A stretch of 56,044 nt of DNA from Bacillota bacterium (GTDB lineage Bacteria > Bacillota > Sulfobacillia > JAMDAP01), in assembly GCA_050260815.1 (NCBI GenBank), contig JBLNCQ010000114.1, positions 1 to 56,044 of the forward strand, in the 5' to 3' direction. How positions within the stretch are numbered: the stretch's first letter is position 1; every line of letters starts with the position of its first letter. The notes under the pieces are model-generated. The model was not told the DNA's origin. It searched no databases and worked only from the letters and a program-made list of their open reading frames with translations. Positions 1-56,044 of the stretch are shown here, piece by piece. The position numbers and the translations under genes are program-made.

Positions 1-563
1 AGGACGGTGGGACGGTAGCCTGGCAGGTGCAGCTGGGCCGGATACTCGTACTCCAGCGTCTGGGTCTGAATGTCCTTCGGGATATCAATGAGCACCGGCC
101 CGGGACGGCCGGTGCGGGCGATGTGAAAGGCCTCACGGAAGACGCGCGGCAGGTCCTCAGGCCTCTGCACCAGGTAATTGTGCTTGGTAATCGGCAGGGT
201 GATGCCGGTCACGTCCGCCTCCTGGAAGGCGTCGCGCCCGATGAGGCGTGAGGTTACCTGTCCGGTGATGGCCACGACCGGGATGGAATCCATGTAGGCG
301 TTGGCCAGCCCCGTGACCAGGTTGGTGGCCCCCGGCCCTGATGTGGCCAGGCAGACGCCCACCTGCCCCGTGGCCCGGGCATAGCCGTCGGCCGCGTGCA
401 CCGCTGCCTGCTCGTGACGCACCAGGATGTGTTTGACCGAGGAGTCGAGGAGGGCGTCATAGAGGGGCAGCACGGCGCCGCCCGGGTAACCGAAGATGAC
501 GGAGACGCCCTCAGCCTCCAGGCAGCGCCAGACGGCCTGGGCCCCATTCAGGCGCTCACTCAC
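1..563 (-). CDS. ilvB: Acetolactate synthase large (catalytic) subunit, N-terminal ~187 codons; gene continues past the left edge
   Basis: Own reverse-strand translation from GTG at 563: [92 protein letters not shown].., the ThDP-enzyme N-terminal domain of AHAS. Absent from the ORF track because no stop lies in the window. GTGA start/stop overlap with ilvD at 560-563. Confidence 0.9.
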
Positions 564-2368
564 GCCGCTCCCCCCTCCCGCGCCGCAGCCGCCGTCACCG
601 CCCTGGAAGCCTCCCCGACCGGAGCCGGCTCAGCCGCGCCAACGGCGGATGGCCGGAGAGCCGACGACTGGGACGCAGCCGAAACCACCGCGCCCCTGGC
701 TGCCGAACTTACGGACACGGAGTAGCGAGCGAGGTAGCCGCGGGTCTCCCGGGGCGGTGGGGGTGTCCAGCGGCGCCGCCTCTCCTCCAACTCAGCCGCC
801 TCCACCAGCAGCGTGAGCGAGCGTCCGGGGATGTCAATGGCGATGGTGTCGCCTTCGTGGATCAGGGCGATGACCCCGCCCTCCGCCGCCTCCGGGCTGA
901 TGTGGCCAATGGCCGCGCCGCGGGTGGCGCCGGAGAAGCGGCCGTCGGTGATAAGCGCCACGGAGCGGTCCAGCCCCATGCCCGCCAGGGCAGAGGTGGG
1001 CGTGAGCATCTCCCTCATGCCAGGGCCGCCGCGCGGGCCCTCGTAGCGAATCACCACCACGTCGCCGGGATCGATGCGCCGACCCATGATGGCAGCAACC
1101 GCGTCCTCCTCACAGTCAAAGACCCGGGCCGGCCCGCGGTGCTGCAGCATCGCCGGGTCGACGGCGCCGGCCTTGACCACGGCCCCGTCCAGGGCCAGAT
1201 TGCCCCAGAGCACGGCCAGGCCGCCCGTCCTCGAATACGGATCGGAGACGGGGCGAATGACCTCGCGGCGCCTGACGCGGGCCGCCTTGAGGTTCTCCTC
1301 CAGCGTCCTGCCGGTGACCGTAGGCACGGAGGTGTTCAGCAGGCCGGCATCCGCCAGTTCACGCAGCACCGCCTGGATGCCCCCGGCCTCATCCAGGTCC
1401 TGGGCGTGGTGCGGGCCGGCCGGCGAGAGCTTGCAGAGCTGCGGCGTGCGGGCGGCAACGGCGTCCAGGTCGGGGAGGCTGAAGGGCACCCCCGCTTCGT
1501 GGGCGATGGCGGTCAGGTGCAGCACCGTGTTGGTGGAACAGCCCAGGGCCATGTCCACGGTCAGGGCGTTCCGCACTGATTCAGGCGTGATCAGGTCGCC
1601 GATGCGGAGGTTCCTCTCCAGCAACTCCACAATCTTCATGCCCGCCTCCTTGGCCAGGCGCATCCGCGCCGAGTAGACGGCGGGGATGGTGCCGTTGCCG
1701 GGGAGGGCCAGGCCAATGGCTTCCGCCAGGCAGTTCATAGAGTTGGCCGTAAACATGCCGGCGCAGGAGCCGCAGGTGGGACAGGCGGACTCCTCTATGG
1801 CGCCCAGCTGCTCCAGGGTCATCAGGCCAGCCTGCACCGCGCCCACGGCCTCGAACACGTTGACCAGGTCGATGTCCCGGCCTTCATGCCGGCCGGCCAG
1901 CATGGGCCCGCCGGAGATGAGGATGGTGGGCAGGTTGACCCTGGCCGCGCCCATGATCATCCCTGGCGTGATCTTGTCGCAGTTGGGGATGAGCACCAGA
2001 CCGTCCAGGGCGTGGGCCTCCACCATGGACTCCAGCGAATCGGCTATCAGTTCGCGGCTGGCCAGCGAGAACTTCATCCCCCGGTGGCTCATGGCCAGCC
2101 CGTCGCACACGCCCAGCACGGAGAACTCCACCGGCATGCCGCCGGCGTCCCGCACGCCGGCCTTCACCGCCTCGGCGACAAGGCCAAGATGCATGTGTCC
2201 GGCCACCAGTTCCGACTTGGCCGAGACCACGCCGATGAGGGGCCTCTCCATCTCGGACCGGGTCCAGCCCAAAGCGCGCAGCAGGGAACGATGGGGGGCC
2301 CTTTCCACCCCCTCCTTGATGGCCGCCGAACGACGGGCCGGGGGTGCTGCCGCACGATCACCTTCCAT
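560..2368 (-). CDS. ilvD: Dihydroxy-acid dehydratase
   Basis: ORF 560..2542 trimmed to ATG 2368, preceded by GAGGAGGTGGAGACC. IlvD/Edd motifs present: [46 protein letters not shown]. Confidence 0.95.
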
Positions 2369-2480
2369 GGTCTCCACCTCCTCGCTATCGATCCCCAGAC
2401 TCCTCGGGCGAACGGCCGTGGTTGTAGCAGGCCGTGATGTCCTGGGCCGCCCAGAAGGCAGGCTCATCCAGGGTCTCCGG

Positions 2481-2505
2481 AAAAACCCGCCAGGACTGGT
2501 CCTGG
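2481..2505 (-). terminator. Weak terminator-like hairpin inside the operon, between leuB and ilvD
   Basis: Minus strand reads CCAGGAC-CA-GUCCUGG followed by CGGGUUUUUCC, inside the 170-nt leuB-ilvD spacer. Confidence 0.3.
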
Positions 2506-2538
2506 TGCTGGGGCGCCGGTGCTTGGGTGGCCTCCGTC

Positions 2539-3711
2539 TCACGATTGGGCAAGGATCTCACCCCCCAACGCGGCTGCGGCAGCCTCCCGGGCCACCAGGT
2601 GACCCATATCCTGCGTGCCGACGATCCGGATCACCGCTTCCTTCCTGCGAGCGTCGCGACCTATGCCGCCTCCGGCGCCGGGGGCGGGGCCACGGGCCAG
2701 GTCCGGCGTGCGGCACCCCTGGGCCAGGACGCTGTCCACGGCAGATTCGATGGCTTCGGCCACCTCCGGCCAGCCCAGGGACAGGCGGCACATCAGGGCG
2801 GCGCTGAGGATGGCCCCCAGTGGGTTGGCCACGCCCCGGCCGGCGATGTCCGGCGCCGAGCCGTGAATGGGCTCATAGAGCCCGGGACCGCCGTCTCCCA
2901 CGCTGGCCGAGGGCAGCAGGCCAATGGAACCTGCCACGGCGGCTCCCAGGTCCGTGAGGATGTCGCCCATCAGGTTCTCCGTCACCATTACGTCAAAGGT
3001 AGCCGGCCACCGCACCAGTTCCATGGCGGCGGCGTCCACGTACAGGTGGCCGACCTCCACCTCCGGATATTCCCGGCTGACGCGTTCCACGGTCTCCCGC
3101 CAGTGGCGGGAGGTCTCCAGAATATTGGCCTTGTCAACGGAGGCGAGCCGCCGGCGCCTGCCCGCCGCCAAACGGAAGGCCAGACGGACCACGCGTTCGA
3201 TTTCGCCTTCGGTGTAGACCATGGTGTCGTAGGAACGAACCGGGGGGCCGTCACTGCGCCCCCGGGGGCCGAAGTAGAGGCCGCCTGTCAGCTCGCGCAC
3301 CACCAGCAGGTCGGCGCCCTCCAGCACCTCCGGGCGGAGAGGCGAGGCATCCCTGACGGCGGGAATCGCCCGAATGGGCCGCAGGTTGGCGTACACGCCA
3401 AGTCCGCTGCGAAGCGCCAGCAGACCCGCCTCGGGACGCCGCTCCGGCGGCAGGTCCCGATCCCACCGCGGGCCGCCCGCCGCGCCCAGCAGCACCGCGT
3501 CCGCCGACCGGCATCCTGCCAGCGTCGACTCCGGCAGGGGCACACCGGTCTGGTCGATGGCCTGGCCGCCAAAGGGAAGCAGGCGCCAGGACACCTTCTG
3601 ACCGGCCGCTTCCGCCGCGGCATCCACCACCCTGCGGGCCTCGCGAATGACCTCCGGACCGATGCCGTCCCCCTCCAGGACAGCGACGGTCCTGCCGTCC
3701 ACCCCGTTCAT
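2539..3711 (-). CDS. leuB: 3-isopropylmalate dehydrogenase
   Basis: ORF 2539..3897 trimmed to ATG 3711 (ATGA overlap with the leuD stop). Motifs [48 protein letters not shown]. Confidence 0.95.
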
Positions 3712-4265
3712 GACGCGGTCCCCAGTTGGCGGCGAGCGTAGGGGATCAGCCCGCCGGCAGCAACGATCTCCAGGACGAACTCCGGCAGGGGCCGGGCCTG
3801 GTACTCCGCCGAGCGGGTCAGGTTGCGGATGGCCCCGGTGGCAAAGTCCACCTCCAGTTCGTCGCCCGACTGGATAGCGGCCGCCGCCTCCGGGCATTCC
3901 AGTATGGGCAGGCCGGTGTTGATGGCGTTGCGGAAGAAGATGCGGGCGAAGGTCGGAGCAATCACCCCTGCCACCCCCGCTGCCTTGATGGCCATGGGCG
4001 CGTGCTCCCGCGAACTGCCGCAGCCGAAGTTGGCACCCGCCACGATGAAGTCGCCGGGCTGCACCCGGGAGGCGAAGGTGGAGTCTTCGTCCTCCATGCA
4101 GTGCTGGGCCAGGAAGGCGGGGTCATGGCGCGTGAGGTAGCGGGCCGGGATGATCCGGTCCGTGTCGATGTTCTCTCCGAAGACATGGGCCCGGCCGCGG
4201 AGCGCCACAGGCGCGGACGGCCCAACGGGTGTGGCGGGTCCGAAACGGCCGTCCTCAGGCGACAT
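3708..4265 (-). CDS. leuD: 3-isopropylmalate dehydratase small subunit
   Basis: ORF 3708..4484 trimmed to ATG 4265 (11-nt overlap with the leuC end). Motifs [29 protein letters not shown]. Confidence 0.9.
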
Positions 4266-5519
4266 GGCGCGCCACCTCCCGCGGGTGGGCGATGCGCCCG
4301 GTGATGGCCGTGGCCGCCGCAACAGCGGGTGAGGCCAGGTAGACCTCGGCCTTGGGATGGCCCATGCGGCCGGGGAAGTTGCGGTTGGTGGTAGAAAGGC
4401 ATCGCTCGCCCTCCGCCAGGACGCCCATGTGGCCGCCCAGGCAGGCGCCGCAGGTGGGTGTGGAGACGGCGGCTCCGGCCTCAAGGAAGACTTCCAGCAG
4501 GCCCTCGCGCATGGCCTGCAGGTAGACCCCCTGGGTGGCGGGGATGATCAGGCAGCGCACGCCGTCGTGGACCTTGTTCCCTCTGAGCAGGGAGGCGGCG
4601 ACACGCAGGTCCTCGATGCGCCCATTGGTGCACGAACCAATGAACACCTGGTCCACGGGGACGTCCCCCACCTCGCTGATGGGGCGGGTGTTTTCGGGCA
4701 TGAAGGGCAGAGCCACCTGTGGCTCCAGCCGGCTGACGTCGAACTCGTAGGTCCGGGCGAAGCGCGCGTCGTCGTCGCTGCGGTAGAGGCGAACCGGGAA
4801 CTGGGCCCGCTTGCGGAGATAGGCCAGGGTGATTTCGTCGGGCGAGATGATGCCGGACTTGGCCCCCGCCTCAATGGCCATATTGGCCACGGTCAGGCGC
4901 GCCTCCATGGACAGGGCGCGGATGGCGGGGCCGTCGAACTCCATGGCCGCGTACAGGGCGCCGTCGACGCCGATCTGGCCGATGAGATAAAGGATGAGGT
5001 CCTTGCCCGACACCCAGGGCCCCAATTTGCCGCGCAGGACAAAGCGGTGGGTCTCCGGCACCTTCAGCCAGATGGTGCCCGTGGCCATGGCTGCGGCCAT
5101 GTCGGTGGAGCCGACGCCGGTGGAAAAGGCCCCCATGGCCCCGTAGGTGCAGGTGTGGGAGTCCGCCCCGACGATGACCTGACCGGGAACGGTCAGGCCC
5201 TTCTCCGGCAGCAGGGCGTGCTCGATGCCCATGTCGCCCACGTCGTAGTGGTGGCGGATGCCCTGCTCCCGGGCAAAGTCGCGCATCTCCTTGGCCTGGG
5301 TGGCGGCGGCGATGTCCTTGTTGGGCGCAAAGTGGGAGGCCACCAGGGCCACCCGCTCCGGATCAAAGACGCGATCCACGCCGATCTTGCGGAACTCCTT
5401 GATGGCGACTGGCGCGGTTACGTCGTTGCCCAGGACCAGGTCCACCCGGCAGGTGACGATCTCCCCGGGCTCCACGGCGGGGCGGTCAGCGTGGGCCGCC
5501 AGGATCTTCTCCGTGATGG

Positions 5520-5529
<10 letters not shown>
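4255..5529 (-). CDS. leuC: 3-isopropylmalate dehydratase large subunit (short, about 420-aa type)
   Basis: [13 protein letters not shown].., [34 protein letters not shown] (aconitase family). The start is either GTG 5529 or ATG 5523; the latter gives an ATGA overlap with the leuA stop. Confidence 0.95.
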
Positions 5530-6686
<1,157 letters not shown>

Positions 6687-6767
6687 TACCTGGCAAGCCC
6701 CAAGTTCGATCTCCCCTTTCCGGACCTCCGGCCCGATGAAATCCGGTTCTCACGGTGTCCAGCGCAA

Positions 6768-7841
6768 TCAGTCCGCAGCCGTCTCCTGGGTTGTGGCGCG
6801 CTCTGCCACCTGCTGGGCGGGCGCCGCCGCATCCGTCCGGGCCCGGGCGCCCTTCGGCTGAAGCCAGGGCATCATGCCCCGGAGTTCCCGGCCCACGGCC
6901 TCGATGGGGTGCTCCGCCTCACGCCGCGCCAGGGCCTTGAAGGCGGGCCGGCCCACCTGGTTCTCCAGCAGCCACTCGCGGGCGAAGGCGCCGCTCTGGA
7001 TCTCCTCCAGGATCCGCCGCATGGCCTGGCGCGCGCTGTCCGCCACGACCCGCGGCCCGCGAGTCATGTCGCCGAACTCCGCGGTGTCCGAAATCGCGTC
7101 ACGCATGTGGGCCATGCCACCCTCGTACATGAGGTCGACGATGAGCTTGAGCTCGTGCAGGCACTCAAAGTAGGCCATCTCCGGGGCGTAGCCCGCCTCC
7201 ACCAAGGTCTCAAAGCCTGCCTTGACCAGCGACGTCATGCCGCCGCACAGCACAGCCTGTTCGCCAAAGAGGTCCGTCTCCGTCTCCTCCCGGAACGACG
7301 TGTGCAGCACGCCGGCGCGCGTGCAGCCAATGCCCCGGGCGTAGGCGAGGGCCGTTTGCTCCGCCTGTCCCGTTGCGTCCTGGTGTACGGCCACAAGGCC
7401 TGGCACGCCCTGCCCTTCCTCGTAGAGCCGCCTTACCATGTGGCCGGGGGACTTGGGGGCCACCATCCAGACGTCTACCTCAGGCGGCGGCGCCACCTGC
7501 CCGTAGTGCACGGAGAACCCGTGTGAAACCGCCACGGACTTGCCCGGCCTCAGGTGGGGCAGCACGTACTCCCGGAACACCGGACCGTGCTGCTCGTCAG
7601 GAAGAAGCAGCATGATCACGTCGGCGGCCGCCGCACTCTCCAGGGACACGACCCGCAGGCCGTCCGCCTCCGCCTGCCGCCGGCTGGGGCTGCCGGGGCG
7701 CAGGCCCACCACCACGTTGACCCCTGAGTCACGCAGATTCCGGGACTGGGCTCTCCCCTGGCTGCCATAGCCGATCACCGCCACGCGCCTGCCTGCCAGC
7801 AGAGACAGGTCGGCGCCGGCGTCGTAGGTAATTCGGCTCAT
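6768..7841 (-). CDS. ilvC: Ketol-acid reductoisomerase (class I)
   Basis: [56 protein letters not shown]. Confidence 0.95.
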
Positions 7842-8353
7842 GAGACCTCCTCCTCCACGCGTTCCTGTTTCGTCAGGCGCTGTCCACGTTCCAGGGCCAC
7901 GGCCCCGGTGCGCACCACCTCCTTGATGCCGAACTCCCTCAGCATGGCCAGCAGGGCCTCCACCTTGTCGCCCGTGCCGCTGATCTCAACCACCAGCGTC
8001 CGCGGTCCCACGTCCACGACCCGTGCCCGGAAGATCTCCACGATCTGCAGAATCTGGGCGCGGCGGGAGGGCTCGGCGTTGACCTTCACCAGGGCCAGTT
8101 CTCGGGTCACCGCTTCCTGCGGGTCCAGGTCAGCCACCTTGAGCACCGGGATCAACTTGTTGAGCTGCTTGGTCACCTGCTCGACGGTGGCCTCGTCGCC
8201 CTCCACGCCGATGGTCATGCGGGAGAGCCCGGGCACCTCGCTGATTCCTACGGCCACGCTCTCAATGTTGAAGCCCCTGCGGGCAAAGAGCCCGGCCACG
8301 CGGGTCAGCACGCCCGGATGGTTTTCCGCCAGCAACGTCACCAGCCGCTTCAT
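7838..8353 (-). CDS. ilvH: Acetolactate synthase small (regulatory) subunit
   Basis: ACT-domain start [39 protein letters not shown] 8353 sits 7 nt after GGGGGGAGG (the ORF track starts at GTG 8359). ATGA overlap with ilvC. Confidence 0.9.
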
Positions 8354-8422
8354 CTCCACGCCTCCCCCCTCTGTCCATGTGGTCGTCGCCTACCCGGGCC
8401 AGGCGGCGCCGGCCAAAAAGGC

Positions 8423-8495
8423 AATAAGAAAAAGACCCGCCGCGGCAAATTCTCTTTCCCTTGCAGTGAAAGGGGAGGAACTTGCCGCTGGGGTC
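8423..8495 (-). terminator. Intrinsic terminator acting as the expression platform of the ilv-leu leader
   Basis: Minus strand: GACCCCAGCGGCAA ... UUGCCGCGGCGGGUC, about 14 bp with one mismatch and one bulge, followed by UUUUUCUUAUU. It lies about 65 nt upstream of the ilvH start. Confidence 0.7.
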
Positions 8496-8605
8496 TTTTA
8501 CACCCACGGTGTACCCGCCTGACCAACAGGGGGCTGTACCGCTTGGACCAGACCGCCACCAGACGCGTGTGCGCGGCGTCCGTGGCGCGGAACCCTCAGG
8601 TACAC
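8488..8605 (-). ncRNA. Candidate ykkC-family riboswitch aptamer (subtype 2a, ppGpp-type, by context)
   Basis: Minus strand shows P1 GUGUACC (8599-8605) pairing with GGUACAC (8509-8515). It encloses CUGAGGGUUCCG, helix CGCGCCAC/GUGGCGG, hairpin GGACGC..GCGUCU and UCUGGUCCAAG, then GGGUGUAAAAGACCCC running into the terminator 5' arm. These match my recollection of the ykkC core (GGGUUCCG, CUGGUCCxAG, A-rich 3' hairpin). Confidence 0.55.
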
Positions 8606-8698
8606 TTCCGTTTTGCCCGTACCGGAAAACCTTGACGCTATTGGTTTCGGCTCGCTGCCCTTCTGGTGTGGACAGCTCCGGTGGCCGTGTTGGTCGGA

Positions 8699-9718
8699 TT
8701 ATACTACCAGTTTTGGAACCCTGACAAGGGGTCCGGCGGTGAAAGTGCGGCGGGCCATCATCTTGTCCGCCAGGACCATGGCGCCCCAGGGCGCTATCCG
8801 CGTGATCAGTACTTGACACGCCGCCCCGCGGCCCTGAAAGGCCTGAGCCATGGCCTGACCCACGCGGGAGGCGGCGCCCTCCGCCTCCGCCTGGGCACCC
8901 GGCCCGCCCGGCACCAGGGCCAGCACCGAGGGGCCGGAGCCGCTGAGGGCCGCGCCCGCGGCGCCGGCGGACTCGGCGGCGGCCAGGGCCTCCTCCAGGC
9001 CGGGCACCAGCGGGCGGCGGTAGGGCTGATGGAGCCTGTCGTGCATGGCCACCCGCAGCAGCTCCCAGCGGCCGGAGGCCAGGCTGGCGACCAGGAGGGA
9101 ACTGCGCCCCAGGTTGTGGACGGCGTCCTGCAGGGAGACCTGTTCCGGCACGCGCCGGCGCGCCTCCTCCGTTGGCACGTGGAAGTCGGGCACGGCCAGC
9201 ACCAGGTGCAGGGCCTCCGGCGGGCGGATGCTCTGATGGAAGACGCGGCCGTCCTCCCAGACGGCCACGGTGATGCCACCGTAGAACGCCGGTACGATGT
9301 TGTCCGGGTGCCCTTCCATTTCCGTGCCCAGGGCCACCAGGGCATCCAGGCCGAGGTTCGCCCCGGTCAGGCGGTCGGCGGCCAGAAGGCCGGCCACAAT
9401 GGCGGCGGCGCTGGAACCCAGCCCCCGCGTGATGGGGATGCCGTTGCGGATCAGGAGGCGCAGCCCCCTGGGGACGCGGGCTCCGCTCTCAGGGGCCCGG
9501 CCCTGCCGGATCCGCTCAAACACGCGCTGCGCCGCCCGAACAATGAGGTTCGACTCGTCGCGGGCAATCTCTTCCTGACCATCCCCCTCGACGCGGATGT
9601 CCAGGCCGGAAGGCGCCTCCTCCAGCGTGACCTCCAGACCGAAGTCCAGGGCCAGGCCCAGTGCGTCGTACCCCGGGCCCAGATTGGCGGACGAGGCGGG
9701 AACCCAAACCGTAACCAT
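8699..9718 (-). CDS. thrB: Homoserine kinase
   Basis: VPASSANLGPGYDALG, GIPITRGLGSSAAAIVAG (GHMP kinase motif), GAALSGSGPSV. Confidence 0.9.
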   Translation of the reverse strand: MVTVWVPASSANLGPGYDALGLALDFGLEVTLEEAPSGLDIRVEGDGQEEIARDESNLIVRAAQRVFERIRQGRAPESGARVPRGLRLLIRNGIPITRGLGSSAAAIVAGLLAADRLTGANLGLDALVALGTEMEGHPDNIVPAFYGGITVAVWEDGRVFHQSIRPPEALHLVLAVPDFHVPTEEARRRVPEQVSLQDAVHNLGRSSLLVASLASGRWELLRVAMHDRLHQPYRRPLVPGLEEALAAAESAGAAGAALSGSGPSVLALVPGGPGAQAEAEGAASRVGQAMAQAFQGRGAACQVLITRIAPWGAMVLADKMMARRTFTAGPLVRVPKLVV

Positions 9719-9745
9719 GGGCGTCGCTCCTTCCGGAATTCGATC

Positions 9746-10831
9746 CTACAGTCCCAGCGCCCGGGCTAGGGCGGGCACCTCCGGCCTGACTGGGGCGGGG
9801 CCGTCCGTCTCCGCCAGGGCCGTCTCCGGGTCCTTCAGGCCGTGTCCCGTGAGGACACACACCACGGTGGCGCCGGGGTCCAGCAGGCCGGAACGGGCCT
9901 GCTTCCGCACGCCGGCCAGCGAGGCCGCGGAGGCCGGCTCGGCAAAAACCCCTTCACTGCGGGCAAGCAGCCGCGAGGCCTCCAGAATCTCATCGTCCGA
10001 GACGGACACCAGGCTTCCCTGGGACTCGGCCACAGCCTGCAGGGCCAGGTGCCCGCTGGCGGGGCTGCCGATGCGGATGGCCGTGGCCACTGTCTCCGGC
10101 TTGGGAAAGGGGCGTCCTTCGGCCAACGGCGCGGCGCCGGCGGCCTGCACCCCCAGCAGCACCGGCAGCCGGCCCGTCAAGCCCGCCTCCCGGTACTGGC
10201 GGAACCCGCGCCAGTAGGCGGAGATGTTCCCGGCATTGCCCACGGGCAGCGCCAGGACATCGGGTACGTCCCCCAGCTGGTCCGCCAGCTCAAAGGCCGC
10301 CGTCTTCTGACCCTCCAGGCGAAGCGGGTTGACGGAGTTAACCAGCTCCACCTCCGGGTGCTCACCGGCCAGGGCGCGCACGGCCGCGAGCCCCTGATCG
10401 AAGTTGCCCTCCACCGGCACCAGCCGGGCACCGTGCATCAGAGCCTGGGCCAGCTTGCCCCGTGCCACCTGCCCTCCGGGAACAATCACGAAGCACGGCA
10501 GGCCGGCCCGCGCGGCATAAGCCGCGGCCGAGGCCGAGGTATTGCCCGTGGAGGCGCAGATCACGGCCTGCGCGCCGCGGCCCAGGGCCCCGGTCATGAC
10601 CACGGTCATGCCCCGGTCCTTGAAGGAGCCGGTGGGGTTGCACCCCTCCAGCTTGAGGTACAGCCGGATGCCCAGGGCGGCGCCCAGCCGGGGCGCCTCC
10701 ACCAGCGGGGTGTTTCCCTCCCGCAGGGTCACAACGCGCGCCAGGCCGTCCAGGGGAAGGAACGGTCGGTACCGCTCCACCACGCCCGGCCAGGCCGGGA
10801 ACTTCTGCGTTCTGGTATCCATCGGCGTCAT
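9746..10831 (-). CDS. thrC: Threonine synthase
   Basis: TLREGNTPLV, LEGCNPTGSFKDRGM (PLP lysine), ASTGNTSASAAAYAA, GNAGNISAYW. Confidence 0.95.
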   Translation of the reverse strand: MTPMDTRTQKFPAWPGVVERYRPFLPLDGLARVVTLREGNTPLVEAPRLGAALGIRLYLKLEGCNPTGSFKDRGMTVVMTGALGRGAQAVICASTGNTSASAAAYAARAGLPCFVIVPGGQVARGKLAQALMHGARLVPVEGNFDQGLAAVRALAGEHPEVELVNSVNPLRLEGQKTAAFELADQLGDVPDVLALPVGNAGNISAYWRGFRQYREAGLTGRLPVLLGVQAAGAAPLAEGRPFPKPETVATAIRIGSPASGHLALQAVAESQGSLVSVSDDEILEASRLLARSEGVFAEPASAASLAGVRKQARSGLLDPGATVVCVLTGHGLKDPETALAETDGPAPVRPEVPALARALGL

Positions 10832-10853
10832 GACAGGCCTCCCGCGCCCAGCT

Positions 10854-10874
10854 ATGTCCTTTCCAAGAGGACAT
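10854..10874. promoter_or_regulatory. Perfect 7-7-7 inverted repeat between the thrC promoter and start codon (candidate operator)
   Basis: ATGTCCT-ttccaag-AGGACAT, located downstream of the predicted -10 and 23 nt upstream of the thrC ATG. Confidence 0.35.
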
Positions 10875-10895
10875 TTGGCTTCTAGTTATGGACAC

Positions 10896-10924
10896 ATTAT
10901 ACGGGCCCGAGTGGCCCTCTGCAA
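10896..10924 (-). promoter_or_regulatory. Sigma-70/SigA-type promoter of thrC-thrB
   Basis: Minus strand TTGCAG (10919-10924), 17-nt spacer, TATAAT (10896-10901). Confidence 0.55.
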
Positions 10925-10956
10925 CAGGGGTAGACATAAAAAGGAGTCCGGGACGG

Positions 10957-10985
10957 AAAAAAGCCCTGCCGCCGTCCGGCAGGGC
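10957..10985 (-). terminator. Rho-independent terminator after the DoxX-like gene
   Basis: Minus strand GCCCUGCCG-GACGG-CGGCAGGGC followed by UUUUUU. Confidence 0.75.
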
Positions 10986-11015
10986 CATCGGGTCCAGAGA
11001 GCGGCAAGGGGCGGA

Positions 11016-11615
11016 TCAGGTGCCGCGGGCGGGCCGGCGCTGCCGAGCGGCGACCCCACCCTCCTCGCGCTCGTGCGGCCGCCAGGGGGTGCCGACCGCC
11101 GGCAGGAGCCAGCGGTCAAGGCCGTAGTACCCCGCCACCTTCCAGGCCAGGATGAGAAAGATCGAGATGGTGAACAACAGCGGGTTGGTGCTGGCGGAGC
11201 CGGCCATCATGAAGTTGAAGTTCATGAAGCCGCCCAGGAAAGCGGCAATGCCCGTGAACGCCCCCAGGAAGAGCAGCACGCCTACTGCCAGTTCACCAAA
11301 CACCACCAGTTTCGCAAACCAGCTGTACGAACCGGTGTCCAGCAGGTACTGGATGAAACTGCGGTACCAGTCGAAGGAGATGGGTGGCTTGGGTGAGGTC
11401 ACCACTGCTCTTGTCCAATAGGCCTTCAGCGCCTCGCCCGTCTGGGTCCAGGCCGGGTTGCCCAGTTTGTGGTAGCCGGCCACGAACCATTCATAACCCA
11501 GATACAGGCGGAGAACTAGCCACAACCAGGAGTAACGCGTCGTGTCGAAGAGGGCCTCGGCCCAGGGGGACCCCTGAACGGGAGGCCGCCCTCCTTCCCA
11601 TGGTCTGGTTGCCAT
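11016..11615 (-). CDS. DoxX/DoxD-like integral membrane protein
   Basis: Four predicted TM segments, with RLYLGYEWFVAGYHKL and FAKLVVFGELAVGVLLFLG resembling the DoxX family. Assignment is from remembered family features only. Confidence 0.65.
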   Translation of the reverse strand: MATRPWEGGRPPVQGSPWAEALFDTTRYSWLWLVLRLYLGYEWFVAGYHKLGNPAWTQTGEALKAYWTRAVVTSPKPPISFDWYRSFIQYLLDTGSYSWFAKLVVFGELAVGVLLFLGAFTGIAAFLGGFMNFNFMMAGSASTNPLLFTISIFLILAWKVAGYYGLDRWLLPAVGTPWRPHEREEGGVAARQRRPARGT

Positions 11616-11650
11616 TCGTCATGTCCCCTTTAGCAAAGATTAGCAACTCT

Positions 11651-11678
11651 ATTATAGATAAGGTCGGGGTTCAGGCAA
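11651..11678 (-). promoter_or_regulatory. Promoter of the DoxX-like gene
   Basis: Minus strand TTGCCT, 16-nt spacer, TATAAT, in an AT-rich patch. Confidence 0.5.
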
Positions 11679-11684
11679 AGGGCT

Positions 11685-11724
11685 AGGAGGAAACAAGGTC
11701 CATCCCTTACAGGATGGACCTTGT
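11685..11724 (-). terminator. Terminator ending the respiratory operon
   Basis: Minus strand ACAAGGUCCAUCC-UGUAAG-GGAUGGACCUUGU (13 bp) followed by UUUCCUCC. Confidence 0.7.
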
Positions 11725-11805
11725 ACAGTGGTTTCATGTACGCGCCGGCACATCGCCTGCGAAACGGGTCGGGTACAATCGGCTCGGGGACAGGGCTGCG
11801 GAAGA

Positions 11806-13251
11806 TCAAGGAGCGGGGGGCTGGGTGTGAATCGTTTGCGAGACATCGTGGCATTTGTGGCAGGCATCGGCGGTCTGGTCGTCCGGGTCCTGCTCACAGG
11901 CGGAGCCGTAGGCCAGCGGCACGGCGAACGGCTTGCCCGTCACCTTGCTGTACTGCACCAAGCGTTCTCCCTCAAACCGCAGGAACGGCAGCGTCTCGCC
12001 GGCGCCGGTGAGGCCCACCCTGTCGCCTACCCGCAGCGACGGGAAGCCGGATTGCAGCCAGCGCGGGTCCGCCAGGGCTGGGTCGCCGGCGTTGATGACC
12101 GTGCTCCGCGGCGGCGCCTGCGTTGTGCCGTGGCAGTCATAGCAGCGGACGGACTGCGCCTGATACTTGTTGCCCGCCGGCTTCCCGTCGCGGGCCGGGT
12201 CGCCCATCGTGTCATGACGGCTGTGGCAGTCGATGCAGTCCAGGGAGACCTCGCAGCGGGCGTAGCTCTCGCCGGGAATGTAGTACTCGCGCACCCGGGC
12301 GGCCCAGGCGGCCCCGTCTGTGGTGGGAGCGTGGGAACTCGTGGGCAGGTCTGTCCGCCGCTCAAAGGTCATCGAGACCAGCGAGTGGATGCCCTGGTTG
12401 TGGCAGGCGTTGCACTGCGTGTAGGGAATGCTGGCGGTCAGTCGATGGACGGCGCCGTGGCCCGCCTGGTCCTTGGAGATGGTGACGTCCTTCCCCTCGT
12501 AGGTGCCGGACCGGTTGTACAGGTAGTGGCAGGCGCTGCAGCCGCCGGAGTAAGTCCGGCCGGCGTCGCCGTGGGCGCCGCCCCACAGGTGGCACTGGGA
12601 TAGGCAGTTCTGCTGGAACGCCTCCTCCTGGGGGTGCCCGTCCAGCGGCGCGGTGATGTCGGCGGGCGATCCGTCCACGGGAAAGGCCGGCCGCTCCGCG
12701 TCCTTCTGCAGGCCAAAGGCCACGCGCACCTGGTTGATCTCGCCGGCCTTGCTGGCCATCGGGCTCTGCGCCAACCGCCCGGCCATGTTCAGTTCGGGGT
12801 GCTCCCTGCCGCTGTGGCAGGCTGCACCGTTCGGCCCTGTGCCGCAGCTCTGCTGGGCCACGCGCAGGTCGCCGGGGTTGCCGCCGCCCACAAGTCCCTC
12901 ATGGGCCTCGGTCTTGTCCAGAGAAAGGCCGTTGCCGCCGTGGCAGCCAATGCACCCCAGGACCTCCACCGGGTGGCTGGGGCTGATCTCCTCGATGCCC
13001 AGGTGGCAGGTCTGGCACCGATCTACACGTCCGTCGGGCAGGGTCAGGCTGACCACCTGCGGACTGCGGTCAATGCCCTCTCGCTGGAAGTACAGGTCCT
13101 GGTACGCCTGCCATTCCTGCCGGCGGTCCTGCCGCAGGTTCACCCACGCCACCTGGGCCAGCAGGCCCAGGCTGAGCAGTGCGAACGAGGCGGCAAGAAC
13201 GGGCCCCCGCCGACCGTGCCGGTCCGGGGCGGGGACCGGGCCCGATTTCAT
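11806..13251 (-). CDS. Membrane-anchored multiheme cytochrome c (7 CxxCH plus 2 atypical sites)
   Basis: CQTCH, CIGCH, CSACH, CNACH, CIDCH, CYDCH and CHKCH, plus CLSQCH (CX3CH) and CGTGPNGAACH (CX8CH). N-terminal TM segment LAASFALLSLGLLAQVAWV. ATG 13251 sits 6 nt after ACAGGAGGTG (the track starts at GTG 13260). Confidence 0.85.
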   Translation of the reverse strand: MKSGPVPAPDRHGRRGPVLAASFALLSLGLLAQVAWVNLRQDRRQEWQAYQDLYFQREGIDRSPQVVSLTLPDGRVDRCQTCHLGIEEISPSHPVEVLGCIGCHGGNGLSLDKTEAHEGLVGGGNPGDLRVAQQSCGTGPNGAACHSGREHPELNMAGRLAQSPMASKAGEINQVRVAFGLQKDAERPAFPVDGSPADITAPLDGHPQEEAFQQNCLSQCHLWGGAHGDAGRTYSGGCSACHYLYNRSGTYEGKDVTISKDQAGHGAVHRLTASIPYTQCNACHNQGIHSLVSMTFERRTDLPTSSHAPTTDGAAWAARVREYYIPGESYARCEVSLDCIDCHSRHDTMGDPARDGKPAGNKYQAQSVRCYDCHGTTQAPPRSTVINAGDPALADPRWLQSGFPSLRVGDRVGLTGAGETLPFLRFEGERLVQYSKVTGKPFAVPLAYGSACEQDPDDQTADACHKCHDVSQTIHTQPPAP

Positions 13252-13278
13252 CCCGGCCACCTCCTGTGGGCGGGCAGG

Positions 13279-14328
13279 TCAGACCTGCCACCAGAAGTAG
13301 AGCGTTAGGGCTGTGAAGCATGTGGCGACAGCGAGCACCAGAGTACGCCCCAGCCAGGGGCGCCTCTCCTCCAGGTAGGGCGCCGACCCCAGCAGCAGAA
13401 CCGCGGCCAGCGGAACGGCCACGCCCGCCACGAAGGGGGACAGCCGGTGGAGCAGCACCTGTACTGCGCCAAACACCCAGGGCGCCGGCACCGGCGCGAC
13501 CGACGGCTGGTCTGGCGCCAGACCGAGCCCGGGAGGCAGAAGCAGGGCCAGGAGCAGCACCAGGTTGGCGACCGCCAGGCCGGCCACCCACTCGCGCGCG
13601 GCAAGCTGCGAGAGCGGGATGTGGGTTCCGTCGTCCGCTGCCGGGCGGCTGATTCCGCCATCGCGGCGGACGTGCCACAGGTGCCAGCCCATCACGCCGA
13701 AGCCCGCCAGCGGAAAGACCGAGCTGTGCCAGGCCGATAGGCCCAGCAGGGCCCCCTGCCCGCCCGAGCCGAAGATGAGGGCGGCCAGCGCCTGGCCCAC
13801 CACCGGCACCGACCGCAGGATGCTCCACCCCACCGTGGCTGCGGAAACGGCCTCCAGGTCGCCACGCAGCAGGTAGCCGGTGTAGTCAAGGCCCACCACC
13901 AGCACCAGGAGCCCGACGCCCAGCCACCAGTTGAACCGGCGGGGCGGCAGGAAGGCCCGCGTCAGGGCCACGCGCAGCAGGTGGAACAGTACCGTCACCA
14001 CCAGCATCTGCGCCGCCCAGAAGTGGAGCGAGCGGAAGAGCCAGCCGTAGGGCAGGACGTAAGTCAGGTTGGCCAGGCTGCGGTAGGCGCCATCTCCGGG
14101 CTGGTATTGGAACAGCAGGGGAAGGCCCGTGACCAGCAGCAGGAGGAACAACAGCACCGAGGCCCCTCCCAGGCCATAGGTATAGCGGAATCGGGCGGCT
14201 GAGGCAGGCACCCAGCCGGGACGGCCGTGGGACAGGAAGCCGCGGCGCCTGGTCAGCGTTCGCACGCCTGGTCTTGCGGCGGGACCCGGTTGGGTTGGCA
14301 TGGGCGCGTGTCGCTCCGGCAGCGCCAC
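13279..14328 (-). CDS. Cytochrome b (b6-type, fused with subunit IV-like C-terminus)
   Basis: HFWAAQMLVVTVLFH (H-x13-H) and HSSVFPLAGFGVMGWH (H-x14-H, b6/Firmicute type). GTG 14328 sits 8 nt after GGAGG; alternative ATG at 14301. The longer track ORF overlaps the Rieske gene. Confidence 0.85.
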   Translation of the reverse strand: MALPERHAPMPTQPGPAARPGVRTLTRRRGFLSHGRPGWVPASAARFRYTYGLGGASVLLFLLLLVTGLPLLFQYQPGDGAYRSLANLTYVLPYGWLFRSLHFWAAQMLVVTVLFHLLRVALTRAFLPPRRFNWWLGVGLLVLVVGLDYTGYLLRGDLEAVSAATVGWSILRSVPVVGQALAALIFGSGGQGALLGLSAWHSSVFPLAGFGVMGWHLWHVRRDGGISRPAADDGTHIPLSQLAAREWVAGLAVANLVLLLALLLPPGLGLAPDQPSVAPVPAPWVFGAVQVLLHRLSPFVAGVAVPLAAVLLLGSAPYLEERRPWLGRTLVLAVATCFTALTLYFWWQV

Positions 14329-14404
14329 AGGCGTCACCTCCAGAGAGACGGTGAGCAGCGGGGCAGCCCATGTTCCGTGCGTTGCTGCAGAGCAGGGCCG
14401 GCCC

Positions 14405-14905
14405 CTACAGGGGCAGGCGGAAACTTGCGTCAACCGTCCGGCTGAGATCCAGCCAGACGTGACCCTGAGCGTCCAGACGGAGCAGGGCTCGGGCCATGGC
14501 GATCCGGGCCGGCCCCTGGACAGGCCGGCCCTCAGCATCATAGCGGCTGGCATGGCAGGGGCAGGCAAACCCGCTGCCCTCTGCCCGGACAGCGCAGCCC
14601 AGGTGGGTGCACGTGCCTGCCAGTGCCTGCAGTCCGCGTTCGTCGCGGCTGATCCAGCAGTGTGTCTCGGGCACCTGCCGCCAAGACCCGGGAGGGAGGT
14701 CCGCCGCCAGCCTGGACGCCTCCCCCAGGTCCATAGGCTTGAGTCGACCTCTCGTGTCCCCATCCGGGGGCGAGGTGGCCATCAGACGGAAGAACGGTCC
14801 CAGCAGGCCGAGGCCGGCCAGGGCCAGGGCGCCCAGGCCGCCGGCCAGGAGGACGCGCCGGGTAATCCCGTTCCCCTCCAAGCTGTCCGCTCTTCCCTCC
14901 GACAT
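14405..14905 (-). CDS. Rieske 2Fe-2S protein with a twin-arginine signal
   Basis: CTHLGC..(x15)..CPCHASRY Rieske boxes. ITRRVLLAGG is a TAT-like motif followed by a TM segment. ATG 14905 follows AAAGGATGG. Confidence 0.9.
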   Translation of the reverse strand: MSEGRADSLEGNGITRRVLLAGGLGALALAGLGLLGPFFRLMATSPPDGDTRGRLKPMDLGEASRLAADLPPGSWRQVPETHCWISRDERGLQALAGTCTHLGCAVRAEGSGFACPCHASRYDAEGRPVQGPARIAMARALLRLDAQGHVWLDLSRTVDASFRLPL

Positions 14906-14957
14906 GGTGCGTCCATCCTTTCGGGAGCCCAGGGCACCCAGGCCCGGGCACAGCGTG

Positions 14958-16001
14958 CTAGTGCGTGTACCAGGCAAAGGCCTGGCCGGCATAGACGATG
15001 ACGTAGCGGAGCAGGAACCCGCCCACCAGGACCAGCGTGCCGGTGAGCAGCCCCAGGGTCGGAACCGTCGGGACTGGGGCCGGGCGTCTGGCCGGGTGGG
15101 CGTGGTGCCTCAGTTCAGCGGCCTCCAGAACGATGGGCAGCAGTACGCCCGCCAGCATGGGCCCCAGCCAGAACAGCCAGGCGTAGGACCCGGCCAGCAT
15201 GACGTCCCAGGCCTTCCGGGCCGTCAGGGTTCCCAGGCGACTGTAAAGGATCATCAGCAGCAGGGTGGCAAGCTCCAGGCCCAAAAGGACCAGGTCGCCC
15301 CGGAGGAGCAGGTTCATCTCCGGGTCGGCGTGCGCTCCGGATGAAGCGGCGGCCGCCTCGGCCCGGGCGGTCCCGGGTACGGCGGCGACGTGCGCCCCCG
15401 CCCGGGCTTCGGTCCATCGGGCCAGGAGGACGGAGACCATCACTCCGGCCAGGCCGGTGGACATGGCGGAGAAGAGGAACAGCAGGGGCATGAGCGGCGA
15501 GCCCCAAAGCGGACGGGTGCTGGCACCTAACAGGATGGCGGTGTAGATGGCCACGCCCACGGCGAAGGGCAGGCCCACGCCTGCCAGGGTGCGCCGCGTG
15601 CGGCGGAGGCCTTCGTCAGGGCCGCCGGCCGCAGCCCGCCAGCCCTTCGGCAGAACGCGCGCCACGGCTGCGCGCCAGCCGTGGGGGAGCCAGACAAAGA
15701 AGTACAACACGCTGATGATGAGGAACGCGGTGAGGAACCAGACGCCGAAGGACATGGGCGACGTCGGCCGCAGGGTGGTGAACAGCCAGTAGAACGCAAG
15801 GGGACGGCCCAGGTCCAGGACCAACAGGCCGGTGCCCACAGCCGCGGGAAATGGCGCCAAAAAGGCGCCCCAGGCGACGGTTCGGCGGTGCCGCTCCCCG
15901 CTGCCAAGCAGCACTGCGGCGGAGGTGGCGAAGGCGCCGGCGCTCACGCCGGCCAGGAACAGGTAGAGGACGATGAGAAAGCCCCAGGACATCTCATGCA
16001 T
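14958..16001 (-). CDS. NrfD/PsrC-type polytopic membrane (quinone-interacting) subunit
   Basis: About 8-9 TM helices. N-terminus MHEMSWGFLIVLYLFLAGVSAGAF is typical of the NrfD family. ATG 16001 sits 6 nt after GAAGGAGGTG and overlaps the psrB-like stop by 8 nt. Confidence 0.85.
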   Translation of the reverse strand: MHEMSWGFLIVLYLFLAGVSAGAFATSAAVLLGSGERHRRTVAWGAFLAPFPAAVGTGLLVLDLGRPLAFYWLFTTLRPTSPMSFGVWFLTAFLIISVLYFFVWLPHGWRAAVARVLPKGWRAAAGGPDEGLRRTRRTLAGVGLPFAVGVAIYTAILLGASTRPLWGSPLMPLLFLFSAMSTGLAGVMVSVLLARWTEARAGAHVAAVPGTARAEAAAASSGAHADPEMNLLLRGDLVLLGLELATLLLMILYSRLGTLTARKAWDVMLAGSYAWLFWLGPMLAGVLLPIVLEAAELRHHAHPARRPAPVPTVPTLGLLTGTLVLVGGFLLRYVIVYAGQAFAWYTH

Positions 16002-16689
16002 GGTTCGCACCTCCTTCGATGGAGGCCAGGGCCCGGGCCGGTGAGCCGGTCTCTCGGGCGGGCGCGCCGGGCACGAGGGCGTCCGCCACCTTCATGGTGG
16101 CGGTGGCACCGGCCTTCTCGAGGAAGTCCGCCGGCACCGGCACGTCAATGTAGTAGATGTTTGGTCCGGTGCCCGCTTCAGCGGCCGCCTGGTAGTGGGG
16201 GAAAGCTGCCAGCAGTCTGGACACGGCGCTGGTCGGGTCGTTCAGGTCACCGGCAACGCGCGCCTTGCCCAGGCAGGTGGCCACGCAGGCGGGCTCCAGG
16301 CCCTTGTCCAGGCGGTGGACGCAGAGGGTGCACTTGTCCACGGCGCCTGTTTCCTCGTTCAGGTAGCGGGCACCGTAGGGGCACGCCTGGATGCAGTACT
16401 GGCAGCCGATGCACTTCTCCTGGTGGATGAGGACAATGCCGTCCTCTTCCCGCTTATAGGAGGCGCCGGTCGGGCACACGCCCACGCAGGGCGCGTTATC
16501 ACAGTGCATGCAGTTGGCCGGCTGAAAGGTCTCTTGCAGGTTGGGGAAGACACCGGTGATGCCGCTGCTCTTGATCCAGTTGCGGCTGTTCGGGATGGGG
16601 ACCTCGTTCTCGGCCCGGCAGGCCACAGTGCAGGCCTTGCAGTCGATGCACCGGGCCGTCAGCATCACAAAGCCATAGCGCTTAGCCAC
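15994..16689 (-). CDS. 4x[4Fe-4S] ferredoxin-type electron-transfer subunit (PsrB/PhsB/HybA-like)
   Basis: CIDCKACTVAC, CMHCDNAPCVGVCP, CIGCQYCIQACP, CTLCVHR..CVATC cluster motifs. Confidence 0.9.
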   Translation of the reverse strand: MAKRYGFVMLTARCIDCKACTVACRAENEVPIPNSRNWIKSSGITGVFPNLQETFQPANCMHCDNAPCVGVCPTGASYKREEDGIVLIHQEKCIGCQYCIQACPYGARYLNEETGAVDKCTLCVHRLDKGLEPACVATCLGKARVAGDLNDPTSAVSRLLAAFPHYQAAAEAGTGPNIYYIDVPVPADFLEKAGATATMKVADALVPGAPARETGSPARALASIEGGANHA

Positions 16690-16703
16690 GGGTCATCGCC
16701 TCC

Positions 16704-19094
16704 TCATGCCTTGCTGACGGTGACAAAGGTCTGGCTCAGGGCCGACGAGCCCGCAATGGGGTCGGCATAGGTCTCGTGCAGCGCCGAGTCGCTGACGCCG
16801 CTCTGGTAGGCGGTCCGCAGCGCTTTGGACAGGTGGCCGAAGCCCGGCACCATGAACACGCAGTCGGGTCGGATGCCCTCGGTGACATAGGCCCGAGTGC
16901 GGACCTTGCCCACGGAACTTTCCACCACGACCACATCGCCCGTCCCAACGCCCAGCCTGGCGGCCACGCTGGTGTGGATCCAGACCGGGTTCTCCGGGAA
17001 GAGGTCGTGCAGCCAGCGGTTGTTCTGAGTACCCATCTGCGAGTGCTGCGCCACCTTGCCGGTGAGCAGGTAGAACTTGCCCGGAGGGGGAGCCGCCGGC
17101 TCCTCCCAGATGGGCACGCCCTTGCCCGCCACCTGGGCCAGCAGCGCGGAACTGATTTCAATCTTGCCGCTGGTCGTCTGAAATGTGAGCCCCGCCGCAG
17201 CATGCTCGGCGGCGCCGGCCTCCGGGGCGACGGCCTCCGAGGCAGCGGGCCCGGCAGCGGCTTCAGCGGCGCCGGCGGTGTCTGTAGCGGGCTCAGCGGC
17301 GCCGGCGAGCTCGGCGGCAACCGTCGCCTCCGCCTCGGACGGCTTCGCCTCAGCCTCCTCCGACTTCGGCGGCGCGTCATAGTACCCCCTGGCCTTGAAC
17401 TCGTCCAGGCTGACCGCGAAGGGCTTCATCTGGGCGGCCACCAGCTCTTCCTCGTTCTTGTAGGGGAAGTACTCGCCCAGCCCCAGCCGCTCGCCCAGCT
17501 GTTTGAAGATCATCAGGGCGGAGCGGGTGTCGTAGAGGGGCTCGATCACCGGCTGGCGCAGGAAGATGCGGTTGCCGGTGGCGATGACCGGGTCGTAGCG
17601 CTCCAGGTAGCTGGACTCCGGCAGGATGACGTCGGCGTAGTAGGCGGTGTCGTTGGGGATCACGTCTATGACCGCCAGCAGCTCCAGCTTGTTCAGGGCC
17701 TCAATGGTCTTGCGCCGGTCCGGCAGCGACAGGACGGGGTTCTGGCGCGAAACCAGCCAGCCGCGCGCCTGGTAGGGCTGCCCGGAGAGCACGGCGTCGC
17801 GGATGTTCTGGTAAATGCCGTAGACCAGGGGCACCAGCGGGAACTTCCAGGGCACGCCGTCCAGGCGCATGGCCGTGACCGGTGGGTAGGCCGGCTGGGG
17901 CAGGGTGCCCAGTTCCGGCCCCCCCTCCTCCCCGGCGCTGGGGATCAGGCCGCCCGGCTGGTTCCAGTTGCCGATCAGCGCGTTGAGCACCGCCATGGCC
18001 CGCTCGGTCTGGAAGGAGTTGAGGAAGTTGGAGGTGCGCCAGCCCGGGTGTACAAAGGCGTTCGGCCGGGCGGCGGCAAACTCCTGAGCAATGCGGCGGA
18101 TGGTGCGCGCCGGGATCTCCGTGCGGACCTCCGCCCACTCGGGCGTGTAGGGGTCCACTTCCTTCGCATACTCCTCAAAGCCAACGGTGTTGGCCTGCAG
18201 GAACTTCTCGTCGTAGAGCTTCTCCCTGACGATGACGTTGGCCATGGCCAGATAGAAGGCCAGGTCCGTGCCGGGACGGATGGGCAGCCATTCGCTGGCC
18301 TTGGCGGCCGACTTGGTGAAGCGGGGGTCCAGCAGGACCACATGGGCGCCGCGGTTCACCATGTCGACAAAGTCCTGGGTCTCGTTGTTGGAAATGGACT
18401 CCGCCAGGTTGCGCCCGGAGAAGATGGCGTATTTGGCGTGGGCGTAGTCGGTTCCGGGCTGCGCCTGGCCGAAAGTGAAGAGGTTGGCGATGGTCATGGA
18501 GTTGAAGCAGAGGCTGCGCTGGGTGCCGTAGTTGGGGCTGCCGTAGGCGCGCAGCAGGTTCTCAAAGTAGGGCTGGGAGAGGTTGTGCGTGGAGCTGAAA
18601 ACCATGGCCTCCGGCCCGTACTTCTCCTTGATCCGCTTCATCTCGCCCGCCGTGTAGTCCAGAGCCTCGTCCCAGGAGGCGCGGCGGAACAGCCCGCTCC
18701 CCCGGTCGCCGACCCGCATCAGCGGAAACTTGAGCCGGTCCGGGTCATACAGGACCTGGAGGCCGGCATTGCCGCGGGGGCAGAGCTTGCCGCGGTTGGC
18801 CGGGTGGTCGGGGTTGCCTTCCAGCTTCACCACAACGCCGTCGCGAACCCTGGCGTCCACACCGCAGCGCCAGACGCACATCTCGCAGAGGGTCTTCACC
18901 ACGCGCTCGCCTTGCTCACCGGCAGAGGCGGAACCGCTGGCCCTGGCCGGGCGGGCTCCGCCCGCCAGGACGCCGGCGGCGGCCAGACCCGCCGCCGCGG
19001 CGCTGCTGTAGCCAATGAACTGCCGGCGGCTGACCAACTGGTCCCAGGTGAAGATCTGGCCGATGCCCTCCGACTGCTTGGTATCCTTGGGCAT
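16704..19094 (-). CDS. TAT-exported molybdopterin oxidoreductase catalytic subunit, polysulfide/thiosulfate reductase-like (Psr/Phs family)
   Basis: SRRQFIG twin-arginine signal. CEMCVWRCGV..KLCPRG is the FS0 4Fe-4S motif. QRSLCFNS holds the probable Mo-ligand Cys. ATG 19094 sits 7 nt after AGGGAGGT. Contains an Ala/Glu/Pro-rich insertion (17190-17372). Confidence 0.9.
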   Translation of the reverse strand: MPKDTKQSEGIGQIFTWDQLVSRRQFIGYSSAAAAGLAAAGVLAGGARPARASGSASAGEQGERVVKTLCEMCVWRCGVDARVRDGVVVKLEGNPDHPANRGKLCPRGNAGLQVLYDPDRLKFPLMRVGDRGSGLFRRASWDEALDYTAGEMKRIKEKYGPEAMVFSSTHNLSQPYFENLLRAYGSPNYGTQRSLCFNSMTIANLFTFGQAQPGTDYAHAKYAIFSGRNLAESISNNETQDFVDMVNRGAHVVLLDPRFTKSAAKASEWLPIRPGTDLAFYLAMANVIVREKLYDEKFLQANTVGFEEYAKEVDPYTPEWAEVRTEIPARTIRRIAQEFAAARPNAFVHPGWRTSNFLNSFQTERAMAVLNALIGNWNQPGGLIPSAGEEGGPELGTLPQPAYPPVTAMRLDGVPWKFPLVPLVYGIYQNIRDAVLSGQPYQARGWLVSRQNPVLSLPDRRKTIEALNKLELLAVIDVIPNDTAYYADVILPESSYLERYDPVIATGNRIFLRQPVIEPLYDTRSALMIFKQLGERLGLGEYFPYKNEEELVAAQMKPFAVSLDEFKARGYYDAPPKSEEAEAKPSEAEATVAAELAGAAEPATDTAGAAEAAAGPAASEAVAPEAGAAEHAAAGLTFQTTSGKIEISSALLAQVAGKGVPIWEEPAAPPPGKFYLLTGKVAQHSQMGTQNNRWLHDLFPENPVWIHTSVAARLGVGTGDVVVVESSVGKVRTRAYVTEGIRPDCVFMVPGFGHLSKALRTAYQSGVSDSALHETYADPIAGSSALSQTFVTVSKA

Positions 19095-19107
19095 AGGACG
19101 AACCTCC

Positions 19108-19641
19108 CTAGACGTTGTGCTTTTCAAAGAAATAGAAGAGTAGCAGGGAGACCTGCGTGAAGAGCAAGATAATCAGCCAGGGGCTGACGTTCCAAAGGCT
19201 TGCCATGGTCACCGGACCGATGTTGGCCAGCTTGTAGATGGGCATGTACACGCTGTTGTAGCTCAGGCCGAAGAGGATGCCCCCAAAGAGGAAACCGAGC
19301 ACGGCGGGAATCAGGTAATCCAGGCTGCCCTGGCCGCTCCCGGCGGCACAGGTGCCCGGTCACAGTCCGCCGATGGCCATGCCCACGCCGAAGATCAGGC
19401 CGCCGACCACGTTGCCTACCACGTAGGTCTCGTTGACCTTGCTCATCTCCAGCAGGCCCAGTTCGTTCAGGCCGAAGACGCCGACCATGCCGACGATCAG
19501 TGCGGTCATCATGAACTTCATGACCGCCATGTCCTTAAACCGGAACACGTTCACGATCTTGTGGTACTTGGAGAGTCCGGCCTTCTGCAGGGCAAGGCCA
19601 AAACCCATGCCAAAGACCAGGGCCAGGGCGTACTGTCCCAT
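19108..19641 (-). CDS. YeeE/YedE-family (sulfur/selenium transport) half-permease B with an in-frame TGA (19360-19362) at the conserved Cys position; candidate selenoprotein or pseudogene
   Basis: The track splits it into 19360..20001 (C-terminal part MGQYALALVFGMGFG..GVGMAIGGL*) and 19108..19302. Both are in the same frame, and read-through gives GGL-U-PGTCAAGSGQGSLDYLIPAVLGF... ATGA overlap with half A. Size of 177 codons matches half A (175 aa). Confidence 0.6.
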
Positions 19642-20168
19642 CAGTACTTCCTCCCGTAAAGCAGCTTGGTTGTCACCACGCCGGAGGCAAACATACCGCC
19701 GATGAAGAGGAACCCGGCCGGAGCCAGCTGCAGCGAGCCGGAGATGGCCAGGCCGCTGGTGCAGCCTCCGGCGATTCCTGCGCCGTACTCCAGGATGGCG
19801 CCGGCCAGGAACACCGAGATCCAGCGGGTCCAGCGGTTGCCGCCAAAGGTCTCCACCCACTGGGGCGGGGCCGTCTCGATGTGGAAGTCGCCGGAGGACT
19901 TGGACGAGACGAAGGCGCCCAGGACGACGCCGATGATCAGGAACAACTGCCAGTTCAGCCCTGCCGGCATGATGTACTTGAAGTACATCTGCTCCGCCCA
20001 CGGGGCGCCGGTGGCCTTCAGGATGGTGCTGTCCAGGGTCTCAAAGGTGCCGGAGCCGCCCAGAAGCTGATCGGACAGCCAGTAGGCAAGGGTGGCCACC
20101 ACGCCCAGGAAGGCGCCGGCGGCATAGGGCGACCAGCTTTTCTTCTTCATGATCTCCATCAGGCCCAT
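19641..20168 (-). CDS. YeeE/YedE-family half-permease A
   Basis: Multi-TM protein with GAGIAGGCTSGLAISG (conserved GGC motif of the Sulf_transp/YeeE family). ATG 20168 sits 7 nt after GAGGAGG. Confidence 0.85.
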   Translation of the reverse strand: MGLMEIMKKKSWSPYAAGAFLGVVATLAYWLSDQLLGGSGTFETLDSTILKATGAPWAEQMYFKYIMPAGLNWQLFLIIGVVLGAFVSSKSSGDFHIETAPPQWVETFGGNRWTRWISVFLAGAILEYGAGIAGGCTSGLAISGSLQLAPAGFLFIGGMFASGVVTTKLLYGRKY

Positions 20169-20180
20169 GCTCCCGCCTCC

Positions 20181-21071
20181 TCAGTTCTTCTGGCCGCGGG
20201 CCAGGGACAGCACCAGGAGAAGCTCCTCCCGGCTCAAGGTCTCCAGGCGACCCACCAGGCTAAGATCCAACCGTGCCAGGCGGCGGAGCATGGCCGGGCC
20301 GCCGTCCTGATGCAGCACCTGCTCGAGGGCCTCCAGCGTGGAGGCGTCGCACTGGGCTAGCAGCGTGACAAGCTCGGCGCGCTCAGCGGGCATCGCCATT
20401 CCCACAGCGTCGGCAAAGGACTGACGGGATGCGGCTGCGTCCTTGCGGGTCCGGGGCTTCTTCTCGTACATCCAGTACGTGCCGGCCAGACCCAGGGCGG
20501 CCAGAGCGTTGAGCCCCCAGAGAACCTGGTTGCCGCGGTTCGGGGGCTGGGGCTCGCCGGGCAGGCGGCGGTTGAAGTCCAGCACGTCCTGCGTCCCGGC
20601 CGGGGCGGCGGGCGCCGGGGCGGAAGCCGCCGGCGGCGGAGGCGGGGTAGCGCTACCCGAGTTCTGATTGGTGGCCGGGCTAGTGCCGCCGGCCGCAGGA
20701 GCGCCGCCGGAGGGAGCTGAGCCGCCATACTTGGCCACCCGGGCGGCCAGGTCATTGGCGTGGCAGGTGGCGCAGGACTTCTGCGCGTCCTCCAGGGCCG
20801 GGCGCATCCCCTGGTGCGCTTTCTCGGCGGTGGTCTCCTTGGTTACGCCTCCGTGGCAGAACTCGCAGAAGTCGAAAGCGGCGTGGTCGGTATGCCATGC
20901 ACCGTTCTTCGACACCGGGTCCTTCCCCTGGATCTCGTGACAGGTCTTGCAGGATGAGGTCGATGCCCCGCAGGCCGCTTCCGCCCGCGTTGAGAGCCCA
21001 TACCAGGTGATGGCTCCCGCCAGGCCCACAGCGCCCAGCAGCAGGGCTGCGATTCGGACCGTCTTGCCCAT
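20181..21071 (-). CDS. Triheme cytochrome c with Pro/Ala-rich linker, C-terminal TM helix and about 90-aa cytoplasmic helical tail
   Basis: CKTCH, CEFCH, CATCH. N-terminal signal/anchor IAALLLGAVGLAGAI. Linker ..ATPPPPPAASAPAPAAPAG... TM segment VLWGLNALAALGLAGTYWMY. RBS GGGAGGAG. Confidence 0.75.
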   Translation of the reverse strand: MGKTVRIAALLLGAVGLAGAITWYGLSTRAEAACGASTSSCKTCHEIQGKDPVSKNGAWHTDHAAFDFCEFCHGGVTKETTAEKAHQGMRPALEDAQKSCATCHANDLAARVAKYGGSAPSGGAPAAGGTSPATNQNSGSATPPPPPAASAPAPAAPAGTQDVLDFNRRLPGEPQPPNRGNQVLWGLNALAALGLAGTYWMYEKKPRTRKDAAASRQSFADAVGMAMPAERAELVTLLAQCDASTLEALEQVLHQDGGPAMLRRLARLDLSLVGRLETLSREELLLVLSLARGQKN

Positions 21072-21091
21072 GCCTTCCGCCTCTCCTCCCT

Positions 21092-21117
21092 TTTGTGAAA
21101 GCTCTACGTTTCACAAA
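21092..21117. promoter_or_regulatory. Perfect 9-8-9 inverted repeat directly upstream of the operon RBS (operator or 5'-UTR hairpin)
   Basis: TTTGTGAAA-gctctacg-TTTCACAAA. Confidence 0.4.
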
Positions 21118-21190
21118 TCTGAGCCGGACCCGGTTGCCATCTCAGGGCTCTTGGCCTCCGGACGGGCGGCAGCGGGGCCTTCCATACCTG

Positions 21191-21204
21191 TACCCCTAGG
21201 GGTA
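21191..21204. promoter_or_regulatory. CsoR/CstR-type palindromic operator candidate
   Basis: TACCCCTAGGGGTA is a perfect 14-bp palindrome, starting 16 nt downstream of the predicted -10. It resembles the copA operator at 42337-42357. Confidence 0.4.
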
Positions 21205-21219
21205 TACACTCCCCTTTTC

Positions 21220-21249
21220 ATGCTACTGATGTCACATGGGTACCGTCAA
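21220..21249 (-). promoter_or_regulatory. Candidate promoter of the respiratory operon
   Basis: Minus strand TTGACG, 18-nt spacer, TAGCAT. Confidence 0.4.
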
Positions 21250-21287
21250 TCAAGTCTTTGCTTGCCTAAGTGGACCAGAGGCCCACG

Positions 21288-21328
21288 CCAAACAAACAGG
21301 GCCCCTGCCGCTGATCGCGGCAGGGGCC
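21288..21328 (-). terminator. Terminator after the HD-domain gene
   Basis: Minus strand GGCCCCUGCCGC-loop-GCGGCAGGGGCC (12 bp) followed by CUGUUUGUUUGG. Confidence 0.7.
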
Positions 21329-21352
21329 TCATGATTGCCGGGGTGATGGCTT

Positions 21353-22687
21353 CTACGCGGATTGGCTGAGTTCCCTGAGGAGCCGGCGCAGGCGCTCGCT
21401 CGCCGGGCCCGGCTGGATGAGGTCCTGTGCCACATAGAGGCGCTGGCGCTCGGCCTCTTCGAAGGTCAGGGCGCGCACCAGGGGCGAGAACTCGGCAAGG
21501 TCCGCCAGGCGGCCATGCTCATCCATCACCAGGATACCCTGGGTGTAGTGATAGTAGGGGCTCGAGGCGACGCGATCAACGGCCAGGTGGTAGGCCGGAT
21601 CAAGGCCGGCCTGCCGGGTCGCCTCCTGCAGGTCCGGCAGAAGCTCCGGGCGGTCGGCGGGAAGGTCCACGTATTCGTAGAGCCGGCGGTCCAGGAAGCG
21701 GTTGGCCAGGTCCGCCAGGATGGGGTCCGACTCCCGCTGCCACTCGGCAAAGGCGGCCACCAGGACAGACTCATCCAGGGCCAGGTACTCGGCCACTTCC
21801 AACTGGGCCGGCGGCTTCTCCAGGAAGGGGCGCAGGGGCCGCGGCACATGGTTGAGCCTCCCCTGACGGGCGTTCTCCAGGGCGCGCTCCAGGATGAGGT
21901 TCAGCACCACGTCGCTGCCTTTGGTCACCGGGTGGAGGTAGACCTGAACGTACATCAGGTACCGGGCCAGGATGTACTGCTCCACCGTGTGGACGCCGCT
22001 CTTCTTGATAACCACGGCCATGTCGCCGTCGGCGCTGCCGGTCGTGCCGCTTGCGACCAGCGGATATGGCCGCAGGGTGCGGATCAGCCGGTCGAGTTCC
22101 AGCCGGCCGTAGTTGACGCCGGTGGCCACGGCATCGCGCAGGATGTAGTCGATGCGGTCCACGTCCAGTTGGCTGGAAATGAGCGACGTCAGCACCCGGT
22201 GCTCGGAGCGGCCGGAGATGATGTCGGCCACGTCCCGGCCGAACCGGTCGTCCACCGCCGACAGAACCGCCGTTACCTGCGGGTCCTCCAACAGGATGCG
22301 GATGGTCCACTCCTCGTGGCGGGTGTGGAAGGCCTGCTCCATGGCGTGGGAGAACGGCCCGTGGCCCAGGTCGTGGACCAGGGCGGCCACGGTGCCCAGG
22401 TACCAGAGGCGCTGGTCGTCGGGCCAGTCCGGGGCGTTGCGGTGGAAGTGGGCCAGGACCCGGCGCATCAGCTCATAGGCGCCCAGGGCGTGGGCAAAGC
22501 GGCTGTGTTCCGCGCCGTGGAAGGTCAGGTAAGAGGTGCCCATCTGGCGGATGCGGCGCAGCCGCTGAAAGGCCCTGGTGTTGATCAGGTCCCAGATCAG
22601 CGAGTCCGACACGTAGATGTAGTTGTGAACGGGATCCTTGAAGACCTTTTCCTCAGGGAAGCGGCTAAGGCCGGGCAGAAGCCCCAC
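21353..22687 (-). CDS. HD-domain phosphohydrolase (SAMHD1/dGTPase-like)
   Basis: FKDPVHNYI, QRLRRIRQMG, HSRFAHALG, ALVHDLGHGPFSH. The exact start is uncertain. Confidence 0.85.
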   Translation of the reverse strand: MGLLPGLSRFPEEKVFKDPVHNYIYVSDSLIWDLINTRAFQRLRRIRQMGTSYLTFHGAEHSRFAHALGAYELMRRVLAHFHRNAPDWPDDQRLWYLGTVAALVHDLGHGPFSHAMEQAFHTRHEEWTIRILLEDPQVTAVLSAVDDRFGRDVADIISGRSEHRVLTSLISSQLDVDRIDYILRDAVATGVNYGRLELDRLIRTLRPYPLVASGTTGSADGDMAVVIKKSGVHTVEQYILARYLMYVQVYLHPVTKGSDVVLNLILERALENARQGRLNHVPRPLRPFLEKPPAQLEVAEYLALDESVLVAAFAEWQRESDPILADLANRFLDRRLYEYVDLPADRPELLPDLQEATRQAGLDPAYHLAVDRVASSPYYHYTQGILVMDEHGRLADLAEFSPLVRALTFEEAERQRLYVAQDLIQPGPASERLRRLLRELSQSA

Positions 22688-22732
22688 CTCCCGTGCACCG
22701 GGGCGCCGACTTAGGCCGGACGCCGGGGCGAC

Positions 22733-23212
22733 TCAGGGCAGGCTGCGGACAAACTCCAGAACCTGGTCAATGTGCCCGTCCACTTTGACCTTACGGTCAA
22801 TGCGGCGCAGGATGCCGTCCCGGTCGATGACGAACGTGCTGCGTTCAATGCCCAAGCGGGTCTTGCCGTACATGGTCTTGGGCTTGAGCACGTCGTACAG
22901 GTTGCAGACCTGCCCCTCCTCATCCGAGAGCAGGAGGAACGGCAGGTTGTACTTGGCGATGAACTTGTCGTGGGACCTGCAGGAGTCCTTGCTTACGCCC
23001 AGGATAACGGCGTCCGCATGGTCGAATTGGGCCTTCTGATCACGGAAGGCCGTGGCTTCAGCCGTTCAGCCGGGGGTGTCGTCCTTGGGGTAGAAGTAGA
23101 GGACCACCTTGCGTCCGCGCAGGTCGTGCAGGGAAACGGTCTGTCCGCCGGAGGCGGGCAGCGTGAAGTCGGGCGCGGGAACGCCGACCGTAAGCTCAGC
23201 GTTGTCGCTCAT
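22733..23212 (-). CDS. bcp: BCP/PrxQ-type peroxiredoxin with TGA (23066-23068) in place of the peroxidatic Cys codon; predicted selenocysteine peroxiredoxin
   Basis: Own translation: [109 protein letters not shown]... The single frame continues through the TGA to the stop at 22733. AAAGGAGG sits 6 nt before ATG 23212. Neither half appears in the ORF track. Confidence 0.8.
23030..23051 (-). other. SECIS-like hairpin downstream of the bcp UGA
   Basis: Minus strand GGCCUUC-CGUGAUCA-GAAGGCC (7 bp, 8-nt loop containing GU), beginning 14 nt after the UGA. Confidence 0.45.
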
Positions 23213-23302
23213 GGACATCCTCCTTTAGTGGTTTACTTGTCCACAAAGTGCGGAAAATCCTGCCGCCCGCGCCGTCTGGCTCGTTCGGGCCGCCGGCCCG
23301 GG

Positions 23303-24265
23303 CTACAGGACCGAGTTGACCGTCTCCCGCAGCACCGCGGCAGAGCGCTGCAGGCGCTGCAGCTCCACCTCGTCCAGCGAGGGCCTGAGGACCTGGCGGA
23401 CGCCGGCGCGGCCCACCACGGCCGGCACGCCCATGTAGAGGTCGGAGATGCCGTGGAAATCCTGCAGCAGGGTGGAGACGGTAAGGACGGCGTTCTCGTC
23501 GCGCAGCACCGCCTCCACAATGCGCGCCAGGGCCAGGGCGATGGCGTAGAAGGTGGCGCCCTTTTTCTCAATGATGTGGTAGGCGGCATCGCGGGTCCGC
23601 TCAAAGATGCGCTCCCGCTGGGACGGGTCGCCGGTCAGGTCCCAATAGGGGGACGGTTCCGTCAGGCTGACCCCGGCGATGCTGGCCCGACTCCAGACGG
23701 GAAGCTCCGTGTCGCCGTGCTCGCCTATGATGTAGGCGTGAACGCTGCGCGGGTCGACGGACGCCGCCTGGCCGATGAGGAAGCGGAACCGGGACGAATC
23801 GAGGAGAGTCCCGGAGCCGATCACGCGGGCCGAAGGAAACCCGGACAGCTTGTACGTCAGGTGGCTCAGCACGTCCACCGGGTTGGTGGCCACCAGCAGG
23901 ATGGCCTCGGGCGCCTGTTCCGCCACCCTGGGCACGATGTCGCGGAAGATGGCGGCATTGCGTTTGACCAGGTCCAGGCGGCTTTCCCCCGGCTTCTGGC
24001 TGGCGCCGGCGGTCAGAACCACCACGTCGGCGCCGCTGGCATCATCGTAATTGCCGGCCCAGATGCGAACCGGAGGCACAAAGGGAAGCCCGTGGTTGAG
24101 GTCCAGGGCATCGCCCTCCGCCTTGGCGGCATTGGCGTCGATCAGCACCAGCTCGCCGGCGAGGCCTCTCAAGACCGCCGTGTAGGCGAAGGTAGAGCCA
24201 ACGGCCCCACTGCCCACCACCACAATCTTGGGTCCGAAGCTGGCGGCAACTCTTGCGTCATTCAC
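23303..24265 (-). CDS. ldh: L-lactate dehydrogenase
   Basis: KIVVVGSGAVGSTFAY, LIDAN..KAEGDALDL, GEHGDTELPVWS (catalytic His). GTG 24265 follows GGAGGAG (the longer track ORF has been trimmed). Confidence 0.9.
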   Translation of the reverse strand: MNDARVAASFGPKIVVVGSGAVGSTFAYTAVLRGLAGELVLIDANAAKAEGDALDLNHGLPFVPPVRIWAGNYDDASGADVVVLTAGASQKPGESRLDLVKRNAAIFRDIVPRVAEQAPEAILLVATNPVDVLSHLTYKLSGFPSARVIGSGTLLDSSRFRFLIGQAASVDPRSVHAYIIGEHGDTELPVWSRASIAGVSLTEPSPYWDLTGDPSQRERIFERTRDAAYHIIEKKGATFYAIALALARIVEAVLRDENAVLTVSTLLQDFHGISDLYMGVPAVVGRAGVRQVLRPSLDEVELQRLQRSAAVLRETVNSVL

Positions 24266-24400
24266 GTGGTACTCTCCTCCTGTTGGGTCAGTCTGGGCCG
24301 CGGGCCTAGTTTGCGGTCGGCAGGGCATTCCCCATCCCAAGACCGGCAGGACTCGGAACCCGAGTGCCAGAAGTGATTAGGACGATGGGAGGGCCTGTTC

Positions 24401-24769
24401 ATGATGCCAAGTCCATTTGGAGGGCCGGGCGGCGGCCTTTTCGGGGTGATGTTCACCGTCGTTCCCTTGCTTGTGATCGGGGGGTTCATCTACGTACTAG
24501 TATCAGGCCTGTCCACCTGGATACGCAACAACGGGCGGCCGGTGGACACCCGTCCCGCCTGGGTGGTGAGCAAGCAGACCCACGTCTGGGGCGGCCAGGG
24601 GAACTCGCCGGCTCACACCAGCTACTACGCCACGTTTGAGGACGAGCAAGGCAACCGGCTGGAGCTTCAGGTGGGCGCCCGCGTTTACGGCGAGACCGCC
24701 GAAGGCGATGTGGGCATGCTGACCTCGCAGGGGACCCGCTTCCATGGATTTGAACGGGACCGGGAGTAG
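24401..24769 (+). CDS. Small membrane-anchored protein (DUF2500-like)
   Basis: N-terminal TM segment FTVVPLLVIGGFIYVLV, then a soluble domain. RBS GGGAGGG sits 7 nt upstream. Confidence 0.55.
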   Translation: MMPSPFGGPGGGLFGVMFTVVPLLVIGGFIYVLVSGLSTWIRNNGRPVDTRPAWVVSKQTHVWGGQGNSPAHTSYYATFEDEQGNRLELQVGARVYGETAEGDVGMLTSQGTRFHGFERDRE

Positions 24770-24826
24770 CCGGCCCCGCTTCTGTTCTGACAGAGAAAGA
24801 GAATACTCACGGGGGGCGGGACAGCG

Positions 24827-26506
24827 ATGAATGCGGTGGAACAAGAGGCCAGGGACTTCCTGGACCGGACCGTGCCGGAGGTGGAGCGCCTCTCCAGGGG
24901 CATTTCGGAGGCCTACTGGCGCGCCACAACGGGCGGCGGCGAGGAAGCCGAGCAGGAATACGTCCGGCTCCGCCAGGATCTGATGGGGCTGTTCGCCAAT
25001 CGGGAGCAGTTTGCCCTGCTGAAGTCATGGCGGAGCAGCGGCCAGGTGCAGGATCCGCTTCTCGCCCGGCAGTTGGACCTGCTCTACAACGAGTACCTGG
25101 GCAATCAGATACCGAAGGAGACCATAGCCGAGCTGGTGCGCCGGGAGACCGAGCTGGAGAGCACCTTCACCAACTTCCGGGCGGAATACCGCGGCCGGCG
25201 GGTCTCGGACAACGAGATCAAGGAGATCCTGACGGAGGAGAACGACAGCGACCTGCGGCGCCAGGCCTGGGAGGCCAGCAAGCAGATCGGCGGTGAGGTA
25301 GCCCCCAGGCTGCTGGAACTGGTGGAGCTTCGCAATCGCGTGGCCCGCGACCTGGGCTTCCAGGACTACTACGCCATGGCCCTGGCCCTGCAGGAGATTG
25401 ACGAGGACGAGCTGTTCATCGTTCTGGACCGGCTGGAAGAGCGCACCGCCGCCCCCTTTGCCGAGGCCAAGGGCCGGCTGGACCGACAGCTCGCAGAGCG
25501 CTTCGGGGTGGCGGTCGAGGCCCTGCGGCCCTGGCACCTGGCGGACCCCTTCTTCCAGGAGCCGCCGTCAGCGCCGGACCTGGACCTCGACCGATTCTTC
25601 CGCGGCAAGGACGTGCGCGACATGGCGCGTGACTTTTACCGCGGCCTTGGCCTGGACGTAGACGACATTCTGGCCCGCAGCGATTTGTTCGAACGCGAGG
25701 GCAAGAATCAGCACGCCTATTGCATGGACCTGGACCGCCGGGGCGACGTGCGCATCCTGGCCAATCTGAAGGATAACGAGCTATGGGCCTCCACCATCCT
25801 TCACGAGCTGGGCCACGGCGTCTATGGCAAGTACCACAACCCGGAGCTACCATACCTGCTGCGGACGGAGGCCCACATCTCCAGCACCGAGGCCATCGCC
25901 ATGCTGATGGGCGCCCTGACCAAGAACGCCCGCTGGCTGCAGACGTACGCCGGAGCGGACCGCCGGGACGCAGAGTCCATCCAGGCGCGGGTGCGGGACT
26001 ACCTGACGCTGGCCATGCTGGTCTTCGTCCGCTGGGGCCTGGTGATGGTGTACTTTGAGCGGGCCATGTACGGCGACCCCAGCCAGGACCTCAACCGCCT
26101 CTGGTGGGACCTGGTGGAACGGCTGCAGCTGGTGCGGCGGCCGGAGGGCCGCAACGAGCCGGACTATGCGGCCAAGATTCACCTGGGCACGGCCCCCGTG
26201 TACTACCAGAACTACATCCTGGGCGAGCTGACCGCGGCCCAGGTGCGCGCCACGCTGGCGCGTGAGGCCGCGCCTGGTTCCGAAAGGGCGGGACGTCTCA
26301 CGGAACCGGCCGACGTCCTGATCGACAACCCGCGGGCCGGGCGGTTCCTGGTCGACCGCATCTTCCGCCTGGGCTCGCGCTACCCCTGGAACGAGTTGCT
26401 TCGCCAGGCCACGGGCGAGCGACTGAACGCGGACCACTTCGTCAGCCAGTTCGTGGGTTCCGCCGGCGGCGTGACCGGCGGCACGTCGGCGGAGGGTCGG
26501 TCCTGA
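24827..26506 (+). CDS. Zinc metallopeptidase, M2/M3-like (ACE-like/oligopeptidase fold)
   Basis: HELGHGVY is the HExxH motif, and TEAIAMLMG downstream is a candidate third-ligand Glu. About 560 aa. Confidence 0.75.
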   Translation: MNAVEQEARDFLDRTVPEVERLSRGISEAYWRATTGGGEEAEQEYVRLRQDLMGLFANREQFALLKSWRSSGQVQDPLLARQLDLLYNEYLGNQIPKETIAELVRRETELESTFTNFRAEYRGRRVSDNEIKEILTEENDSDLRRQAWEASKQIGGEVAPRLLELVELRNRVARDLGFQDYYAMALALQEIDEDELFIVLDRLEERTAAPFAEAKGRLDRQLAERFGVAVEALRPWHLADPFFQEPPSAPDLDLDRFFRGKDVRDMARDFYRGLGLDVDDILARSDLFEREGKNQHAYCMDLDRRGDVRILANLKDNELWASTILHELGHGVYGKYHNPELPYLLRTEAHISSTEAIAMLMGALTKNARWLQTYAGADRRDAESIQARVRDYLTLAMLVFVRWGLVMVYFERAMYGDPSQDLNRLWWDLVERLQLVRRPEGRNEPDYAAKIHLGTAPVYYQNYILGELTAAQVRATLAREAAPGSERAGRLTEPADVLIDNPRAGRFLVDRIFRLGSRYPWNELLRQATGERLNADHFVSQFVGSAGGVTGGTSAEGRS

Positions 26507-26509
26507 CCT

Positions 26510-27070
26510 TTGGAAGGCCTGCAATTCCTGGGCACGTCCGGGCCAGCTTATCCCTACAGCGTGGTCGTCCGACCCGGACCCCAGATGGAGCGGCAGCTAA
26601 AGAACTTGGCCACGCTCCACCCCCTCTTCCGGCACCAGGTGCCGGCGCACATCACTGTCAAGTCTCCGTTTTACCTGCGCAGTACCGGCGCCATTGTGGG
26701 CGATCACCTGGAGGAAGTCTGTGAACAGGTGGAACCTTTTGAACTGCAGATTCACGGCCTTGCCTCCTTTGAAACCTCGGTGATCTACGCCCGGGTGGAT
26801 GACTCGCCCGCGCTGCGCCAGCTTCACTTGCGGCTGCTGGATGCCCTGGAGGGCTACGTGGAGACCATCACAGACCGATACGAGGGCACGGGCTACACGC
26901 CGCACCTGACCATTGCCTCACGCCTGCGCCGCGACGAGTTCACCGAGGCCTGGCAATCGCTGGCCGGGTTCGGCCTGCATGGCACCATCCTGGTGGACCG
27001 CGTGCACATGCTGCGCGGGCACCACGCGTGGCAGGTTACACGCAGCTTCCGGCTGGGAGGGCAGGGCTGA
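26510..27070 (+). CDS. 2H phosphoesterase / 2'-5' RNA ligase (LigT)-like protein
   Basis: Two HxT motifs: AHITVK and PHLTIA. TTG start. Confidence 0.7.
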   Translation: MEGLQFLGTSGPAYPYSVVVRPGPQMERQLKNLATLHPLFRHQVPAHITVKSPFYLRSTGAIVGDHLEEVCEQVEPFELQIHGLASFETSVIYARVDDSPALRQLHLRLLDALEGYVETITDRYEGTGYTPHLTIASRLRRDEFTEAWQSLAGFGLHGTILVDRVHMLRGHHAWQVTRSFRLGGQG

Positions 27071-27228
27071 TGGGCGCGCTCGTCATGGGGCACTGCTTTC
27101 CGTACTCGGACCCGGACAGCTTGCGGGGGACAGGACGAACGGACCACTGGCTGACAGGACGCGTAACAACGTTGGGCACGTCCTCGAGGTGCAGGGCCAC
27201 CGAACTGGCCAGCTTACCGTAACGACCG

Positions 27229-27909
27229 TTACGCCAGAATCTCCAGAAGGTCCCGCATGTCGTCCACCACCCAGTCGGCCCCCGCTTTCTCCAGTGAAGT
27301 CCGGCCGCCGTGCCCGTACGTCAGGCCGATGGCCGCGGTTCCCGCGTTGCGGGCGGTCTGCACGTCCACGTCGCTGTCGCCCACCATGACGGCGGCAGAC
27401 GGAGGCACGTCGAAGGAGCGGAGGATCTCACGGATGATCTCCGGGTCGGGCTTCCGAGCCGGGGCATTGCCGTCCCCCAGAATGATGGAGAAGTAGGACT
27501 CCGTCTGGAGCTGTCTGAGAATCTGCCGGGTAAGGGCCAAGTCCTTGTTCGTGGCAACGGCGAGCTTCTTGCCGCGGCGGCTGAGTTCGGCCAGCGTCTC
27601 CGCCACGCCGGGAAACAGGCGCGTGTGGTCTACGGGATGCTGGCTGTAGTAGGCAAGGAAGTGCTTGAGAGCCTCCTTCCCCTCGGCTTGGAGTGCTGGA
27701 TCGGGATGGAGCACAGGCTCTCCGCCGCGGAGAGCGCTGGCTACCAGGATCAGGCCGCCGTGGCCGATATACCGGTAGATCTGCTGATGCGGCAGGGTGG
27801 GCCTGCCCATGGCCTTCAGAGCGTGGTTGACGGCAACGGCAATGTCGTCCTTGGAGTCGATGAGGGTGCCGTCGGCATCGAAGATGACGGCCGTGAAACC
27901 TACTGGCAC
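27229..27909 (-). CDS. HAD-superfamily hydrolase (phosphoglycolate phosphatase-like)
   Basis: VIFDADGTLIDS (DxDGT), ATNK, GDSDVD. GTG 27909 sits 6 nt after GGAAGGAG (the track ORF is longer). Confidence 0.8.
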   Translation of the reverse strand: MPVGFTAVIFDADGTLIDSKDDIAVAVNHALKAMGRPTLPHQQIYRYIGHGGLILVASALRGGEPVLHPDPALQAEGKEALKHFLAYYSQHPVDHTRLFPGVAETLAELSRRGKKLAVATNKDLALTRQILRQLQTESYFSIILGDGNAPARKPDPEIIREILRSFDVPPSAAVMVGDSDVDVQTARNAGTAAIGLTYGHGGRTSLEKAGADWVVDDMRDLLEILA

Positions 27910-28221
27910 TTCGGTCTCCTTCCCACGGGCGGTCGCCACCTGGCGCCGCCCACTCAATGCTTTGCGTAGACTTTCTGTGGCGGACGGCGCATCCCCTGCC
28001 GGGCCCAGCCCCGTTAATCGTGCCCAACCAGGCCCGTCCAGCCTGTCACGTCCTCAGAATCGCCAGTTGCCTCGCGGCCTCCCGCAGGTCGACACGGAGG
28101 TCGGGAGGAGGTTGGGCCGGCGGCGCACGGCCAGCGGGTGGTACGAGACCAGCGTGGAGATGCCCTGCCGCTCCAGCACCCTACCCCGCAGGACCTTCAG
28201 CTCCGCGGTACCCACCGGGTC

Positions 28222-28261
28222 ACCACAAAGTGGAGACCCGGGGACGGAGCCCCGGGTCTCC
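28222..28261 (-). terminator. Hairpin terminator after the ABC importer operon
   Basis: GGAGACCCGGGG-loop-CCCCGGGUCUCC (12 bp) followed on the minus strand by ACUUUGUGG (weak U tract). Confidence 0.5.
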
Positions 28262-28334
28262 AAAGGTTTCCGAGGTGCCACAGCGGGCCATACCAGGCTC
28301 CGCACGACACGGCGGGCCGGGCCGCCGCACGCAC

Positions 28335-29138
28335 CTACGCCAGGACGGCCCTGTCATAGCTGAAGGCCACGCCCCGCACCCGCTCAAACTCCGAGCGGAG
28401 CCCGCCCACGGTGAGGGAGGCCTTCTGCTGGCCCCTCACGTCCAGAACCACCTGGCCTTCGTGCATCATGATCAGCCGGTGGCCCAAGGAGATGGCCTGG
28501 TCCAGGTTGTGGGTCACCATCAGGGTGGTGAGCGCAAGCTCCTCCGCCAGCCGGGAGGTCATCTCCACCACCCGCTCGGCCGTGGCCGGGTCAAGCGCCG
28601 CCGTGTGCTCGTCAAGGAGCAGCACCTGCGGCCGGGCCAGGGTGGCCATCAGCAGCGTCAGGGCCTGCCGCTGCCCGCCGGAGAGCAACCCCACGCGGGC
28701 GCCCAGCCGGTCTTCGAGGCCCAGGCCCAGCACCGCCACACGCTCGCGGAGCCAGGCGCGCCGCCGGGCACCCAGCAGGGGACCCAGCCCCCGGCGCATG
28801 CCGCGCTCCGCCGCCAACGACAGGTTCTCCTCTACCGTCATGTGGGGGGCCGTGCCCTGGAGAGGATTCTGAAAGACCCTACCTACCAGCCGGGCGCGGC
28901 GGTGCTCAGGCAGCCGCGTCACGTCTCTGCCGTCGATCAGGACCCGCCCGCCGTCAGGCGCGTAGGTGCCGGCCACAGCGCCCAGGAGCGTGGACTTGCC
29001 GGCACCGTTGGAACCCACCAGGCAGGCGAACTCGCCGGGACCCAGGTGCAGGGAGACGCCGCGCAGAGCGGGCTTCTCCACCGGGGTGCCGCGGCCGAAG
29101 GTGTGGGTCAGGTTCACCAGTTCCAGCATGGGTCGCAC
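28335..29138 (-). CDS. ABC transporter ATP-binding protein
   Basis: GSNGAGKST (Walker A), LSGGQRQAL (signature), LLLDEHTAALD (Walker B). Confidence 0.9.
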   Translation of the reverse strand: MRPMLELVNLTHTFGRGTPVEKPALRGVSLHLGPGEFACLVGSNGAGKSTLLGAVAGTYAPDGGRVLIDGRDVTRLPEHRRARLVGRVFQNPLQGTAPHMTVEENLSLAAERGMRRGLGPLLGARRRAWLRERVAVLGLGLEDRLGARVGLLSGGQRQALTLLMATLARPQVLLLDEHTAALDPATAERVVEMTSRLAEELALTTLMVTHNLDQAISLGHRLIMMHEGQVVLDVRGQQKASLTVGGLRSEFERVRGVAFSYDRAVLA

Positions 29139-29163
29139 TCCTTTTTGGGCCAGAACCCCGGGG

Positions 29164-30045
29164 CTACGCCGGGAGCCGCAGAACGCGCTTGAGGCGGGGC
29201 GTGGCCAGGGCCAGGATCACCAGCAGGGCCGTCATCAGCTTGAGGTCGGTGGGCGCGAACCCCACCCGCAGGGCGCCGAACACCGCCAGGCGGTAGACCA
29301 CGGAGCCGGCCACGACCCCTGCCAGGGCCCGTCCCACGGTGGCGTCGCCCACCAGCACCTCGCCCACAATGACCGAGGCCAGCCCGGCCACAATGGTCCC
29401 AATACCCATGCCCACGTCCGCAAACCCCTGGTACTGTGCCACCAGGGCGCCGGACAGGGCCACCAGCCCGTTGCTCAGGGCCAGGCCCAGGACCTTGGCC
29501 AGGTCCGTGTCCACGCCCAGGCTGCGGATCATGTCCTCGTTATCCCCCAGGGCCCTCAGGGCGGAGCCCAGGCTGGTGCGAAGGAACCACCACAGGACAA
29601 AGGCCAGGGCCAGGGCTGCCGCCGCCAGGAACAGCAGCACGGCGTAGTCACCGCCCAGGGCCCGCTCCTGTACCAGGCTCACCACCGTGGTCCGGCGCAG
29701 CAGCTGAACGTTGGCCCGTCCCATCACCCGGAGGTTGATGGAGTAGAGGGCGGTCATGGTCAGGATGCCGGCCAGCAGCGGGGCAATGCGTGCTTTGGTG
29801 GCCAGAAACGCCGTGGCGCCGCCGGCCAGAAGGCCCGCCCCAAACCCGGCCAGGGTGGCCAGAGCGGGGTTCACTCCGGTCACCAGCAGGGTGGCGGCAA
29901 CCGCCCCGCCAAGGGGAAAGCTGCCGTCCACCGTCAGGTCGGCGAAGTTCAGGACGCGAAAGCTGAGGTACACCCCCAGCACCATGATGCCGTAGGCCAG
30001 CCCCTGCTCCAGAGGTCCGGCCAGAAGCGCCGCCAGTTCAGCCAC
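29164..30045 (-). CDS. ABC transporter permease
   Basis: Polytopic membrane protein between the binding protein and the ATPase. Start and stop abut the binding-protein gene. Confidence 0.85.
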   Translation of the reverse strand: MAELAALLAGPLEQGLAYGIMVLGVYLSFRVLNFADLTVDGSFPLGGAVAATLLVTGVNPALATLAGFGAGLLAGGATAFLATKARIAPLLAGILTMTALYSINLRVMGRANVQLLRRTTVVSLVQERALGGDYAVLLFLAAAALALAFVLWWFLRTSLGSALRALGDNEDMIRSLGVDTDLAKVLGLALSNGLVALSGALVAQYQGFADVGMGIGTIVAGLASVIVGEVLVGDATVGRALAGVVAGSVVYRLAVFGALRVGFAPTDLKLMTALLVILALATPRLKRVLRLPA

Positions 30046-31067
30046 TACTGCAGGACCTCCGCCTGATCCAGAATGGCCTGCGGGATCAGCATGCCAATGG
30101 CCTTGGCGGCCTTGCCGTTGACCACCACCGCATACTCCTTCTGCGACTCCACGGGCAGGTCGGCGGGCTTCTTGCCCTGGAGCACCTGGATGGCCATCTC
30201 GCCCGTCTGCCGGCCCAGCTTGTAGTAGTCAATGCCAATGGTGGCCAGGCCGCCGGCATCCACCACGGACCGCTCACCGGCGATGACGGGGAGCTTGGCC
30301 TTCTCCGCCACCTGGATGACGGCGGCGGCGGCGCTCACCACCGTGTTGTCCGTGGGCACGTAGATGGCATCCACCCGGTCGACCAGCGACTGGGTCGCCT
30401 GGGAGACGTCGTTGGTGTTGGCCACCGTGGCTTCCACCACCTCAAGGCCGAGGCCCTGCGCCGCCTCCTTGACCATCTTCACCTGCACGCCCGAATTGAC
30501 CTCGCCGGCGTTGTAGATGACGCCGATCTTCTTGGCCCCAGGCACCAGCTGCTTCAGGAGTTCGATTTGCTTGTCGACCGGGTTCATGTCCGTGGTCCCG
30601 GTGACGTTGGTGCCGGGCTGATTCAGGCTCTTCACCAGGCCGGCCGTAACCGGATCCGTGACGGCGGTGATGAGAATGGGGATGTCGGCGGTGGCCTTGG
30701 CGGCCGCCTGGGCCGTGGGCGTGGCGATAGCCAGGATGAGGTCATCCTTGTCGGCCACGAACTTCTCCGCAATCGTCTGGGCCGTGGGCATCTCGCCCTG
30801 GGCATTCTGGTAATCGTACGTAACCTTGTCGCCCCAGCCCTTCTCGTTCAGCACGTCCTGGAACCCCTTGCGGGCCGCGTCCAGGGCCGGGTGTTCCGCA
30901 ATCTGGGTAATGCCGATCCGGAACTTCTTGGCCTCACCGGCCGGCGGTGACTGACCCGCGTCCGCCGGTTTGCCTGAGGTTGCGGCGCTGCCGGCGCATC
31001 CGGCGAGCAGAGCCGCCAGGAGTGGTACCACGATTGCCATGAGCCACCCGCGTCGGATTCGTTCCAT
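30045..31067 (-). CDS. ABC transporter substrate-binding lipoprotein (PF04392/ABC_sub_bind, TrpX-like family)
   Basis: Lipobox LLAGCAGS. FRIGITQIAEHPALDAARKGF is typical of this family. ATG 31067 follows GGGGGAGAA. Confidence 0.85.
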   Translation of the reverse strand: MERIRRGWLMAIVVPLLAALLAGCAGSAATSGKPADAGQSPPAGEAKKFRIGITQIAEHPALDAARKGFQDVLNEKGWGDKVTYDYQNAQGEMPTAQTIAEKFVADKDDLILAIATPTAQAAAKATADIPILITAVTDPVTAGLVKSLNQPGTNVTGTTDMNPVDKQIELLKQLVPGAKKIGVIYNAGEVNSGVQVKMVKEAAQGLGLEVVEATVANTNDVSQATQSLVDRVDAIYVPTDNTVVSAAAAVIQVAEKAKLPVIAGERSVVDAGGLATIGIDYYKLGRQTGEMAIQVLQGKKPADLPVESQKEYAVVVNGKAAKAIGMLIPQAILDQAEVLQ

Positions 31068-31157
31068 CCTGTTCTCCCCCACTCGTTGTCTCGGGTGCGG
31101 CCTGTGAGGCCGTCCGGGCTAGGCGGTGGACAGGCGGCTCAGGTTGGACCAGGCCCG

Positions 31158-31191
31158 AAGAAACAAAAAGAGCACTCTGGGCAGAGTGCTC
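31158..31191 (-). terminator. Leader (attenuator) terminator upstream of the ABC importer
   Basis: Minus strand GAGCACUCUG-CC-CAGAGUGCUC followed by UUUUUGUUUCUU, about 90 nt upstream of the binding-protein start. Confidence 0.7.
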
Positions 31192-31307
31192 CGGGCTGTA
31201 CCAAACCAAGGGCCACAGCGGTCCCCAACGTTTCGTCCCCGGACCAGCGGCTTTGTGAGAAGCCGCCGGGGCCGTCGTCAGGCCTTCCGCCGCAGTCTTG
31301 TCCCTTG

Positions 31308-31331
31308 CCAGCCTACCATCCTGCCATCCTA
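31308..31331 (-). repeat. Three tandem 8-nt NAGGMUGG units in the leader RNA (candidate HutP-type binding site)
   Basis: Minus strand UAGGAUGG CAGGAUGG UAGGCUGG, flanked by the degenerate units GGGAGGCG and CAAGGGAC. Confidence 0.5.
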
Positions 31332-31339
31332 CGCCTCCC

Positions 31340-31369
31340 ATCATACTGAACGACGTGAAGGGCAGTCAA
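31340..31369 (-). promoter_or_regulatory. Candidate promoter between the hutP-like gene and the leader
   Basis: Minus strand TTGACT, 18-nt spacer, TATGAT. Confidence 0.5.
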
Positions 31370-31419
31370 TGGCAAAGTTGGGAAAGTGTAAGGAAATGGC
31401 CCCGTGTCGCCTCAAATCG

Positions 31420-31878
31420 TCACCGCGGGGCCGAAGGACCCTCCGGCTGGTCGGGCACGGCTCTGTGTCCCAGGCCAATGGCCACCTCGTTGAAGTGAAG
31501 CAGCCCGATACCCAGGTACACGGCCACGGTGAGGTTCCAGCCGCGGCGCGCCAATCCGATCTTCCCGCCGACATTGAGTCCAAGGGCCTTGGGCAACACC
31601 TGAGAGAAGGCCTCCTTGGCAGCGCCCGCCACCGAGCCCTGCTCCGTGGGGGTGGCGGCGATGAGGCCCTCTCTTTCTGCGGCCACCACTGCCCGCTCCA
31701 CGCCTTTCTTCAGCAGCGTCATGTAGTCGCCGCCGTAGTCCACGGCCGCGCAGTGAATGCCCTCCCGGGCGTAGTCCGCTTTGAGAGCGGCCTCCTCGGC
31801 CCGGTCCTTCGTCAGAGCCAGGCGCGCCGCTGCACGGGCTACCTCCACCGTGACCGCCAGCGAATCATGAGACTCCAT
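31420..31878 (-). CDS. HutP-family RNA-binding antiterminator-like protein
   Basis: C-terminal WNLTVAVYLGIGLLHFNEVAIGLGHRAV parallels B. subtilis HutP DWIAVSLYGTIGAPIKGLEHETFGVGINHI. Size is about 150 aa from ATG 31878. Confidence 0.7.
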   Translation of the reverse strand: MESHDSLAVTVEVARAAARLALTKDRAEEAALKADYAREGIHCAAVDYGGDYMTLLKKGVERAVVAAEREGLIAATPTEQGSVAGAAKEAFSQVLPKALGLNVGGKIGLARRGWNLTVAVYLGIGLLHFNEVAIGLGHRAVPDQPEGPSAPR

Positions 31879-32050
31879 GGGACACCTCGCATCTGTCAGA
31901 GTGGATGGGGCGAGCACCCCGCCCCCAATTCCTTCGCCTTCCACCCCTGCACTCCTCCAGCGCGGCCGCGCCGGGGCGGAGGGCACGGAGACCTGTCCGA
32001 CGAATCCTAGTCAGGTGGCGCTGCAGCGCGCCCCAGCCGGAGGTGATTGC

Positions 32051-32635
32051 TTGGTCTCCCTGACGGAACTGTTCTGGACGTACTTCCGCATCGGACTCCT
32101 GGGGTTCGGCGGCCCGTTTTCGCTGGTGTCCATTCAGCAGAAGACCGCTGTGGACAGGAAGAAGTGGCTGACCGAGGCGGAATTCGCTGAGTGCATGGGC
32201 ATCGGCTCGCTGACCCCGGGCCCCATCTCCTCCGGCACGGCCGCGGTGACGGCTTACCGGGTACGGGGCGTCGCCGGAGCCGCCGTGGCCTACTTTGCCT
32301 TCCACCTGCCGGCGGTGGCGCTGGTCACCGTTCTGGCCGCCACCTGGCGCCAGGCGGTGGCGCTTCCCTGGGTGCAGGGCGCGCTGCGCGGCGTGGGCGC
32401 AGCGGTGGTTGGCGTGCTCTGCGGCGTGGCTCTGAATACCGGCCGGTCGCTGATTCGGGACCTGCGCTCGGGCCTGGTGGCCGGCGGTGCCACCCTGGCC
32501 CTGGCGGCCTTCGGCGTGAATCCGCTCCTGGTGATGGTGGCCGCCGCCCTGACCGGGGTGCTCCTGCTGCGTCCCGCGCGGCAGCCGTCACCCGGTGCTG
32601 CGCCGAACGGCGGCAGCGCGAAGGGAGGGCACTAG
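32051..32635 (+). CDS. chrA: Chromate transporter (CHR family) half-protein 1
   Basis: FFRIGLLGFGGPFSLVS, IGSLTPGPIS. TTG 32051 sits 7 nt after GGAGGTG. Confidence 0.8.
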   Translation: MVSLTELFWTYFRIGLLGFGGPFSLVSIQQKTAVDRKKWLTEAEFAECMGIGSLTPGPISSGTAAVTAYRVRGVAGAAVAYFAFHLPAVALVTVLAATWRQAVALPWVQGALRGVGAAVVGVLCGVALNTGRSLIRDLRSGLVAGGATLALAAFGVNPLLVMVAAALTGVLLLRPARQPSPGAAPNGGSAKGGH

Positions 32636-32637
32636 AC

Positions 32638-33162
32638 ATGCTCTCCACCCTGGCGTTGCTCTTCGTCACCACGTTTGGCATTGGCGCCCTGACCTTCGGC
32701 GGCGGCTACGCCATTCTGCCGGTGCTGCAGTACCAGTACGTCACCCGGCTGCACCTCCTGACCCCGCAAGAGTTTGCCACGGGCATCGTCATTGGCCAGG
32801 TGACTCCGGGACCTCTCACCACCATGGTAGCCTTTGTGGGATACCACATTGCCCATGTGCCCGGAGCCGTGGTGGCTTCGGTGGGCATCCTGCTGCCCGC
32901 CTTCCTGGCGGCGGTGGGCGTGGCCCGCATCTATCACCGCTTTCAGGACGTGTCCAGCGTCAAGGCGGCCCTCCGGGGCATCTCGCTGGCCGTGGTGGGC
33001 CTCCTGGTGGCAGCCATCATTCCGCTGGCCCGGGACATGGTGACCACGCTGTTCACCCTGGCCTTGGCCGTCCTGGGCTTTGCGGCCACAGGGCCCTGGC
33101 GCAAAGACCCGGTCTGGGTGCTGCTGGCATCGGGCGTTCTGGGAGCGTTCCTGCTGCGGTAG
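32638..33162 (+). CDS. chrA: Chromate transporter (CHR family) half-protein 2
   Basis: FGIGALTFGGGYAILPVL, IGQVTPGPLTT. Confidence 0.85.
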   Translation: MLSTLALLFVTTFGIGALTFGGGYAILPVLQYQYVTRLHLLTPQEFATGIVIGQVTPGPLTTMVAFVGYHIAHVPGAVVASVGILLPAFLAAVGVARIYHRFQDVSSVKAALRGISLAVVGLLVAAIIPLARDMVTTLFTLALAVLGFAATGPWRKDPVWVLLASGVLGAFLLR

Positions 33163-33175
33163 GCAGAGACAAGCC

Positions 33176-33207
33176 GGGAGGCACTGCCAGGTGCCCCCCT
33201 CTTTGTG
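33176..33207. terminator. Hairpin between convergent chrA-2 and the NYN gene
   Basis: GGGAGGCAC-ugccag-GUGCCCCCC (one A/C mismatch) followed by UCUUUGUG on the plus strand. Confidence 0.45.
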
Positions 33208-33224
33208 CCTATTCCGCTCGCGCT

Positions 33225-33893
33225 CTACACAAACAGGTTGTTGACGCGCGCCACCTGCTCGGGCTCCGGGTGCTCCACAATCTGGTGCATGGGCAGCACG
33301 TAGGTGCATTCCGCCTGCAGGTTCTGAGACGTCTTGGTCACGTGGACGCGGCCTGGACCGGTCTCATAGCTGAAGTCCCATCCCAGCAGCATCACGCGCG
33401 TGCCAATGCCGTTCAGCTTGCGAACCAGGGGCACGTAGTCGCCGTCGCAAGCCACCAGGGCAATAACGTCGAAGCGCTTGTGAACGGCCAGGTCATAGGC
33501 CTCCAGAGACAGCCAGACGTCGATGCCCTTCTCGTAGGGACGGCCGGTGCCTTCCTCGATGCTCACGGGGTACTCATGCTGAACAATGCCCGTCGACACC
33601 ACGATATCCTGAAAAGAACGCTCGCCCGTCATGCGGCGGAGCCGTTCGCTGTCGTCAGGGTAGCGCTCCTGCATGGTGGGGGTCAGGATGCGCCCGCGGA
33701 ACCAGTGCGACTCAACAATCTGGCAGGTACGCTCCTCAACGCGCTCCTGCGCGGCCGCCTCGGCCTTGATGAAGTTGTGGATGCCATCAAAGGACAGGCG
33801 CCTCTGCCGGGGGTGCTGATACCGGTAGTAGTCGGAGACCTTGCCGAAGTAGTTGCCGTCGTAGAAGATTGCGATGCGCGTCAGGTCGCCCAT
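33225..33893 (-). CDS. NYN/LabA-like domain protein (predicted RNase fold)
   Basis: RIAIFYDGNYF, EKGIDVWLSLEAYDLA, ALVACDGDYVPLVRKL match the NYN (PF01936) pattern. Confidence 0.75.
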   Translation of the reverse strand: MGDLTRIAIFYDGNYFGKVSDYYRYQHPRQRRLSFDGIHNFIKAEAAAQERVEERTCQIVESHWFRGRILTPTMQERYPDDSERLRRMTGERSFQDIVVSTGIVQHEYPVSIEEGTGRPYEKGIDVWLSLEAYDLAVHKRFDVIALVACDGDYVPLVRKLNGIGTRVMLLGWDFSYETGPGRVHVTKTSQNLQAECTYVLPMHQIVEHPEPEQVARVNNLFV

Positions 33894-34158
33894 GTAGGCA
33901 CATCCCCTAAAGTATTGTCCTCTGCTACTTCTGAAAGCAGCGGGGGAATCCCTGCACGAGTCGCCTCCACGCGGGCGGCGCTAGGGCCCCCGGAATAGGC
34001 GAAAGTCTCCAGCCTGGGAACGGTGGCGCACCCGGTGGCGCGAGGCTGGCTTCGAGGCACGGATGGCGCTTCCAAGAAACCCCCGGTCGCGCCCTCGCAG
34101 GTTGAGGGCAGGCCGGGAGTCTGCTATTGGTGCATCATGGAGCGGGTGGCACCGGGGC

Positions 34159-34764
34159 TCAATCCCCCTGAGCTTCGACACATCTTCGCACGGCATTCAA
34201 GAACCGGCTTAGGCTTGGACAAACCTCGGCAGCCCTTTGTGGATTCCAGACGCCGGATGCAAATTCAATGAGCATCGCGGTGTAAACTGGGCCAACCCTT
34301 GCTTCACTGTCTCGCGCCGGAACCATCTGGCGCTGAATCTCACGCGAGGTCGATAATCGCGCAAGGTCAATCATGACTTGCTTTGCATCCGGTAGAAGCT
34401 CTGGTTCCGGCGGTACTCTGCTCCTATCAACACGCATAAACCTGGCTATTCCTTCACGGTCGCCGAGAAGCCATGCTTCTACCTGATGGACCGCAACTCG
34501 GAAGCACATACCCCCGGATGGTTCGGGCAGCCACTTGGCTACCAAGGCCGGGGCGCAGGGCGTCTCTTGGTCTAGGTCCACGAGGACAACCCAAGGGGCA
34601 AGACGAGCTGCGTGGTTGTACGCCGAAATCCTGGCCCTAAGCCGTTCCTTACCCCTCTTGATGTGGACGGGCCCCGCTTCAACCCGTAACTCCTCAAGAA
34701 CACGCCGAACAACCGCCTCATCGACGGGGCCCTCCACGGCAATGGTGACCCGAGTAGTCGTCAT
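34159..34764 (-). CDS. TOPRIM/OLD-nuclease-like small protein (DUF4435/DUF4276/RloB-like)
   Basis: IAVEGPVDEAVV (E-G-x-x-D), VVLVDLDQE (DxD), VHQVEAWLLGD. The start lies 14 nt after the ATPase stop. Confidence 0.55.
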   Translation of the reverse strand: MTTTRVTIAVEGPVDEAVVRRVLEELRVEAGPVHIKRGKERLRARISAYNHAARLAPWVVLVDLDQETPCAPALVAKWLPEPSGGMCFRVAVHQVEAWLLGDREGIARFMRVDRSRVPPEPELLPDAKQVMIDLARLSTSREIQRQMVPARDSEARVGPVYTAMLIEFASGVWNPQRAAEVCPSLSRFLNAVRRCVEAQGD

Positions 34765-34778
34765 GTCACCAGGCCTCG

Positions 34779-35906
34779 CTATTCGCCGAAGAAGGTTAGT
34801 TGCTGGACTTGGGACGGTCTGGTTCTGGGAAGAACAGCTTCGGCCATAGTAGCCCCGCCCTCGAGGAGTGCGTGTATTTGTGCATCGTCCTTGCCAAGTT
34901 GAATCTCGGTGCCTTCCTTGGACGGTACAAGAAGAAGAACCTCTTCCGGACCGATGCCGTCGTCCTCAAGCAGGCTCGGACTATGGGTGCTTAATAGCAC
35001 CTGCCTAGGCTTTTTCGTAACCAGCCGTGATATCATCTGCGGGATGTAGCGAACCACTTCCGGATGTAATGACAATTCCGGCTCCTCCAGTAGCAAGGGG
35101 CCTGAGTCGTCGAGAAGTGCCCAAAGGAGACCCATTAAACGAAGTGTCCCGTCCGAAAGCTGGCTCTCGTTCTGCCAACCTGCGTTCGGTCGCCAATGTT
35201 CATACAAGCTGAGTAGGTGAGGCGTGCCTTTCTCGTCCTTCTTCAACTGAAGGTCGCGTAACTGCGGCACTGCAACTTTAAGGGCATCTCTGATCTTGGC
35301 CAACCTGGAACTGAGGACTCTTGGCTGTGTCTTGGCCAACTGCTCCAGGAAATCGCCGCCATAAGGGTCTGCTTGCCTTCCCACTGAACGGTCGGGGTCT
35401 CGAACCAGCTGTGGGACGATATGCAAATAGCGGGCCGAGGCCAAGAACTTGACTACTTCGCGGAACGGTTTGTTGACGTTGACCTGTTCGAGCGCGGTCG
35501 CAGTCATGCGAATCGGATCCGCTTCATCCTCCGGATCTGGGCGCTTCAGTAGGAGGGACCGCCCCTTCCAGACTTCTTCACGCGTCAAAACAGGGCGGCT
35601 CTGATTATCCTGGGTGAAGGCAATCACATACCGCCAAACCGTACTGTTGGTCTCTAGAGACACATCGATACTAACGTCTGGATACCTACGTGCAGCATAG
35701 GAGCGGAGTTTGGAGACTCCACCCCTGCTGCTAACTGCGTTCTGAAAACTGCCTCCGACCTTGGCGATTTCTTGAAGAAACCTGAACACGTCAAGGAAAT
35801 TCGACTTACCGGAAGCGTTGGGACCAACAAGGAAGACTCTCGGTGTTAGTGACGCGTGGACCCGCTTGAAATTCCGCCAGTTCTCCAGCTGAATTTCCCT
35901 GTACAT
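34779..35906 (-). CDS. ABC/SMC-type AAA ATPase (AAA_15/AAA_21-like)
   Basis: LVGPNASGKSNFLD (Walker A), QLSDGTLRL (signature-like), LLLLEEPELSLHP (Walker B), LLSTHSP (H-loop). Confidence 0.8.
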   Translation of the reverse strand: MYREIQLENWRNFKRVHASLTPRVFLVGPNASGKSNFLDVFRFLQEIAKVGGSFQNAVSSRGGVSKLRSYAARRYPDVSIDVSLETNSTVWRYVIAFTQDNQSRPVLTREEVWKGRSLLLKRPDPEDEADPIRMTATALEQVNVNKPFREVVKFLASARYLHIVPQLVRDPDRSVGRQADPYGGDFLEQLAKTQPRVLSSRLAKIRDALKVAVPQLRDLQLKKDEKGTPHLLSLYEHWRPNAGWQNESQLSDGTLRLMGLLWALLDDSGPLLLEEPELSLHPEVVRYIPQMISRLVTKKPRQVLLSTHSPSLLEDDGIGPEEVLLLVPSKEGTEIQLGKDDAQIHALLEGGATMAEAVLPRTRPSQVQQLTFFGE

Positions 35907-35997
35907 CAGTCATCTCTCTTCTCCTGAGTGCCGTTTCAGGTCATTCGGACGGAATATTCAACGACCGTAGGCGTCAAACCTTCACACACACGCTTCC

Positions 35998-37419
35998 TTA
36001 CTCCTGCGGCAGCAGTGCCACACACTCAACGTGACTGGTGTGCGGGAACATGTCTACGGGCTGAATCTCTTTGCAGCGGTAACCGCGCTCCGTCAGGTGG
36101 GCCAGGTCCCGCGCCAGGGTGGCCGGATTGCAGGAGACATAGACGATGCGCTTCGGCCCCATCTGGACGAAGGCGTCCAGTGCGCTGGCCTCCACGCCGG
36201 CGCGTGGCGGATCCACCACCACCACGTCCGGGTGCAGCCCTTCCGCGGCCAGACGCGGCGCCCACTCCTCCACCGTGCCAACGCGGAACTCGGCGTTGCT
36301 CAGGCGATTGCGGATGGCGTTCTCCCGGGCATCGTCGATGGCCTCCGGCACCTCCTCGATGCCCAGAACGCGCCCCGCCCGCCGGGCCAGGCAGAGTGAG
36401 ATGGTGCCGATGCCGCAGTAGGCGTCCACCACGAACTCGTCGCCGGAGAGGCCCGCGAACTCCAGGGCCTTGCAGTAGAGGACCTCGGTCTGCTCCGGGT
36501 TGACCTGGAAGAAGGAGCGCGGCGAGATGGAGAAGGTCAGGCCCAGCAGTTCGTCCTCAATGGCGCCCGGCCCGGCCAGGGTGATGTTCTCCTCCCCCAG
36601 CACCACATTGGTGCGGCGCGGGTTCACGTTCTGTACCACCGTGACCAGCCCGGGCACCGCTGCCATCAGGTCCCGGGCGAAGTCCTGACCTCGAGGCAGG
36701 CGGCGCTCCGCCGTCACCAGGACGGCCATGGCCTGGCCGGACTTCGTGCCCACCCTGGCCAGCACATGGCGAACCAGGCCGGCGCCGCTGCGCTCGTCGT
36801 AGACGGGGTAGCCGTAGCGGGAAATCAGCCCCTTGGCGGCGGCCAGGATGCGGTTGTTGGTTTCGTTCTGGATCAGGCAGGCGTCGGCATCGATGACCTG
36901 GTGGGTGCCGCGGGCGTAGAGGCCGGCCACCACCCGAGGCTCGGGACTCGCCCCCGGCCCCCCGCCGGGGCGCAAGTTCAGGAGCCCCACCGGGAACTGC
37001 GCCTTATTGCGATAGTTCCAGGGGTTCTGAGCGCCGATGGTATCACGGACCAGGGCGGGGTCCAGATGGCCGATGCGCTGCAGGGCATCTTTCACCTGCT
37101 GCGTCTTGAGCGCCAACTGCCGTGGGTAGCTGACGTGCTGAAGCTGGCAGCCGCCGCAGGCCTCATAAATGGGGCACCGTGCCTCCACCCGGTCGGCGGC
37201 GGGGCGGTCAATGCTGACTAGCTCGGCTCGCACGTAGGTGGTTCGAACGTCAGTGAACCGCGCCGTCACGACGTCGCCCGGCATGGCGCCGGGGACGAAG
37301 ACCGCCATGCCATCGTGGCGGGCCACGCCTTCACCGCCGTGGCCCAATCCGGTCACTTCAAGCTGCACATCGGGCGCCGGCCGGGATCGCCGAGGATGTG
37401 ATTTGGGCTGCAGGGCCAT
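35998..37419 (-). CDS. rlmD: 23S rRNA (uracil-C5)-methyltransferase RlmD/RumA family
   Basis: TRAM-like N-terminus, CGGCQLQH Fe-S motif, DAYCGIGT SAM motif, VVVDPPRAG, YVSCNPATLARD. Confidence 0.9.
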   Translation of the reverse strand: MALQPKSHPRRSRPAPDVQLEVTGLGHGGEGVARHDGMAVFVPGAMPGDVVTARFTDVRTTYVRAELVSIDRPAADRVEARCPIYEACGGCQLQHVSYPRQLALKTQQVKDALQRIGHLDPALVRDTIGAQNPWNYRNKAQFPVGLLNLRPGGGPGASPEPRVVAGLYARGTHQVIDADACLIQNETNNRILAAAKGLISRYGYPVYDERSGAGLVRHVLARVGTKSGQAMAVLVTAERRLPRGQDFARDLMAAVPGLVTVVQNVNPRRTNVVLGEENITLAGPGAIEDELLGLTFSISPRSFFQVNPEQTEVLYCKALEFAGLSGDEFVVDAYCGIGTISLCLARRAGRVLGIEEVPEAIDDARENAIRNRLSNAEFRVGTVEEWAPRLAAEGLHPDVVVVDPPRAGVEASALDAFVQMGPKRIVYVSCNPATLARDLAHLTERGYRCKEIQPVDMFPHTSHVECVALLPQE

Positions 37420-37434
37420 CTCCTCCTCGAAATC

Positions 37435-38223
37435 CTATCGCCCCGGGGGCGGCACGCCTGGGCCGTTCGTATGTGCCTGGGCCTGCGCCTGGGCCATGGC
37501 GACCTCCGGCTGACGCTGGGCGTCCCAGGCAAAGAGGCCCAACCCCAGCAGCATCAGCAGGCCACCATTCAAAACCTGGGTTGTGAGCGTTTCACCGAGC
37601 AGCGTCAGGGCGGCCAGCACCCCCCACAGTGATGAAGTGGAGGAGATAAGCCCCGCCTTGCCGGCGCCGATCCTCCCCATGGCCCAGTAGAACAGTGCCA
37701 GGGACAGGGCCAGAGCCACAGCGCCGCTGACCAACACGCCCGGCACGGCCCGCCAGCCGATGGCCAGTGGTTGCCTGAACCCCAGAGCCAGAACCGACAT
37801 GACCACCGATGCGGCCAGGGCCTTGATGCAGACCAGGGTCACGGCCGGGGTGTCCTGCCCCAGCACGCGCCCGAGGTTGTTCTCTAGAGCCCAGCCCAGA
37901 TAGCCGAAGGCAATCAGCAGGTTCCCCAGGGCGCCGCCGGACAGCATACCGCCGCCCTGGGCCGGCCACGAAAGCCAGATGCCGCCGGCTAAACCGGCCA
38001 GAAGCCACAGCGCCACAATCCCCGGCCGGTGCAGGCGCAGTCCTTGGCTCCGAAGGGCCCAGGGTATCAGGGCCACGCCGGCCGCGCCGTAGGTCCAGGC
38101 ACCGGCTGTCAGAGCCGGCATGTCTCCGGTCAGGAGCCATTTGTTGACTACCGTGAACAGGCCCACCAGTGCCGCTGAGCCGAGCGCAGCCGCGTACCCC
38201 AGCAGCAGTGGTCCTCTGGTCAT
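37435..38223 (-). CDS. DMT/EamA-like transporter
   Basis: About 8-9 TM helices with repeated EamA-like halves. Assignment is by topology and overall pattern only. Confidence 0.6.
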   Translation of the reverse strand: MTRGPLLLGYAAALGSAALVGLFTVVNKWLLTGDMPALTAGAWTYGAAGVALIPWALRSQGLRLHRPGIVALWLLAGLAGGIWLSWPAQGGGMLSGGALGNLLIAFGYLGWALENNLGRVLGQDTPAVTLVCIKALAASVVMSVLALGFRQPLAIGWRAVPGVLVSGAVALALSLALFYWAMGRIGAGKAGLISSTSSLWGVLAALTLLGETLTTQVLNGGLLMLLGLGLFAWDAQRQPEVAMAQAQAQAHTNGPGVPPPGR

Positions 38224-38244
38224 CGTCCGACCTCCATGTTGCGT

Positions 38245-39225
38245 CTAGTGGTCCGTCGTTGCCGGCTCCTCGAAGGTGAGTACCCCGCTGTCCGCATCCA
38301 GCGTCACACGAATCCCCAGGGGCAGCGTCGCGCGGTAGAACCCGTGGGCCGCCGTGAAGCCCACCAGCACCGGAATGCCCAGCGGTCCCAGCCGGTCGGC
38401 CAGCACCTGCTCCAGTGTCAGGGTGGGCTTGTCCGGGTCGGGCTCGATGAGGCCCACCGGTTCGCCAAACACGATGCCGCGAACGCCCTGAAACTTCCCA
38501 GCCAGCAGGAGCTGTGTGAGCATCCGGTCGATGCGGTAGGGGGGCTCCTCCACGTCCTCCAGCAACAGGATGGAACCGGCCGTCTCGATTTCATATGGCG
38601 TGCCCAGCGTAGACGTGATGAGGGAGAGGTTGCCCCCCACCAGCGGGCCGGTGGCACGGCCGCCGCGCAGGGCGTAGAGTCTCGGCCCCTCCGGCGCAGA
38701 CGTCACCGTGCCCAACGGCTCGGTGGAAGTCAGGGCCTTCAGTAGGCACCCCAGACTGTAGTCGCTGCGGCGCTTACCGGCCACGTCGGCCACCGGCCCG
38801 TGGAAGCTGACCAGCCCGATGCGTCCCAGGGCCAGGTGCAGGGCCGTGATGTCGGAGAACCCCACCACCGCTTTGGGATTCCGGCGCAGAGTGTCCAGAT
38901 CAAGAAACGGCAGGATACGCATGGCGCCGTATCCACCCCGTGTGGCCAGGACGGCGGCCACCTCCGGGTCGCGGAAGAAGACGTTCAGGTCCGCCGCCCG
39001 TTCCTGGTCCGACCCGGCCAGGTAGCCCCACTGGGAGTAAGCGCTTGCCCCGACCGCGACCCGGAAACCCCAGGCCTGCAACTGGGTGACAAGTGGCTGG
39101 ACGGCCTCCGGCTTGACGGGTCCGGACGGCGAAGCCAGCGCAACCATGTCACCGGGCCGAAGAGCCCGCGGCTTGATGGGGCGGGCGGCGGCACTGAAAC
39201 GGAAACCGGCTTCATACCCCACCAT
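38245..39225 (-). CDS. ldcA: LD-carboxypeptidase (peptidase S66)
   Basis: ALASPSGP, LATRGGYGAMRIL, VVGFSDITALH (Ser nucleophile), GFTAAHG. ATG 39225 (track ORF trimmed). Confidence 0.85.
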   Translation of the reverse strand: MVGYEAGFRFSAAARPIKPRALRPGDMVALASPSGPVKPEAVQPLVTQLQAWGFRVAVGASAYSQWGYLAGSDQERAADLNVFFRDPEVAAVLATRGGYGAMRILPFLDLDTLRRNPKAVVGFSDITALHLALGRIGLVSFHGPVADVAGKRRSDYSLGCLLKALTSTEPLGTVTSAPEGPRLYALRGGRATGPLVGGNLSLITSTLGTPYEIETAGSILLLEDVEEPPYRIDRMLTQLLLAGKFQGVRGIVFGEPVGLIEPDPDKPTLTLEQVLADRLGPLGIPVLVGFTAAHGFYRATLPLGIRVTLDADSGVLTFEEPATTDH

Positions 39226-39422
39226 GAGGTCCCCCCTGTTCTCACGTCCCCTGCGACCGGGCACGTCGTCAGAGCCAACGACCCCATTATACCCCGGCCG
39301 GGTCGGAGAGCAGAAGCGCGCCCGCCGCGCGAGAGCGGCGCGCGCCCAAGGAAAGAGCCATGGGTCGCCCCATGGCTTGTCGATAAAGCGGATGCTTGGC
39401 GAGGACCTGCGGATTCCGGCCT

Positions 39423-39728
39423 CTAGTGGCAGCAACCATGTCCGCCGTGGCCATGCCCGCCGTGCCCCATGGCGTGACCGTCGTGCTGGTGATCCTGGGC
39501 AGGCTGGGCTGCGGCATCCGTGCCGACCAGCGTGTACCCGGCCTCGCTCACGGCAGCCTCAAAGTCCTTCATCGTGGCCAGAGACGGGTCATAGGTGACG
39601 GTAGCCGTCCCGGCCGATGCGCTGGCGGCGGCAGTAGCAACGCCCCGCAGCTTCTTGAGTTCCTTAACGACGCTCATCTCACAGTGCGAGCAGGTCATCC
39701 CTTCAACGTTCAGCACGACCGTTTCCAT
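39423..39728 (-). CDS. copZ: Copper chaperone CopZ (HMA domain) with His-rich C-terminal tail
   Basis: VEGMTCSHCE. Tail is DHQHDGHAMGHGGHGHGGHGCCH. ATG 39728 follows AAAGGGGAGGG. Confidence 0.85.
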   Translation of the reverse strand: METVVLNVEGMTCSHCEMSVVKELKKLRGVATAAASASAGTATVTYDPSLATMKDFEAAVSEAGYTLVGTDAAAQPAQDHQHDGHAMGHGGHGHGGHGCCH

Positions 39729-39750
39729 GTTGGAACCCTCCCCTTTCGCA

Positions 39751-40035
39751 TTAAAGAAGCCTCTTAAGAAGTTCACTGAGTTCCGCCTCCATTTCATCAC
39801 CGTTTCCTCGTTGGATGGCGTCCGCCACGCAGCCGCGTGCATGGTCCACCAGGAGCCGCACGGCGATCTGGTCCAGGGCCGCACGCACGGCTGCAATCTG
39901 GTTCAGGATGTCGGCGCAGCGGCGCTGCTGCTCCACCATGCGCTGAATGCCGCGGATCTGGCCCTCAACCTTGGCCAGTCGCTCCAGTAGTTCGGGCGCG
40001 TCCCTTCCGCGCGCGGCTGACATCATGGCCTCCAT
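39751..40035 (-). CDS. csoR: CsoR-family copper-sensing repressor
   Basis: LAKVEGQIRGIQRMV, with the C..H-x3-C ligand pattern (RRCADI .. DHARGC). Confidence 0.85.
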   Translation of the reverse strand: MEAMMSAARGRDAPELLERLAKVEGQIRGIQRMVEQQRRCADILNQIAAVRAALDQIAVRLLVDHARGCVADAIQRGNGDEMEAELSELLKRLL

Positions 40036-40039
40036 GGCC

Positions 40040-42307
40040 TTAGGCCCGGAATCCGTGCATCGGATTGAAGCGCTTTAGCAGCGAGGAGTTAGTGACAACG
40101 GAGACGGAGCTGAAGGCCATAGCCGCTCCGGCGATGGCCGGAGCCAAGTAGCCGAAGGCCGCAATGGGGATACCCGCCGTGTTGTAGATCAGGGCCCAGA
40201 ACAGGTTCTGCTTGATCTTGCGCATGGTCTGACGGCTCAGGCGGATGGCCGCGGGGATGCCCCGCAGGTCGCCCCGCATCAGGGTGATGCCGGCCGCCTC
40301 CATGGCCACGTCTGTGCCCGTGCCGATGGCCATGCCCAGGTCGGCGGCCACCAGGGCGGGTGCATCGTTGATGCCGTCACCCACCATACCGACCACTCGC
40401 CCCTCACCCTTGAGGGATTCCACCTTGGACGCCTTCTGCTCAGGCAGCACTTCGGCCAGCACGTGCTCCGGCTTGATCCCCACCTGAGCGGCAATGGCGG
40501 CGGCAGTACTGCGGTTGTCGCCGGTGATCATCCAGACCTCAATGCTCATCTGCTGCAGGGCGGCGATGGCCTCGCCCGAGGTCTCCTTGACCGTGTCGGC
40601 CACGGCCACCAGCCCGGCCAGCCGGCCATCCACGGCCACCCACATGGCCGTCTTGCCCTGCCCCTCCAGCGTCTGCTTCCGCGCAGCGGCGGCCCCGGGG
40701 TCGATGCCATTGTCGGTCATGAGCTTGGTTGTACCCACCAGCAGGCTGCGCCCGTCCACCACGGCCCTCACTCCGCGCCCCGGGATGGCCTCAAACGAGT
40801 CGGGGTCGCCAAGCTCCAGACCGCGGTCCTTCGCTCCCGCCACAATGGCCTGCGCCAGGGGGTGCTCCGACATCCGTTCCGCCCTGGCGGCCAGCCGGAG
40901 CAGGTCCTCTTCCGACAGTGCGGCTCCATCGTCGGCCGCAAGCACCATCACGTCGGTGAGCGCCGGTTCGCCCTTGGTGATGGTGCCGGTCTTGTCCAGC
41001 ACCACGGTGTTCAGCATGTAGGCCTTCTCCAGGTGCTCGCCGCCGCGGATGAGGATGCCCTTCTCCGCCCCCAGGCCGGTCCCCACCATGATGGCGGTGG
41101 GGGTGGCCAGGCCAAGGGCGCAGGGGCAAGCGATGACCAGCACCGCCGTAAAGTAGAGAATGGCGCGGGTATAGTCTCCGGTGAACGCGATCCAGCCGAG
41201 GAACGTCAGGACGGCAATGCCGATAACCGCTGGTACAAAGTAGGCCGAGACCACGTCCGCCAGGCGCTGGATGGGCGCCTTGTGCGTCTGCGCCTCCTCC
41301 ACCACCCGGATGATCTGAGCCAGGGCGGTATCACGGCCCACCTTGGTGGCTTCCATGCGGATGACCCCGCACCCGTTTATGGTGGCACCGATGACCTCGT
41401 CACCCGGCTTCTTGTCCACGGGGATGGACTCGCCCGTGAGCATGGACTCGTCTACGGTGGAGTGACCATCCTGCACGATGCCGTCCACGGGAATCTTCTC
41501 ACCCGGCCTGACCAGCAGCAGGTCGCCCACCTGGACGTCCTCCAGAGGAATCTGCTGTTCCTGGCCGTCGCGGATGACCGTAGCCGTCTTGGCCTGCAGA
41601 CCCATCAGCTTCTTGATGGCCTCTGACGTGCGCCCCTTGGCCACGGCCTCCAGGTACTTGCCCAGGATAATCAAGGTAATGATCACGGCCGCGGTCTCGT
41701 AGTACACATCGCTGCGTCCAATGGCGTCGCCCCAGATGGTGACCACCAGGCTATAGAGGTAGGCAGCCGTGGTGCCCAGGGCGATCAGGACCGACATGTT
41801 CGCCGTGCGGTTCTTCAGATTGTGGTAGCTGTCCACGTAGAACTGCCAGCCGGCGTAGAACTGGACCGGTGTAGCCAGGGCCAGTTGGAACCAGGGATTC
41901 ATAAAGATCATGGGCGGATGGAAGCCGAAAAGTTCCCCGAACATGTAGACCAACAGCGGCACCGTCAGGGCCGTAGAGAACCAGAAGAGCCGCCACTGTC
42001 GCATGAGCTCCCGTTCGCGGGCCTCTTTCTCGGCGTCGGTGCTGCCGGCCTCATCCTTGGCGAACGCCTCATAACCCAGGTCCTTGACCGCGTGCTTCAT
42101 ATCGGCGACGCTGACCGCGCCCGGCAGATAGGAAACCAGGGCCGTCTCGGTCCCGAAGTTGACAGTGGCCTGCAGGACACCATCCATGCCGGATAGCTTG
42201 CGCTCGATCTTCTGGGCGCAGTTGGCGCAGGTCATGCCGCGAATGCCAAAAGACAGGCGATGCAGGGCCAGGTCTCTCTGGGCGAGGGCCGCAGACTGTC
42301 CTGTCAT
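40040..42307 (-). CDS. copA: Copper-translocating P1B-type ATPase
   Basis: GMTCANC HMA domain, [28 protein letters not shown] 42307 follows GGGAGTG. Confidence 0.95.
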
Positions 42308-42336
42308 GAAGAACACTCCCATCGGTTCAGTTTACC

Positions 42337-42357
42337 TACCCTACCCTGGGTAGGGTA
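42337..42357. promoter_or_regulatory. CsoR operator upstream of copA
   Basis: TACCCTACCC-T-GGGTAGGGTA, a perfect 10-1-10 inverted repeat 30 nt upstream of the copA ATG. Confidence 0.6.
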
Positions 42358-42440
42358 TCCAACGGCTTCAGTATGAGCGCCGGTTGTGAAGAAGTTATGA
42401 AGCGACGATCGAGGATGTCCGAACCGGGGGCCGGCCCGCA

Positions 42441-42485
42441 TTCTGAACAGACAAGGCCAGGCAGCCGCTGAGCGGGTACCTGGCC
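42441..42485 (-). terminator. Hairpin after merA
   Basis: GGCCAGG..CCGC-UCA-GCGG..CCUGGCC followed by UUGUCUGUUCAG on the minus strand. Confidence 0.4.
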
Positions 42486-42509
42486 TGAAATGCGGCGGGA
42501 GGCTTATCA

Positions 42510-44183
42510 TCAGCCCGCGCAACAGCTCAACTTCGAGACGTCGGTGTCAAAGGCCATTGCAGCCAACTTCAAGCCTTCTGCCATGGTGAGATAGGGAGCC
42601 AGTGTGTCCTTGAGGTCCTGGACCGTAAGGCCGAACTTAACGGCCAGCGTGGCCGCATAGATCACGTCGCCGGCGTTCCCAGCAACGACGTGGGCACCCA
42701 GGATCTTGCCCGTTTGGGCCTCGGCCACCAGCTTGAAGACACCTGTGGTTTCGCGGTTGGCCAGGGCACGGGGAACCGCCTTCAGCGGCAGGACCGATGT
42801 CCGGATCTCACGGCCCCCCTGCCGGGCCTCGGCTTCCGTCAGCCCAACGGTGGCGACCGACGGGTTGGTAAAGGTCACCGCCGGTACCACCCGCAAGTCC
42901 AGTTCGCGCTCCGCCCCTCCCACGGCGACGTCGGCGACCAGGGCGCCTTCATAGGCGGCAACATAGACAAACTGGGGACCGAGGGTAACATCTCCGGCCG
43001 CGAAGATGTGGGGAATGTTGGTTCGCAAGTACTCGTCCACCAGGACCTCAGCGCGGGAGCCAACGGCTACACCGACATTGGCCAGGCCAAGGGAGTCGGT
43101 GTTGGGCCGGCGCCCTGCCGCTACCAGGAGCCGCTCGGCCTCAACGGTGTGTACCGTCCCATCCTTTTCGAAGTGGACACGGCTCTTGCCGTCGCCTCCT
43201 TCCACGTTCCGGTACCTGACCCCGGTGATGACATCAATCCCCTCGTCGCGAAGCGCCTGCTCTATGGCTTCAGAGATCTCGGGATCGTACCGCTTTAGCA
43301 GACGCGCGCCGCGCTGCAACAGCGTCACGTGCGTCCCCAGATGGCGGAAAAGCTGCCCCAGCTCGAGAGCAATGTAGCCGGCGCCGATGACGACCAGACT
43401 CTTCGGAACCTCCTTCAGCTCCAACGCCGAAGCACTGGTCAAGTAGGGAACACCGGCCAACCCGGGAATCTCCGGCACGGCCGGCGAGGCACCCGTGGCG
43501 ATGAGGAAGTGGCTCGCTGTGACTCTCCCCTCACCTACTTGCAGCGTGTGCTCATCCACGAACCGAGCCTCACCTGGGATCAGGTCAAACCCGTATTCGG
43601 CGATGAGATCAACGTATTTCTCCTGGCGCATGTCAGCTACAAGCCGGTTCTTCTGTCCTACAAGAAGACCCAGATCGACTGGCGCCACTGCCGTTCCCAG
43701 GCCGGCAAAGGGGTTGTTCCGGGCTGCAAAGTAGATCTCGGCCGCACGCAAAAGGGTTTTCGACGGAACGCAGCCGATGTTAACGCAGGTGCCGCCGACC
43801 GTGCCGCGTTCGATCATGGCCACTCGAGCGCCGTGGCTTCGGGCCCGAATAGCGGCAGAGAAGGCCGCACCGTGAGAGCCTATGATGGCCAGGTCATACG
43901 GCTGGTCTCTCTGACCACCGCCACCGGGAGCGGCGCCGCTCGCTCGGCGACTCACCTCTTCCCACTCCCCCGGGTGATACCCGGCTTTGCCCACAGCCTC
44001 GGCAAACGGGCTGACGTCTGCCCCGCCGGGGATGCTGAAATCGGCCTCGCCGCGGCGATAACTCACCTCGACCTGCTCGGCTCCCGCGCCCGCGAGTGCC
44101 TTGCAAACATGTTCTTCGCAGCTTGGGCAGCTCATGCCGCCGATGGTCATTCGGATCTGCCGAATCAAACCCTGATTAACCAT
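42510..44183 (-). CDS. merA: Mercuric reductase with N-terminal HMA domain
   Basis: [22 protein letters not shown] redox-active disulfide, C-terminal KLSCCAG Cys pair. ATG 44183 follows GGGAGGAAC. Confidence 0.9.
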
Positions 44184-44350
44184 GACACTTGTTCCTCCCG
44201 GGGCAGTAGATCGCCGCCAAGGCGGCAGAAAACATGGCACCGAGACCGCTAAGGCGCTCCAACTGAGATTCGCTCCCCTCTCCGTCGGCGTGTCGCGGCG
44301 TTCCGGCGAATCGCAGGCGGTCCGCTTCACGTACTACGAGACGCAGGCGA

Positions 44351-44737
44351 TCAGTTGGACTTCTGCGCCCCCATCCTTGTGCAGGTACGAATGTGTTCCG
44401 CATTGTCGGCCACAACGGCCTGCGCCAATTCGATCAAGCTGCGGATACGGCCGTCCGTGACCCGATAGTAGACATACTTGCCCTTACAGGTCGATGTGAC
44501 GTATCCACACCACTTGAGGCACCCCAGCTGGTTGGATATCTGTCCTTGAGACATCCCCACAGCGGTGATGATCTCGCTGACGTTCATCTCTCCCCGTTCC
44601 AGGAGCAGCTCCACAATCCGGAGCCGGGTCGGGTTGGCGAGACCATCGAAGAACTTCGCATGCATTTCGCGCTGCCTGGTCTCAAGCTCAAGCGACAGAC
44701 CGGGATTGACGCGAACAGCAGGAGGCAAGTTGCTCAC
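44351..44737 (-). CDS. ArsR/SmtB-family metalloregulator
   Basis: LANPTRLRIVELL, wHTH VSEIITAVGMSQGQISNQLGCLKWCG. Upstream of merA. Confidence 0.85.
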   Translation of the reverse strand: MSNLPPAVRVNPGLSLELETRQREMHAKFFDGLANPTRLRIVELLLERGEMNVSEIITAVGMSQGQISNQLGCLKWCGYVTSTCKGKYVYYRVTDGRIRSLIELAQAVVADNAEHIRTCTRMGAQKSN

Positions 44738-45004
44738 CTCTACGACTCCAAATTTTTAAATATGATGGCCTTACGCTACTGCATGTCGCCGGCGTGTGTC
44801 AAGTGGACAGGCTGGGCGGAAGGCCCGGGACGCCTTCCCACGGCTTCTTGGCAGTGGTCTTTAGCCGTTTGTGTAGATGTTGTGGATTCGGTCCCAGGTA
44901 GCCTATTGGGTGAACAACTTCACGGTAACATCACAAGTTGGCTGTAGACTAGGCCGTGGCTGCTCCAAACTCACCACAGGATACCTTTTTCCGGAGGAGG
45001 CAAA

Positions 45005-46003
45005 ATGACCAAGGCTCCCCATATCAAACACTGGAGCAAAGTCTTGTCTTTGGCTCCTATTATCGCTATTCTCATGTTGACACCGGGGACAGGCGGACGC
45101 ACCGCGCACCTGCCGGAAACGAATAGCATTGCCACAATGACACAGACTGTCACCGGGCCCGAAGAGGAATTGAGGCCTGAGCAGCGTGTCCGGACACCTG
45201 CACCCGTCTATGTCACCCATGAGGTGAAGTCCGGAGATAGCGTGTGGGCCATTGCTCAGGCGCATGGTCTCTCAGAAGCCAGCGTTGGAGCATCCAATAA
45301 CCTTGGGGAAAACGCCATCCTGCAGCCAGGTCAGGAATTGCTGGTGCCCACCCAGGAGGGCCTTCTCTACAAGGTCCTGTATGGTGATACGGCGGACGGG
45401 CTGGCCAATCGATTCGGCCTCACAGTGGAAGCCATCACTGCCGCAAACCCCGAACTGGACCCGGAAAAGCTAGCCATCGGCCAGCGCCTGCTGCTGCCGG
45501 GTAGCCAGGCTCCGGAAAAGTTCTACCTGGACCGCGTGCGCGTGGCTTCAGCCGGCAGCGGCGCTTCGCGTTCTTCGGGGAGCGTCGCCTCTCGCGGCAG
45601 CAGCCGGCCGTCGGCTGGAGCGTTTGACTTCTGGCCCGTCAGGGGACAGGTGACCAGCGGCTTCGGCTGGCGCCGCCACCCCGTGTACGGCACGCGCAGC
45701 TTTCACGAGGGGCTGGACATATCGGCACCCAGCGGCACATCCATCAAGGCGGTCCGCGAGGGCAAGGTCATCTTCTCCGGGCCGCTGGGAGACTACGGCC
45801 TGACGGTCAAGATACAGCATCGCGATGGCATGGTCACCCGTTATTCCCACAACTCCGAGAACCTGGTGAGCGTGGGTGACACGGTGCAGGCCGGCGACGT
45901 GATCGGTCTGGTCGGACGCACCGGCGTGGCCACCGGTCCCCATGTGGACTTTGGTGTGATCGTGGGCGGCTCGCCGGTGGATCCGAGGCCCTGGCTCCCA
46001 TAA
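45005..46003 (+). CDS. LysM-domain M23 (LytM-type) peptidoglycan endopeptidase
   Basis: Two LysM-like repeats (HEVKSGDSVWAIAQ.., YKVLYGDTADGLAN..), HEGLDI and TGPHVDF M23 motifs. Confidence 0.85.
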   Translation: MTKAPHIKHWSKVLSLAPIIAILMLTPGTGGRTAHLPETNSIATMTQTVTGPEEELRPEQRVRTPAPVYVTHEVKSGDSVWAIAQAHGLSEASVGASNNLGENAILQPGQELLVPTQEGLLYKVLYGDTADGLANRFGLTVEAITAANPELDPEKLAIGQRLLLPGSQAPEKFYLDRVRVASAGSGASRSSGSVASRGSSRPSAGAFDFWPVRGQVTSGFGWRRHPVYGTRSFHEGLDISAPSGTSIKAVREGKVIFSGPLGDYGLTVKIQHRDGMVTRYSHNSENLVSVGDTVQAGDVIGLVGRTGVATGPHVDFGVIVGGSPVDPRPWLP

Positions 46004-46021
46004 ACGGAAGGGAGGACCACA

Positions 46022-46828
46022 ATGCGTCCCATCCTCTTTACGATAGCAGGCTTCCCCGTTCGGTCCTACGGCTTCTTCATCGCCGTGGGCATCATCGCCG
46101 GCCTGTGGCTGGCCGTCGCCGTGGCTCGGCGGAGAAAGCGGCCCTATGCCGAGCTGATCTGGGATTTCGCCCTGACGGCCATGATCAGCGGCATCCTTGG
46201 CGCCCGCGTCTGGGAAGTCGTCTTTACCTGGGACTACTACGGCCAGCACCTGGTGGAGATCCCCATGCTCTGGCACGGCGGTCTTTCCATCCAGGGCGCC
46301 ATCGCCGGCGGTCTGCTGGCGGCCATTTGGTTCACCCGCAAGCACCGCATCCCCATGTGGGACTTTCTTGACACGCTGACGCCCGGCGTACTGCTGGGAC
46401 AGGCCATTGGTCGGCTGTTCGCCTGCTTCCTCAACGGCGATGCGTATGGCAAGCCTACCGGCAGTTGGTTCGGGGTCATCTACCAGCCTGACACCGCGGC
46501 GTACCAGGTCTTCGGGGCGCAGCGCCTGTGGCCGGCCGAGGTCTTTGAAGGCCTCTGGGACCTGGCCGTGATGGGCCTGGCCTTGTGGATGCTGTTCCGG
46601 CGGAAGCAGCCGGCCCAGGGCCGGGTTGTGCTCTGGTACCTGGTGCTCTATTCCCTCGGTCGCTTTGGCCTGGAGTTCCTGCGGGCCGACAGCCTTGGCT
46701 TCTTCGGCACCGGGCTGAAGGCGGCTCAGGTCACCAGCCTGGTCACCGCGGCCGTCGCCGGAGCCCTCCTCTTCGCCCGCAGGGGTCAGGGCAAGGCGCT
46801 GACCCAGGACCGGCCCACGGAGGCCTGA
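46022..46828 (+). CDS. lgt: Prolipoprotein diacylglyceryl transferase
   Basis: FPVRSYGFFIAVG, GGLSIQGAIAGG, GQAIGRLFACFLNGDAYG. Confidence 0.9.
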   Translation: MRPILFTIAGFPVRSYGFFIAVGIIAGLWLAVAVARRRKRPYAELIWDFALTAMISGILGARVWEVVFTWDYYGQHLVEIPMLWHGGLSIQGAIAGGLLAAIWFTRKHRIPMWDFLDTLTPGVLLGQAIGRLFACFLNGDAYGKPTGSWFGVIYQPDTAAYQVFGAQRLWPAEVFEGLWDLAVMGLALWMLFRRKQPAQGRVVLWYLVLYSLGRFGLEFLRADSLGFFGTGLKAAQVTSLVTAAVAGALLFARRGQGKALTQDRPTEA

Positions 46829-47482
46829 ATGATCGCTCGCAGCCGGCGCTGGTGGTGGGTGCTCTTCTGGGTCAACCTGCTCGGGTCACTGTACGGGTTC
46901 TGGTGGTATCGGGACCAGCTTCTGGCCACCCCGGTGAAGTACTGGCTGATCGTGCCGGACAGTCCGGGAGCAACGCTGCTATTCACGTTCTTCCTGGTCT
47001 TCCTTGTGCTGCGGGGCACCTCTGGGGCTGACCGTGCCCCCGTGCTGCTTTGCGGGTGGGCCGGTGTTCTGGCGGCTCTAGCCTTCGTGTCCAACATGAA
47101 GTACGGCCTGTGGACGGCTACCGTCCTGCCGGATTACGCCTGGCGCGCCGGGAAGGTCACCCCCGATATTATCTACCTGAGCCTTTCCCACCTTGGCATG
47201 TGGGTACAGGCCCTTCTTTTCTCCTGGCACTACCGGCCCAGCCGCGGCGCCTCCCTGGCCACGCTGGGCTGGCTGCTGTTCCAAGACTATGTTGACTACT
47301 GGCTTCTGAACACGCACTCAACCCTGCCGGCCGACTGGATGGTACCCTTCGCCCGCGGCATGGCCCTCCTACTCACGGTCCTCTGGGGCTCCTATCTGCT
47401 CTGGCTGAGCGCTCGGGCGGAACGGCTCCAACAAACCTCCACACCTGCTTCAAACACGTTCCACAAGCGCCGGGTATTCTGA
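46829..47482 (+). CDS. DUF1405-like integral membrane protein
   Basis: WWWVLFWVNLLGSLYGFWWY, VPDSPGATLLF. Starts immediately after the lgt stop. Confidence 0.65.
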   Translation: MIARSRRWWWVLFWVNLLGSLYGFWWYRDQLLATPVKYWLIVPDSPGATLLFTFFLVFLVLRGTSGADRAPVLLCGWAGVLAALAFVSNMKYGLWTATVLPDYAWRAGKVTPDIIYLSLSHLGMWVQALLFSWHYRPSRGASLATLGWLLFQDYVDYWLLNTHSTLPADWMVPFARGMALLLTVLWGSYLLWLSARAERLQQTSTPASNTFHKRRVF

Positions 47483-47527
47483 GGATGTGAACGACCCAGT
47501 GCAATCAGAAGTCGGGAGGAGGCGTCC

Positions 47528-48091
47528 GTGTTGGAGCGCAAGTATCGTTGGTGGATCGTCGCCGGCGCCTTCGCGCTGGTGTTTGCAGGGGGCGCGCTGT
47601 TCTCTCGCTATGCGGCCTCTGCGGCGCCCGGAACGCCCTGGGGCTACGGCGGCTGGACGATGGGGCAGATGCACGCGCAGGTTCATGGCGGAAACCCCGC
47701 ACAGGCATCCCAATGGATGGCGCAGATGCACAACGCCATGTGGCTTGGTTCCAGCGGCTCCGGGACGGACCGCATTCCCCAGGAGCCTGCCCGGCCTGAC
47801 GCCCCGCGCGTGGAGGCCTCCGTGTCAATCAAGGAGTGGAAAATGGAGCCCGCGAGCCTGGCCGTGTCAGCAGGAAGCCGCCTGGTGCTTACCATTCGAA
47901 ACGATGGCGCATCGCCGCACCACTTCGTGATCCCGACCCTGGGCCTTCATATCGAGAACCTCGCCCCCGGCGCCTCCAAGACTGTTGAACTTAACGCGGA
48001 TAAGGCCGGCGCTTACCCCTACTTTTGCGATATCCCCGGCCACGCCCAGCTGGGTCAGCAGGGTACGCTGACCATCACCCAGGCCAACTAG
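47528..48091 (+). CDS. Membrane-anchored cupredoxin (Cupredoxin_1-like) with Met/His-rich segment
   Basis: FCDIPGHAQLGQQGTLTI parallels the FxCxxPGHxxxGMxGxLxV motif, with Gln at the axial position. MGQMHAQVHGG..WMAQMHNAMW. N-terminal TM segment. Confidence 0.7.
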   Translation: MLERKYRWWIVAGAFALVFAGGALFSRYAASAAPGTPWGYGGWTMGQMHAQVHGGNPAQASQWMAQMHNAMWLGSSGSGTDRIPQEPARPDAPRVEASVSIKEWKMEPASLAVSAGSRLVLTIRNDGASPHHFVIPTLGLHIENLAPGASKTVELNADKAGAYPYFCDIPGHAQLGQQGTLTITQAN

Positions 48092-48130
48092 CCGCGCCCC
48101 GCAAACTTCGGCCGCCCCTTGAGTAACGCA

Positions 48131-48167
48131 AGGACCCCTGCTTTCTGAGGCAGGGGTCCTTTCCTCT
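48131..48167 (+). terminator. Terminator after the cupredoxin gene
   Basis: AGGACCCCUGC-uuucugag-GCAGGGGUCCU (11 bp) followed by UUCCUCU. Confidence 0.7.
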
Positions 48168-48277
48168 ACGGATGGGCGTGCGGTGTGGATCCGTTCGAAT
48201 GGGCAAAAACCTCGACACGGCAGTTAACATAACCTCCTACACTCCCATACACTTCTGGCGAAGGGAGGTGCAGGGCA

Positions 48278-48466
48278 GTGTCCACGTTTCGGGGCGAGAT
48301 CATCCCGCTGATCGGGCGCAATGTCACCGTCGCCACGACATGCGGAAGCATCACGGGAAGGCTGGTCAGGGTCGGACTCGACAAGATTGTCGTCCTGACG
48401 TCTGTGAGCAGGTTCATCATCCGCATTGCCGAAATCTGCTGGGTCAGGCGTCCCAGGATCACCTGA
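48278..48466 (+). CDS. Small hypothetical protein (DUF2642/Sm-like pattern)
   Basis: GTG start 7 nt after GGGAGGTG; 62 aa. LIGRNVTVATTCGSITGRLVRVGLDKIVVL resembles the DUF2642 pattern. Lies in a locally lower-GC patch. Confidence 0.45.
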   Translation: MSTFRGEIIPLIGRNVTVATTCGSITGRLVRVGLDKIVVLTSVSRFIIRIAEICWVRRPRIT

Positions 48467-48600
48467 GCCCCAGGGGGCAGGCCTCCTGCCCCTACATCCG
48501 GCTGAAGAATGCGCCCTGCGTGGGTACCGACCTTACCTGGGCTTCCGTGCAGCCAGGCTTATTTCCGGCATGGCGCCCGGTTTGACCTACAGGTCTGCAG

Positions 48601-48632
48601 TGACGAGAAAGGCACCCCGGACGGGGTGCCTT
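48601..48632 (-). terminator. Terminator after gatB
   Basis: AAGGCACCCC-GUCC-GGGGUGCCUU followed by UCUCGUC on the minus strand. Confidence 0.65.
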
Positions 48633-48647
48633 CCTTTCCGGTCTGAG

Positions 48648-50096
48648 CTATCCCAGGGCTCTCCTGAGCAGCTCATTCACCATGCCCGGGTTGGCCTTGC
48701 CGCGCGTGGCCTTCATGACCTGGCCCACCAGGAAGCCCAGGGCGGTCTCCTTGCCGCCGCGGAAGTCGGCGACTGGCTGCGGGTTGGCCGCAATGACATC
48801 GGCGATGACCTTCTCCAGCTCCGACGTGTCGGAAATCTGCACCAGGCCCTTCTCCTTGACGATGACCTCCGGGTCCTTGCCCGTGGCCATCATCTCTTCA
48901 AAGACCGTTTTGGCGATCTTGCCGGAGATGGTCCCCTGGTCGATGAGCTTGAGCGTGTCGGCCAGCTGCTTTGGCGTAATCGGAATCTCGTCGCTCTCGG
49001 CGGCGCGCGCGTTCATGATGCGCAGCAGGTCGCCCAGCACCCAGTTGGCCACCGCCTTGGGGTCCTTCGGGTAGAGGCGGGCTGCCTCTTCGTAAAACGC
49101 GGCCAGGGACAGATCGGACGTCAGGATGCCGGCGTCGACGTCACGCAGGCCGAAGTCGCGGACGTAGCGTGCCTGGCGAGCGTCGGGCAGCTCCGGCAGG
49201 GCGGCGCGGATCCGCTCCACGTACTCGCGGGAGATGTCCAGGGCGGGCAGGTCGGGGTCTGGGAAGTAGCGGTAGTCGTGGGCCTCCTCCTTAGACCTGA
49301 GGGCCACGGTAACGCCCTTCGTCTCGTTCCACTGCCGCGTCTCCTGGAGGATGGAGCCGCCCTCCTCCAGCATCTTGACCTGGCGCTCGGCCTCATACTC
49401 AATGCCGCGCACCACGGCCCGGAAGGAGGAGACGTTCTTCATCTCGGTGCGGGTGCCAAACTCGGTGGAACCGGTGGGCCGCACGGAAACGTTCACGTCG
49501 GCGCGGAGGTTGCCCTCCTCCATCTTGAGGTACGACACGTCGGCATAGGCCAGGATGGTCTTGAGCTTGTTCAGGTAGGCCCGGGCCTCCTCACCGGAGC
49601 GCAGGTCGGGCTCGGAGACGATCTCGATCAGCGGCACGCCGGACCGGTTGAAGTCCACCAGCGATACGTTGGCGTCGCTGGAGAGGCCGCCGTCCTCGCT
49701 GTGCAGCAGCTTGCCGGCGTCCTCCTCCAGGTGGATGCGGCGGATGCGAACGCGCCGCGGCTCGCCGTTGAAAACGAAGTCCACGTAGCCGTGCTCCGCC
49801 AGGGGCAGGTCATACTGGCTGATCTGGTACGCCTTGGGCAGGTCGGGGTAGAAGTAGTTCTTGCGGTCGAACTTGGAGTAGCCGGCAATCTGGCAGTTCA
49901 GAGCCAGGGCGGCTCGAACCGCATAGTCCAGGGCCTGCTGGTTCAGCACGGGCAGGGCCCCGGGCAGCCCGATACAGACTGGACACACCTGGGTGTTGGG
50001 CTCGCCGCCGAACCTGGTGGAGCAGTTGCAGAAGATCTTGCTCTGGGTCTTCAGCTCCACGTGGACCTCCAGGCCAATGATGGTCTCCCAGTTCAC
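48648..50096 (-). CDS. gatB: Asp/Glu-tRNA amidotransferase subunit B
   Basis: [28 protein letters not shown], and a C-terminal GatB/YqeY domain. Confidence 0.95.
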
Positions 50097-51625
50097 GCGC
50101 GAGCACCCCCTTTCCCGTCCAGGGCGGGCGTCTGCTTGTGATAGTCCGTTGCCTGCTGGAAGGCGTGACCCACGCGCAGGACGGTCTCCTCGTCGAAGGC
50201 CTTGCCGATGATCTGCAGACCGATCGGCAGCCGCAGCCCGTCACCGGTGGCTGGGCCGCCGCCAGTCACGCCGGCGGCCGGCTCGGGCGCGGCGAACCCG
50301 CAGGGGAGGGACATGCCGGGCAGCCCGGCCAGGTTGACCGGGATGGTGCAGACGTCCTCCAGGTACATGGCCAGCGGGTCCGTCTTCTGGCCAATGCCGA
50401 AGGCAACCGAGGGGGCCGTCGGGGTGACCAGCACGTCAAAGCGCCGGAACGCCTCCTCGAAGTCCTTGTTGACCAGGGTACGGACCTTCTGGGCCTTCAG
50501 GTAGTAGGCATCGTAATAGCCGGAGCTGAGGGCGTAGGTCCCCAGCATGATGCGCCGCTTCACTTCCGGGCCGAAGCCCTCTTCGCGGGTGCGGCTGAAC
50601 ATGTCCACCAGGTCGCTGTAGCCGGCGGCGCGGACGCCATAGCGGACGCCGTCGTAGCGGGCCAGGTTGGAGGATGCCTCGGCCGGGGCGATGATGTAGT
50701 AGGCGGACAGGGCGTATTCGGTGTGGGGCATGGAGACCTCCTCGGCCTCCGAGCCCAACCCCACCAGGACCTCGATGGCTCGCAGCACCGCCTCCCGGAC
50801 CGCCGGGCTGATGCCCGCGCCCAGGTACTCGCGCGGGATGCCGACCTTCAGGCCCTTCACGCCGCGGTCCAGTCCCGCGGTGAAATCGGGGACGGGCACC
50901 GGCGCCGACGTGGAGTCCAGACGGTCATGTCCGGCAATGGCTGACAGGGCCAGGGCCACGTCCTCCACCGTGCGTGCGAAGGGGCCAATCTGGTCGAGGG
51001 ACGAGGCGAAGGCCACCAGCCCATAACGCGAGACCCGGCCGTAGGTGGGCTTCAGCCCCGTCACACCGCAGAGGGCTGCCGGCTGGCGGATGGAACCGCC
51101 GGTGTCGGAACCCAGGGCCATGACCGCCTCGCCCGCCGCCACAGCTGCGGCGGAACCGCCGCTGGAACCGCCGGGCACGCGGGAAGTGTCCCAGGGGTTG
51201 TTCGTGGTAAAGAAACCGGAGTTCTCCGTGGAAGAGCCCATGGCGAACTCGTCCAGGTTGGTCTTGCCCACCATCACCGCCCCGGCGGCGTTCAGCCGGT
51301 CCACGGCCGTGGCGTCGTAGGGCGGGATGTAGTTGGCCAGGATCTTGGACGAGCAGGTCGTCCGCACCCCCACGGTGTTCATGTTGTCCTTGATGGCCAC
51401 GGGAATGCCGGCCAGGGGCGGCAGTGCCTCGCCTGTGGCGCGGCGGCGGTCCACCGCCTCCGCCTGGTCCAGAGCCAGGTCCGGTGTACGAGTGACGAAA
51501 GCCTTGACCCTGTCCTCCACCTGATCGGCCCGCTCCAGGACCGCGCGCGTCAACTCAACGGCGCTGACCTCGCGGCGGCTGAGCATCCCGGCCAGTTCTT
51601 TCGCCGACTTGTAGTGCAGTGCCAT
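50093..51625 (-). CDS. gatA: Asp/Glu-tRNA amidotransferase subunit A
   Basis: Amidase signature [14 protein letters not shown], and [15 protein letters not shown]. Confidence 0.95.
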
Positions 51626-51637
51626 ATCCTTCTCCCC

Positions 51638-51928
51638 CTACTCCACCGTCTTGGGCACAGCGAAGCACCCCGACTGCTGGGAGGGGGCGTTCTGCAGGGC
51701 GCGGTCGCGGTCGAGGCCGTGGATGACCTCGTCCTTGCGGGTGACGTTCTTGAGGGAGGCCAGCACGTGGAAGGTGGGCTGAACCCCGTCGGTCTTCAAT
51801 TCGTTGAGCTTGTCCACGTGGCCGAGGATGGAGTTGAGCTCGCGGGTCATCTTCTCCCGCTCCTCCTCGGTCAGGGACAGCCGGGCCAGGTCGGCGACGT
51901 GGTCGACGTCCTCGCGCCTGATCTGCAT
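51638..51928 (-). CDS. gatC: Asp/Glu-tRNA amidotransferase subunit C
   Basis: MQIRREDVDHVADLARLSLTEEE.. is a typical GatC. ATG 51928 (track ORF trimmed). Confidence 0.9.
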   Translation of the reverse strand: MQIRREDVDHVADLARLSLTEEEREKMTRELNSILGHVDKLNELKTDGVQPTFHVLASLKNVTRKDEVIHGLDRDRALQNAPSQQSGCFAVPKTVE

Positions 51929-52089
51929 GGGCAGGACCCCCTTGTCTCTCGAAACACTGGAAATAAGTATAGCATAGGGCCTGTCCCGGGGCCAAAAGCG
52001 TTGGCCCATCCTTACTCATTCAAGCCTCCTCTCAGGCAAACGCTATCTCGGGACCACTTGCCTGAGGGGGCCAGTGACAGGGAACCCGA

Positions 52090-52566
52090 TTGTTTCCTAA
52101 TAAAGGAGGTACGTCAGTCTTGGCCTCATCCGCACAGCGCCGGATCATCCGCACCTGGGACGTTCACTACAAGAGCCCGGGCGGGCCGCACATTCGCCAG
52201 GCCTTTGTTCTAGAACCAGGGCATTGGGAGGAGTTCGACCCCTTCTTGCTGCTGGCCGAAGACTGGTTTCAGAGAGGAACCTTTGACAGCCACCCGCACC
52301 GCGGCATCGAGACGGTCACCATCGTGCTGGAGGGGCATCTGGAACACCGTGACAACCACGGCGGCCACGGCCTCCTGGGACCGGGAGACGTGCAATGGAT
52401 GACGGCCGGACGGGGCGTCATCCACGCTGAAGAGCCGGTGGCGGGCGAAACGGTGCACAGCCTTCAGCTTTGGGTGAACCTTCCCCGGGCCCGCAAGATG
52501 ACGGAGCCCCGCTACCAGGACCTGGGCCGCGAGGAGCCGATTACCGTGCTGGGAAGTTCTAGGTAG
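52090..52566 (+). CDS. Pirin-family cupin, N-terminal domain only (possible truncated remnant)
   Basis: DSHPHRGIETVTIVLEG, HSLQLWVNLP..KMTEPRYQDL. The ORF stops where full-length pirins continue into a second cupin domain. The likely real start is TTG 52120, after AAAGGAGG. Confidence 0.6.
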   Translation: MFPNKGGTSVLASSAQRRIIRTWDVHYKSPGGPHIRQAFVLEPGHWEEFDPFLLLAEDWFQRGTFDSHPHRGIETVTIVLEGHLEHRDNHGGHGLLGPGDVQWMTAGRGVIHAEEPVAGETVHSLQLWVNLPRARKMTEPRYQDLGREEPITVLGSSR

Positions 52567-52681
52567 TCCAGTTGTTGGCCAACCAGGGTGATTCCTCCGC
52601 CAGGTGATTTCCGCAGGAACGGTTGTGAATTGAATAGAATCTACGCTTGTCGGTCCTTCAGGGTCTGAGGAGGCCGGCAGG

Positions 52682-54163
52682 GTGGTGATGGCGGTTAGCG
52701 CCTGGTTGACTCAGAACATGCTTGTGGTCCGTTTTGTCTACGGTTTGTCGTTCTTCACGCTGGGCTTGGTGGTCAGCCTGCAGCAGGCGCGCCGCAGCCG
52801 CTATAGCCTGGCGTCGGGGCTGTGGGCCCTGGCAGCGTTTGCTTTTCTGCACGCCTTTGCCGACTGGGGCCTGGTGTTCATTCCATTGCGGGCCCAACCA
52901 CAACACTCACCCGCTGTGGCCGCCCTCTGGGGCTTTCGGACCATGGTGGCTGCCGTCTCCTTCGGCTTCCTGATGTACTTTGGCGCCTCGCTCCTTGCTG
53001 CGGGAGCGCCCAGGCGCCTGTCCCTCGTGGCAAGAGCGGCAGCGCCCCTGCTGACGGGCGCGTGGCTGTTGGCCTTCTTTGCCTACCCGCTCATCGACAA
53101 GGGGGCCGGCGTACGCGGCTGGTACCTGGTGTCTGAGGTCTGGTCACGCTACCTGCTGGGCCTTCCTGCGTCCCTGGCGGTCGCGGCCGGCTTGCTGCGA
53201 CAGACCGCCGAACTGCGCCGCGACCAGCTCTTCGCCCAGGTTCACAGCCTCCGCACCAGTGCGGCCTTCTTCGCCCTCTACGGTGCCGCGGCCGGACTCG
53301 TTGTGCCTGCCCAGGGATTCTGGCCCGCCTCCGTGCTGAACACGGAGGTCTTCGTCCGCCTTATAGGCGTTCCCATCGAGCTGTTCCGGGCCGCAGCAGC
53401 CATCGGCACGGCCTACTACACATCCCTGCTCATGGGCATCTTCCGAATCGAGACGACCCGCCGGCTCACCACTGCCGAACAGGAGAAGGCCGTCTATCAG
53501 GACCGAGAGCGAATCGCCCGAGACCTCCACGACGGAGTGCTGCAAACACTCTACGGTGTGGGCCTGGGGCTTCGATGGATACGCGACCGGCTGCCCCAGG
53601 GCTCAGAGGAACTTCAGCCTAAGTTGGACGACCTTGCAGCCCAACTGGGAGGCGCCGTCCAGGATCTCAGGCACTCCATCCTCGGCCTGAGGGAAAAATC
53701 GGTGCCTATGGCCGACCTGCGGTCCTCATTCCGTGAGGTGGCAGAACAGGTGGCCCGTCTGGCGCACCTCACCGTTCACCTGGAGACGGAGGGGCTGGAC
53801 CCGGACAACAACGGCGAGCGCCTGGTCCCGGCTGCCTACCGCGATCACCTTCTGGCCCTTCTGCGAGAGGGGCTGTCCAACGCGGCTCGCCACTCCGGTA
53901 CCGATGCGGTGCAGGTCATGCTGGCCCTGGAGGACGACACGCTGATAGTGCGCGTTGTCGACCAGGGCGCCGGTTTCGACCCCACAGCGGTGCTGCATGG
54001 TGAAGGCGTTGGACCGGAAGTGCACCACGGATTGCGTAACATGCGTGCCCGCACGGAGCAATTGGGCGGCTCCTTCCGGGTGGACAGCGAGCCCGGGAAG
54101 GGCACGCGTCTCCTCTTTCAAATTCCCGTGCCGGCCCTGGGGCAGGAGGACGTTGAGCCATGA
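52682..54163 (+). CDS. Sensor histidine kinase (HisKA_3/NarX-DegS type) with polytopic N-terminal domain
   Basis: RERIARDLHDGVLQ H-box, LREGLSNAARHSG N-box, GHGLRNMRAR, and about 6-7 N-terminal TM helices. Confidence 0.85.
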   Translation: MVMAVSAWLTQNMLVVRFVYGLSFFTLGLVVSLQQARRSRYSLASGLWALAAFAFLHAFADWGLVFIPLRAQPQHSPAVAALWGFRTMVAAVSFGFLMYFGASLLAAGAPRRLSLVARAAAPLLTGAWLLAFFAYPLIDKGAGVRGWYLVSEVWSRYLLGLPASLAVAAGLLRQTAELRRDQLFAQVHSLRTSAAFFALYGAAAGLVVPAQGFWPASVLNTEVFVRLIGVPIELFRAAAAIGTAYYTSLLMGIFRIETTRRLTTAEQEKAVYQDRERIARDLHDGVLQTLYGVGLGLRWIRDRLPQGSEELQPKLDDLAAQLGGAVQDLRHSILGLREKSVPMADLRSSFREVAEQVARLAHLTVHLETEGLDPDNNGERLVPAAYRDHLLALLREGLSNAARHSGTDAVQVMLALEDDTLIVRVVDQGAGFDPTAVLHGEGVGPEVHHGLRNMRARTEQLGGSFRVDSEPGKGTRLLFQIPVPALGQEDVEP

Positions 54164-54855
54164 CAGACACGGTGCACCGGGTCCTGGTGGCAGACGACCA
54201 CAGCGTGGTTCGCCGGGGAATTGTAGCGTTGCTTTCCCAGCGTCACGACATAGTGGTAGTAGGCGAGGCGGCCGATGGCCTGGAAGCGGTCCGGCTGGCG
54301 TCGGACCTCAAGCCGGATGTGGCCATCCTGGACGTCCGCATGCCTGGTCTGGGCGGCGTGGAGGCATGCACCAGGATTCTCCAGGCCTCCCCCAACACGC
54401 GGGTCGTCTTCTTTACCTCCTTCCCCGACGAGGAAGCCCTGGTGGGCGCGATGCTGGCAGGCGCCAGGGGGTTTGTGCTCAAGAATCTGCCGGACGACAG
54501 CCTGGTGGAGGCTATCCGGGCCGTGGCCCGGGGGGAGTCGGTACTGGACCCGTCACTGGGGGCTGCGGTAGCCGCCGGCATGAAACGACTGGCGGCGGGG
54601 ACGCCGGTTGTGGGAGGACCCGACGGCATCCGACACAAGGCCTCCGGCACACCGGCGCTGCCCCTGACGGAGGTCGACCTGGCCCTCCTCCGCTTCATCG
54701 CCGAAGGCAGGACGAACCGGGAAATCGCGGAGGTCATGAACTTCACGGAGAAGACCATTCGCAACTACGTCAGCGCGCTGCTCGCCAAGCTGGGACTGCG
54801 CAACCGCGCTGAGGCCGCCGCTTACGCCGTGGCGCATGGCCTGGTGAAAGGCTAG
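54160..54855 (+). CDS. NarL/LuxR-family response regulator
   Basis: VLVADDHSVVRRG, DVAILDVRMPG, C-terminal LuxR HTH GRTNREIAEVMNFTEKTIRNYVSALLAKLG. ATGA overlap with the kinase gene. Confidence 0.9.
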   Translation: MTDTVHRVLVADDHSVVRRGIVALLSQRHDIVVVGEAADGLEAVRLASDLKPDVAILDVRMPGLGGVEACTRILQASPNTRVVFFTSFPDEEALVGAMLAGARGFVLKNLPDDSLVEAIRAVARGESVLDPSLGAAVAAGMKRLAAGTPVVGGPDGIRHKASGTPALPLTEVDLALLRFIAEGRTNREIAEVMNFTEKTIRNYVSALLAKLGLRNRAEAAAYAVAHGLVKG

Positions 54856-54882
54856 GAATCACGCCCTTCGTAAGATGGGCAC

Positions 54883-54937
54883 ATGTCCCTGGGGGCAAGG
54901 CGCCTTCAGGGACATTTGTCATGTTCAGAAGGGACAT
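54883..54937. promoter_or_regulatory. Three copies of the octamer AGGGACAT (one inverted, two direct) upstream of the next operon
   Basis: ATGTCCCT (54883-54890), AGGGACAT (54908-54915), AGGGACAT (54930-54937). The direct copies are 22 bp apart. A possible -10 TAGAAT lies at 54991-54996 without a good -35. Confidence 0.4.
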
Positions 54938-55060
54938 CCTAGTAGCCAAAGTGATGGCGTTCGACAATAGGCTTCCTCTTGCCAGTTTTCTAGAATAAAG
55001 ACGCAAGGCAGGCCTGCCGAAGCGATCGAACCTACATCCTTCCTACAGGAGGAAGCCCTC

Positions 55061-55573
55061 ATGTCGGTTTCCGTAAGGGATGCGTGGACGCTGATTCATG
55101 GCATGACGTTCGGTGCCCTCTTCCTGCTGGCCTATGCCGGCGGCATTGCAGAACTCATCAGCCTTCGCTACGAAGACATCAACAGCGCTTCCGCCGCGCA
55201 GCGCGTCAAGCGACTAAAGCTCGGAACCACCGTGATGGCCATCGTGGCCTGGCTGACCGTCATCAGCGGCACCTGGATTCCGTACGTTTGGTACCGCGCC
55301 AAGATCCCAACCAGCCCCAGGTCCATCCTGCTCTCCGACCCCTCCACCGCCGCCTGGCATACCTTCGGCATGGAGTGGAAGGAGCATGTCGCCTGGATTG
55401 CCCCGATTCTGGCCACGGTGGTCGCCTACCTCGTCTACTACTTCGGGCGTCGCCTGATCCGTGAGGAGAAGGTTCGGCAGATCGCCATGGTCATGTACAA
55501 CCTGGCCTTCGTGACCGCCGCCGTGGCCGGCCTCTTCGGCGCCCTCATCACCAAGGCCGCTCCCATCAAGTAG
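55061..55573 (+). CDS. Hypothetical 4-TM membrane protein
   Basis: ATG preceded by CAGGAGGAAG; hydrophobic segments. No family recognised. Confidence 0.55.
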   Translation: MSVSVRDAWTLIHGMTFGALFLLAYAGGIAELISLRYEDINSASAAQRVKRLKLGTTVMAIVAWLTVISGTWIPYVWYRAKIPTSPRSILLSDPSTAAWHTFGMEWKEHVAWIAPILATVVAYLVYYFGRRLIREEKVRQIAMVMYNLAFVTAAVAGLFGALITKAAPIK

Positions 55574-55606
55574 GGCTGCCCACAAGGCAAAGGAGGACTG
55601 CGCAAC

Positions 55607-55972
55607 ATGTCGTCCGTGACGAAGGAAACGATCCCCTACGATGCCCAGACGGAATCGGCGCCGGTTCCCATGGGCCCGGCTTCGGCGGCGATTCTGGCTG
55701 GAGGCATCGGCACCGCCTGGTACGGCCTGATGGTTCTGCTGGCTGCGGCCAGCAAGGGTATGGCCAGCCTGCTCACCTTCTACACGCCCGTCGGCCCGCT
55801 GTCCGGCAAGACCACCGTAGGCGTGGCTGGATTCCTTTTGGCCTGGCTTGTCCTGGACAGCCTGTGGAAGGACAAGGATATCAAGGTGAGCAAGGTCTGG
55901 CCCGTCACCCTCGCCCTGGTTGCCGTGGGCCTGCTGTTCACCTTCCCTCCCTTCTTCGAGGCCTTCGAGTAA
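55607..55972 (+). CDS. Hypothetical 3-TM membrane protein
   Basis: ATG preceded by AAAGGAGGA; hydrophobic segments. No family recognised. Confidence 0.5.
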   Translation: MSSVTKETIPYDAQTESAPVPMGPASAAILAGGIGTAWYGLMVLLAAASKGMASLLTFYTPVGPLSGKTTVGVAGFLLAWLVLDSLWKDKDIKVSKVWPVTLALVAVGLLFTFPPFFEAFE

Positions 55973-56015
55973 TGGGAGAGACCCATCGCGGGTCCGGACC
56001 CTTCCCAGCCACCGA

Positions 56016-56044
56016 GCGCCCGCCGAGAAACCGGCGGGCGCTTC
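56016..56044 (+). terminator. Terminator hairpin at the window edge
   Basis: GCGCCCGCCG-agaaac-CGGCGGGCGC followed by UUC, then the window ends. Confidence 0.5.

Follow-up and report, generated by a model that had tools for sequence, protein, structure and literature searches.

The operon consists of nine genes, all on the minus strand of the window (the whole 56,044-nt stretch of DNA analysed), bounded by a conserved promoter/operator at 21191-21249 and, at the far end, by a strong terminator at 11691-11724. From first to last, they encode a triheme cytochrome c, two YeeE/YedE half-transporters (A and B), a molybdopterin catalytic subunit, an iron-sulfur subunit, an NrfD/PsrC-type membrane subunit, a Rieske protein, a cytochrome b and a nonaheme cytochrome c, separated by 12, -1, 13, 14, -8, 52, 76 and 27 nt. 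A GGAGG-type Shine-Dalgarno site is found at each of the nine starts. The first-pass annotation had described nine same-strand genes running from promoter to terminator; all are present, and Pfam and NCBIfam profile searches returned the domain content it gave for each of them. One detail was corrected: the YeeE-A/YeeE-B junction, given as an ATGA overlap, is TGATG, an overlap of 1 nt.

The promoter is sigma-70-like, TTGACG-18-TAGCAT (21220..21249, minus strand; scanner match at 9/12 positions), and is one of only two such matches in the region in a promoter scan. Its hexamers and spacing are kept upstream of the cluster in locus L090 and in the Symbiobacteriia MAG L088. Just 3' of the -10 hexamer lies a perfect palindrome, TACCCCTAGGGGTA (21191..21204), which occurs once in the window and has the counterparts TACCCATAGGGGTA in L090 and TACCCTAGTGGGTA in L088. 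It is a candidate CsoR/CstR-family operator, both its function and its regulator being putative; a similar box, TACCCTACCCAGGGTAGGGTA, lies upstream of the copA gene of the window, and both L007 and Acididesulfobacillus acetoxydans (DEACI_1090 in the latter) have CsoR-family genes adjoining the cluster. The intrinsic terminator (11691..11724, minus strand) has a 14-bp stem followed by UUGUUU and a fold energy of -24.8 kcal/mol (z = -5.7; 0 of 200 shuffles folded equally well); it is absent from the output of a simple terminator scan. It is followed by a gene for a DoxX-family membrane protein (11016..11615, minus strand; Pfam DoxX 32.7 bits) with its own promoter, TTGCCT-16-TATAAT. Among the related loci, only those of the closest relatives, represented by L088, have such a gene following the cluster; the others lack it. 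The DoxX gene, formerly taken as part of the cluster context, is thus a separate unit and a lineage-specific neighbour outside the conserved module.

YeeE-A (19641..20168, minus strand, 175 aa; Pfam Sulf_transp 70.9 bits) is the counterpart of the C-terminal half of the fused YeeE/TsuA transporter, matches positions 187-321 of the TsuA profile and holds the Cys motif GGCTSG. YeeE-B (19108..19641, minus strand, 177 aa; Pfam Sulf_transp 45 bits) is the counterpart of the N-terminal half and has an in-frame TGA at codon 94 (19360..19362, minus strand; context GGL-U-PGT). It is one single reading frame only if this TGA is decoded as selenocysteine. The frame runs on past the TGA, and full-length identity to homologues is 50-70%. 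Of the fetched related loci, 32 share the TGA (31 counted, L043 by eye), as do L088 and L090; about 17 more have TGT or TGC (Cys), 7 of them counted and 10 read by eye, and the aligned position is identical in every case. Because the TGA stands where relatives have Cys, YeeE-B is, on comparative grounds, a selenoprotein. A SECIS-like stem-loop (19315..19363, minus strand) begins just 3' of the UGA, with an apical hairpin GCCGC-CGGGA-GCGGC about 13 nt downstream; the fold alone is statistically weak (z = -1.4), and the stems differ by lineage at equal distance (GAUCAC/GUGGUC, GUCGCC/GGCGGC, GCCGC/GCGGC). The window holds another TGA-for-Cys gene, encoding a peroxiredoxin. Members of the YeeE family import thiosulfate or sulfane sulfur.

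The catalytic subunit (16704..19094, minus strand, 796 aa) belongs to the Psr/Phs family, carries the TAT motif SRRQFI for export and three MopB domains (Pfam Molybdop_Fe4S4, Molybdopterin, Molydop_binding), and bears an Ala/Glu/Pro-rich insert of about 60 aa. It scores 630 bits against NCBIfam PhsA (cut-off 694), and among solved structures it is closest to Thermus PsrA (2vpw; E = 7e-141, 39% identity). The FS0 Cys motif is kept, together with an SLC Cys that aligns to the SLC of the Thermus enzyme, and GTQRSLCFN[AS]M is invariant across the 44 orthologous segments in which the motif was found. The four-cluster [4Fe-4S] subunit (15994..16689, minus strand, 231 aa; Fer4_11 102.7 bits) is of the PsrB type, with 16 Cys in four groups and no signal peptide, and scores about 185-190 bits against the TtrB, NrfC and DsrO profiles. 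The third subunit (14958..16001, minus strand, 347 aa; Pfam NrfD 147 bits) is of the heme-less, quinone-interacting NrfD/PsrC type; a sequence search gave no solved relative.

The TAT-anchored Rieske [2Fe-2S] protein (14405..14905, minus strand, 166 aa; Pfam Rieske) contains TRRVLL, CTHLGC and CPCHASRY. Both Rieske boxes occur in nearly all fetched orthologues (70 box-I matches), and the Ser that follows CPCH[GA] is kept throughout. The start of the cytochrome b gene (13279..14328, minus strand; Pfam Cytochrome_B, Cytochrom_B_N_2) is ambiguous, GTG 14328 yielding 349 aa and the gene call of the collection 328 aa. The protein joins a b6-like four-helix part to one resembling subunit IV (most relatives encode the two in separate genes), and it has the His pairs H102/H116 (H-x13-H) and H201/H216 (H-x14-H). 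APWV replaces PEWY as the Qo motif (PPWL, PAWL and similar in relatives). In an alignment to cytochrome b6, neither the heme-ci Cys nor the PW(D/G)Q stretch of b6-type proteins is conserved, YGLGG standing in place of YCLGG.

The Rieske centre of menaquinol-oxidising complexes lies above about +100 mV, and electrons that have passed it cannot then reduce polysulfide or thiosulfate. The resulting potential mismatch with a Psr/Phs-type catalytic subunit would disappear if menaquinol were bifurcated at an unusual Qo site, one electron going downhill to a high-potential sink by way of the Rieske centre and multiheme cytochromes and the second, energised electron driving uphill polysulfide or thiosulfate reduction by PsrABC instead of being recycled at Qi. 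The non-canonical Qo motif and the loss of both b6-type features named above would suit such a scheme. It is purely conceptual, however: both b-heme His pairs are kept, as in ordinary Q-cycle enzymes, no path is evident by which heme bL could pass electrons to the iron-sulfur subunit on the outer face, and every subunit has a conventional role, leaving none spare for this function. We regard bifurcation as highly improbable.

The triheme cytochrome (20181..21071, minus strand, 296 aa) has an N-terminal anchor or lipobox-like AAC, three heme motifs (CKTCH, CEFCH, CATCH), a Pro/Ala-rich linker, a second transmembrane helix and a C-terminal helical domain of about 80 aa, predicted to be cytoplasmic (AF2 topology). 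The heme motifs and an AACGAS stretch are invariant in 31 homologues, the gene is always the first of the set across related loci, and no Pfam family was found at or above cut-off. The membrane-anchored, ExtM-like nonaheme cytochrome (11806..13251, minus strand, 481 aa) contains seven CxxCH motifs, CLSQCH (CX3CH) and CGTGPNGAACH (CX8CH). Eight of its nine heme motifs are invariant in 49 homologues, as are two additional Cys, C333 and C452; within CX8CH, C136 is invariant and C145/H146 are kept in at least 90% of homologues (numbering from the ATG at 13251). No solved relative of this protein was found by sequence or by fold. Structure prediction was poor for both cytochromes (pLDDT 64 and 59), and neither model gave a fold match.

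With the nonaheme cytochrome as bait, 80 species-level loci holding a relative of it were recovered, and 38 of these, from several phyla, hold the full nine-gene set. Loci of the set occur in Desulfosporosinus, Desulfitobacterium, Acididesulfobacillus and Peptococcaceae and in Chloroflexota, Nitrospirota, Calditrichaceae and Neomarinimicrobiota MAGs. In Chloroflexota the order and orientation of the genes differ, yet the set remains adjacent. The proposal that the genes form one conserved functional unit is borne out by this distribution. Could the two halves nevertheless be independent neighbours, an ordinary PsrABC enzyme with a YeeE importer beside a general-purpose Rieske/cytochrome b complex that serves other pathways through its own multiheme cytochrome? 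One half stands alone in L031, L064, L083 and L040, the last lacking the molybdoenzyme, and L079 (Chloroflexia) has no cytochrome b gene nearby, so the parts can be uncoupled. Related cytochrome b genes of other Chloroflexota (L001) lie in ordinary bc-type clusters without a molybdoenzyme, and the widest gaps in the window operon, 52 and 76 nt, lie on either side of the Rieske gene. The orthologues in A. acetoxydans (DEACI_1077-1087) are weakly expressed in both sulfate and nitrate respiration, with two basal levels, 3-19 TPM over the first seven genes and 24-58 TPM from the Rieske to the multiheme gene, which hints at an internal promoter there and suggests that the halves are perhaps not strictly co-transcribed. 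Against independence, a scan of the window found no terminator or promoter-like site between the halves, adjacency survives rearrangement in several phyla, and the Rieske/cytochrome b/multiheme module recurs beside three different sulfur-compound molybdoenzymes and beside MccSep. Two separate systems are improbable. The single transcription unit proposed earlier is plausible in this window and less secure for the A. acetoxydans orthologues.

The operon most likely serves respiration of a sulfur or selenium compound. The substrate class named in the first-pass annotation remains the best one to infer, because the catalytic subunit is of the Psr/Phs family, the YeeE/YedE pair contains selenocysteine, the candidate operator is CsoR/CstR-style, and relatives have rhodanese-type neighbours: at least 10 Desulfosporosinus loci have CoA-disulfide-reductase/rhodanese genes no more than a few kb from the set, and a four-rhodanese protein and MobA stand beside it in L079. 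The reading we prefer, to which we give about an even chance, is an outward-facing chalcogen-compound reductase. The TAT-exported PsrAB-type enzyme, seated on the heme-less, quinol-binding PsrC at the outer membrane face, would reduce tetrathionate or another polythionate, polysulfide, thiosulfate or selenite. A second, energy-conserving menaquinol route would run through the Rieske/cytochrome b complex to the nonaheme cytochrome as its c-type partner, which, probably with the triheme cytochrome, would supply electrons either to the reductase or to a second step in its pathway. The two-gene YeeE/YedE channel, with Sec at the central conserved Cys position, would bring the sulfur- or selenium-containing product (for example thiosulfate or sulfane sulfur) into the cell, and a CsoR/CstR-type repressor bound over the promoter would govern expression.

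Motifs and domains are intact in every subunit, and the Rieske/cytochrome b/multiheme module also accompanies other sulfur-compound reductases. In Desulfitobacterium sp. Sab5 (L038) it lies beside a PhsA-equivalog enzyme (788 bits, cut-off 694), a rhodanese and a TorD-like chaperone; in Desulfosporosinus sp. FKB (L030) beside a TtrA-like enzyme, TtrB/TtrC-like subunits, a YedE-like protein and a two-component system; and in Geobacter beside MccSep. Given the potential of its Rieske centre, this branch is sensible only where the chalcogen acceptor has a high potential, as with tetrathionate or selenite; substrates of lower potential could be served through PsrC. Several points weigh against the reductase reading. 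The nearest relatives of the catalytic subunit are Psr/Phs enzymes, and the potentials of their classical substrates are too low for electrons from a Rieske centre; a PsrABC enzyme needs no second quinol oxidase. The weak, two-level expression in A. acetoxydans, the uncoupled variants L079 and L040 and the poor cytochrome models count likewise, as does the fact that substrate, direction and complex formation are things we infer.

Electron flow might instead be oxidative. The Psr-type enzyme would then work in reverse, oxidising sulfide, polysulfide or another reduced sulfur compound and reducing menaquinone via PsrC; the Rieske/cytochrome b complex would re-oxidise menaquinol by a Q cycle, the two cytochromes would pass electrons to an external high-potential acceptor (Fe(III), Mn(IV)) or another reductase, and the YeeE pair would import sulfane sulfur for cytoplasmic processing. 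This is one of the two directions offered in the first-pass annotation. Potentials rise from sulfur donor to menaquinone to Rieske and c hemes, which makes the chain thermodynamically coherent, and it accounts for quinone-reducing and quinol-oxidising modules being encoded together. Membrane anchors hold the multiheme cytochromes on the outer face, in organisms for which metal reduction is reported (Desulfitobacterium hafniense genome paper); YeeE-like proteins have been proposed as sulfane-sulfur importers for oxidation in sulfur oxidisers and cable bacteria, and reversed Psr and bc complexes have been proposed elsewhere. Yet the Rieske/cytochrome b/multiheme module also occurs with a Ttr-like enzyme and a two-component system of the tetrathionate type, and such an enzyme cannot sensibly reduce menaquinone in reverse; in Geobacter its partner is a polysulfide reductase of demonstrated activity; most of the hosts respire sulfur compounds reductively; and the related loci examined encode neither a terminal reductase nor an outer conduit with the set. 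We consider an oxidative chain unlikely. Of the earlier proposal of a dedicated chain or its reverse, the conserved unit stands; sequence does not settle the direction, and the reductive one is the better supported, by analogy.

A literature search found no paper assigning this cluster a function, in agreement with the earlier statement that no characterised equivalent is known; the search likewise gave no published description of the operon, although it is conserved in several phyla. The claim that it matches none of the known systems does not hold for the Rieske/cytochrome b/multiheme half, which is homologous to ExtM/ExtO/ExtP/ExtQ of Geobacter. ExtP and ExtM are the best family matches of the cytochrome b (184.5 bits, cut-off 290) and the nonaheme cytochrome (136 bits, cut-off 800). 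In the Geobacter ext cluster, genes for a Rieske protein, a cytochrome b, a small membrane protein and multiheme cytochromes lie directly downstream of ExtKL, that is MccSep, an experimentally shown polysulfide reductase essential in sulfur respiration, for which its authors also propose a mechanism of selenite reduction. The Nap/epsilon-Hao cluster of Caldithrix abyssi is a precedent for a Rieske/cytochrome b complex feeding a periplasmic reductase, and further precedents are reported in Qcr-dependent nitrate and TMAO respiration and in N2O respiration of Wolinella.

The genes between positions 11685 and 21249 were assigned by Pfam and NCBIfam scans combined with motif searches. All nine lie on the minus strand, each start is preceded by a GGAGG-type ribosome-binding site, and the intergenic gaps along the operon are 12, -1, 13, 14, -8, 52, 76 and 27 nt. 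The nine same-strand genes, domain content, promoter and terminator described in the first-pass annotation were borne out by the scans, the motifs and RNA folding, with small corrections: the junction between the two YeeE/YedE genes is TGATG instead of an ATGA overlap, the second of these genes is real but carries an in-frame TGA, and the cytochrome b gene stands with its H-x13-H and H-x14-H motifs while its start codon is ambiguous. The promoter, TTGACG-18-TAGCAT (21249-21220), is one of just two promoter-like hits in the 10.6 kb scanned, and the gene upstream of the operon ends at its own terminator (21300-21328). The operon is closed by a terminator hairpin (11691-11724) of -24.8 kcal/mol (z = -5.7), downstream of which the DoxX gene has a separate promoter, TTGCCT-16-TATAAT.

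A perfect palindrome, TACCCCTAGGGGTA (21191-21204), overlaps the operon promoter and is kept together with the promoter hexamers in the related locus L090 and in the Symbiobacteriia MAG. Its TACCC...GGGTA style is presumably that of CsoR-family operators, a family that includes persulfide sensors, and CsoR-family genes lie near the cluster in the related locus L007 and in Acididesulfobacillus acetoxydans (DEACI_1090). The regulator of the operon would be a CsoR-family member, either the window's own copper sensor or a persulfide-sensing paralogue. About 20 kb from the respiratory operon the window holds a copA-csoR-copZ-like operon, in which copA (40040-42322, minus strand) is followed by a csoR-like gene (39754-40020); a box similar to the palindrome, longer and with unlike spacing, is found upstream of copA at about 42345-42365. 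An Rfam scan of the whole window returned nothing, and neither a Moco riboswitch nor any other was found ahead of the operon. Elsewhere in the window, the G+C content falls to 0.57 at 34001-36000, compared with 0.63-0.71 in the remainder, and no high-GC3 reading frame was found from about 33900 to 36000.

The Mo catalytic subunit (16704-19094) starts with a twin-arginine signal peptide, SRRQFIGYSSAAAAGLAAAGVLAGGARPARA, followed by the FS0 [4Fe-4S] motif CEMCVWRCG...CPRG, and the three MopB domains PF04879, PF00384 and PF01568 all score above their cut-offs. The FS0 motif was located in 38 of 48 orthologous segments, the other segments being cut alignments. The best solved relative is Thermus PsrA (2vpw, E = 7e-141, 39% identity), whose SVSLCTA aligns with RSLCFN of the window protein; the Cys of SLC is the Mo ligand in 2vpw, and GTQRSLCFN[AS]M does not vary among the 44 orthologous segments in which it was located. 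With the aligned Cys, FS0 and all three domains retained, the catalytic subunit keeps its cofactor ligand. By far the best family model is the PhsA equivalog NF012032, although its score of 630.4 bits lies below the cut-off of 694; the models for ArrA, TtrA and the Aio large subunit reach 169.4, 94 and 62.7 bits, respectively. On the basis of HMM scores and the Thermus structure comparison, the enzyme is assigned to the Psr/Phs family. Between the Molybdopterin and Molydop_binding domains, about 60 residues of low-complexity sequence rich in Ala, Glu and Pro are inserted (approximately 17190-17380); the insert is missing from the 737-757-aa orthologues of Desulfosporosinus orientis and the Symbiobacteriia MAG. 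The iron-sulfur subunit (15994-16689) has 16 Cys in four groups, for four clusters (Fer4_11, 102.7 bits), and the heme-less NrfD/PsrC membrane anchor (14958-16001) scores 147.2 bits to NrfD, with no solved relative found by sequence.

The two YeeE/YedE genes, YeeE-A (19641-20168) and YeeE-B (19108-19641), both match the Sulf_transp family PF04143 (70.9 and 45.0 bits, cut-off 27), the fold shared with the YeeE/TsuA and SoxT-type sulfur importers. The scores fall far short of the equivalog cut-offs for TsuA (39 versus 645) and YedE/FdhT (24 versus 350). Compared with fused YeeE/TsuA, YeeE-A corresponds to the C-terminal half and YeeE-B to the N-terminal half; unlike in the fused proteins, the transporter is thus encoded by two genes in swapped order, and, unlike in YeeE systems with a partner protein, there is no YeeD/TusA gene in the cluster.

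Codon 94 of YeeE-B (19360-19362) is TGA, and the reading frame continues beyond it with conserved coding. At this aligned position 32 fetched loci (31 counted and L043, a further related locus, by eye) have TGA, in addition to the window, L088 (the Symbiobacteriia MAG) and L090, and about 17 loci (7 counted, 10 by eye) have a Cys codon (TGT or TGC). Because TGA and Cys exchange at one aligned position and the downstream frame is conserved, YeeE-B is a predicted selenoprotein. A hairpin follows the UGA after 13-15 nt in all lineages, with differing stem sequences; the single-sequence folds are weak (z = -1.4 and -1.75). A tRNA scan of the window found no tRNA-Sec and no other tRNA gene. Between the HD-domain and lactate/malate dehydrogenase genes of the window, at about 22750-23240 on the minus strand, lies the frame of a Bcp/AhpC-type peroxiredoxin with TGA at the position of the peroxidatic Cys, probably a selenocysteine peroxiredoxin; L090 has the same TGA-containing gene, annotated as two fragments. 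The presence of this peroxiredoxin in both the window and L090 lends indirect support to selenocysteine use by the host organism. Public gene calls split YeeE-B in two, as DEACI_1079 and DEACI_1080 in A. acetoxydans and as proteins of 93 and 83 aa in D. orientis. In YeeE, conserved Cys positions reportedly line the pore. A putative exchange of Sec and Cys in the pore of a YeeE-type channel is widespread among the loci compared, in a gene that current annotations break in two. Selenoproteome reviews list a selenocysteine-containing YeeE/YedE family with the motif GUxSG. The present proteins differ from it in that the GUxSG equivalent keeps Cys (GGCTSG, in YeeE-A) and the predicted selenocysteine occupies another conserved Cys position, G-x-U-P-G-T, in YeeE-B, the counterpart of the N-terminal repeat.

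The Rieske protein (14405-14905), with a TAT anchor, carries the boxes CTHLGC and CPCHAS, which are present in nearly all fetched orthologues (70 box-I matches), and its best family matches are the Rieske subunits of bc and b6f complexes. Among the orthologues Ser is kept in all and Tyr in about half; the Rieske-box Ser raises the potential of the centre. Cytochrome b (13279-14328) aligns to cytochrome b6 (E = 1e-23), with H102/H116 and H201/H216 as the ligands of hemes bL and bH. Its C-terminal three-helix part, equivalent to subunit IV, is fused in the window and encoded by a separate gene in relatives. In place of the canonical Qo motif P-E/D-W-Y the window has APWV and relatives have PPWL, PAWL or PPWI; non-acidic variants of this motif are known from other clades. 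The heme-ci Cys is missing. No mono- or diheme subunit of the c1, f or fused-c kind is encoded in the cluster, the sole c-type partners being the nonaheme and triheme cytochromes. Among family models, cytochrome b scores best with NF040969 (ExtP; 184.5 bits, cut-off 290) and the nonaheme cytochrome with NF040943 (ExtM; 136.2 bits, cut-off 800); judged from these scores, they are homologous to Geobacter ExtP and ExtM, not equivalent. With cytochrome b as bait, the nearest non-orthologues (45% identity) were found in Thermoflexales of the Chloroflexota, where cytochrome b and Rieske genes make up an ordinary cluster that lacks a Mo enzyme.

The membrane-anchored nonaheme cytochrome c (11806-13251) has seven CxxCH, one CX3CH and one CX8CH motifs. 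An AlphaFold2 model built with 49 sequences has a pLDDT of 64, and a Foldseek search of the PDB and a profile search against PDB sequences both ended without a usable match. Besides the heme-motif residues, two further Cys are invariant in the 49 homologues; they are C336 and C455 when the 484-aa protein is numbered (C333 and C452 counted from the ATG), and one of them stands six residues ahead of a CxxCH (CEVSLDCIDCH). Their role could be that of distal heme ligands, of the kind seen in sulfur-converting cytochromes, or that of a disulfide pair. In the triheme cytochrome c (20181-21071; three CxxCH), the AlphaFold2 model (pLDDT 59) is confident in two transmembrane helices and a C-terminal helical domain only, and no fold match was found for it. 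Directly after the N-terminal hydrophobic segment follows an invariant A-A-C-G-A-S, which resembles a lipoprotein cleavage and lipidation site; the second transmembrane helix leads to the well-predicted C-terminal domain of about 80 aa. With this domain predicted to be cytoplasmic, the protein could be a sensor or docking subunit.

The distribution of the cluster was assessed by searching one genome per species with the nonaheme cytochrome alignment as bait, which gave 360 relatives, and by mapping ten window proteins onto the best 80 of these loci. The full set of triheme cytochrome, YeeE-A, YeeE-B, Mo subunit, iron-sulfur subunit, Rieske protein, cytochrome b and nonaheme cytochrome is present in 38 of the best 80 of the 360 loci, so that the co-occurrence of a PsrA-like enzyme, Rieske/cytochrome b and multiheme cytochromes pointed out in the first-pass annotation recurs well beyond the window. 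A recognisable PsrC accompanies 32 of the 38. Six more of the best 80 have a partial set, and among the rest are several short or truncated contigs. Close relatives, at 66-86% protein identity, come from metagenomes and from the Symbiobacteriia MAG GCA_054642335.1, which is syntenic with the window including the upstream HD-domain gene and the downstream DoxX gene. By this synteny the window probably derives from a Symbiobacteriia-like Bacillota member of high GC content. The DoxX-like gene had been taken as a pointer to the substrate of the system; it is conserved beside the cluster in this closest lineage only and was rejected as a member. The gene order of the window, or nearly the same order, is found in Desulfosporosinus (16 loci), Desulfitobacterium, A. 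acetoxydans, Peptococcaceae CEB3 and other Bacillota MAGs, and in one MAG each of Calditrichaceae, Nitrospirota and Neomarinimicrobiota. Among cultured organisms the cluster is present in D. orientis DSM 765, Desulfitobacterium spp. and A. acetoxydans.

In the Chloroflexota (Anaerolineae, Caldilineaceae, Aggregatilineales) cytochrome b is followed by the multiheme cytochrome and then the Rieske protein, and the two halves of the set, PsrABC with YeeE and triheme cytochrome on the one hand and Rieske/cytochrome b/multiheme cytochrome on the other, are sometimes divergent yet still adjacent. The Calditrichaceae and Neomarinimicrobiota loci likewise place the Rieske gene after the nonaheme cytochrome. 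Since the adjacency survives rearranged order and orientation, the set is best regarded as a functional unit, and we consider it quite improbable that two systems merely happen to lie side by side. The Thermoanaerobacteraceae MAG locus L040 (6682-11332) has triheme cytochrome, YeeE-A, YeeE-B(Sec), Rieske protein, cytochrome b and nonaheme cytochrome with no Mo enzyme between them, which suggests that the cytochrome/channel/bc part is able to stand alone. Transcript data touch on the same question. In supplementary File S3 of PMC10949509, the A. acetoxydans orthologues DEACI_1077-1087 (locus L015, matched solely through annotation and gene order) are weakly expressed whether sulfate or nitrate is respired, and the two conditions do not differ significantly. 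Basal levels under sulfate are about 3-19 TPM for the first seven genes and 24-58 TPM, roughly threefold higher, from the Rieske gene to the multiheme cytochrome gene, and the gaps around the Rieske gene are larger than in the window; the two levels hint at a second promoter in A. acetoxydans. The text of PMC10949509 offers no discussion of the cluster.

Paralogous clusters in Desulfosporosinus and Desulfitobacterium place the genes for Rieske protein, cytochrome b, a subunit-IV-like protein and the nonaheme cytochrome after other enzymes. In one type, e.g., locus L038 (3071-11254), these are a rhodanese, a PhsA equivalog (787.8 bits, above the cut-off of 694), a TorD-like chaperone, PsrB and PsrC. 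In another, e.g., locus L030 (2150-16361), they are TtrB-, TtrC- and TtrA-like subunits, a TorD-like chaperone and a 482-aa YedE-like protein, together with a binding-protein/histidine-kinase/response-regulator set; the TtrA-like subunit scores 571 bits against the TtrA model, which is under the cut-off. Further paralogous clusters were found in loci L035, L037, L039, L041, L042, L045 and L051, and in L032, L033, L061 and L063. A variant in the Chloroflexia MAG locus L079 (1832-14720) has genes for an ArsR-type regulator, a multiheme cytochrome, a Rieske protein and an FmdE-like protein divergent from triheme/YeeE/PsrABC, with a four-rhodanese protein, MobA and a VKOR-domain protein nearby; L070, L075, L076, L078 and L085 are similar. 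Within the loci L079, L070, L078 and L085 the Rieske gene is present and cytochrome b was not found, L075 gave neither a Rieske nor a cytochrome b hit, and in L076 the cytochrome b hit lies about 9 kb away. At least 10 Desulfosporosinus loci have CoA-disulfide-reductase/rhodanese genes no more than a few kb away from the set. The theme shared by the neighbourhoods of the module is sulfur or selenium chemistry.

For the complete set we favour a reductive system, a reading to which we give about an even chance. On the outer face PsrAB, seated on PsrC, would reduce a chalcogen compound, the Rieske/cytochrome b complex would offer a second, proton-motive route from menaquinol via the nonaheme and triheme cytochromes, and the YeeE-AB(Sec) channel would import the reduction product. 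This reading is favoured because the other partners of the module are reductases (Ttr-like, PhsA-type and the Geobacter enzyme MccSep), and because some published Rieske/cytochrome b complexes feed periplasmic reductases that also own a non-electrogenic quinol dehydrogenase. An oxidative linear chain, running from the substrate through the Mo enzyme, the menaquinone pool and the bc complex to a multiheme cytochrome and also proposed in the first-pass annotation, would employ the same components; with reductases as the module's other partners, it is in our view unlikely. A Rieske centre with the potential-raising Ser cannot pass electrons to polysulfide or thiosulfate, and therefore the Rieske branch of the reductive system would serve a high-potential acceptor, e.g., tetrathionate or selenite. 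As a speculation, tetrathionate or polythionate may be reduced outside the cell and the thiosulfate then imported through the TsuA-like channel.

Quinol-based bifurcation would draw on the atypical Qo site; the non-canonical motif APWV and the missing heme-ci Cys fit this idea, the reductive and oxidative readings and simple adjacency equally, and we rate bifurcation as very improbable. In its most elaborate form, to which we likewise attach little credence, a single supercomplex of the Mo enzyme, PsrC, Rieske/cytochrome b and both multiheme cytochromes would bifurcate menaquinol electrons. One electron would pass from the atypical Qo site to a high-potential sink through the Rieske centre and the c hemes, the low-potential electron would drive the uphill reduction of polysulfide or thiosulfate, and the triheme cytochrome and Sec-YeeE would carry out coupled reductive import of the chalcogen product. 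If true, this would be a new way to make low-potential sulfur respiration pay, widespread in anaerobes.

More generally, the cluster bears on energy conservation in menaquinone-dependent respiration of sulfur compounds and on the role of Rieske/cytochrome b complexes with multiheme partners in anaerobes, and it links one of these complexes with a particular class of terminal enzyme. Because the cluster recurs in many genomes and in cultured species, the question is directly testable.

Several known systems resemble parts of the cluster. The alternative complex III (ACIII, ActABCDEF) and Qrc likewise combine a MopB-like and a four-cluster protein, an NrfD-type subunit and multiheme cytochromes c in a quinone-interacting complex. 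Their MopB-like part has lost the cofactor, whereas in the window protein all three domains are present along with the Cys ligand and FS0. ACIII, whose ActA is a pentaheme protein, was rejected on these grounds and for its two NrfD-like subunits, compared with one NrfD gene here, and because it replaces the bc complex, while the window has Rieske/cytochrome b as well; Qrc was rejected on the QrcB model score (185 bits, cut-off 440) and the retained cofactor ligands. Arsenite oxidase AioAB and the Arx/Arr enzymes share a MopB enzyme encoded with a Rieske protein and were rejected on the scores for arsenite_ox_L (62.7, cut-off 359), arsenite_ox_S (28.9, cut-off 95.65) and ArrA (169.4, cut-off 1600). 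Unlike in Aio, the Rieske gene of the window is followed by a cytochrome b gene, and the Rieske protein best matches bc/b6f subunits. The enzyme itself is organized like Thermus PsrABC and Salmonella PhsABC, with a TAT-exported MopB subunit bearing FS0 and a Cys as Mo ligand, then a four-cluster subunit and finally an NrfD anchor, in the order A-B-C. It differs in the 39% identity to Thermus PsrA, the score below the PhsA cut-off and the extra low-complexity insert of about 60 aa, and in being encoded with Rieske/cytochrome b, two multiheme cytochromes and a split YeeE, which classical psr and phs operons lack.

A Rieske/cytochrome b complex is also encoded with a periplasmic reductase in the Nap/epsilon-Hao cluster of Caldithrix abyssi, and Qcr-dependent nitrate, TMAO and N2O respiration is reported for Campylobacter and Wolinella. 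Rieske/cytochrome b there serves, as proposed here, a periplasmic reductase with a non-electrogenic quinol dehydrogenase (NapGH there, PsrC here), with multiheme c-type carriers in between; unlike the window cluster, these systems act on nitrogen oxides or TMAO via Nap, Tor and Nos, and they are not known to involve a Psr/Phs enzyme, an ExtM-like nonaheme cytochrome or a YeeE channel.

The closest parallel is the ext cluster of Geobacter sulfurreducens, whose ExtM/N/O/P/Q/S proteins we take to be those also named Cbc6 or CbcMNOPQR. Within extHIJKLMNOPQS, ExtM has 12 hemes, ExtN has 10 hemes, ExtO is a Rieske protein, ExtP a cytochrome b and ExtQ a small membrane protein, followed by ExtS. A 2025 preprint identifies ExtKL, directly upstream of ExtM, as MccSep, a pentaheme polysulfide reductase that contains selenocysteine and is indispensable in sulfur respiration, and its authors propose a selenite-reduction mechanism for the enzyme too. 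Both clusters have a Rieske protein, a b6-type cytochrome b and a multiheme cytochrome c instead of a monoheme c1 or f, and the Geobacter module, too, adjoins a sulfur- or selenium-compound reductase, along with rhodanese-type proteins. They differ in heme number (12 in ExtM, nine in the window cytochrome), in the reductase (a selenocysteine pentaheme enzyme versus a molybdoenzyme) and in the outer-membrane porin of Geobacter, whereas PsrABC, the YeeE pair and the triheme transmembrane cytochrome are not described for the ext cluster. The Rieske/cytochrome b/multiheme half is thus homologous to a Geobacter module likewise tied to chalcogen reduction, and a working hypothesis for ExtMNOPQ would be a quinol oxidase dedicated to the reduction of chalcogen compounds.

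The first-pass annotation had found no characterised equivalent and no match to known systems. The former holds for the cluster as a whole: a literature search by locus tags and by combinations of components and hosts found no description of it, with an earlier mention possible in the review of bc evolution by Dibrova et al. 2013. The latter is superseded for the Rieske/cytochrome b/multiheme half by its homology to ExtP and ExtM. The combination of a Psr/Phs enzyme, PsrC, Rieske/cytochrome b, an ExtM-like nonaheme cytochrome, a transmembrane triheme cytochrome and a split Sec-YeeE is new as far as the literature was searched and is conserved in several phyla; each module, taken singly, belongs to a known kind, and for the Rieske/cytochrome b/multiheme half there is a named homologue in Geobacter.

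Follow-up and report, generated by a model that had tools for sequence, protein, structure and literature searches.

An in-frame UGA at the conserved pore cysteine of a half-size YeeE/YedE permease: a probable selenocysteine codon

Does the single TGA that splits a YeeE/YedE-type permease gene in this contig end a protein, betray a broken gene, or encode selenocysteine (Sec)? The gene lies on the reverse strand of the 56,044-nucleotide stretch of DNA analysed here (the window; Table 1). Translation from 19641 to 19108 gives 177 sense codons with one internal TGA at codon 94 (19362..19360), in the context ..GVGMAIGGL*PGTCAAGSGQGSLDYLIP.., and the frame continues beyond it, as the preliminary description of this locus had reported. 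With Cys substituted for the stop, the product matches the Sulf_transp profile PF04143 at 77.3 bits (cut-off 27, E = 2.1e-21) over profile positions 10-151 of 310, which makes it a half-size protein of the N-half type, and a profile alignment places it on residues 6-104 of PDB 6LEO (E = 4e-10). The adjoining gene, read from 20168 to 19641, matches the other half of PF04143 (positions 167-308 of 310), in agreement with the earlier claim of a 175-residue partner half carrying a GGCTSG motif. No specific NCBIfam model matches the window protein; the two TsuA models NF041049 and NF052577 gave 41.4 bits against a cut-off of 400 and 27.8 against 645. For the closest Cys homologue, an AlphaFold monomer was of mediocre quality (pLDDT 69.5) and Foldseek returned YeeE 6LEP as its best PDB match, a weak one (TM 0.55, E = 1.3); we use this modelled result as a consistency check only.

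Table 1. Coordinates of the features discussed, in window positions
Feature	Position	Strand	Details and basis
Cytochrome b	13279-14157	-	within 13279..14905
Rieske protein	14405-14905	-	within 13279..14905
NrfD/PsrC-like membrane anchor	14958..16001	-	gene call from L240
PsrB-like 4Fe-4S subunit	15994..16689	-	L240 gene calls and Pfam scan
PsrA/PhsA-like molybdopterin oxidoreductase	16704..19094	-	Molybdop_Fe4S4, Molybdopterin, Molydop_binding
PmpB-like (N-half type) YeeE/YedE half-permease	19108..19641	-	177 codons; proposed Sec codon 94, Cys codon 98 (U-x3-C); sequence and translation, PF04143, alignment
bSECIS-like stem-loop inside the coding sequence	19320..19359	-	53-nt fold and bSECIS constraints
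In-frame UGA, proposed Sec codon	19360..19362	-	equivalent to StYeeE Cys91 / E. coli YeeE Cys94
PmpA-like (C-half type) partner half-permease	19641..20168	-	175 aa; Cys kept in GGCTSG; PF04143, 6LEP alignment
First gene of the cluster, membrane-anchored, three CxxCH haem-binding motifs (CKTCH, CEFCH, CATCH)	20181..21071	-	sequence
Candidate selenoprotein PrxQ/Bcp peroxiredoxin	22733..23212	-	UGA at peroxidatic Cys position, 23066-23068

The column in which the TGA stands is Cys in all 25 aligned close full-length homologues and in 119 of the best 120 database matches, the one exception (P0060) having Trp. Profile alignment with PDB 6LEO puts the TGA on Cys91 of StYeeE, and the GGCTSG cysteine of the partner aligns with StYeeE Cys293 (AGGCNIG in 6LEP, residues 228-311). 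Both Cys91 and Cys293 are essential for transport in the thiosulfate transporter YeeE, and the equivalent cysteines of E. coli YeeE are not replaceable by Ser (PMC7449682). Alignment with Cys-containing YeeE/YedE homologues thus lands the TGA on a conserved Cys, and the proposal that the UGA occupies the functional Cys of the family holds both among the close relatives and on the solved protein. From the sequence, the TGA is very probably a Sec codon, because its column is Cys in homologues, the TGA itself is conserved, a bSECIS-type hairpin accompanies it and a second UGA-for-Cys gene lies nearby. The core of the earlier reading, a live gene with UGA for a functional Cys and hence a candidate selenoprotein, is supported.

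Conservation of the codon bears directly on the possibility of a pseudogene or of a sequencing or assembly error, in which a TGC or TGT would have been recently disrupted or miscalled and the gene would be dead. One base change from either codon yields TGA and, moreover, the window protein is the sole Sec form in a 12-member clade whose other members, its nearest relatives, are all Cys forms. However, the identical TGA is found in two independent SRA assemblies of slightly different strains, L240 (99.79% identical to the window) and L241 (99.92%), whose coding sequences differ from that of the window by one synonymous base, so an assembly error is not the source of the codon. A pattern requiring TGA at the Sec codon retrieved at least 119 loci from species-representative genomes and at least 120 metagenome contigs, and 215 of the 239 matches listed have homology on both sides of the TGA, as expected of bona fide orthologues. 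Among the matches listed, the species-representative loci are mostly from Chloroflexota/Anaerolineae, with a few from Bacillota and one from Eisenbacteria, the ORFs beyond the TGA are typically 88-92 codons long, and post-TGA residues that the pattern does not force (C+4, G+9, G+11, D+14, Y+15 and G+19) are 97-100% conserved. More than 100 species-representative genomes carry the UPGTC Sec form, and no Cys-form paralogue was found within the Sec-form loci retrieved. Orthologues therefore share one and the same TGA, with conserved and intact ORFs downstream in more than 200 loci, instead of the scattered independent disruptions that decay would leave, and the gene looks alive, as had been argued before. 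At the same time, the operon is tightly packed and otherwise intact. The TGA stop of the partner overlaps the ATG of the Sec gene by one base (TGATG), and the following gene begins 13 nt beyond the TAG, with a GGAGG spanning that stop, which bears out the tight junctions described on both sides. A hairpin specific to the TGA forms, described below, adds to this. An error or a dead gene is already contradicted by the data, and we give it next to no credence.

The same loci speak to the view that the UGA is a true stop. Translation would then end after 93 residues, a C-terminal fragment might be initiated separately, and the pieces would come together as a split permease. Such products are what gene callers and NCBI record, namely a 93-aa 'YeeE/YedE family protein' plus a downstream fragment, and the family already functions as split halves. 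Yet the stretch of at least 13 codons after the TGA, upstream of any in-frame start, is more strongly conserved than any other part of the protein, and in 59 of 208 loci (among the matches listed) there is no possible restart codon within 22 codons. A split at this point would remove an essential pore residue and would leave the bSECIS-type hairpin unexplained, and we regard termination here as very improbable.

That hairpin has the form CCUG-U-GCCGC[CGGGA]GCGGC-CAGG, with an upper stem GCCGC/GCGGC (-7.8 kcal/mol for these 5 bp alone) and an apical loop CGGGA at 19338-19342 that starts 17 nt past the UGA; the stem-loop is lengthened by the pairings CCUG/CAGG and CCGGGC/GCCUGG. The 53-nt fold has a minimum free energy (MFE) of -27.1 kcal/mol (z = -2.83), and none of 200 shuffles was as good. 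Published bSECIS rules specify a loop of 3-9 nt, a stem of at least 4 bp, a G in the first two loop positions, a distance from the UGA of 16-37 nt and an MFE of -7.5 kcal/mol or lower (PMC13188914 section 5), and the window hairpin satisfies all of them. Folding energy was rejected as a discriminator between Sec and Cys forms, as Cys-form regions fold about equally well: six of them span -13.5 to -24.4 kcal/mol over 48 nt, the Sec-form mean being -17.7, and a synonymous-codon column shuffle gave a small shift (-17.66 vs -16.95 kcal/mol, z = -5.6). Since energy failed to discriminate, we used the explicit bSECIS geometry, which does. The constraints are satisfied by 182 of the 192 distinct Sec-form sequences among the matches listed and by one of the 10 Cys-form genes (Fisher p = 7e-10, a value that ignores phylogeny and draws on 10 Cys-form DNAs only). 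Part of this hairpin comes free, since the peptide C-A-A-G-x-G encoded with GCC/GGC codons pairs readily; in Cys forms with the identical peptide, the codon choice does not pair. An Rfam E-value scan of positions 19000-23300 returned no SECIS family, with chance-level matches only and nothing at the hairpin. The preliminary description had named two hairpins after the UGA, one of which, CCAGG-GCAG-CCUGG, is real and appears in a 68-nt fold; the other, placed immediately after the codon, ranks behind the hairpin above as a SECIS candidate.

The second UGA-for-Cys gene, previously noted as bcp, lies 3.4 kb from the half-permease gene and withstood scrutiny: its in-frame TGA (23068..23066) is shared by L240, and it has a bSECIS-type hairpin of its own. 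This hairpin, GGCCUUC[CGUGAUCA]GAAGGCC at 23030-23051, has 7 bp and an energy of -10.9 kcal/mol, its loop begins 21 nt past the UGA, and it satisfies the bSECIS constraints. These observations matter for a further explanation, namely that read-through inserts an amino acid other than Sec, whether by near-cognate suppression with tRNA-Trp or tRNA-Cys or through reassignment of UGA in the lineage. Such an explanation has in its favour the content of the window itself: ARAGORN found no tRNA-Sec, nor any other tRNA, in the 56 kb, and a search for SelA, SelB and SelD Pfam domains across its 35 ORFs found no selA, selB or selD (three further Pfam scans covered 30 of those ORFs). The Trp of P0060 at the TGA position points the same way. 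On the other hand, TGA is used as a regular stop in this contig and ends many high-GC3 ORFs, the partner gene included, so UGA is not reassigned; the YeeE Cys is not replaceable by Ser or Ala, which makes Trp implausible at this position; and UGA at the redox Cys of two unrelated genes, with hairpins at 17 and 21 nt, is a signature of Sec. We consider read-through with another amino acid very unlikely. Two other TGA-separated ORF pairs were considered as read-through candidates and rejected as separate genes, an M3-type peptidase and a 2'-5' RNA ligase at 24791-27070, and Lgt and DUF1405 at 46004-47482.

The surroundings of the Sec gene are conserved along with its codon. Upstream of it stands a PmpA-like gene (169 of 169 Sec-form loci) and downstream a PhsA-like gene (123 of 131), in both cases among the matches listed. 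We also looked for Sec in the GGCTSG motif of the partner and never found it, the residue being Cys in 221 of 221 loci among the matches listed. In the window, the PsrA/PhsA-like product has a twin-arginine-type N-terminus (RRQFIGYSSAAAAG) and scores 630.5 bits against the PhsA model NF012032, below the cut-off of 694. The membrane-anchored product of the first gene has weak cytochrome Pfam matches below cut-off, and related operons have at this position a gene of about 280-300 aa with no Pfam assignment. For the NrfD/PsrC-like anchor, the gene call of L240 was placed on window coordinates via alignment. The order of the Rieske and cytochrome b genes is identical in L242 and in Limnochorda pilosa (L243), and Cys-form relatives, Limnochorda pilosa among them, have the same operon.

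A 'YeeE/YedE (thiosulfate transporter) family' selenoprotein has been catalogued (PF04143, WP_012471001.1, motif GUxSG; PMC9312934, PMC13188914), so that the novelty suggested in the preliminary description, whose author was not aware of a Sec-containing member, is overstated, and the surprise of the present case is limited. The two reviews draw on Zhang & Gladyshev 2008 and Peng et al. 2016, in whose main texts this selenoprotein is absent; the supplementary material of the latter counts it in 5 genomes. The catalogued protein and ours belong to the same Pfam family, are membrane proteins with one predicted Sec and have neither been experimentally characterised. They differ in motif, GUxSG against G-L-U-P-G-T-C in the window and [FY]-U-P-G-T-C in its orthologues, a comparison made by listed motif, the catalogued Sec being at either the Cys91 or the Cys293 equivalent, and in abundance, 5 genomes against more than 100 species-representative ones. 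The form described here is half-size and linked to a Psr-like operon.

In its architecture the pair resembles PmpA and PmpB, half-size YeeE/YedE proteins of Serratia sp. ATCC 39006, of which PmpB is the N-half with Cys91 and PmpA the C-half with Cys293 (PMC11582611). Here too there are two adjoining genes in the order A then B, each for one half with four helices, the PmpB type aligning with the YeeE N-half with the Cys91 equivalent and the PmpA type the C-half with the Cys293 equivalent. At about 175 aa the window proteins are longer than PmpA and PmpB (about 130), Sec replaces the PmpB-type Cys and is followed four residues on by a second Cys, and the setting is a Psr/Phs-like respiratory operon instead of the Serratia pmpABC context. 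With the TsuA/YeeE importer (Spirochaeta thermophila, PDB 6LEO/6LEP; E. coli YeeE with YeeD/TsuB) the pair shares the fold family and the pore cysteines, but TsuA is one chain of 330-350 aa with nine helices, whereas here there are two halves without the fused central helix; the third cysteine of TsuA, Cys22, aligns here with Ser24. The window annotation has no TusA/YeeD-like gene beside the half-permease pair. YedE/FdhT (TIGR04112 / NF033796), a selenium-metabolism membrane protein (Lin et al. 2015, PMC5322559), is a distant superfamily homologue with the same conserved Cys and a genomic link to selenium use. It is, however, a Cys protein with ten helices whose gene neighbours selD or SirA-like genes, while the window pair has cytochrome and Psr-like neighbours and its Sec protein scores 30.5 bits against NF033796 (cut-off 350). 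Other transport proteins predicted to contain Sec are the SO_0444 family Cu/Zn efflux transporter (UxC), SaoP/SaoB and a putative mercuric transport protein (PMC13188914). These likewise have Sec in or near the membrane transport path, predicted from sequence only; their folds are unrelated and their presumed substrates are metals.

In bacterial selenoprotein genes, SelB with Sec-tRNA(Sec) binds the SECIS hairpin during translation and Sec is inserted. At this locus, SelB and Sec-tRNA(Sec) acting on the hairpin at 19320..19359 would yield a PmpB-type half-permease of 177 residues and four helices, which may pair with the PmpA-type half encoded upstream into a heterodimer whose pore would have the hourglass shape of YeeE. 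Conserved cysteines reportedly line the narrow centre in the solved structure of YeeE; in the proposed heterodimer Sec94 would stand in place of the essential Cys91 and Cys136 of the partner in place of the essential Cys293. The pair could serve the co-encoded PsrABC/PhsABC-like molybdoenzyme with its export signal, and what crosses the membrane might be sulfane sulfur, thiosulfate or polysulfide in some form, with a selenium species as a less likely cargo. Authors of the YeeE crystal structure are said to have proposed that S-H...S hydrogen bonds guide thiosulfate. The more nucleophilic selenolate may form a transient Se-S bond that is handed on to Cys98, given the U-x3-C spacing. Quite tentatively, and with more doubt than conviction, we raise the possibility that the repeated replacement of Cys91 by Sec, seen in more than 100 species and always accompanied by a Cys at a distance of one helical turn, reflects a covalent chalcogen relay (Se-S, or an S-S persulfide) and not merely S-H...S guiding; that PmpA/PmpB(Sec) with PsrABC forms a dedicated, unrecognised module for both uptake and respiration of sulfane sulfur (or selenium); and that its Sec protein is among the commonest selenoproteins of Anaerolineae, hidden as 93-aa fragments.

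The UPGTC Sec form is widespread among public genomes, where annotation treats it as a truncated protein; NCBI/JGI list 93-residue "YeeE/YedE family protein" fragments such as WP_345308173.1, MBK7456205.1 and HQX02325.1. Recognition of the Sec codon would repair this annotation in many metagenome contigs as well as in the species-representative genomes identified here, which are mostly Chloroflexota. Because the Sec falls on a residue of YeeE proven essential by mutagenesis and crystallography, natural Cys/Sec swaps would give a testable mechanistic handle on whether the cysteines of the pore donate hydrogen bonds or are nucleophiles. Furthermore, the linkage with a Psr/Phs-like molybdoenzyme suggests that the half-size Pmp-type permeases, which are poorly understood, function in the respiration of sulfur (or selenium). 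A Sec:Cys ratio computed from a 50%-identity representative library was dropped as uninformative because the whole subfamily is one cluster at that identity. Separately, the search of this library turned up more distant truncated forms, and one locus, L254, has a more distant PmpB-like Sec form with the motif GG-U-PGQS.

For the half-size permease gene, we found a single reading frame of 177 sense codons interrupted, on translation, by one internal TGA at codon 94, with a read-through product of MGQY...GVGMAIGGL*PGTCAAGSGQGSLDYLIP...EKHNV. With the stop replaced by Cys, this product scores 77.3 bits against PF04143 (Sulf_transp, YeeE/YedE family), the match spanning positions 10-151 of the 310-position profile, and its partner, the half-permease encoded directly upstream, covers positions 167-308; the two matches are complementary, and the two genes therefore represent a YeeE-type permease split into an N-half and a C-half. 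The partner's TGA stop overlaps the ATG of the main gene (TGATG), and the following gene, preceded by GGAGG, starts 13 nt past the main gene's TAG.

The preliminary description had placed the UGA at the conserved functional Cys of the family, and the alignments agree. In the alignment, 25 close homologues of full length, with identities of 55-68%, all carry Cys in the TGA column, within a nearly invariant G-[FY]-C-P-G-T-C motif, and among the best 120 database matches Cys occurs in 119 and Trp in one. Furthermore, the homologue-alignment profile matches Spirochaeta thermophila YeeE, a thiosulfate transporter of known crystal structure (PDB 6LEO), at E = 4e-10; there the TGA column falls on Cys91 (..GMVLAGGC91ASG..), while Cys293 aligns with the Cys of the partner's GGCTSG. 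Cys91 and Cys293 line the YeeE constriction and are both essential (Tanaka et al. 2020, PMC7449682), and in E. coli YeeE the equivalent residues do not tolerate Ser (PMC7449682). Li et al. 2024 (PMC11582611) assigned the Cys91 equivalent to PmpB-type halves and the Cys293 equivalent to PmpA-type halves, and proposed a PmpA/PmpB heterodimer; the pair in the window is thus PmpA-like/PmpB-like, with the predicted Sec in the PmpB-like half. P0060, a 184-aa protein from a JGI metagenome and otherwise a typical homologue, reads GYWPGTC here, with Trp in place of Cys or Sec. TGG differs from TGA by one base, and the Trp may reflect a true substitution, an error in sequencing, or gene calling under a code in which UGA means Trp.

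A sequencing error or a pseudogene, against which the preliminary description wanted the TGA checked, was rejected because the same TGA occurs in independent assemblies and orthologous loci. It is shared by two independent SRA assemblies of near-identical strains, L240 and L241 (99.79% and 99.92% identical to the window), which come from different sequencing runs, both encode the partner protein, and have a CDS one synonymous base away from that of the window. Moreover, a degenerate DNA pattern requiring TGA at the Sec codon, and otherwise fixing only invariant neighbouring residues, matched at least 119 loci in species-representative genomes and at least 120 metagenome contigs. The genome matches listed are mostly Chloroflexota/Anaerolineae, with Bacillota (such as Soudan_17 and Clostridiales PH28_bin88) and a single Eisenbacteria locus. 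Both sides of the TGA are homologous to the window protein in 215 of the 239 matches listed, the frame typically continuing for 88-92 codons, and post-TGA residues left free in the pattern (C+4, G+9, G+11, D+14, Y+15, G+19) are 97-100% conserved among the matches listed. No in-frame start codon lies within 13 codons after the TGA, nor within 22 codons in 59/208 loci, so only read-through can make this conserved stretch. Reassignment of UGA was also rejected, since ordinary TGA stops are found elsewhere in the contig, including that of the partner gene.

Starting at the UGA, a 53-nt stretch folds as ((((((. ((((. ((((( CGGGA ))))) )))) ... )))))), with an MFE of -27.1 kcal/mol (z = -2.83, equalled by 0/200 shuffles) and an apical loop beginning 17 nt past the UGA. 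This element satisfies every published criterion for a bacterial SECIS (bSECIS), namely a loop of 3-9 nt with a G in its first two positions, closed by 4 bp or more of stem and spaced 16-37 nt from the UGA, with an MFE of -7.5 kcal/mol or lower (PMC13188914); no Rfam family matches it. Folding energy alone is unconvincing because the conserved C-A-A-G-x-G, encoded in GCC/GGC codons, pairs easily, and genes with a Cys codon at this position (Cys forms) fold about as strongly as those with TGA (Sec forms). Hairpin geometry, unlike folding energy, does discriminate: an unbroken stem of at least 5 bp whose loop begins 15-22 nt past the codon is present in all 192 distinct Sec forms listed and in 3/10 Cys-form DNAs, and the full bSECIS rule set holds for 182/192 and 1/10, respectively (Fisher p = 7e-10 for the full set, ignoring phylogeny and with a Cys control of n=10). 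The main loop sequences among Sec forms are GGU, GGUC, CGGGA and GGC. Sec forms using other Ser/Gly codons (GGC, AGC, UCC) keep a hairpin, but in a shifted register, and Cys forms encoding the identical peptide use non-pairing codons.

Features of the window (all on the minus strand)
Feature	Position	Remarks
Respiratory-type cluster	21071 to 11016	CxxCH protein through DoxX
Gene 1	21071..20181	three CxxCH motifs
Gene 2, PmpA-like half (partner)	20168..19641	175 aa
Gene 3, PmpB-like half, predicted Sec	19641..19108	TGA 19362..19360
Gene 4, PsrA/PhsA-like molybdopterin subunit		twin-arginine-type N-terminus; NF012032 630 bits (cut-off 694)
Gene 5, 4Fe-4S subunit
Gene 6, NrfD-type membrane anchor
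Gene 7, Rieske protein
Gene 8, cytochrome b
Gene 9		490-aa ORF, weak multihaem cytochrome c matches
DoxX-family gene		short gap after gene 9
PrxQ/Bcp peroxiredoxin	22733-23212	UGA 23068..23066
PrxQ hairpin	23030-23051	7-bp stem
PrxQ leader	23210-23293	weak osmY RNA match
Metal-resistance-like cluster	40040-44755
ArsR-type regulator	44351-44755	metal-resistance-like cluster
MerA-like pyridine-nucleotide disulfide oxidoreductase	42510-44333	N-terminal HMA domain; same cluster
Heavy-metal P-type ATPase	40040-42331	HMA domain; same cluster

The gene is a solid selenoprotein prediction from sequence: it combines a UGA at the Cys91 equivalent with a conserved bSECIS-type hairpin, a PmpA-like partner and linkage to a Psr-like operon. 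Among the Sec-form loci listed, a PmpA-like gene lies upstream in 169/169 and a PhsA-like gene downstream in 123/131 of those with enough flanking DNA, and the partner's Cys is retained in 221/221. The core of two permease halves and PsrABC-like genes is kept from Limnochordia-like Bacillota to Chloroflexota, and Cys-form relatives, including Limnochorda pilosa and several Chloroflexota, share the module, often behind an ArsR-type regulator. Enzymes of the PsrA/PhsA/SrrA lineage reduce polysulfide, thiosulfate or selenite on the membrane's outer side (PMC7331816). We hypothesise that Sec would be inserted at the UGA in a SelB-dependent manner, and that the two halves would form a heterodimer with a pore like that of YeeE, whose constriction would contain Sec94 together with Cys136 of the partner. 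Through this pore, in connection with the external molybdoenzyme, sulfur could pass as sulfane sulfur, thiosulfate or polysulfide, or, less probably, selenium in some form. The selenolate may bond transiently to sulfur (Se-S), and this bond might be resolved by Cys98, which lies four positions past Sec94 and is present in 190/192 Sec forms among the matches listed. In a moderate model of the closest Cys homologue (pLDDT 69.5), whose best PDB match is YeeE (TM 0.55), a transmembrane helix is followed by a short one with the Cys at its start.

Redox cysteines with a catalytic role typically show recurring exchange between Cys and Sec at a single position. In a neighbour-joining tree covering 292 sequences of both forms, built on a short protein and without support values, at least 17 Sec/Cys switches are required. 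In this tree the window protein is the sole Sec form within a 12-member Cys-form clade, which suggests either that Cys changed to Sec recently and independently or that Sec was lost repeatedly. A distant, low-GC PmpB-like gene, approximately 43% identical (L254:4001-4534, GCA_027036855.1; also L255), likewise carries a TGA at the Cys/Sec position (..ALLGG-U-PGQSAAALGEG..), its ORF going on for 83 codons. The L254 gene follows a PmpA-like gene; adjacent to it lie genes for a LysR-type regulator, for a small ferredoxin and for a protoglobin/PsiE protein, in place of a Psr operon.

A YeeE/YedE selenoprotein (PF04143, for example WP_012471001.1, motif GUxSG) is already catalogued (Zhang & Gladyshev 2008 and Peng et al. 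2016, cited in the reviews PMC9312934 and PMC13188914) and was counted in 5 genomes by Peng et al. 2016; therefore the concept is not new, and the preliminary description, unaware of any Sec-containing YedE-type member, had overlooked it. Compared with the catalogue description, the form found here has the motif [LFY]-U-P-G-T-C, is half-size and is tied to a Psr-like operon, and it is far commoner than the catalogue implies. Its public records are 93-residue fragments ending at the UGA (for example WP_345308173.1, MBK7456205.1, HQX02325.1 and MBI5962356.1), titled 'YeeE/YedE family protein' or 'hypothetical protein' with no selenoprotein annotation, and one such fragment cluster occurs on 53-81 contigs. 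No specific NCBIfam model matches the window protein. The Sec form adds no new category, and is of use for annotation and for tests of the YeeE mechanism.

Prx/COG1225 proteins with Sec form one of the known selenoprotein families, and the second UGA-for-Cys gene (bcp) reported nearby in the preliminary description is indeed a PrxQ/Bcp peroxiredoxin with an in-frame TGA at the peroxidatic Cys position. Its hairpin, whose loop CGUGAUCA begins 21 nt past the UGA, satisfies all bSECIS criteria, and the TGA is shared by L240. Neither sel genes nor tRNA-Sec were found within the 56-kb window. The PrxQ leader gives a weak match to the Rfam osmY RNA (18.9 bits against a gathering threshold of 46.9, E = 0.55), most likely by chance. 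At the same time, the window carries a separate metal-resistance-like cluster, the genes of which are listed in the table.

Follow-up and report, generated by a model that had tools for sequence, protein, structure and literature searches.

HEC-01 (Hma-embedded candidate 01) is a candidate system catalogued in PADLOC-DB v2 (Payne et al., bioRxiv 10.1101/2024.01.29.577857), in which two adjacent genes on one strand encode an ABC ATPase and then a small TOPRIM-like protein. When the authors defining HEC-01 took a representative from an Hma system and tested it alone, it did not protect against their panel of phages; for another, protection of E. coli from one or more of T4, T5 and T7 has been reported with few details. 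These published tests, one negative and one positive, concern representatives other than the pair described below, and PADLOC holds many HMMs for each HEC-01 gene. In environmental metagenomes HEC-01 ranks among the more abundant candidate systems, and its activity has barely been validated, so that a small, stand-alone and conserved pair with clear catalytic residues is a reasonable choice for a first biochemical study.

Other described systems offer partial parallels. In PARIS, a class 4 OLD-like system, an ATPase scaffold senses a trigger and frees a nuclease, which cleaves tRNA. OLD and GajA, of classes 1-2, carry the ATPase and the TOPRIM domain fused in one protein of about 580 aa, to which Gabija adds the GajB helicase. 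In MADS (Maestri et al. 2024) an AAA_21-type ATPase, Mad3, stands beside a DUF4276 protein, Mad4, and in Septu and retron Ec78 an ABC ATPase is paired with a small nuclease.

By its profile matches, the pair of genes studied here is assigned to HEC-01, and the locus is a further member of this already catalogued family. Each protein matches its HEC-01 model over its whole length and scores far better there than with any other PADLOC model, and the arrangement is that of HEC-01, with the ATPase gene followed by the gene for the small TOPRIM-like protein, both on the minus strand and separated by a gap of 14 nt. Homologues from this subfamily, at 60% aa identity, sit inside Hma systems, whereas the present copy is outside Hma, standing alone between housekeeping genes in a soil Bacillota lineage of high GC.

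A low-GC islet downstream of rlmD

The window, that is the whole 56,044-nt stretch of DNA analysed, contains the following features around the pair:

35998-37419, minus strand: rlmD-type gene (473 aa; 23S rRNA (uracil-5) methyltransferase), a flank outside the system
35907-35997, minus strand: spacer from the rlmD stop to the ATPase start (91 nt; GC 0.516)
34779-35906, minus strand: ATPase gene, HEC-01A (375 aa; ABC ATPase of AAA_21/AAA_15 type)
34765-34778, minus strand: intergenic spacer between the ATPase gene and HEC-01B (14 nt)
34159-34764, minus strand: HEC-01B gene (201 aa; DUF4276-type TOPRIM-like putative nuclease)
33225-33893, minus strand: NYN gene (222 aa), a flank outside the system

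The first-pass annotation had given the open reading frames, their strand, the lengths of 375 and 201 aa and the gaps of 14 nt (ATPase to HEC-01B) and 265 nt (HEC-01B to NYN) correctly. It had also noticed an islet of lower GC downstream of rlmD, from hand counts that proved exact (33/60 at 35581, 28/60 at 35641 and 46/60 at 36181), and windowed composition bears this out. The 1748 nt of the pair (34159-35906) have a GC of 0.558, the minimum among all stretches of equal size in the 56 kb; this lies about 3.5 sd below the window mean (0.664, sd 0.03), a drop that exceeds chance. GC3 is 0.60 in HEC-01A and 0.57 in HEC-01B, against a range of 0.79-0.88 for neighbouring genes, among them rlmD (0.86), NYN (0.84), an ABC substrate-binding protein (0.88) and an LD-carboxypeptidase (0.82). 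The compositional islet consists of the two genes and the 91-nt upstream spacer, at about 34159-35997, and the NYN gene is host-like.

The 91-nt spacer probably forms the left border of the acquired DNA. It may hold a promoter, and neither a sigma-70 consensus nor a terminator was found in it. A GAGG about 10 nt 5' of the HEC-01B ATG, within the 14-nt spacer, is likely to be a ribosome-binding site, and the tight spacing of the two genes, which abut at 0-3 nt in other contexts, suggests that they are co-expressed. As the first-pass annotation had stated, the borders show no mobility genes of the kinds looked for: there is no integrase among the annotated neighbours and no tRNA anywhere in the 56-kb window. 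No direct or inverted repeats of note flank the islet, and scans for Rfam families, promoters, terminators, repeats and tRNAs found no integration signature. The neighbours (rlmD, EamA, NYN, ChrA and HutP) are housekeeping and metal-resistance genes, and the window does not have the character of a defence island; no Hma or MADS genes were found among the annotated neighbours, and no UvrD-like gene near the pair.

The NYN gene had been put forward as a possible third component. Its product is recognized by Pfam (NYN, 6.5e-14), it lies on the same strand only 265 nt from the pair, and NYN proteins are known from candidate defence systems, among them HEC-09, to which PADLOC gave a weak match (E 0.018). 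That match is at noise level, however, and the GC3 of NYN (0.84) differs from the 0.57-0.60 of the pair. At the related locus L001, where NYN is 83% identical, NYN and the pair are separated by a 130-aa ORF and by a PMT_2 gene on the opposite strand, and HutP directly follows NYN; in seven other HEC-01 contexts (including L005, L006 and L088-L091) NYN is absent. Because of its host-like GC3, its separation in L001 and the lack of co-occurrence elsewhere, the NYN gene is a resident gene and not part of the system, and a three-gene system with an NYN RNase is extremely improbable. The value of these results is mainly one of annotation: the locus is HEC-01 under PADLOC, and NYN should not be grouped with the pair.

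The ATPase and its TOPRIM-like partner

The PADLOC HEC-01A model (PDLC04180) matches the ATPase at 5e-151 and 501 bits, aligning residues 4-371 with profile positions 5-379 of 382, and Pfam AAA_21 matches at 1.7e-36. Walker A (GPNASGKS at residue 28; G28-S35, with K34), the signature (LSDGT at 250; S251-T254), Walker B (L272-E277, with E274 and E275), the D-loop (S279-H281) and the H-loop (STHS at 306; T307-H308) are all present, and the residues of these five motifs are invariant across 50 homologues. The AF2 model (pLDDT 83.3) is without a long coiled coil, and in Foldseek it resembles PtuA, Rad50 and GajA most closely (E 1e-11 to 5e-14, TM about 0.5). On these grounds HEC-01A is predicted to be a compact ATPase of the Rad50/PtuA-like ABC fold, not of the AAA+ fold. 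A search of a phage collection with HEC-01A found no close homologue, and a plasmid collection returned a single match, at 42% identity, on a Ralstonia megaplasmid.

The small protein matches the PADLOC HEC-01B model (PDLC04194) at 3.2e-59, its residues 1-196 aligning with profile positions 1-198 of 204. Pfam DUF4276 (PF14103) scores 25.3 bits (E 2.2e-5), which is below the gathering cut-off of 30.2, yet the alignment is near full length (residues 10-191 on profile positions 1-190 of 192), and 57 of 60 HEC-01B homologues match DUF4276 at E ≤ 0.1, the best at 7.4e-8. HEC-01B thus appears, from sequence, to be a divergent branch of DUF4276, a family placed in the TOPRIM superfamily in the literature. 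The AF2 model (pLDDT 91.9, pTM 0.88) has a beta-alpha-beta core, with an N-terminal beta-alpha part at residues 5-100 that carries E11, D15, D63, D65 and E96, followed by a helical C-terminal half (103-200). The motifs EGPVD, DLDQE and EAWLL stand at 11, 63 and 96; E11, D15, D63 and E96 are invariant among the 60 homologues and D65 is kept in at least 90%. An acidic pattern of this kind (E..D / DxD / E) is compatible with two-metal catalysis as in TOPRIM enzymes, and the metal-binding site of OLD has been reported as common to HEC-01B. In Foldseek the top two PDB matches are both to OLD of X. campestris (6njx/6njw), in its C-terminal TOPRIM region, with modest scores (prob 0.98-0.99, E 2e-3, TM 0.37-0.41). 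Taken with the sub-threshold Pfam match, these modest fold scores point to a putative TOPRIM-type nuclease. No match to HEC-01B was found with the canonical Toprim, DUF4435 or RloB profiles of Pfam and PADLOC, nor in a sequence search against the PDB; in a viral fold library none was significant, the best geometric match being an RloB-like protein (TM 0.50).

The description of the locus as an ABC-type ATPase with a TOPRIM-like partner of defence-system type has therefore held, with HEC-01 called by PADLOC for both proteins (5e-151 and 3e-59) and the small one assigned to a TOPRIM family of nuclease type rather than to a non-nuclease family. Its details needed some correction: of the DUF4435, DUF4276 and RloB affinities suggested for the partner only DUF4276 was retained, at 25.3 bits and sub-threshold, and the motifs were as given except Walker B, which reads PLLLEEPE, with three L, and not LLLLEEPE.

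Membership of PARIS, AbiL or an OLD/Gabija-like system, as proposed in the first-pass annotation, was not upheld, there being no AriB, DUF4435 or AbiLii match and no fusion of ATPase and TOPRIM. Checks with PADLOC, Pfam, NCBIfam and the PDB led to the rejection of these and of MADS and Septu. PARIS provides the best mechanistic analogy, as a split system in which an ABC ATPase is tightly linked to a separate TOPRIM-type effector, but the partner here is DUF4276-like and of 201 aa, versus DUF4435 and about 300 aa, and neither DUF4435 (Pfam, E ≤ 1) nor AriB (PADLOC, E ≤ 1) matches it. The ATPase has 375 aa versus 464 for AriA (about 460, with coiled-coil insertions). Its matches to the PADLOC AriA models are of generic AAA_21/AAA_15 type, that to PDLC02980 (2e-35) covering exactly the residues and profile positions aligned by AAA_21; AriA in the PDB matches HEC-01A only at residues 240-313, the Walker B region (E 4e-4), and is not among the 50 Foldseek matches listed for HEC-01A. 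AbiL can be set aside likewise, as the AbiLi match (1.4e-24) is far weaker than that to HEC-01A and the partner has no AbiLii match in PADLOC.

The likeness to OLD concerns both proteins: in sequence the EEPExxLHP-type Walker B/D-loop of HEC-01A matches that of the OLD ATPase (6p74, 1e-7), and the OLD C-terminal TOPRIM region is the best structural match of the HEC-01B model. Nonetheless, there are two separate ORFs here and no helicase, and the PADLOC matches to Old (5.5e-17) and GajA (1.3e-13) cover motif regions only. MADS shares the neighbouring AAA_21-type and DUF4276 proteins, and HEC-01A does score against Mad3 (PADLOC mad3 3.4e-21, NCBIfam MAD3 7.6e-24), but the NCBIfam score is 84.6 bits against a cut-off of 420, the partner has no NCBIfam match of Mad4 type, and there is no methyltransferase or other mad gene near the pair, which is thus a two-gene unit. 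For Septu and retron Ec78, PtuA comes closer to HEC-01A than any other solved structure (E 5e-14, TM about 0.5), whereas the sequence likeness is confined to the P-loop (NCBIfam PtuA 19.5 bits versus 500), PtuA is larger, and PtuB is an HNH nuclease rather than a TOPRIM protein.

Distribution and acquisition of the pair

HEC-01B lies directly downstream of HEC-01A, on the same strand, in eight of eight independent contexts (the window, L001-4, L005, L006/7, L088, L089, L090 and L091). In L089 and L091 the pair is located between an SNF2/NOV_C helicase and a DUF1156 methylase with DUF499 (Hma), L089 containing two pairs. The L090 copy adjoins integrase, resolvase and AAA_25 genes, and that of L088 adjoins SNIPE/T5orf172. 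Five of the eight (the window, L001, L005, L006 and L088) are stand-alone or have no adjacent methylase. The pair is spread patchily across phyla at 60-65% identity, and its composition is foreign in every host examined, with GC3 of 0.51-0.56 versus 0.92-0.96 in S. thermophilum and 0.35-0.36 versus 0.76-0.79 in L006.

The adjacent rlmD is a resident core gene outside the system, represented by 160 related loci across Bacillota at 45-88% aa identity, and in 159 of these the pair is absent beside it. The exception is L001 (rlmD 85% identical), which carries the pair at the same site. Eighty of the loci came from GTDB genomes at ≤56% aa identity, too distant for informative synteny. A metagenome scan supplied the closest relative, L092 (rlmD 88% aa identical), in which the pair is absent downstream of rlmD and homology with the window breaks off at 36016, where rlmD has its 3' end. 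The pair is therefore not core at this locus, and the atypical GC3, together with its presence in L001 and absence in L092, identifies it as an accessory, horizontally acquired islet.

In four soil metagenomes the pair was covered to the same depth as its flanks, and a clean deletion joint across it was not seen. In one X4 contig, which was judged uninterpretable, position 33764 is joined to 36427, with 27 letters unmatched. Comparing the window with L001, the upstream spacers (91 and 63 nt) share 47 matches versus 43.5 ± 2.3 in shuffles, a likeness that is not significant, and the downstream junctions of the islet are unrelated, which is compatible with single as well as with double acquisition. 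Both genes are under purifying selection, with dN of 0.115 for HEC-01A and 0.27 for HEC-01B, saturated synonymous sites and ORFs intact in two lineages.

Proposed function and competing explanations

The pair is a real but fairly ordinary accessory module of defence type. We consider it probable that it constitutes a stand-alone, horizontally acquired HEC-01 cassette acting against phages or mobile elements, like split OLD-type systems; the anti-phage role is that of a candidate, as published support for HEC-01 is thin. As a dimer with bound ATP, or as a higher oligomer, HEC-01A would retain or gate HEC-01B in an A-B complex. An infection cue, be it foreign nucleic acid, a protein of the phage or altered nucleotide pools, might be sensed through HEC-01A, upon which HEC-01B would be released or activated. 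This 22-kDa protein would then cut nucleic acid, either DNA or tRNA/RNA, by two-metal TOPRIM chemistry at E11/D15 and D63/D65, and the cutting could stop the phage directly or through abortive infection.

The same architecture could serve addiction, with HEC-01B as a toxic nuclease and HEC-01A as its ATP-dependent neutraliser in a toxin-antitoxin-like module whose loss is lethal and which has no meaningful anti-phage role. PARIS is built alike and its AriA chains are deposited as 'AriA antitoxin', the Pfam text for AAA_21 reads 'putative AbiEii toxin, Type IV TA system', the pair has been kept intact in two lineages without mobility genes, and the first phage test of HEC-01 was negative. Yet L092 has lost or never gained the pair, so that any addiction would fall short of being absolute, members of this subfamily recur inside Hma defence systems, and one HEC-01 representative has been reported protective; we regard addiction as improbable. 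Toxin-antitoxin-like behaviour and abortive-infection defence can coexist.

It is also quite improbable that HEC-01 is an accessory of methylation-based systems (Hma, MADS-like) that needs its partners, which would make the present copy an orphan, functionless or differently functioning alone. The Hma operons of L089 and L091, the former with two pairs, the integral place of Mad3 (AAA ATPase) and Mad4 (DUF4276) in MADS, with the mad3 match of HEC-01A, and the inactivity alone of the HEC-01 taken from an Hma system would all fit such dependence. Against it stand the five contexts without an adjacent methylase and the mobile-element genes around L090, the purifying selection on both genes with all catalytic residues intact, the lack of Hma or MADS genes among the annotated neighbours, and the low MAD3 score with no Mad4-type match. 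As for a housekeeping role in DNA repair or RNA processing, possibly with rlmD and NYN, the pair shares its strand with both, lying 91 nt downstream of the one and 265 nt upstream of the other with no terminator predicted, and it is fixed in the population of the four soil metagenomes. Rad50-like ATPases and TOPRIM enzymes include housekeeping members (RNase M5, RecR and OLD among the latter). The foreign GC3 in every host, the patchy spread across phyla, the absence of the pair beside rlmD in all loci but L001, L092 included, and the lack of co-occurrence with NYN or rlmD elsewhere nevertheless make this explanation very improbable.

Returning to the HEC-01 cassette, a more far-reaching version is tentative and, in our judgement, unlikely. 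The compact HEC-01 subfamily might be an autonomous, minimal PARIS-like abortive-infection system, with a 22-kDa DUF4276 TOPRIM effector gated by a 375-aa ABC ATPase, and the site downstream of rlmD might be an integrase-less hotspot at which deeply diverged HEC-01 alleles are exchanged. Such exchange would explain the synonymous saturation and foreign GC3 of the two alleles compared with their moderately diverged flanks. The locus is in any case a small example of a variable spot beside a core gene without mobility genes. At four-fold sites 23 of 146 were identical versus 39 expected (p=0.001), a deficit that is gone when all synonymous codons are counted (109 versus 113) and that we therefore read as saturation, not signal.

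HEC-01, a candidate family of ATPase and TOPRIM-like pairs

The locus downstream of rlmD, a 23S rRNA (uracil-5) methyltransferase gene, belongs to a known candidate family, HEC-01 (Hma-embedded candidate 01, where Hma denotes helicase-methylase-ATPase), here in a poorly sampled lineage. ORF calling returned the four minus-strand genes of the first-pass annotation, separated by 91, 14 and 265 nt, the last two gaps as it described:

35998-37419, minus strand, rlmD-type methyltransferase gene
34779-35906, minus strand, 375-aa ORF, the ATPase (HEC-01A)
34159-34764, minus strand, 201-aa ORF, the partner (HEC-01B)
33225-33893, minus strand, 222-aa ORF, an NYN-domain protein

That annotation's three hand counts of G+C in 60-nt rows (33/60, 28/60 and 46/60) were exact, and every motif it quoted was found, save that Walker B has three leucines rather than four (PLLLEEPE). 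Its observations were thus confirmed, while its interpretation was supported in part: an ATPase with a TOPRIM-like partner was the right class of pair, the families named for it were wrong, the NYN protein is excluded, and defence stands as a candidate label.

The PADLOC search that it had proposed assigned both proteins to HEC-01. The ATPase matched the HEC-01A model PDLC04180 over residues 4-371 (5e-151), with far weaker matches to AriA (2e-35), AbiLi (1e-24), mad3 (3e-21), Old (6e-17) and GajA (1e-13); the AriA match spans exactly the residue and profile range of the Pfam AAA_21 match (1.7e-36), which was accompanied by AAA_15. No NCBIfam model scored above its cut-off on the ATPase, MAD3 reaching 84.6 bits against 420. 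Walker A (G28-S35), the signature (S251-T254), Walker B (L272-E277), the D-loop (S279-H281) and the H-loop (T307-H308) are invariant in 50 aligned homologs. The AF2 model of the ATPase (pLDDT 83.3) lacks a long coiled coil and resembles ABC ATPases, namely PtuA from Septu systems and retron effectors, Rad50 and GajA (E 5e-14 to 1e-11, TM about 0.5).

The partner matched HEC-01 models exclusively in PADLOC-DB (HEC-01B, PDLC04194, 3.2e-59, residues 1-196). It had no match in NCBIfam, and its full-length match to Pfam DUF4276 was below threshold (25.3 bits, cut-off 30.2), a family also matched by 57 of 60 partner homologs. E11, D15, D63 and E96 are invariant in those 60 homologs and D65 is kept in at least 90%. 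The AF2 model is confident (pLDDT 91.9, pTM 0.88) and has a beta-alpha core of four strands and, after it, a helical half; its top two PDB fold matches fall on the C-terminal part of Xanthomonas OLD, which contains the TOPRIM domain (6njx and 6njw; probability 0.98-0.99, E about 2e-3, TM 0.37-0.41), lower ranks being Rossmann-like noise. The PDB held no sequence-related entry, and the viral fold library gave nothing significant, the best geometric match being an RloB-like protein (TM 0.50). DUF4276 has been placed in the TOPRIM superfamily, with a conserved Glu and DxD (PMC12065111), and HEC-01B has been reported to share the OLD metal-binding site (bioRxiv 10.1101/2024.01.29.577857). Taken together, the conservation, model, fold matches and literature make it likely that the partner is a TOPRIM-like nuclease. 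The two genes form a conserved, tightly linked ABC ATPase and TOPRIM-like pair with intact active-site residues.

In its working the pair would be most like PARIS, which is also a split ATPase and TOPRIM system. The proposed PARIS or AbiL identity nonetheless does not hold: the pair lacks DUF4435, and its ATPase is shorter than AriA and different from it. AbiL, OLD/Gabija, MADS and Septu were tried likewise, and the pair belongs to none of them.

A compositional islet at a variable site

The drop in G+C downstream of rlmD is real. In 400-nt windows it falls from about 0.69 in rlmD to 0.50-0.58 over the pair, whose 1748 nt (GC 0.558) are the lowest same-size window of the 56 kb (mean 0.664, sd 0.03). 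G+C at third codon positions (GC3) marks the boundary more sharply: 0.60 in the ATPase and 0.57 in the partner, against 0.86 in rlmD, 0.84 in NYN, 0.88 in an ABC substrate-binding protein gene, 0.82 in LD-carboxypeptidase and 0.79 in HutP. From this contrast, the islet comprises the two genes and the 91-nt spacer upstream of the ATPase (GC 0.516), and NYN is host-like. As first noted, no tRNA gene lies at the borders, nor is there one in the whole window; no meaningful flanking repeats were found around the pair, and no promoter or terminator consensus and no Rfam family at the locus.

The source is an uncultured high-GC soil Bacillota lineage, and the locus is present in soil metagenomes. The closest rlmD genes in GTDB, from Symbiobacteriaceae MAGs, share only 54-56% identity, and metagenomes supplied two closer relatives. 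One (loci L001-L004; rlmD C-terminus 85% aa) carries the pair at the same place, with identities in L001 of 84.5% (ATPase), 65% (partner) and 83% (NYN); here an opposite-strand PMT_2 glycosyltransferase gene and a 130-aa ORF separate the partner from NYN, which HutP follows directly. The other (L092; rlmD 88% aa) is syntenic upstream through LD-carboxypeptidase, EamA and rlmD (80-85% nt), its homology to the window breaking off at the 3' end of rlmD (36016), after which comes an opposite-strand PAP2-family membrane gene; no HEC-01 occurs within the 1 kb available. Related genomes thus differ in the presence of the pair, and downstream of rlmD each of the three relatives has its own gene content. 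The 4-fold sites of rlmD group the window with L092 as its sister (excess identity 0.49) and leave L001 as outgroup (0.26), so that the pair was either lost in L092 or gained twice. In four soil metagenomes, the pair and its flanks have equal depth and there is no clean deletion joint, and the pair therefore looks fixed within this species. A stand-alone pair at an integrase-less variable spot beside rlmD is mildly unusual.

One contig from metagenome run X4 joins 33764 (in NYN) to 36427 (in rlmD) with 27 unmatched letters between; this does not match a clean empty site, and the contig could stem from a diverged relative or from an artefact of the assembly graph.

Compared with L001, the window has dN values of 0.115 for the ATPase, 0.116 for rlmD, 0.115 for NYN and 0.27 for the partner, whose rate of divergence is thus more than double that of the ATPase. 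The pair has reached full saturation at synonymous sites (of 318 positions with identical residues, 109 have identical codons, 113 expected by chance), whereas the flanking genes keep synonymous signal (NG86 dS 0.77-0.99; 4-fold excess identity 0.17-0.26). Low dN with saturated synonymous sites indicates, on this codon comparison, that both genes are under strong purifying selection. It is puzzling that despite this saturation the GC3 of the pair, about 0.6, has not shifted toward the host's 0.8-0.9 in either lineage, and this lack of amelioration is again mildly unusual. The two alleles may predate the split between the hosts, if alleles were exchanged or the pair was acquired twice at a hotspot; alternatively, something may hold the GC3 of the pair low. 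Comparison of the junction spacers of the window and L001 does not tell these two possibilities apart, the spacers being too short or too diverged.

At 4-fold sites, ATPase identity (34779-35906 against L001 500-1627) is below chance (23/146, 39 expected, p=0.001), a deficit that disappears once all synonymous codons are counted. Substitutions between the partner and its counterpart P0122 from a relative are scattered along the whole protein, every catalytic acidic residue being retained; the nearly invariant C87 is Arg in P0122.

Contexts in other genomes and possible function

The ATPase family is large and spans many phyla at a rather uniform 60-65% identity, with a single homolog above that band, at 85%; hosts include Symbiobacterium thermophilum, Chloroflexota, Rokubacteria, Methylomirabilis, Alphaproteobacteria, Deltaproteobacteria and Bacteroidota. 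Partner homologs share about 50% identity. A phage collection gave no match to the ATPase and a plasmid collection one distant match, on a Ralstonia megaplasmid. In every context examined, the ATPase gene is followed directly by that of the partner. Apart from the rlmD site, the surroundings vary widely:

S. thermophilum, between an argininosuccinate-lyase-type gene and an S8 protease gene
L006/7, between aldo-keto reductase and YheCD ATP-grasp genes
L088, adjoining SNIPE/T5orf172 and trypsin-like genes
L090, adjoining integrase, resolvase and AAA_25 genes
L089 and L091, inside canonical Hma operons (SNF2/NOV_C helicase, pair, DUF1156 methylase, DUF499)

None of these contexts contains an NYN gene or rlmD, and the GC3 of the pair is far below that of its neighbours in each host checked. 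The pair is accessory and horizontally spread, often within or beside defence and mobile DNA.

The partner gene is uncalled in two records yet present, at 9135-9755 of the S. thermophilum locus (AP006840.1), where an intact 206-aa ORF has its ATG directly after the ATPase stop codon, and at 7137-7733 of L088. The Hma operon of L089 holds two different HEC-01 pairs (6001-7745 and 10767-12609) flanking the methylase gene.

By analogy with PARIS and OLD/Gabija, an ATPase oligomer would hold or gate the nuclease until an infection cue alters the ATPase state; the TOPRIM protein might then cut nucleic acid, either DNA or tRNA/RNA, with E11/D15 and D63/D65 each forming a metal site, an assignment that we presume from class 2 OLD structures. 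The PARIS mechanism used for this analogy is that of PMC11464382. The experimental case that HEC-01 is a defence system is thin: the representative in the defining study gave no protection (bioRxiv 10.1101/2024.01.29.577857), one randomly chosen cluster in a cold-seep study reportedly gave E. coli B protection from one or more of T4, T5 and T7 (PMC12881386), and other authors still handle the system as a candidate (PMC12853721).

The pair could instead be a TA-like addiction module, or an accessory module of methylation-based systems (Hma/MADS) that has become orphaned. Composition, distribution and synteny disfavour a housekeeping role in nucleic-acid metabolism tied to rlmD and NYN. The same three lines disfavour a three-gene system including NYN, as had been suggested, given the host-like GC3 of that gene and the PMT_2 gene and 130-aa ORF that break synteny in L001.

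Metal-resistance genes elsewhere in the window

A copper-resistance cluster occupies 39423-42322 on the minus strand:

39423-39896, minus strand, HMA-domain copper chaperone-like ORF, overlapping the next call
39751-40035, minus strand, CsoR-type metal-sensitive repressor
40040-42322, minus strand, P-type ATPase with HMA domain

A second lower-GC stretch (0.59-0.62) covers about 43000-46500:

42510-44330, minus strand, MerA-like pyridine-nucleotide disulphide oxidoreductase with N-terminal HMA domain
44393-44947, plus strand, 184-aa ORF without Pfam match
45005-46003, plus strand, LysM and M23 peptidase

Two adjacent half-size ChrA chromate-transporter genes (31877-33162, plus strand) lie between HutP (31420-31986, minus strand) and NYN; without counterpart in L001, they are a second insertion or deletion difference in the neighbourhood. 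With the copper cluster and the MerA-like gene, they make the region rich in metal-resistance functions.
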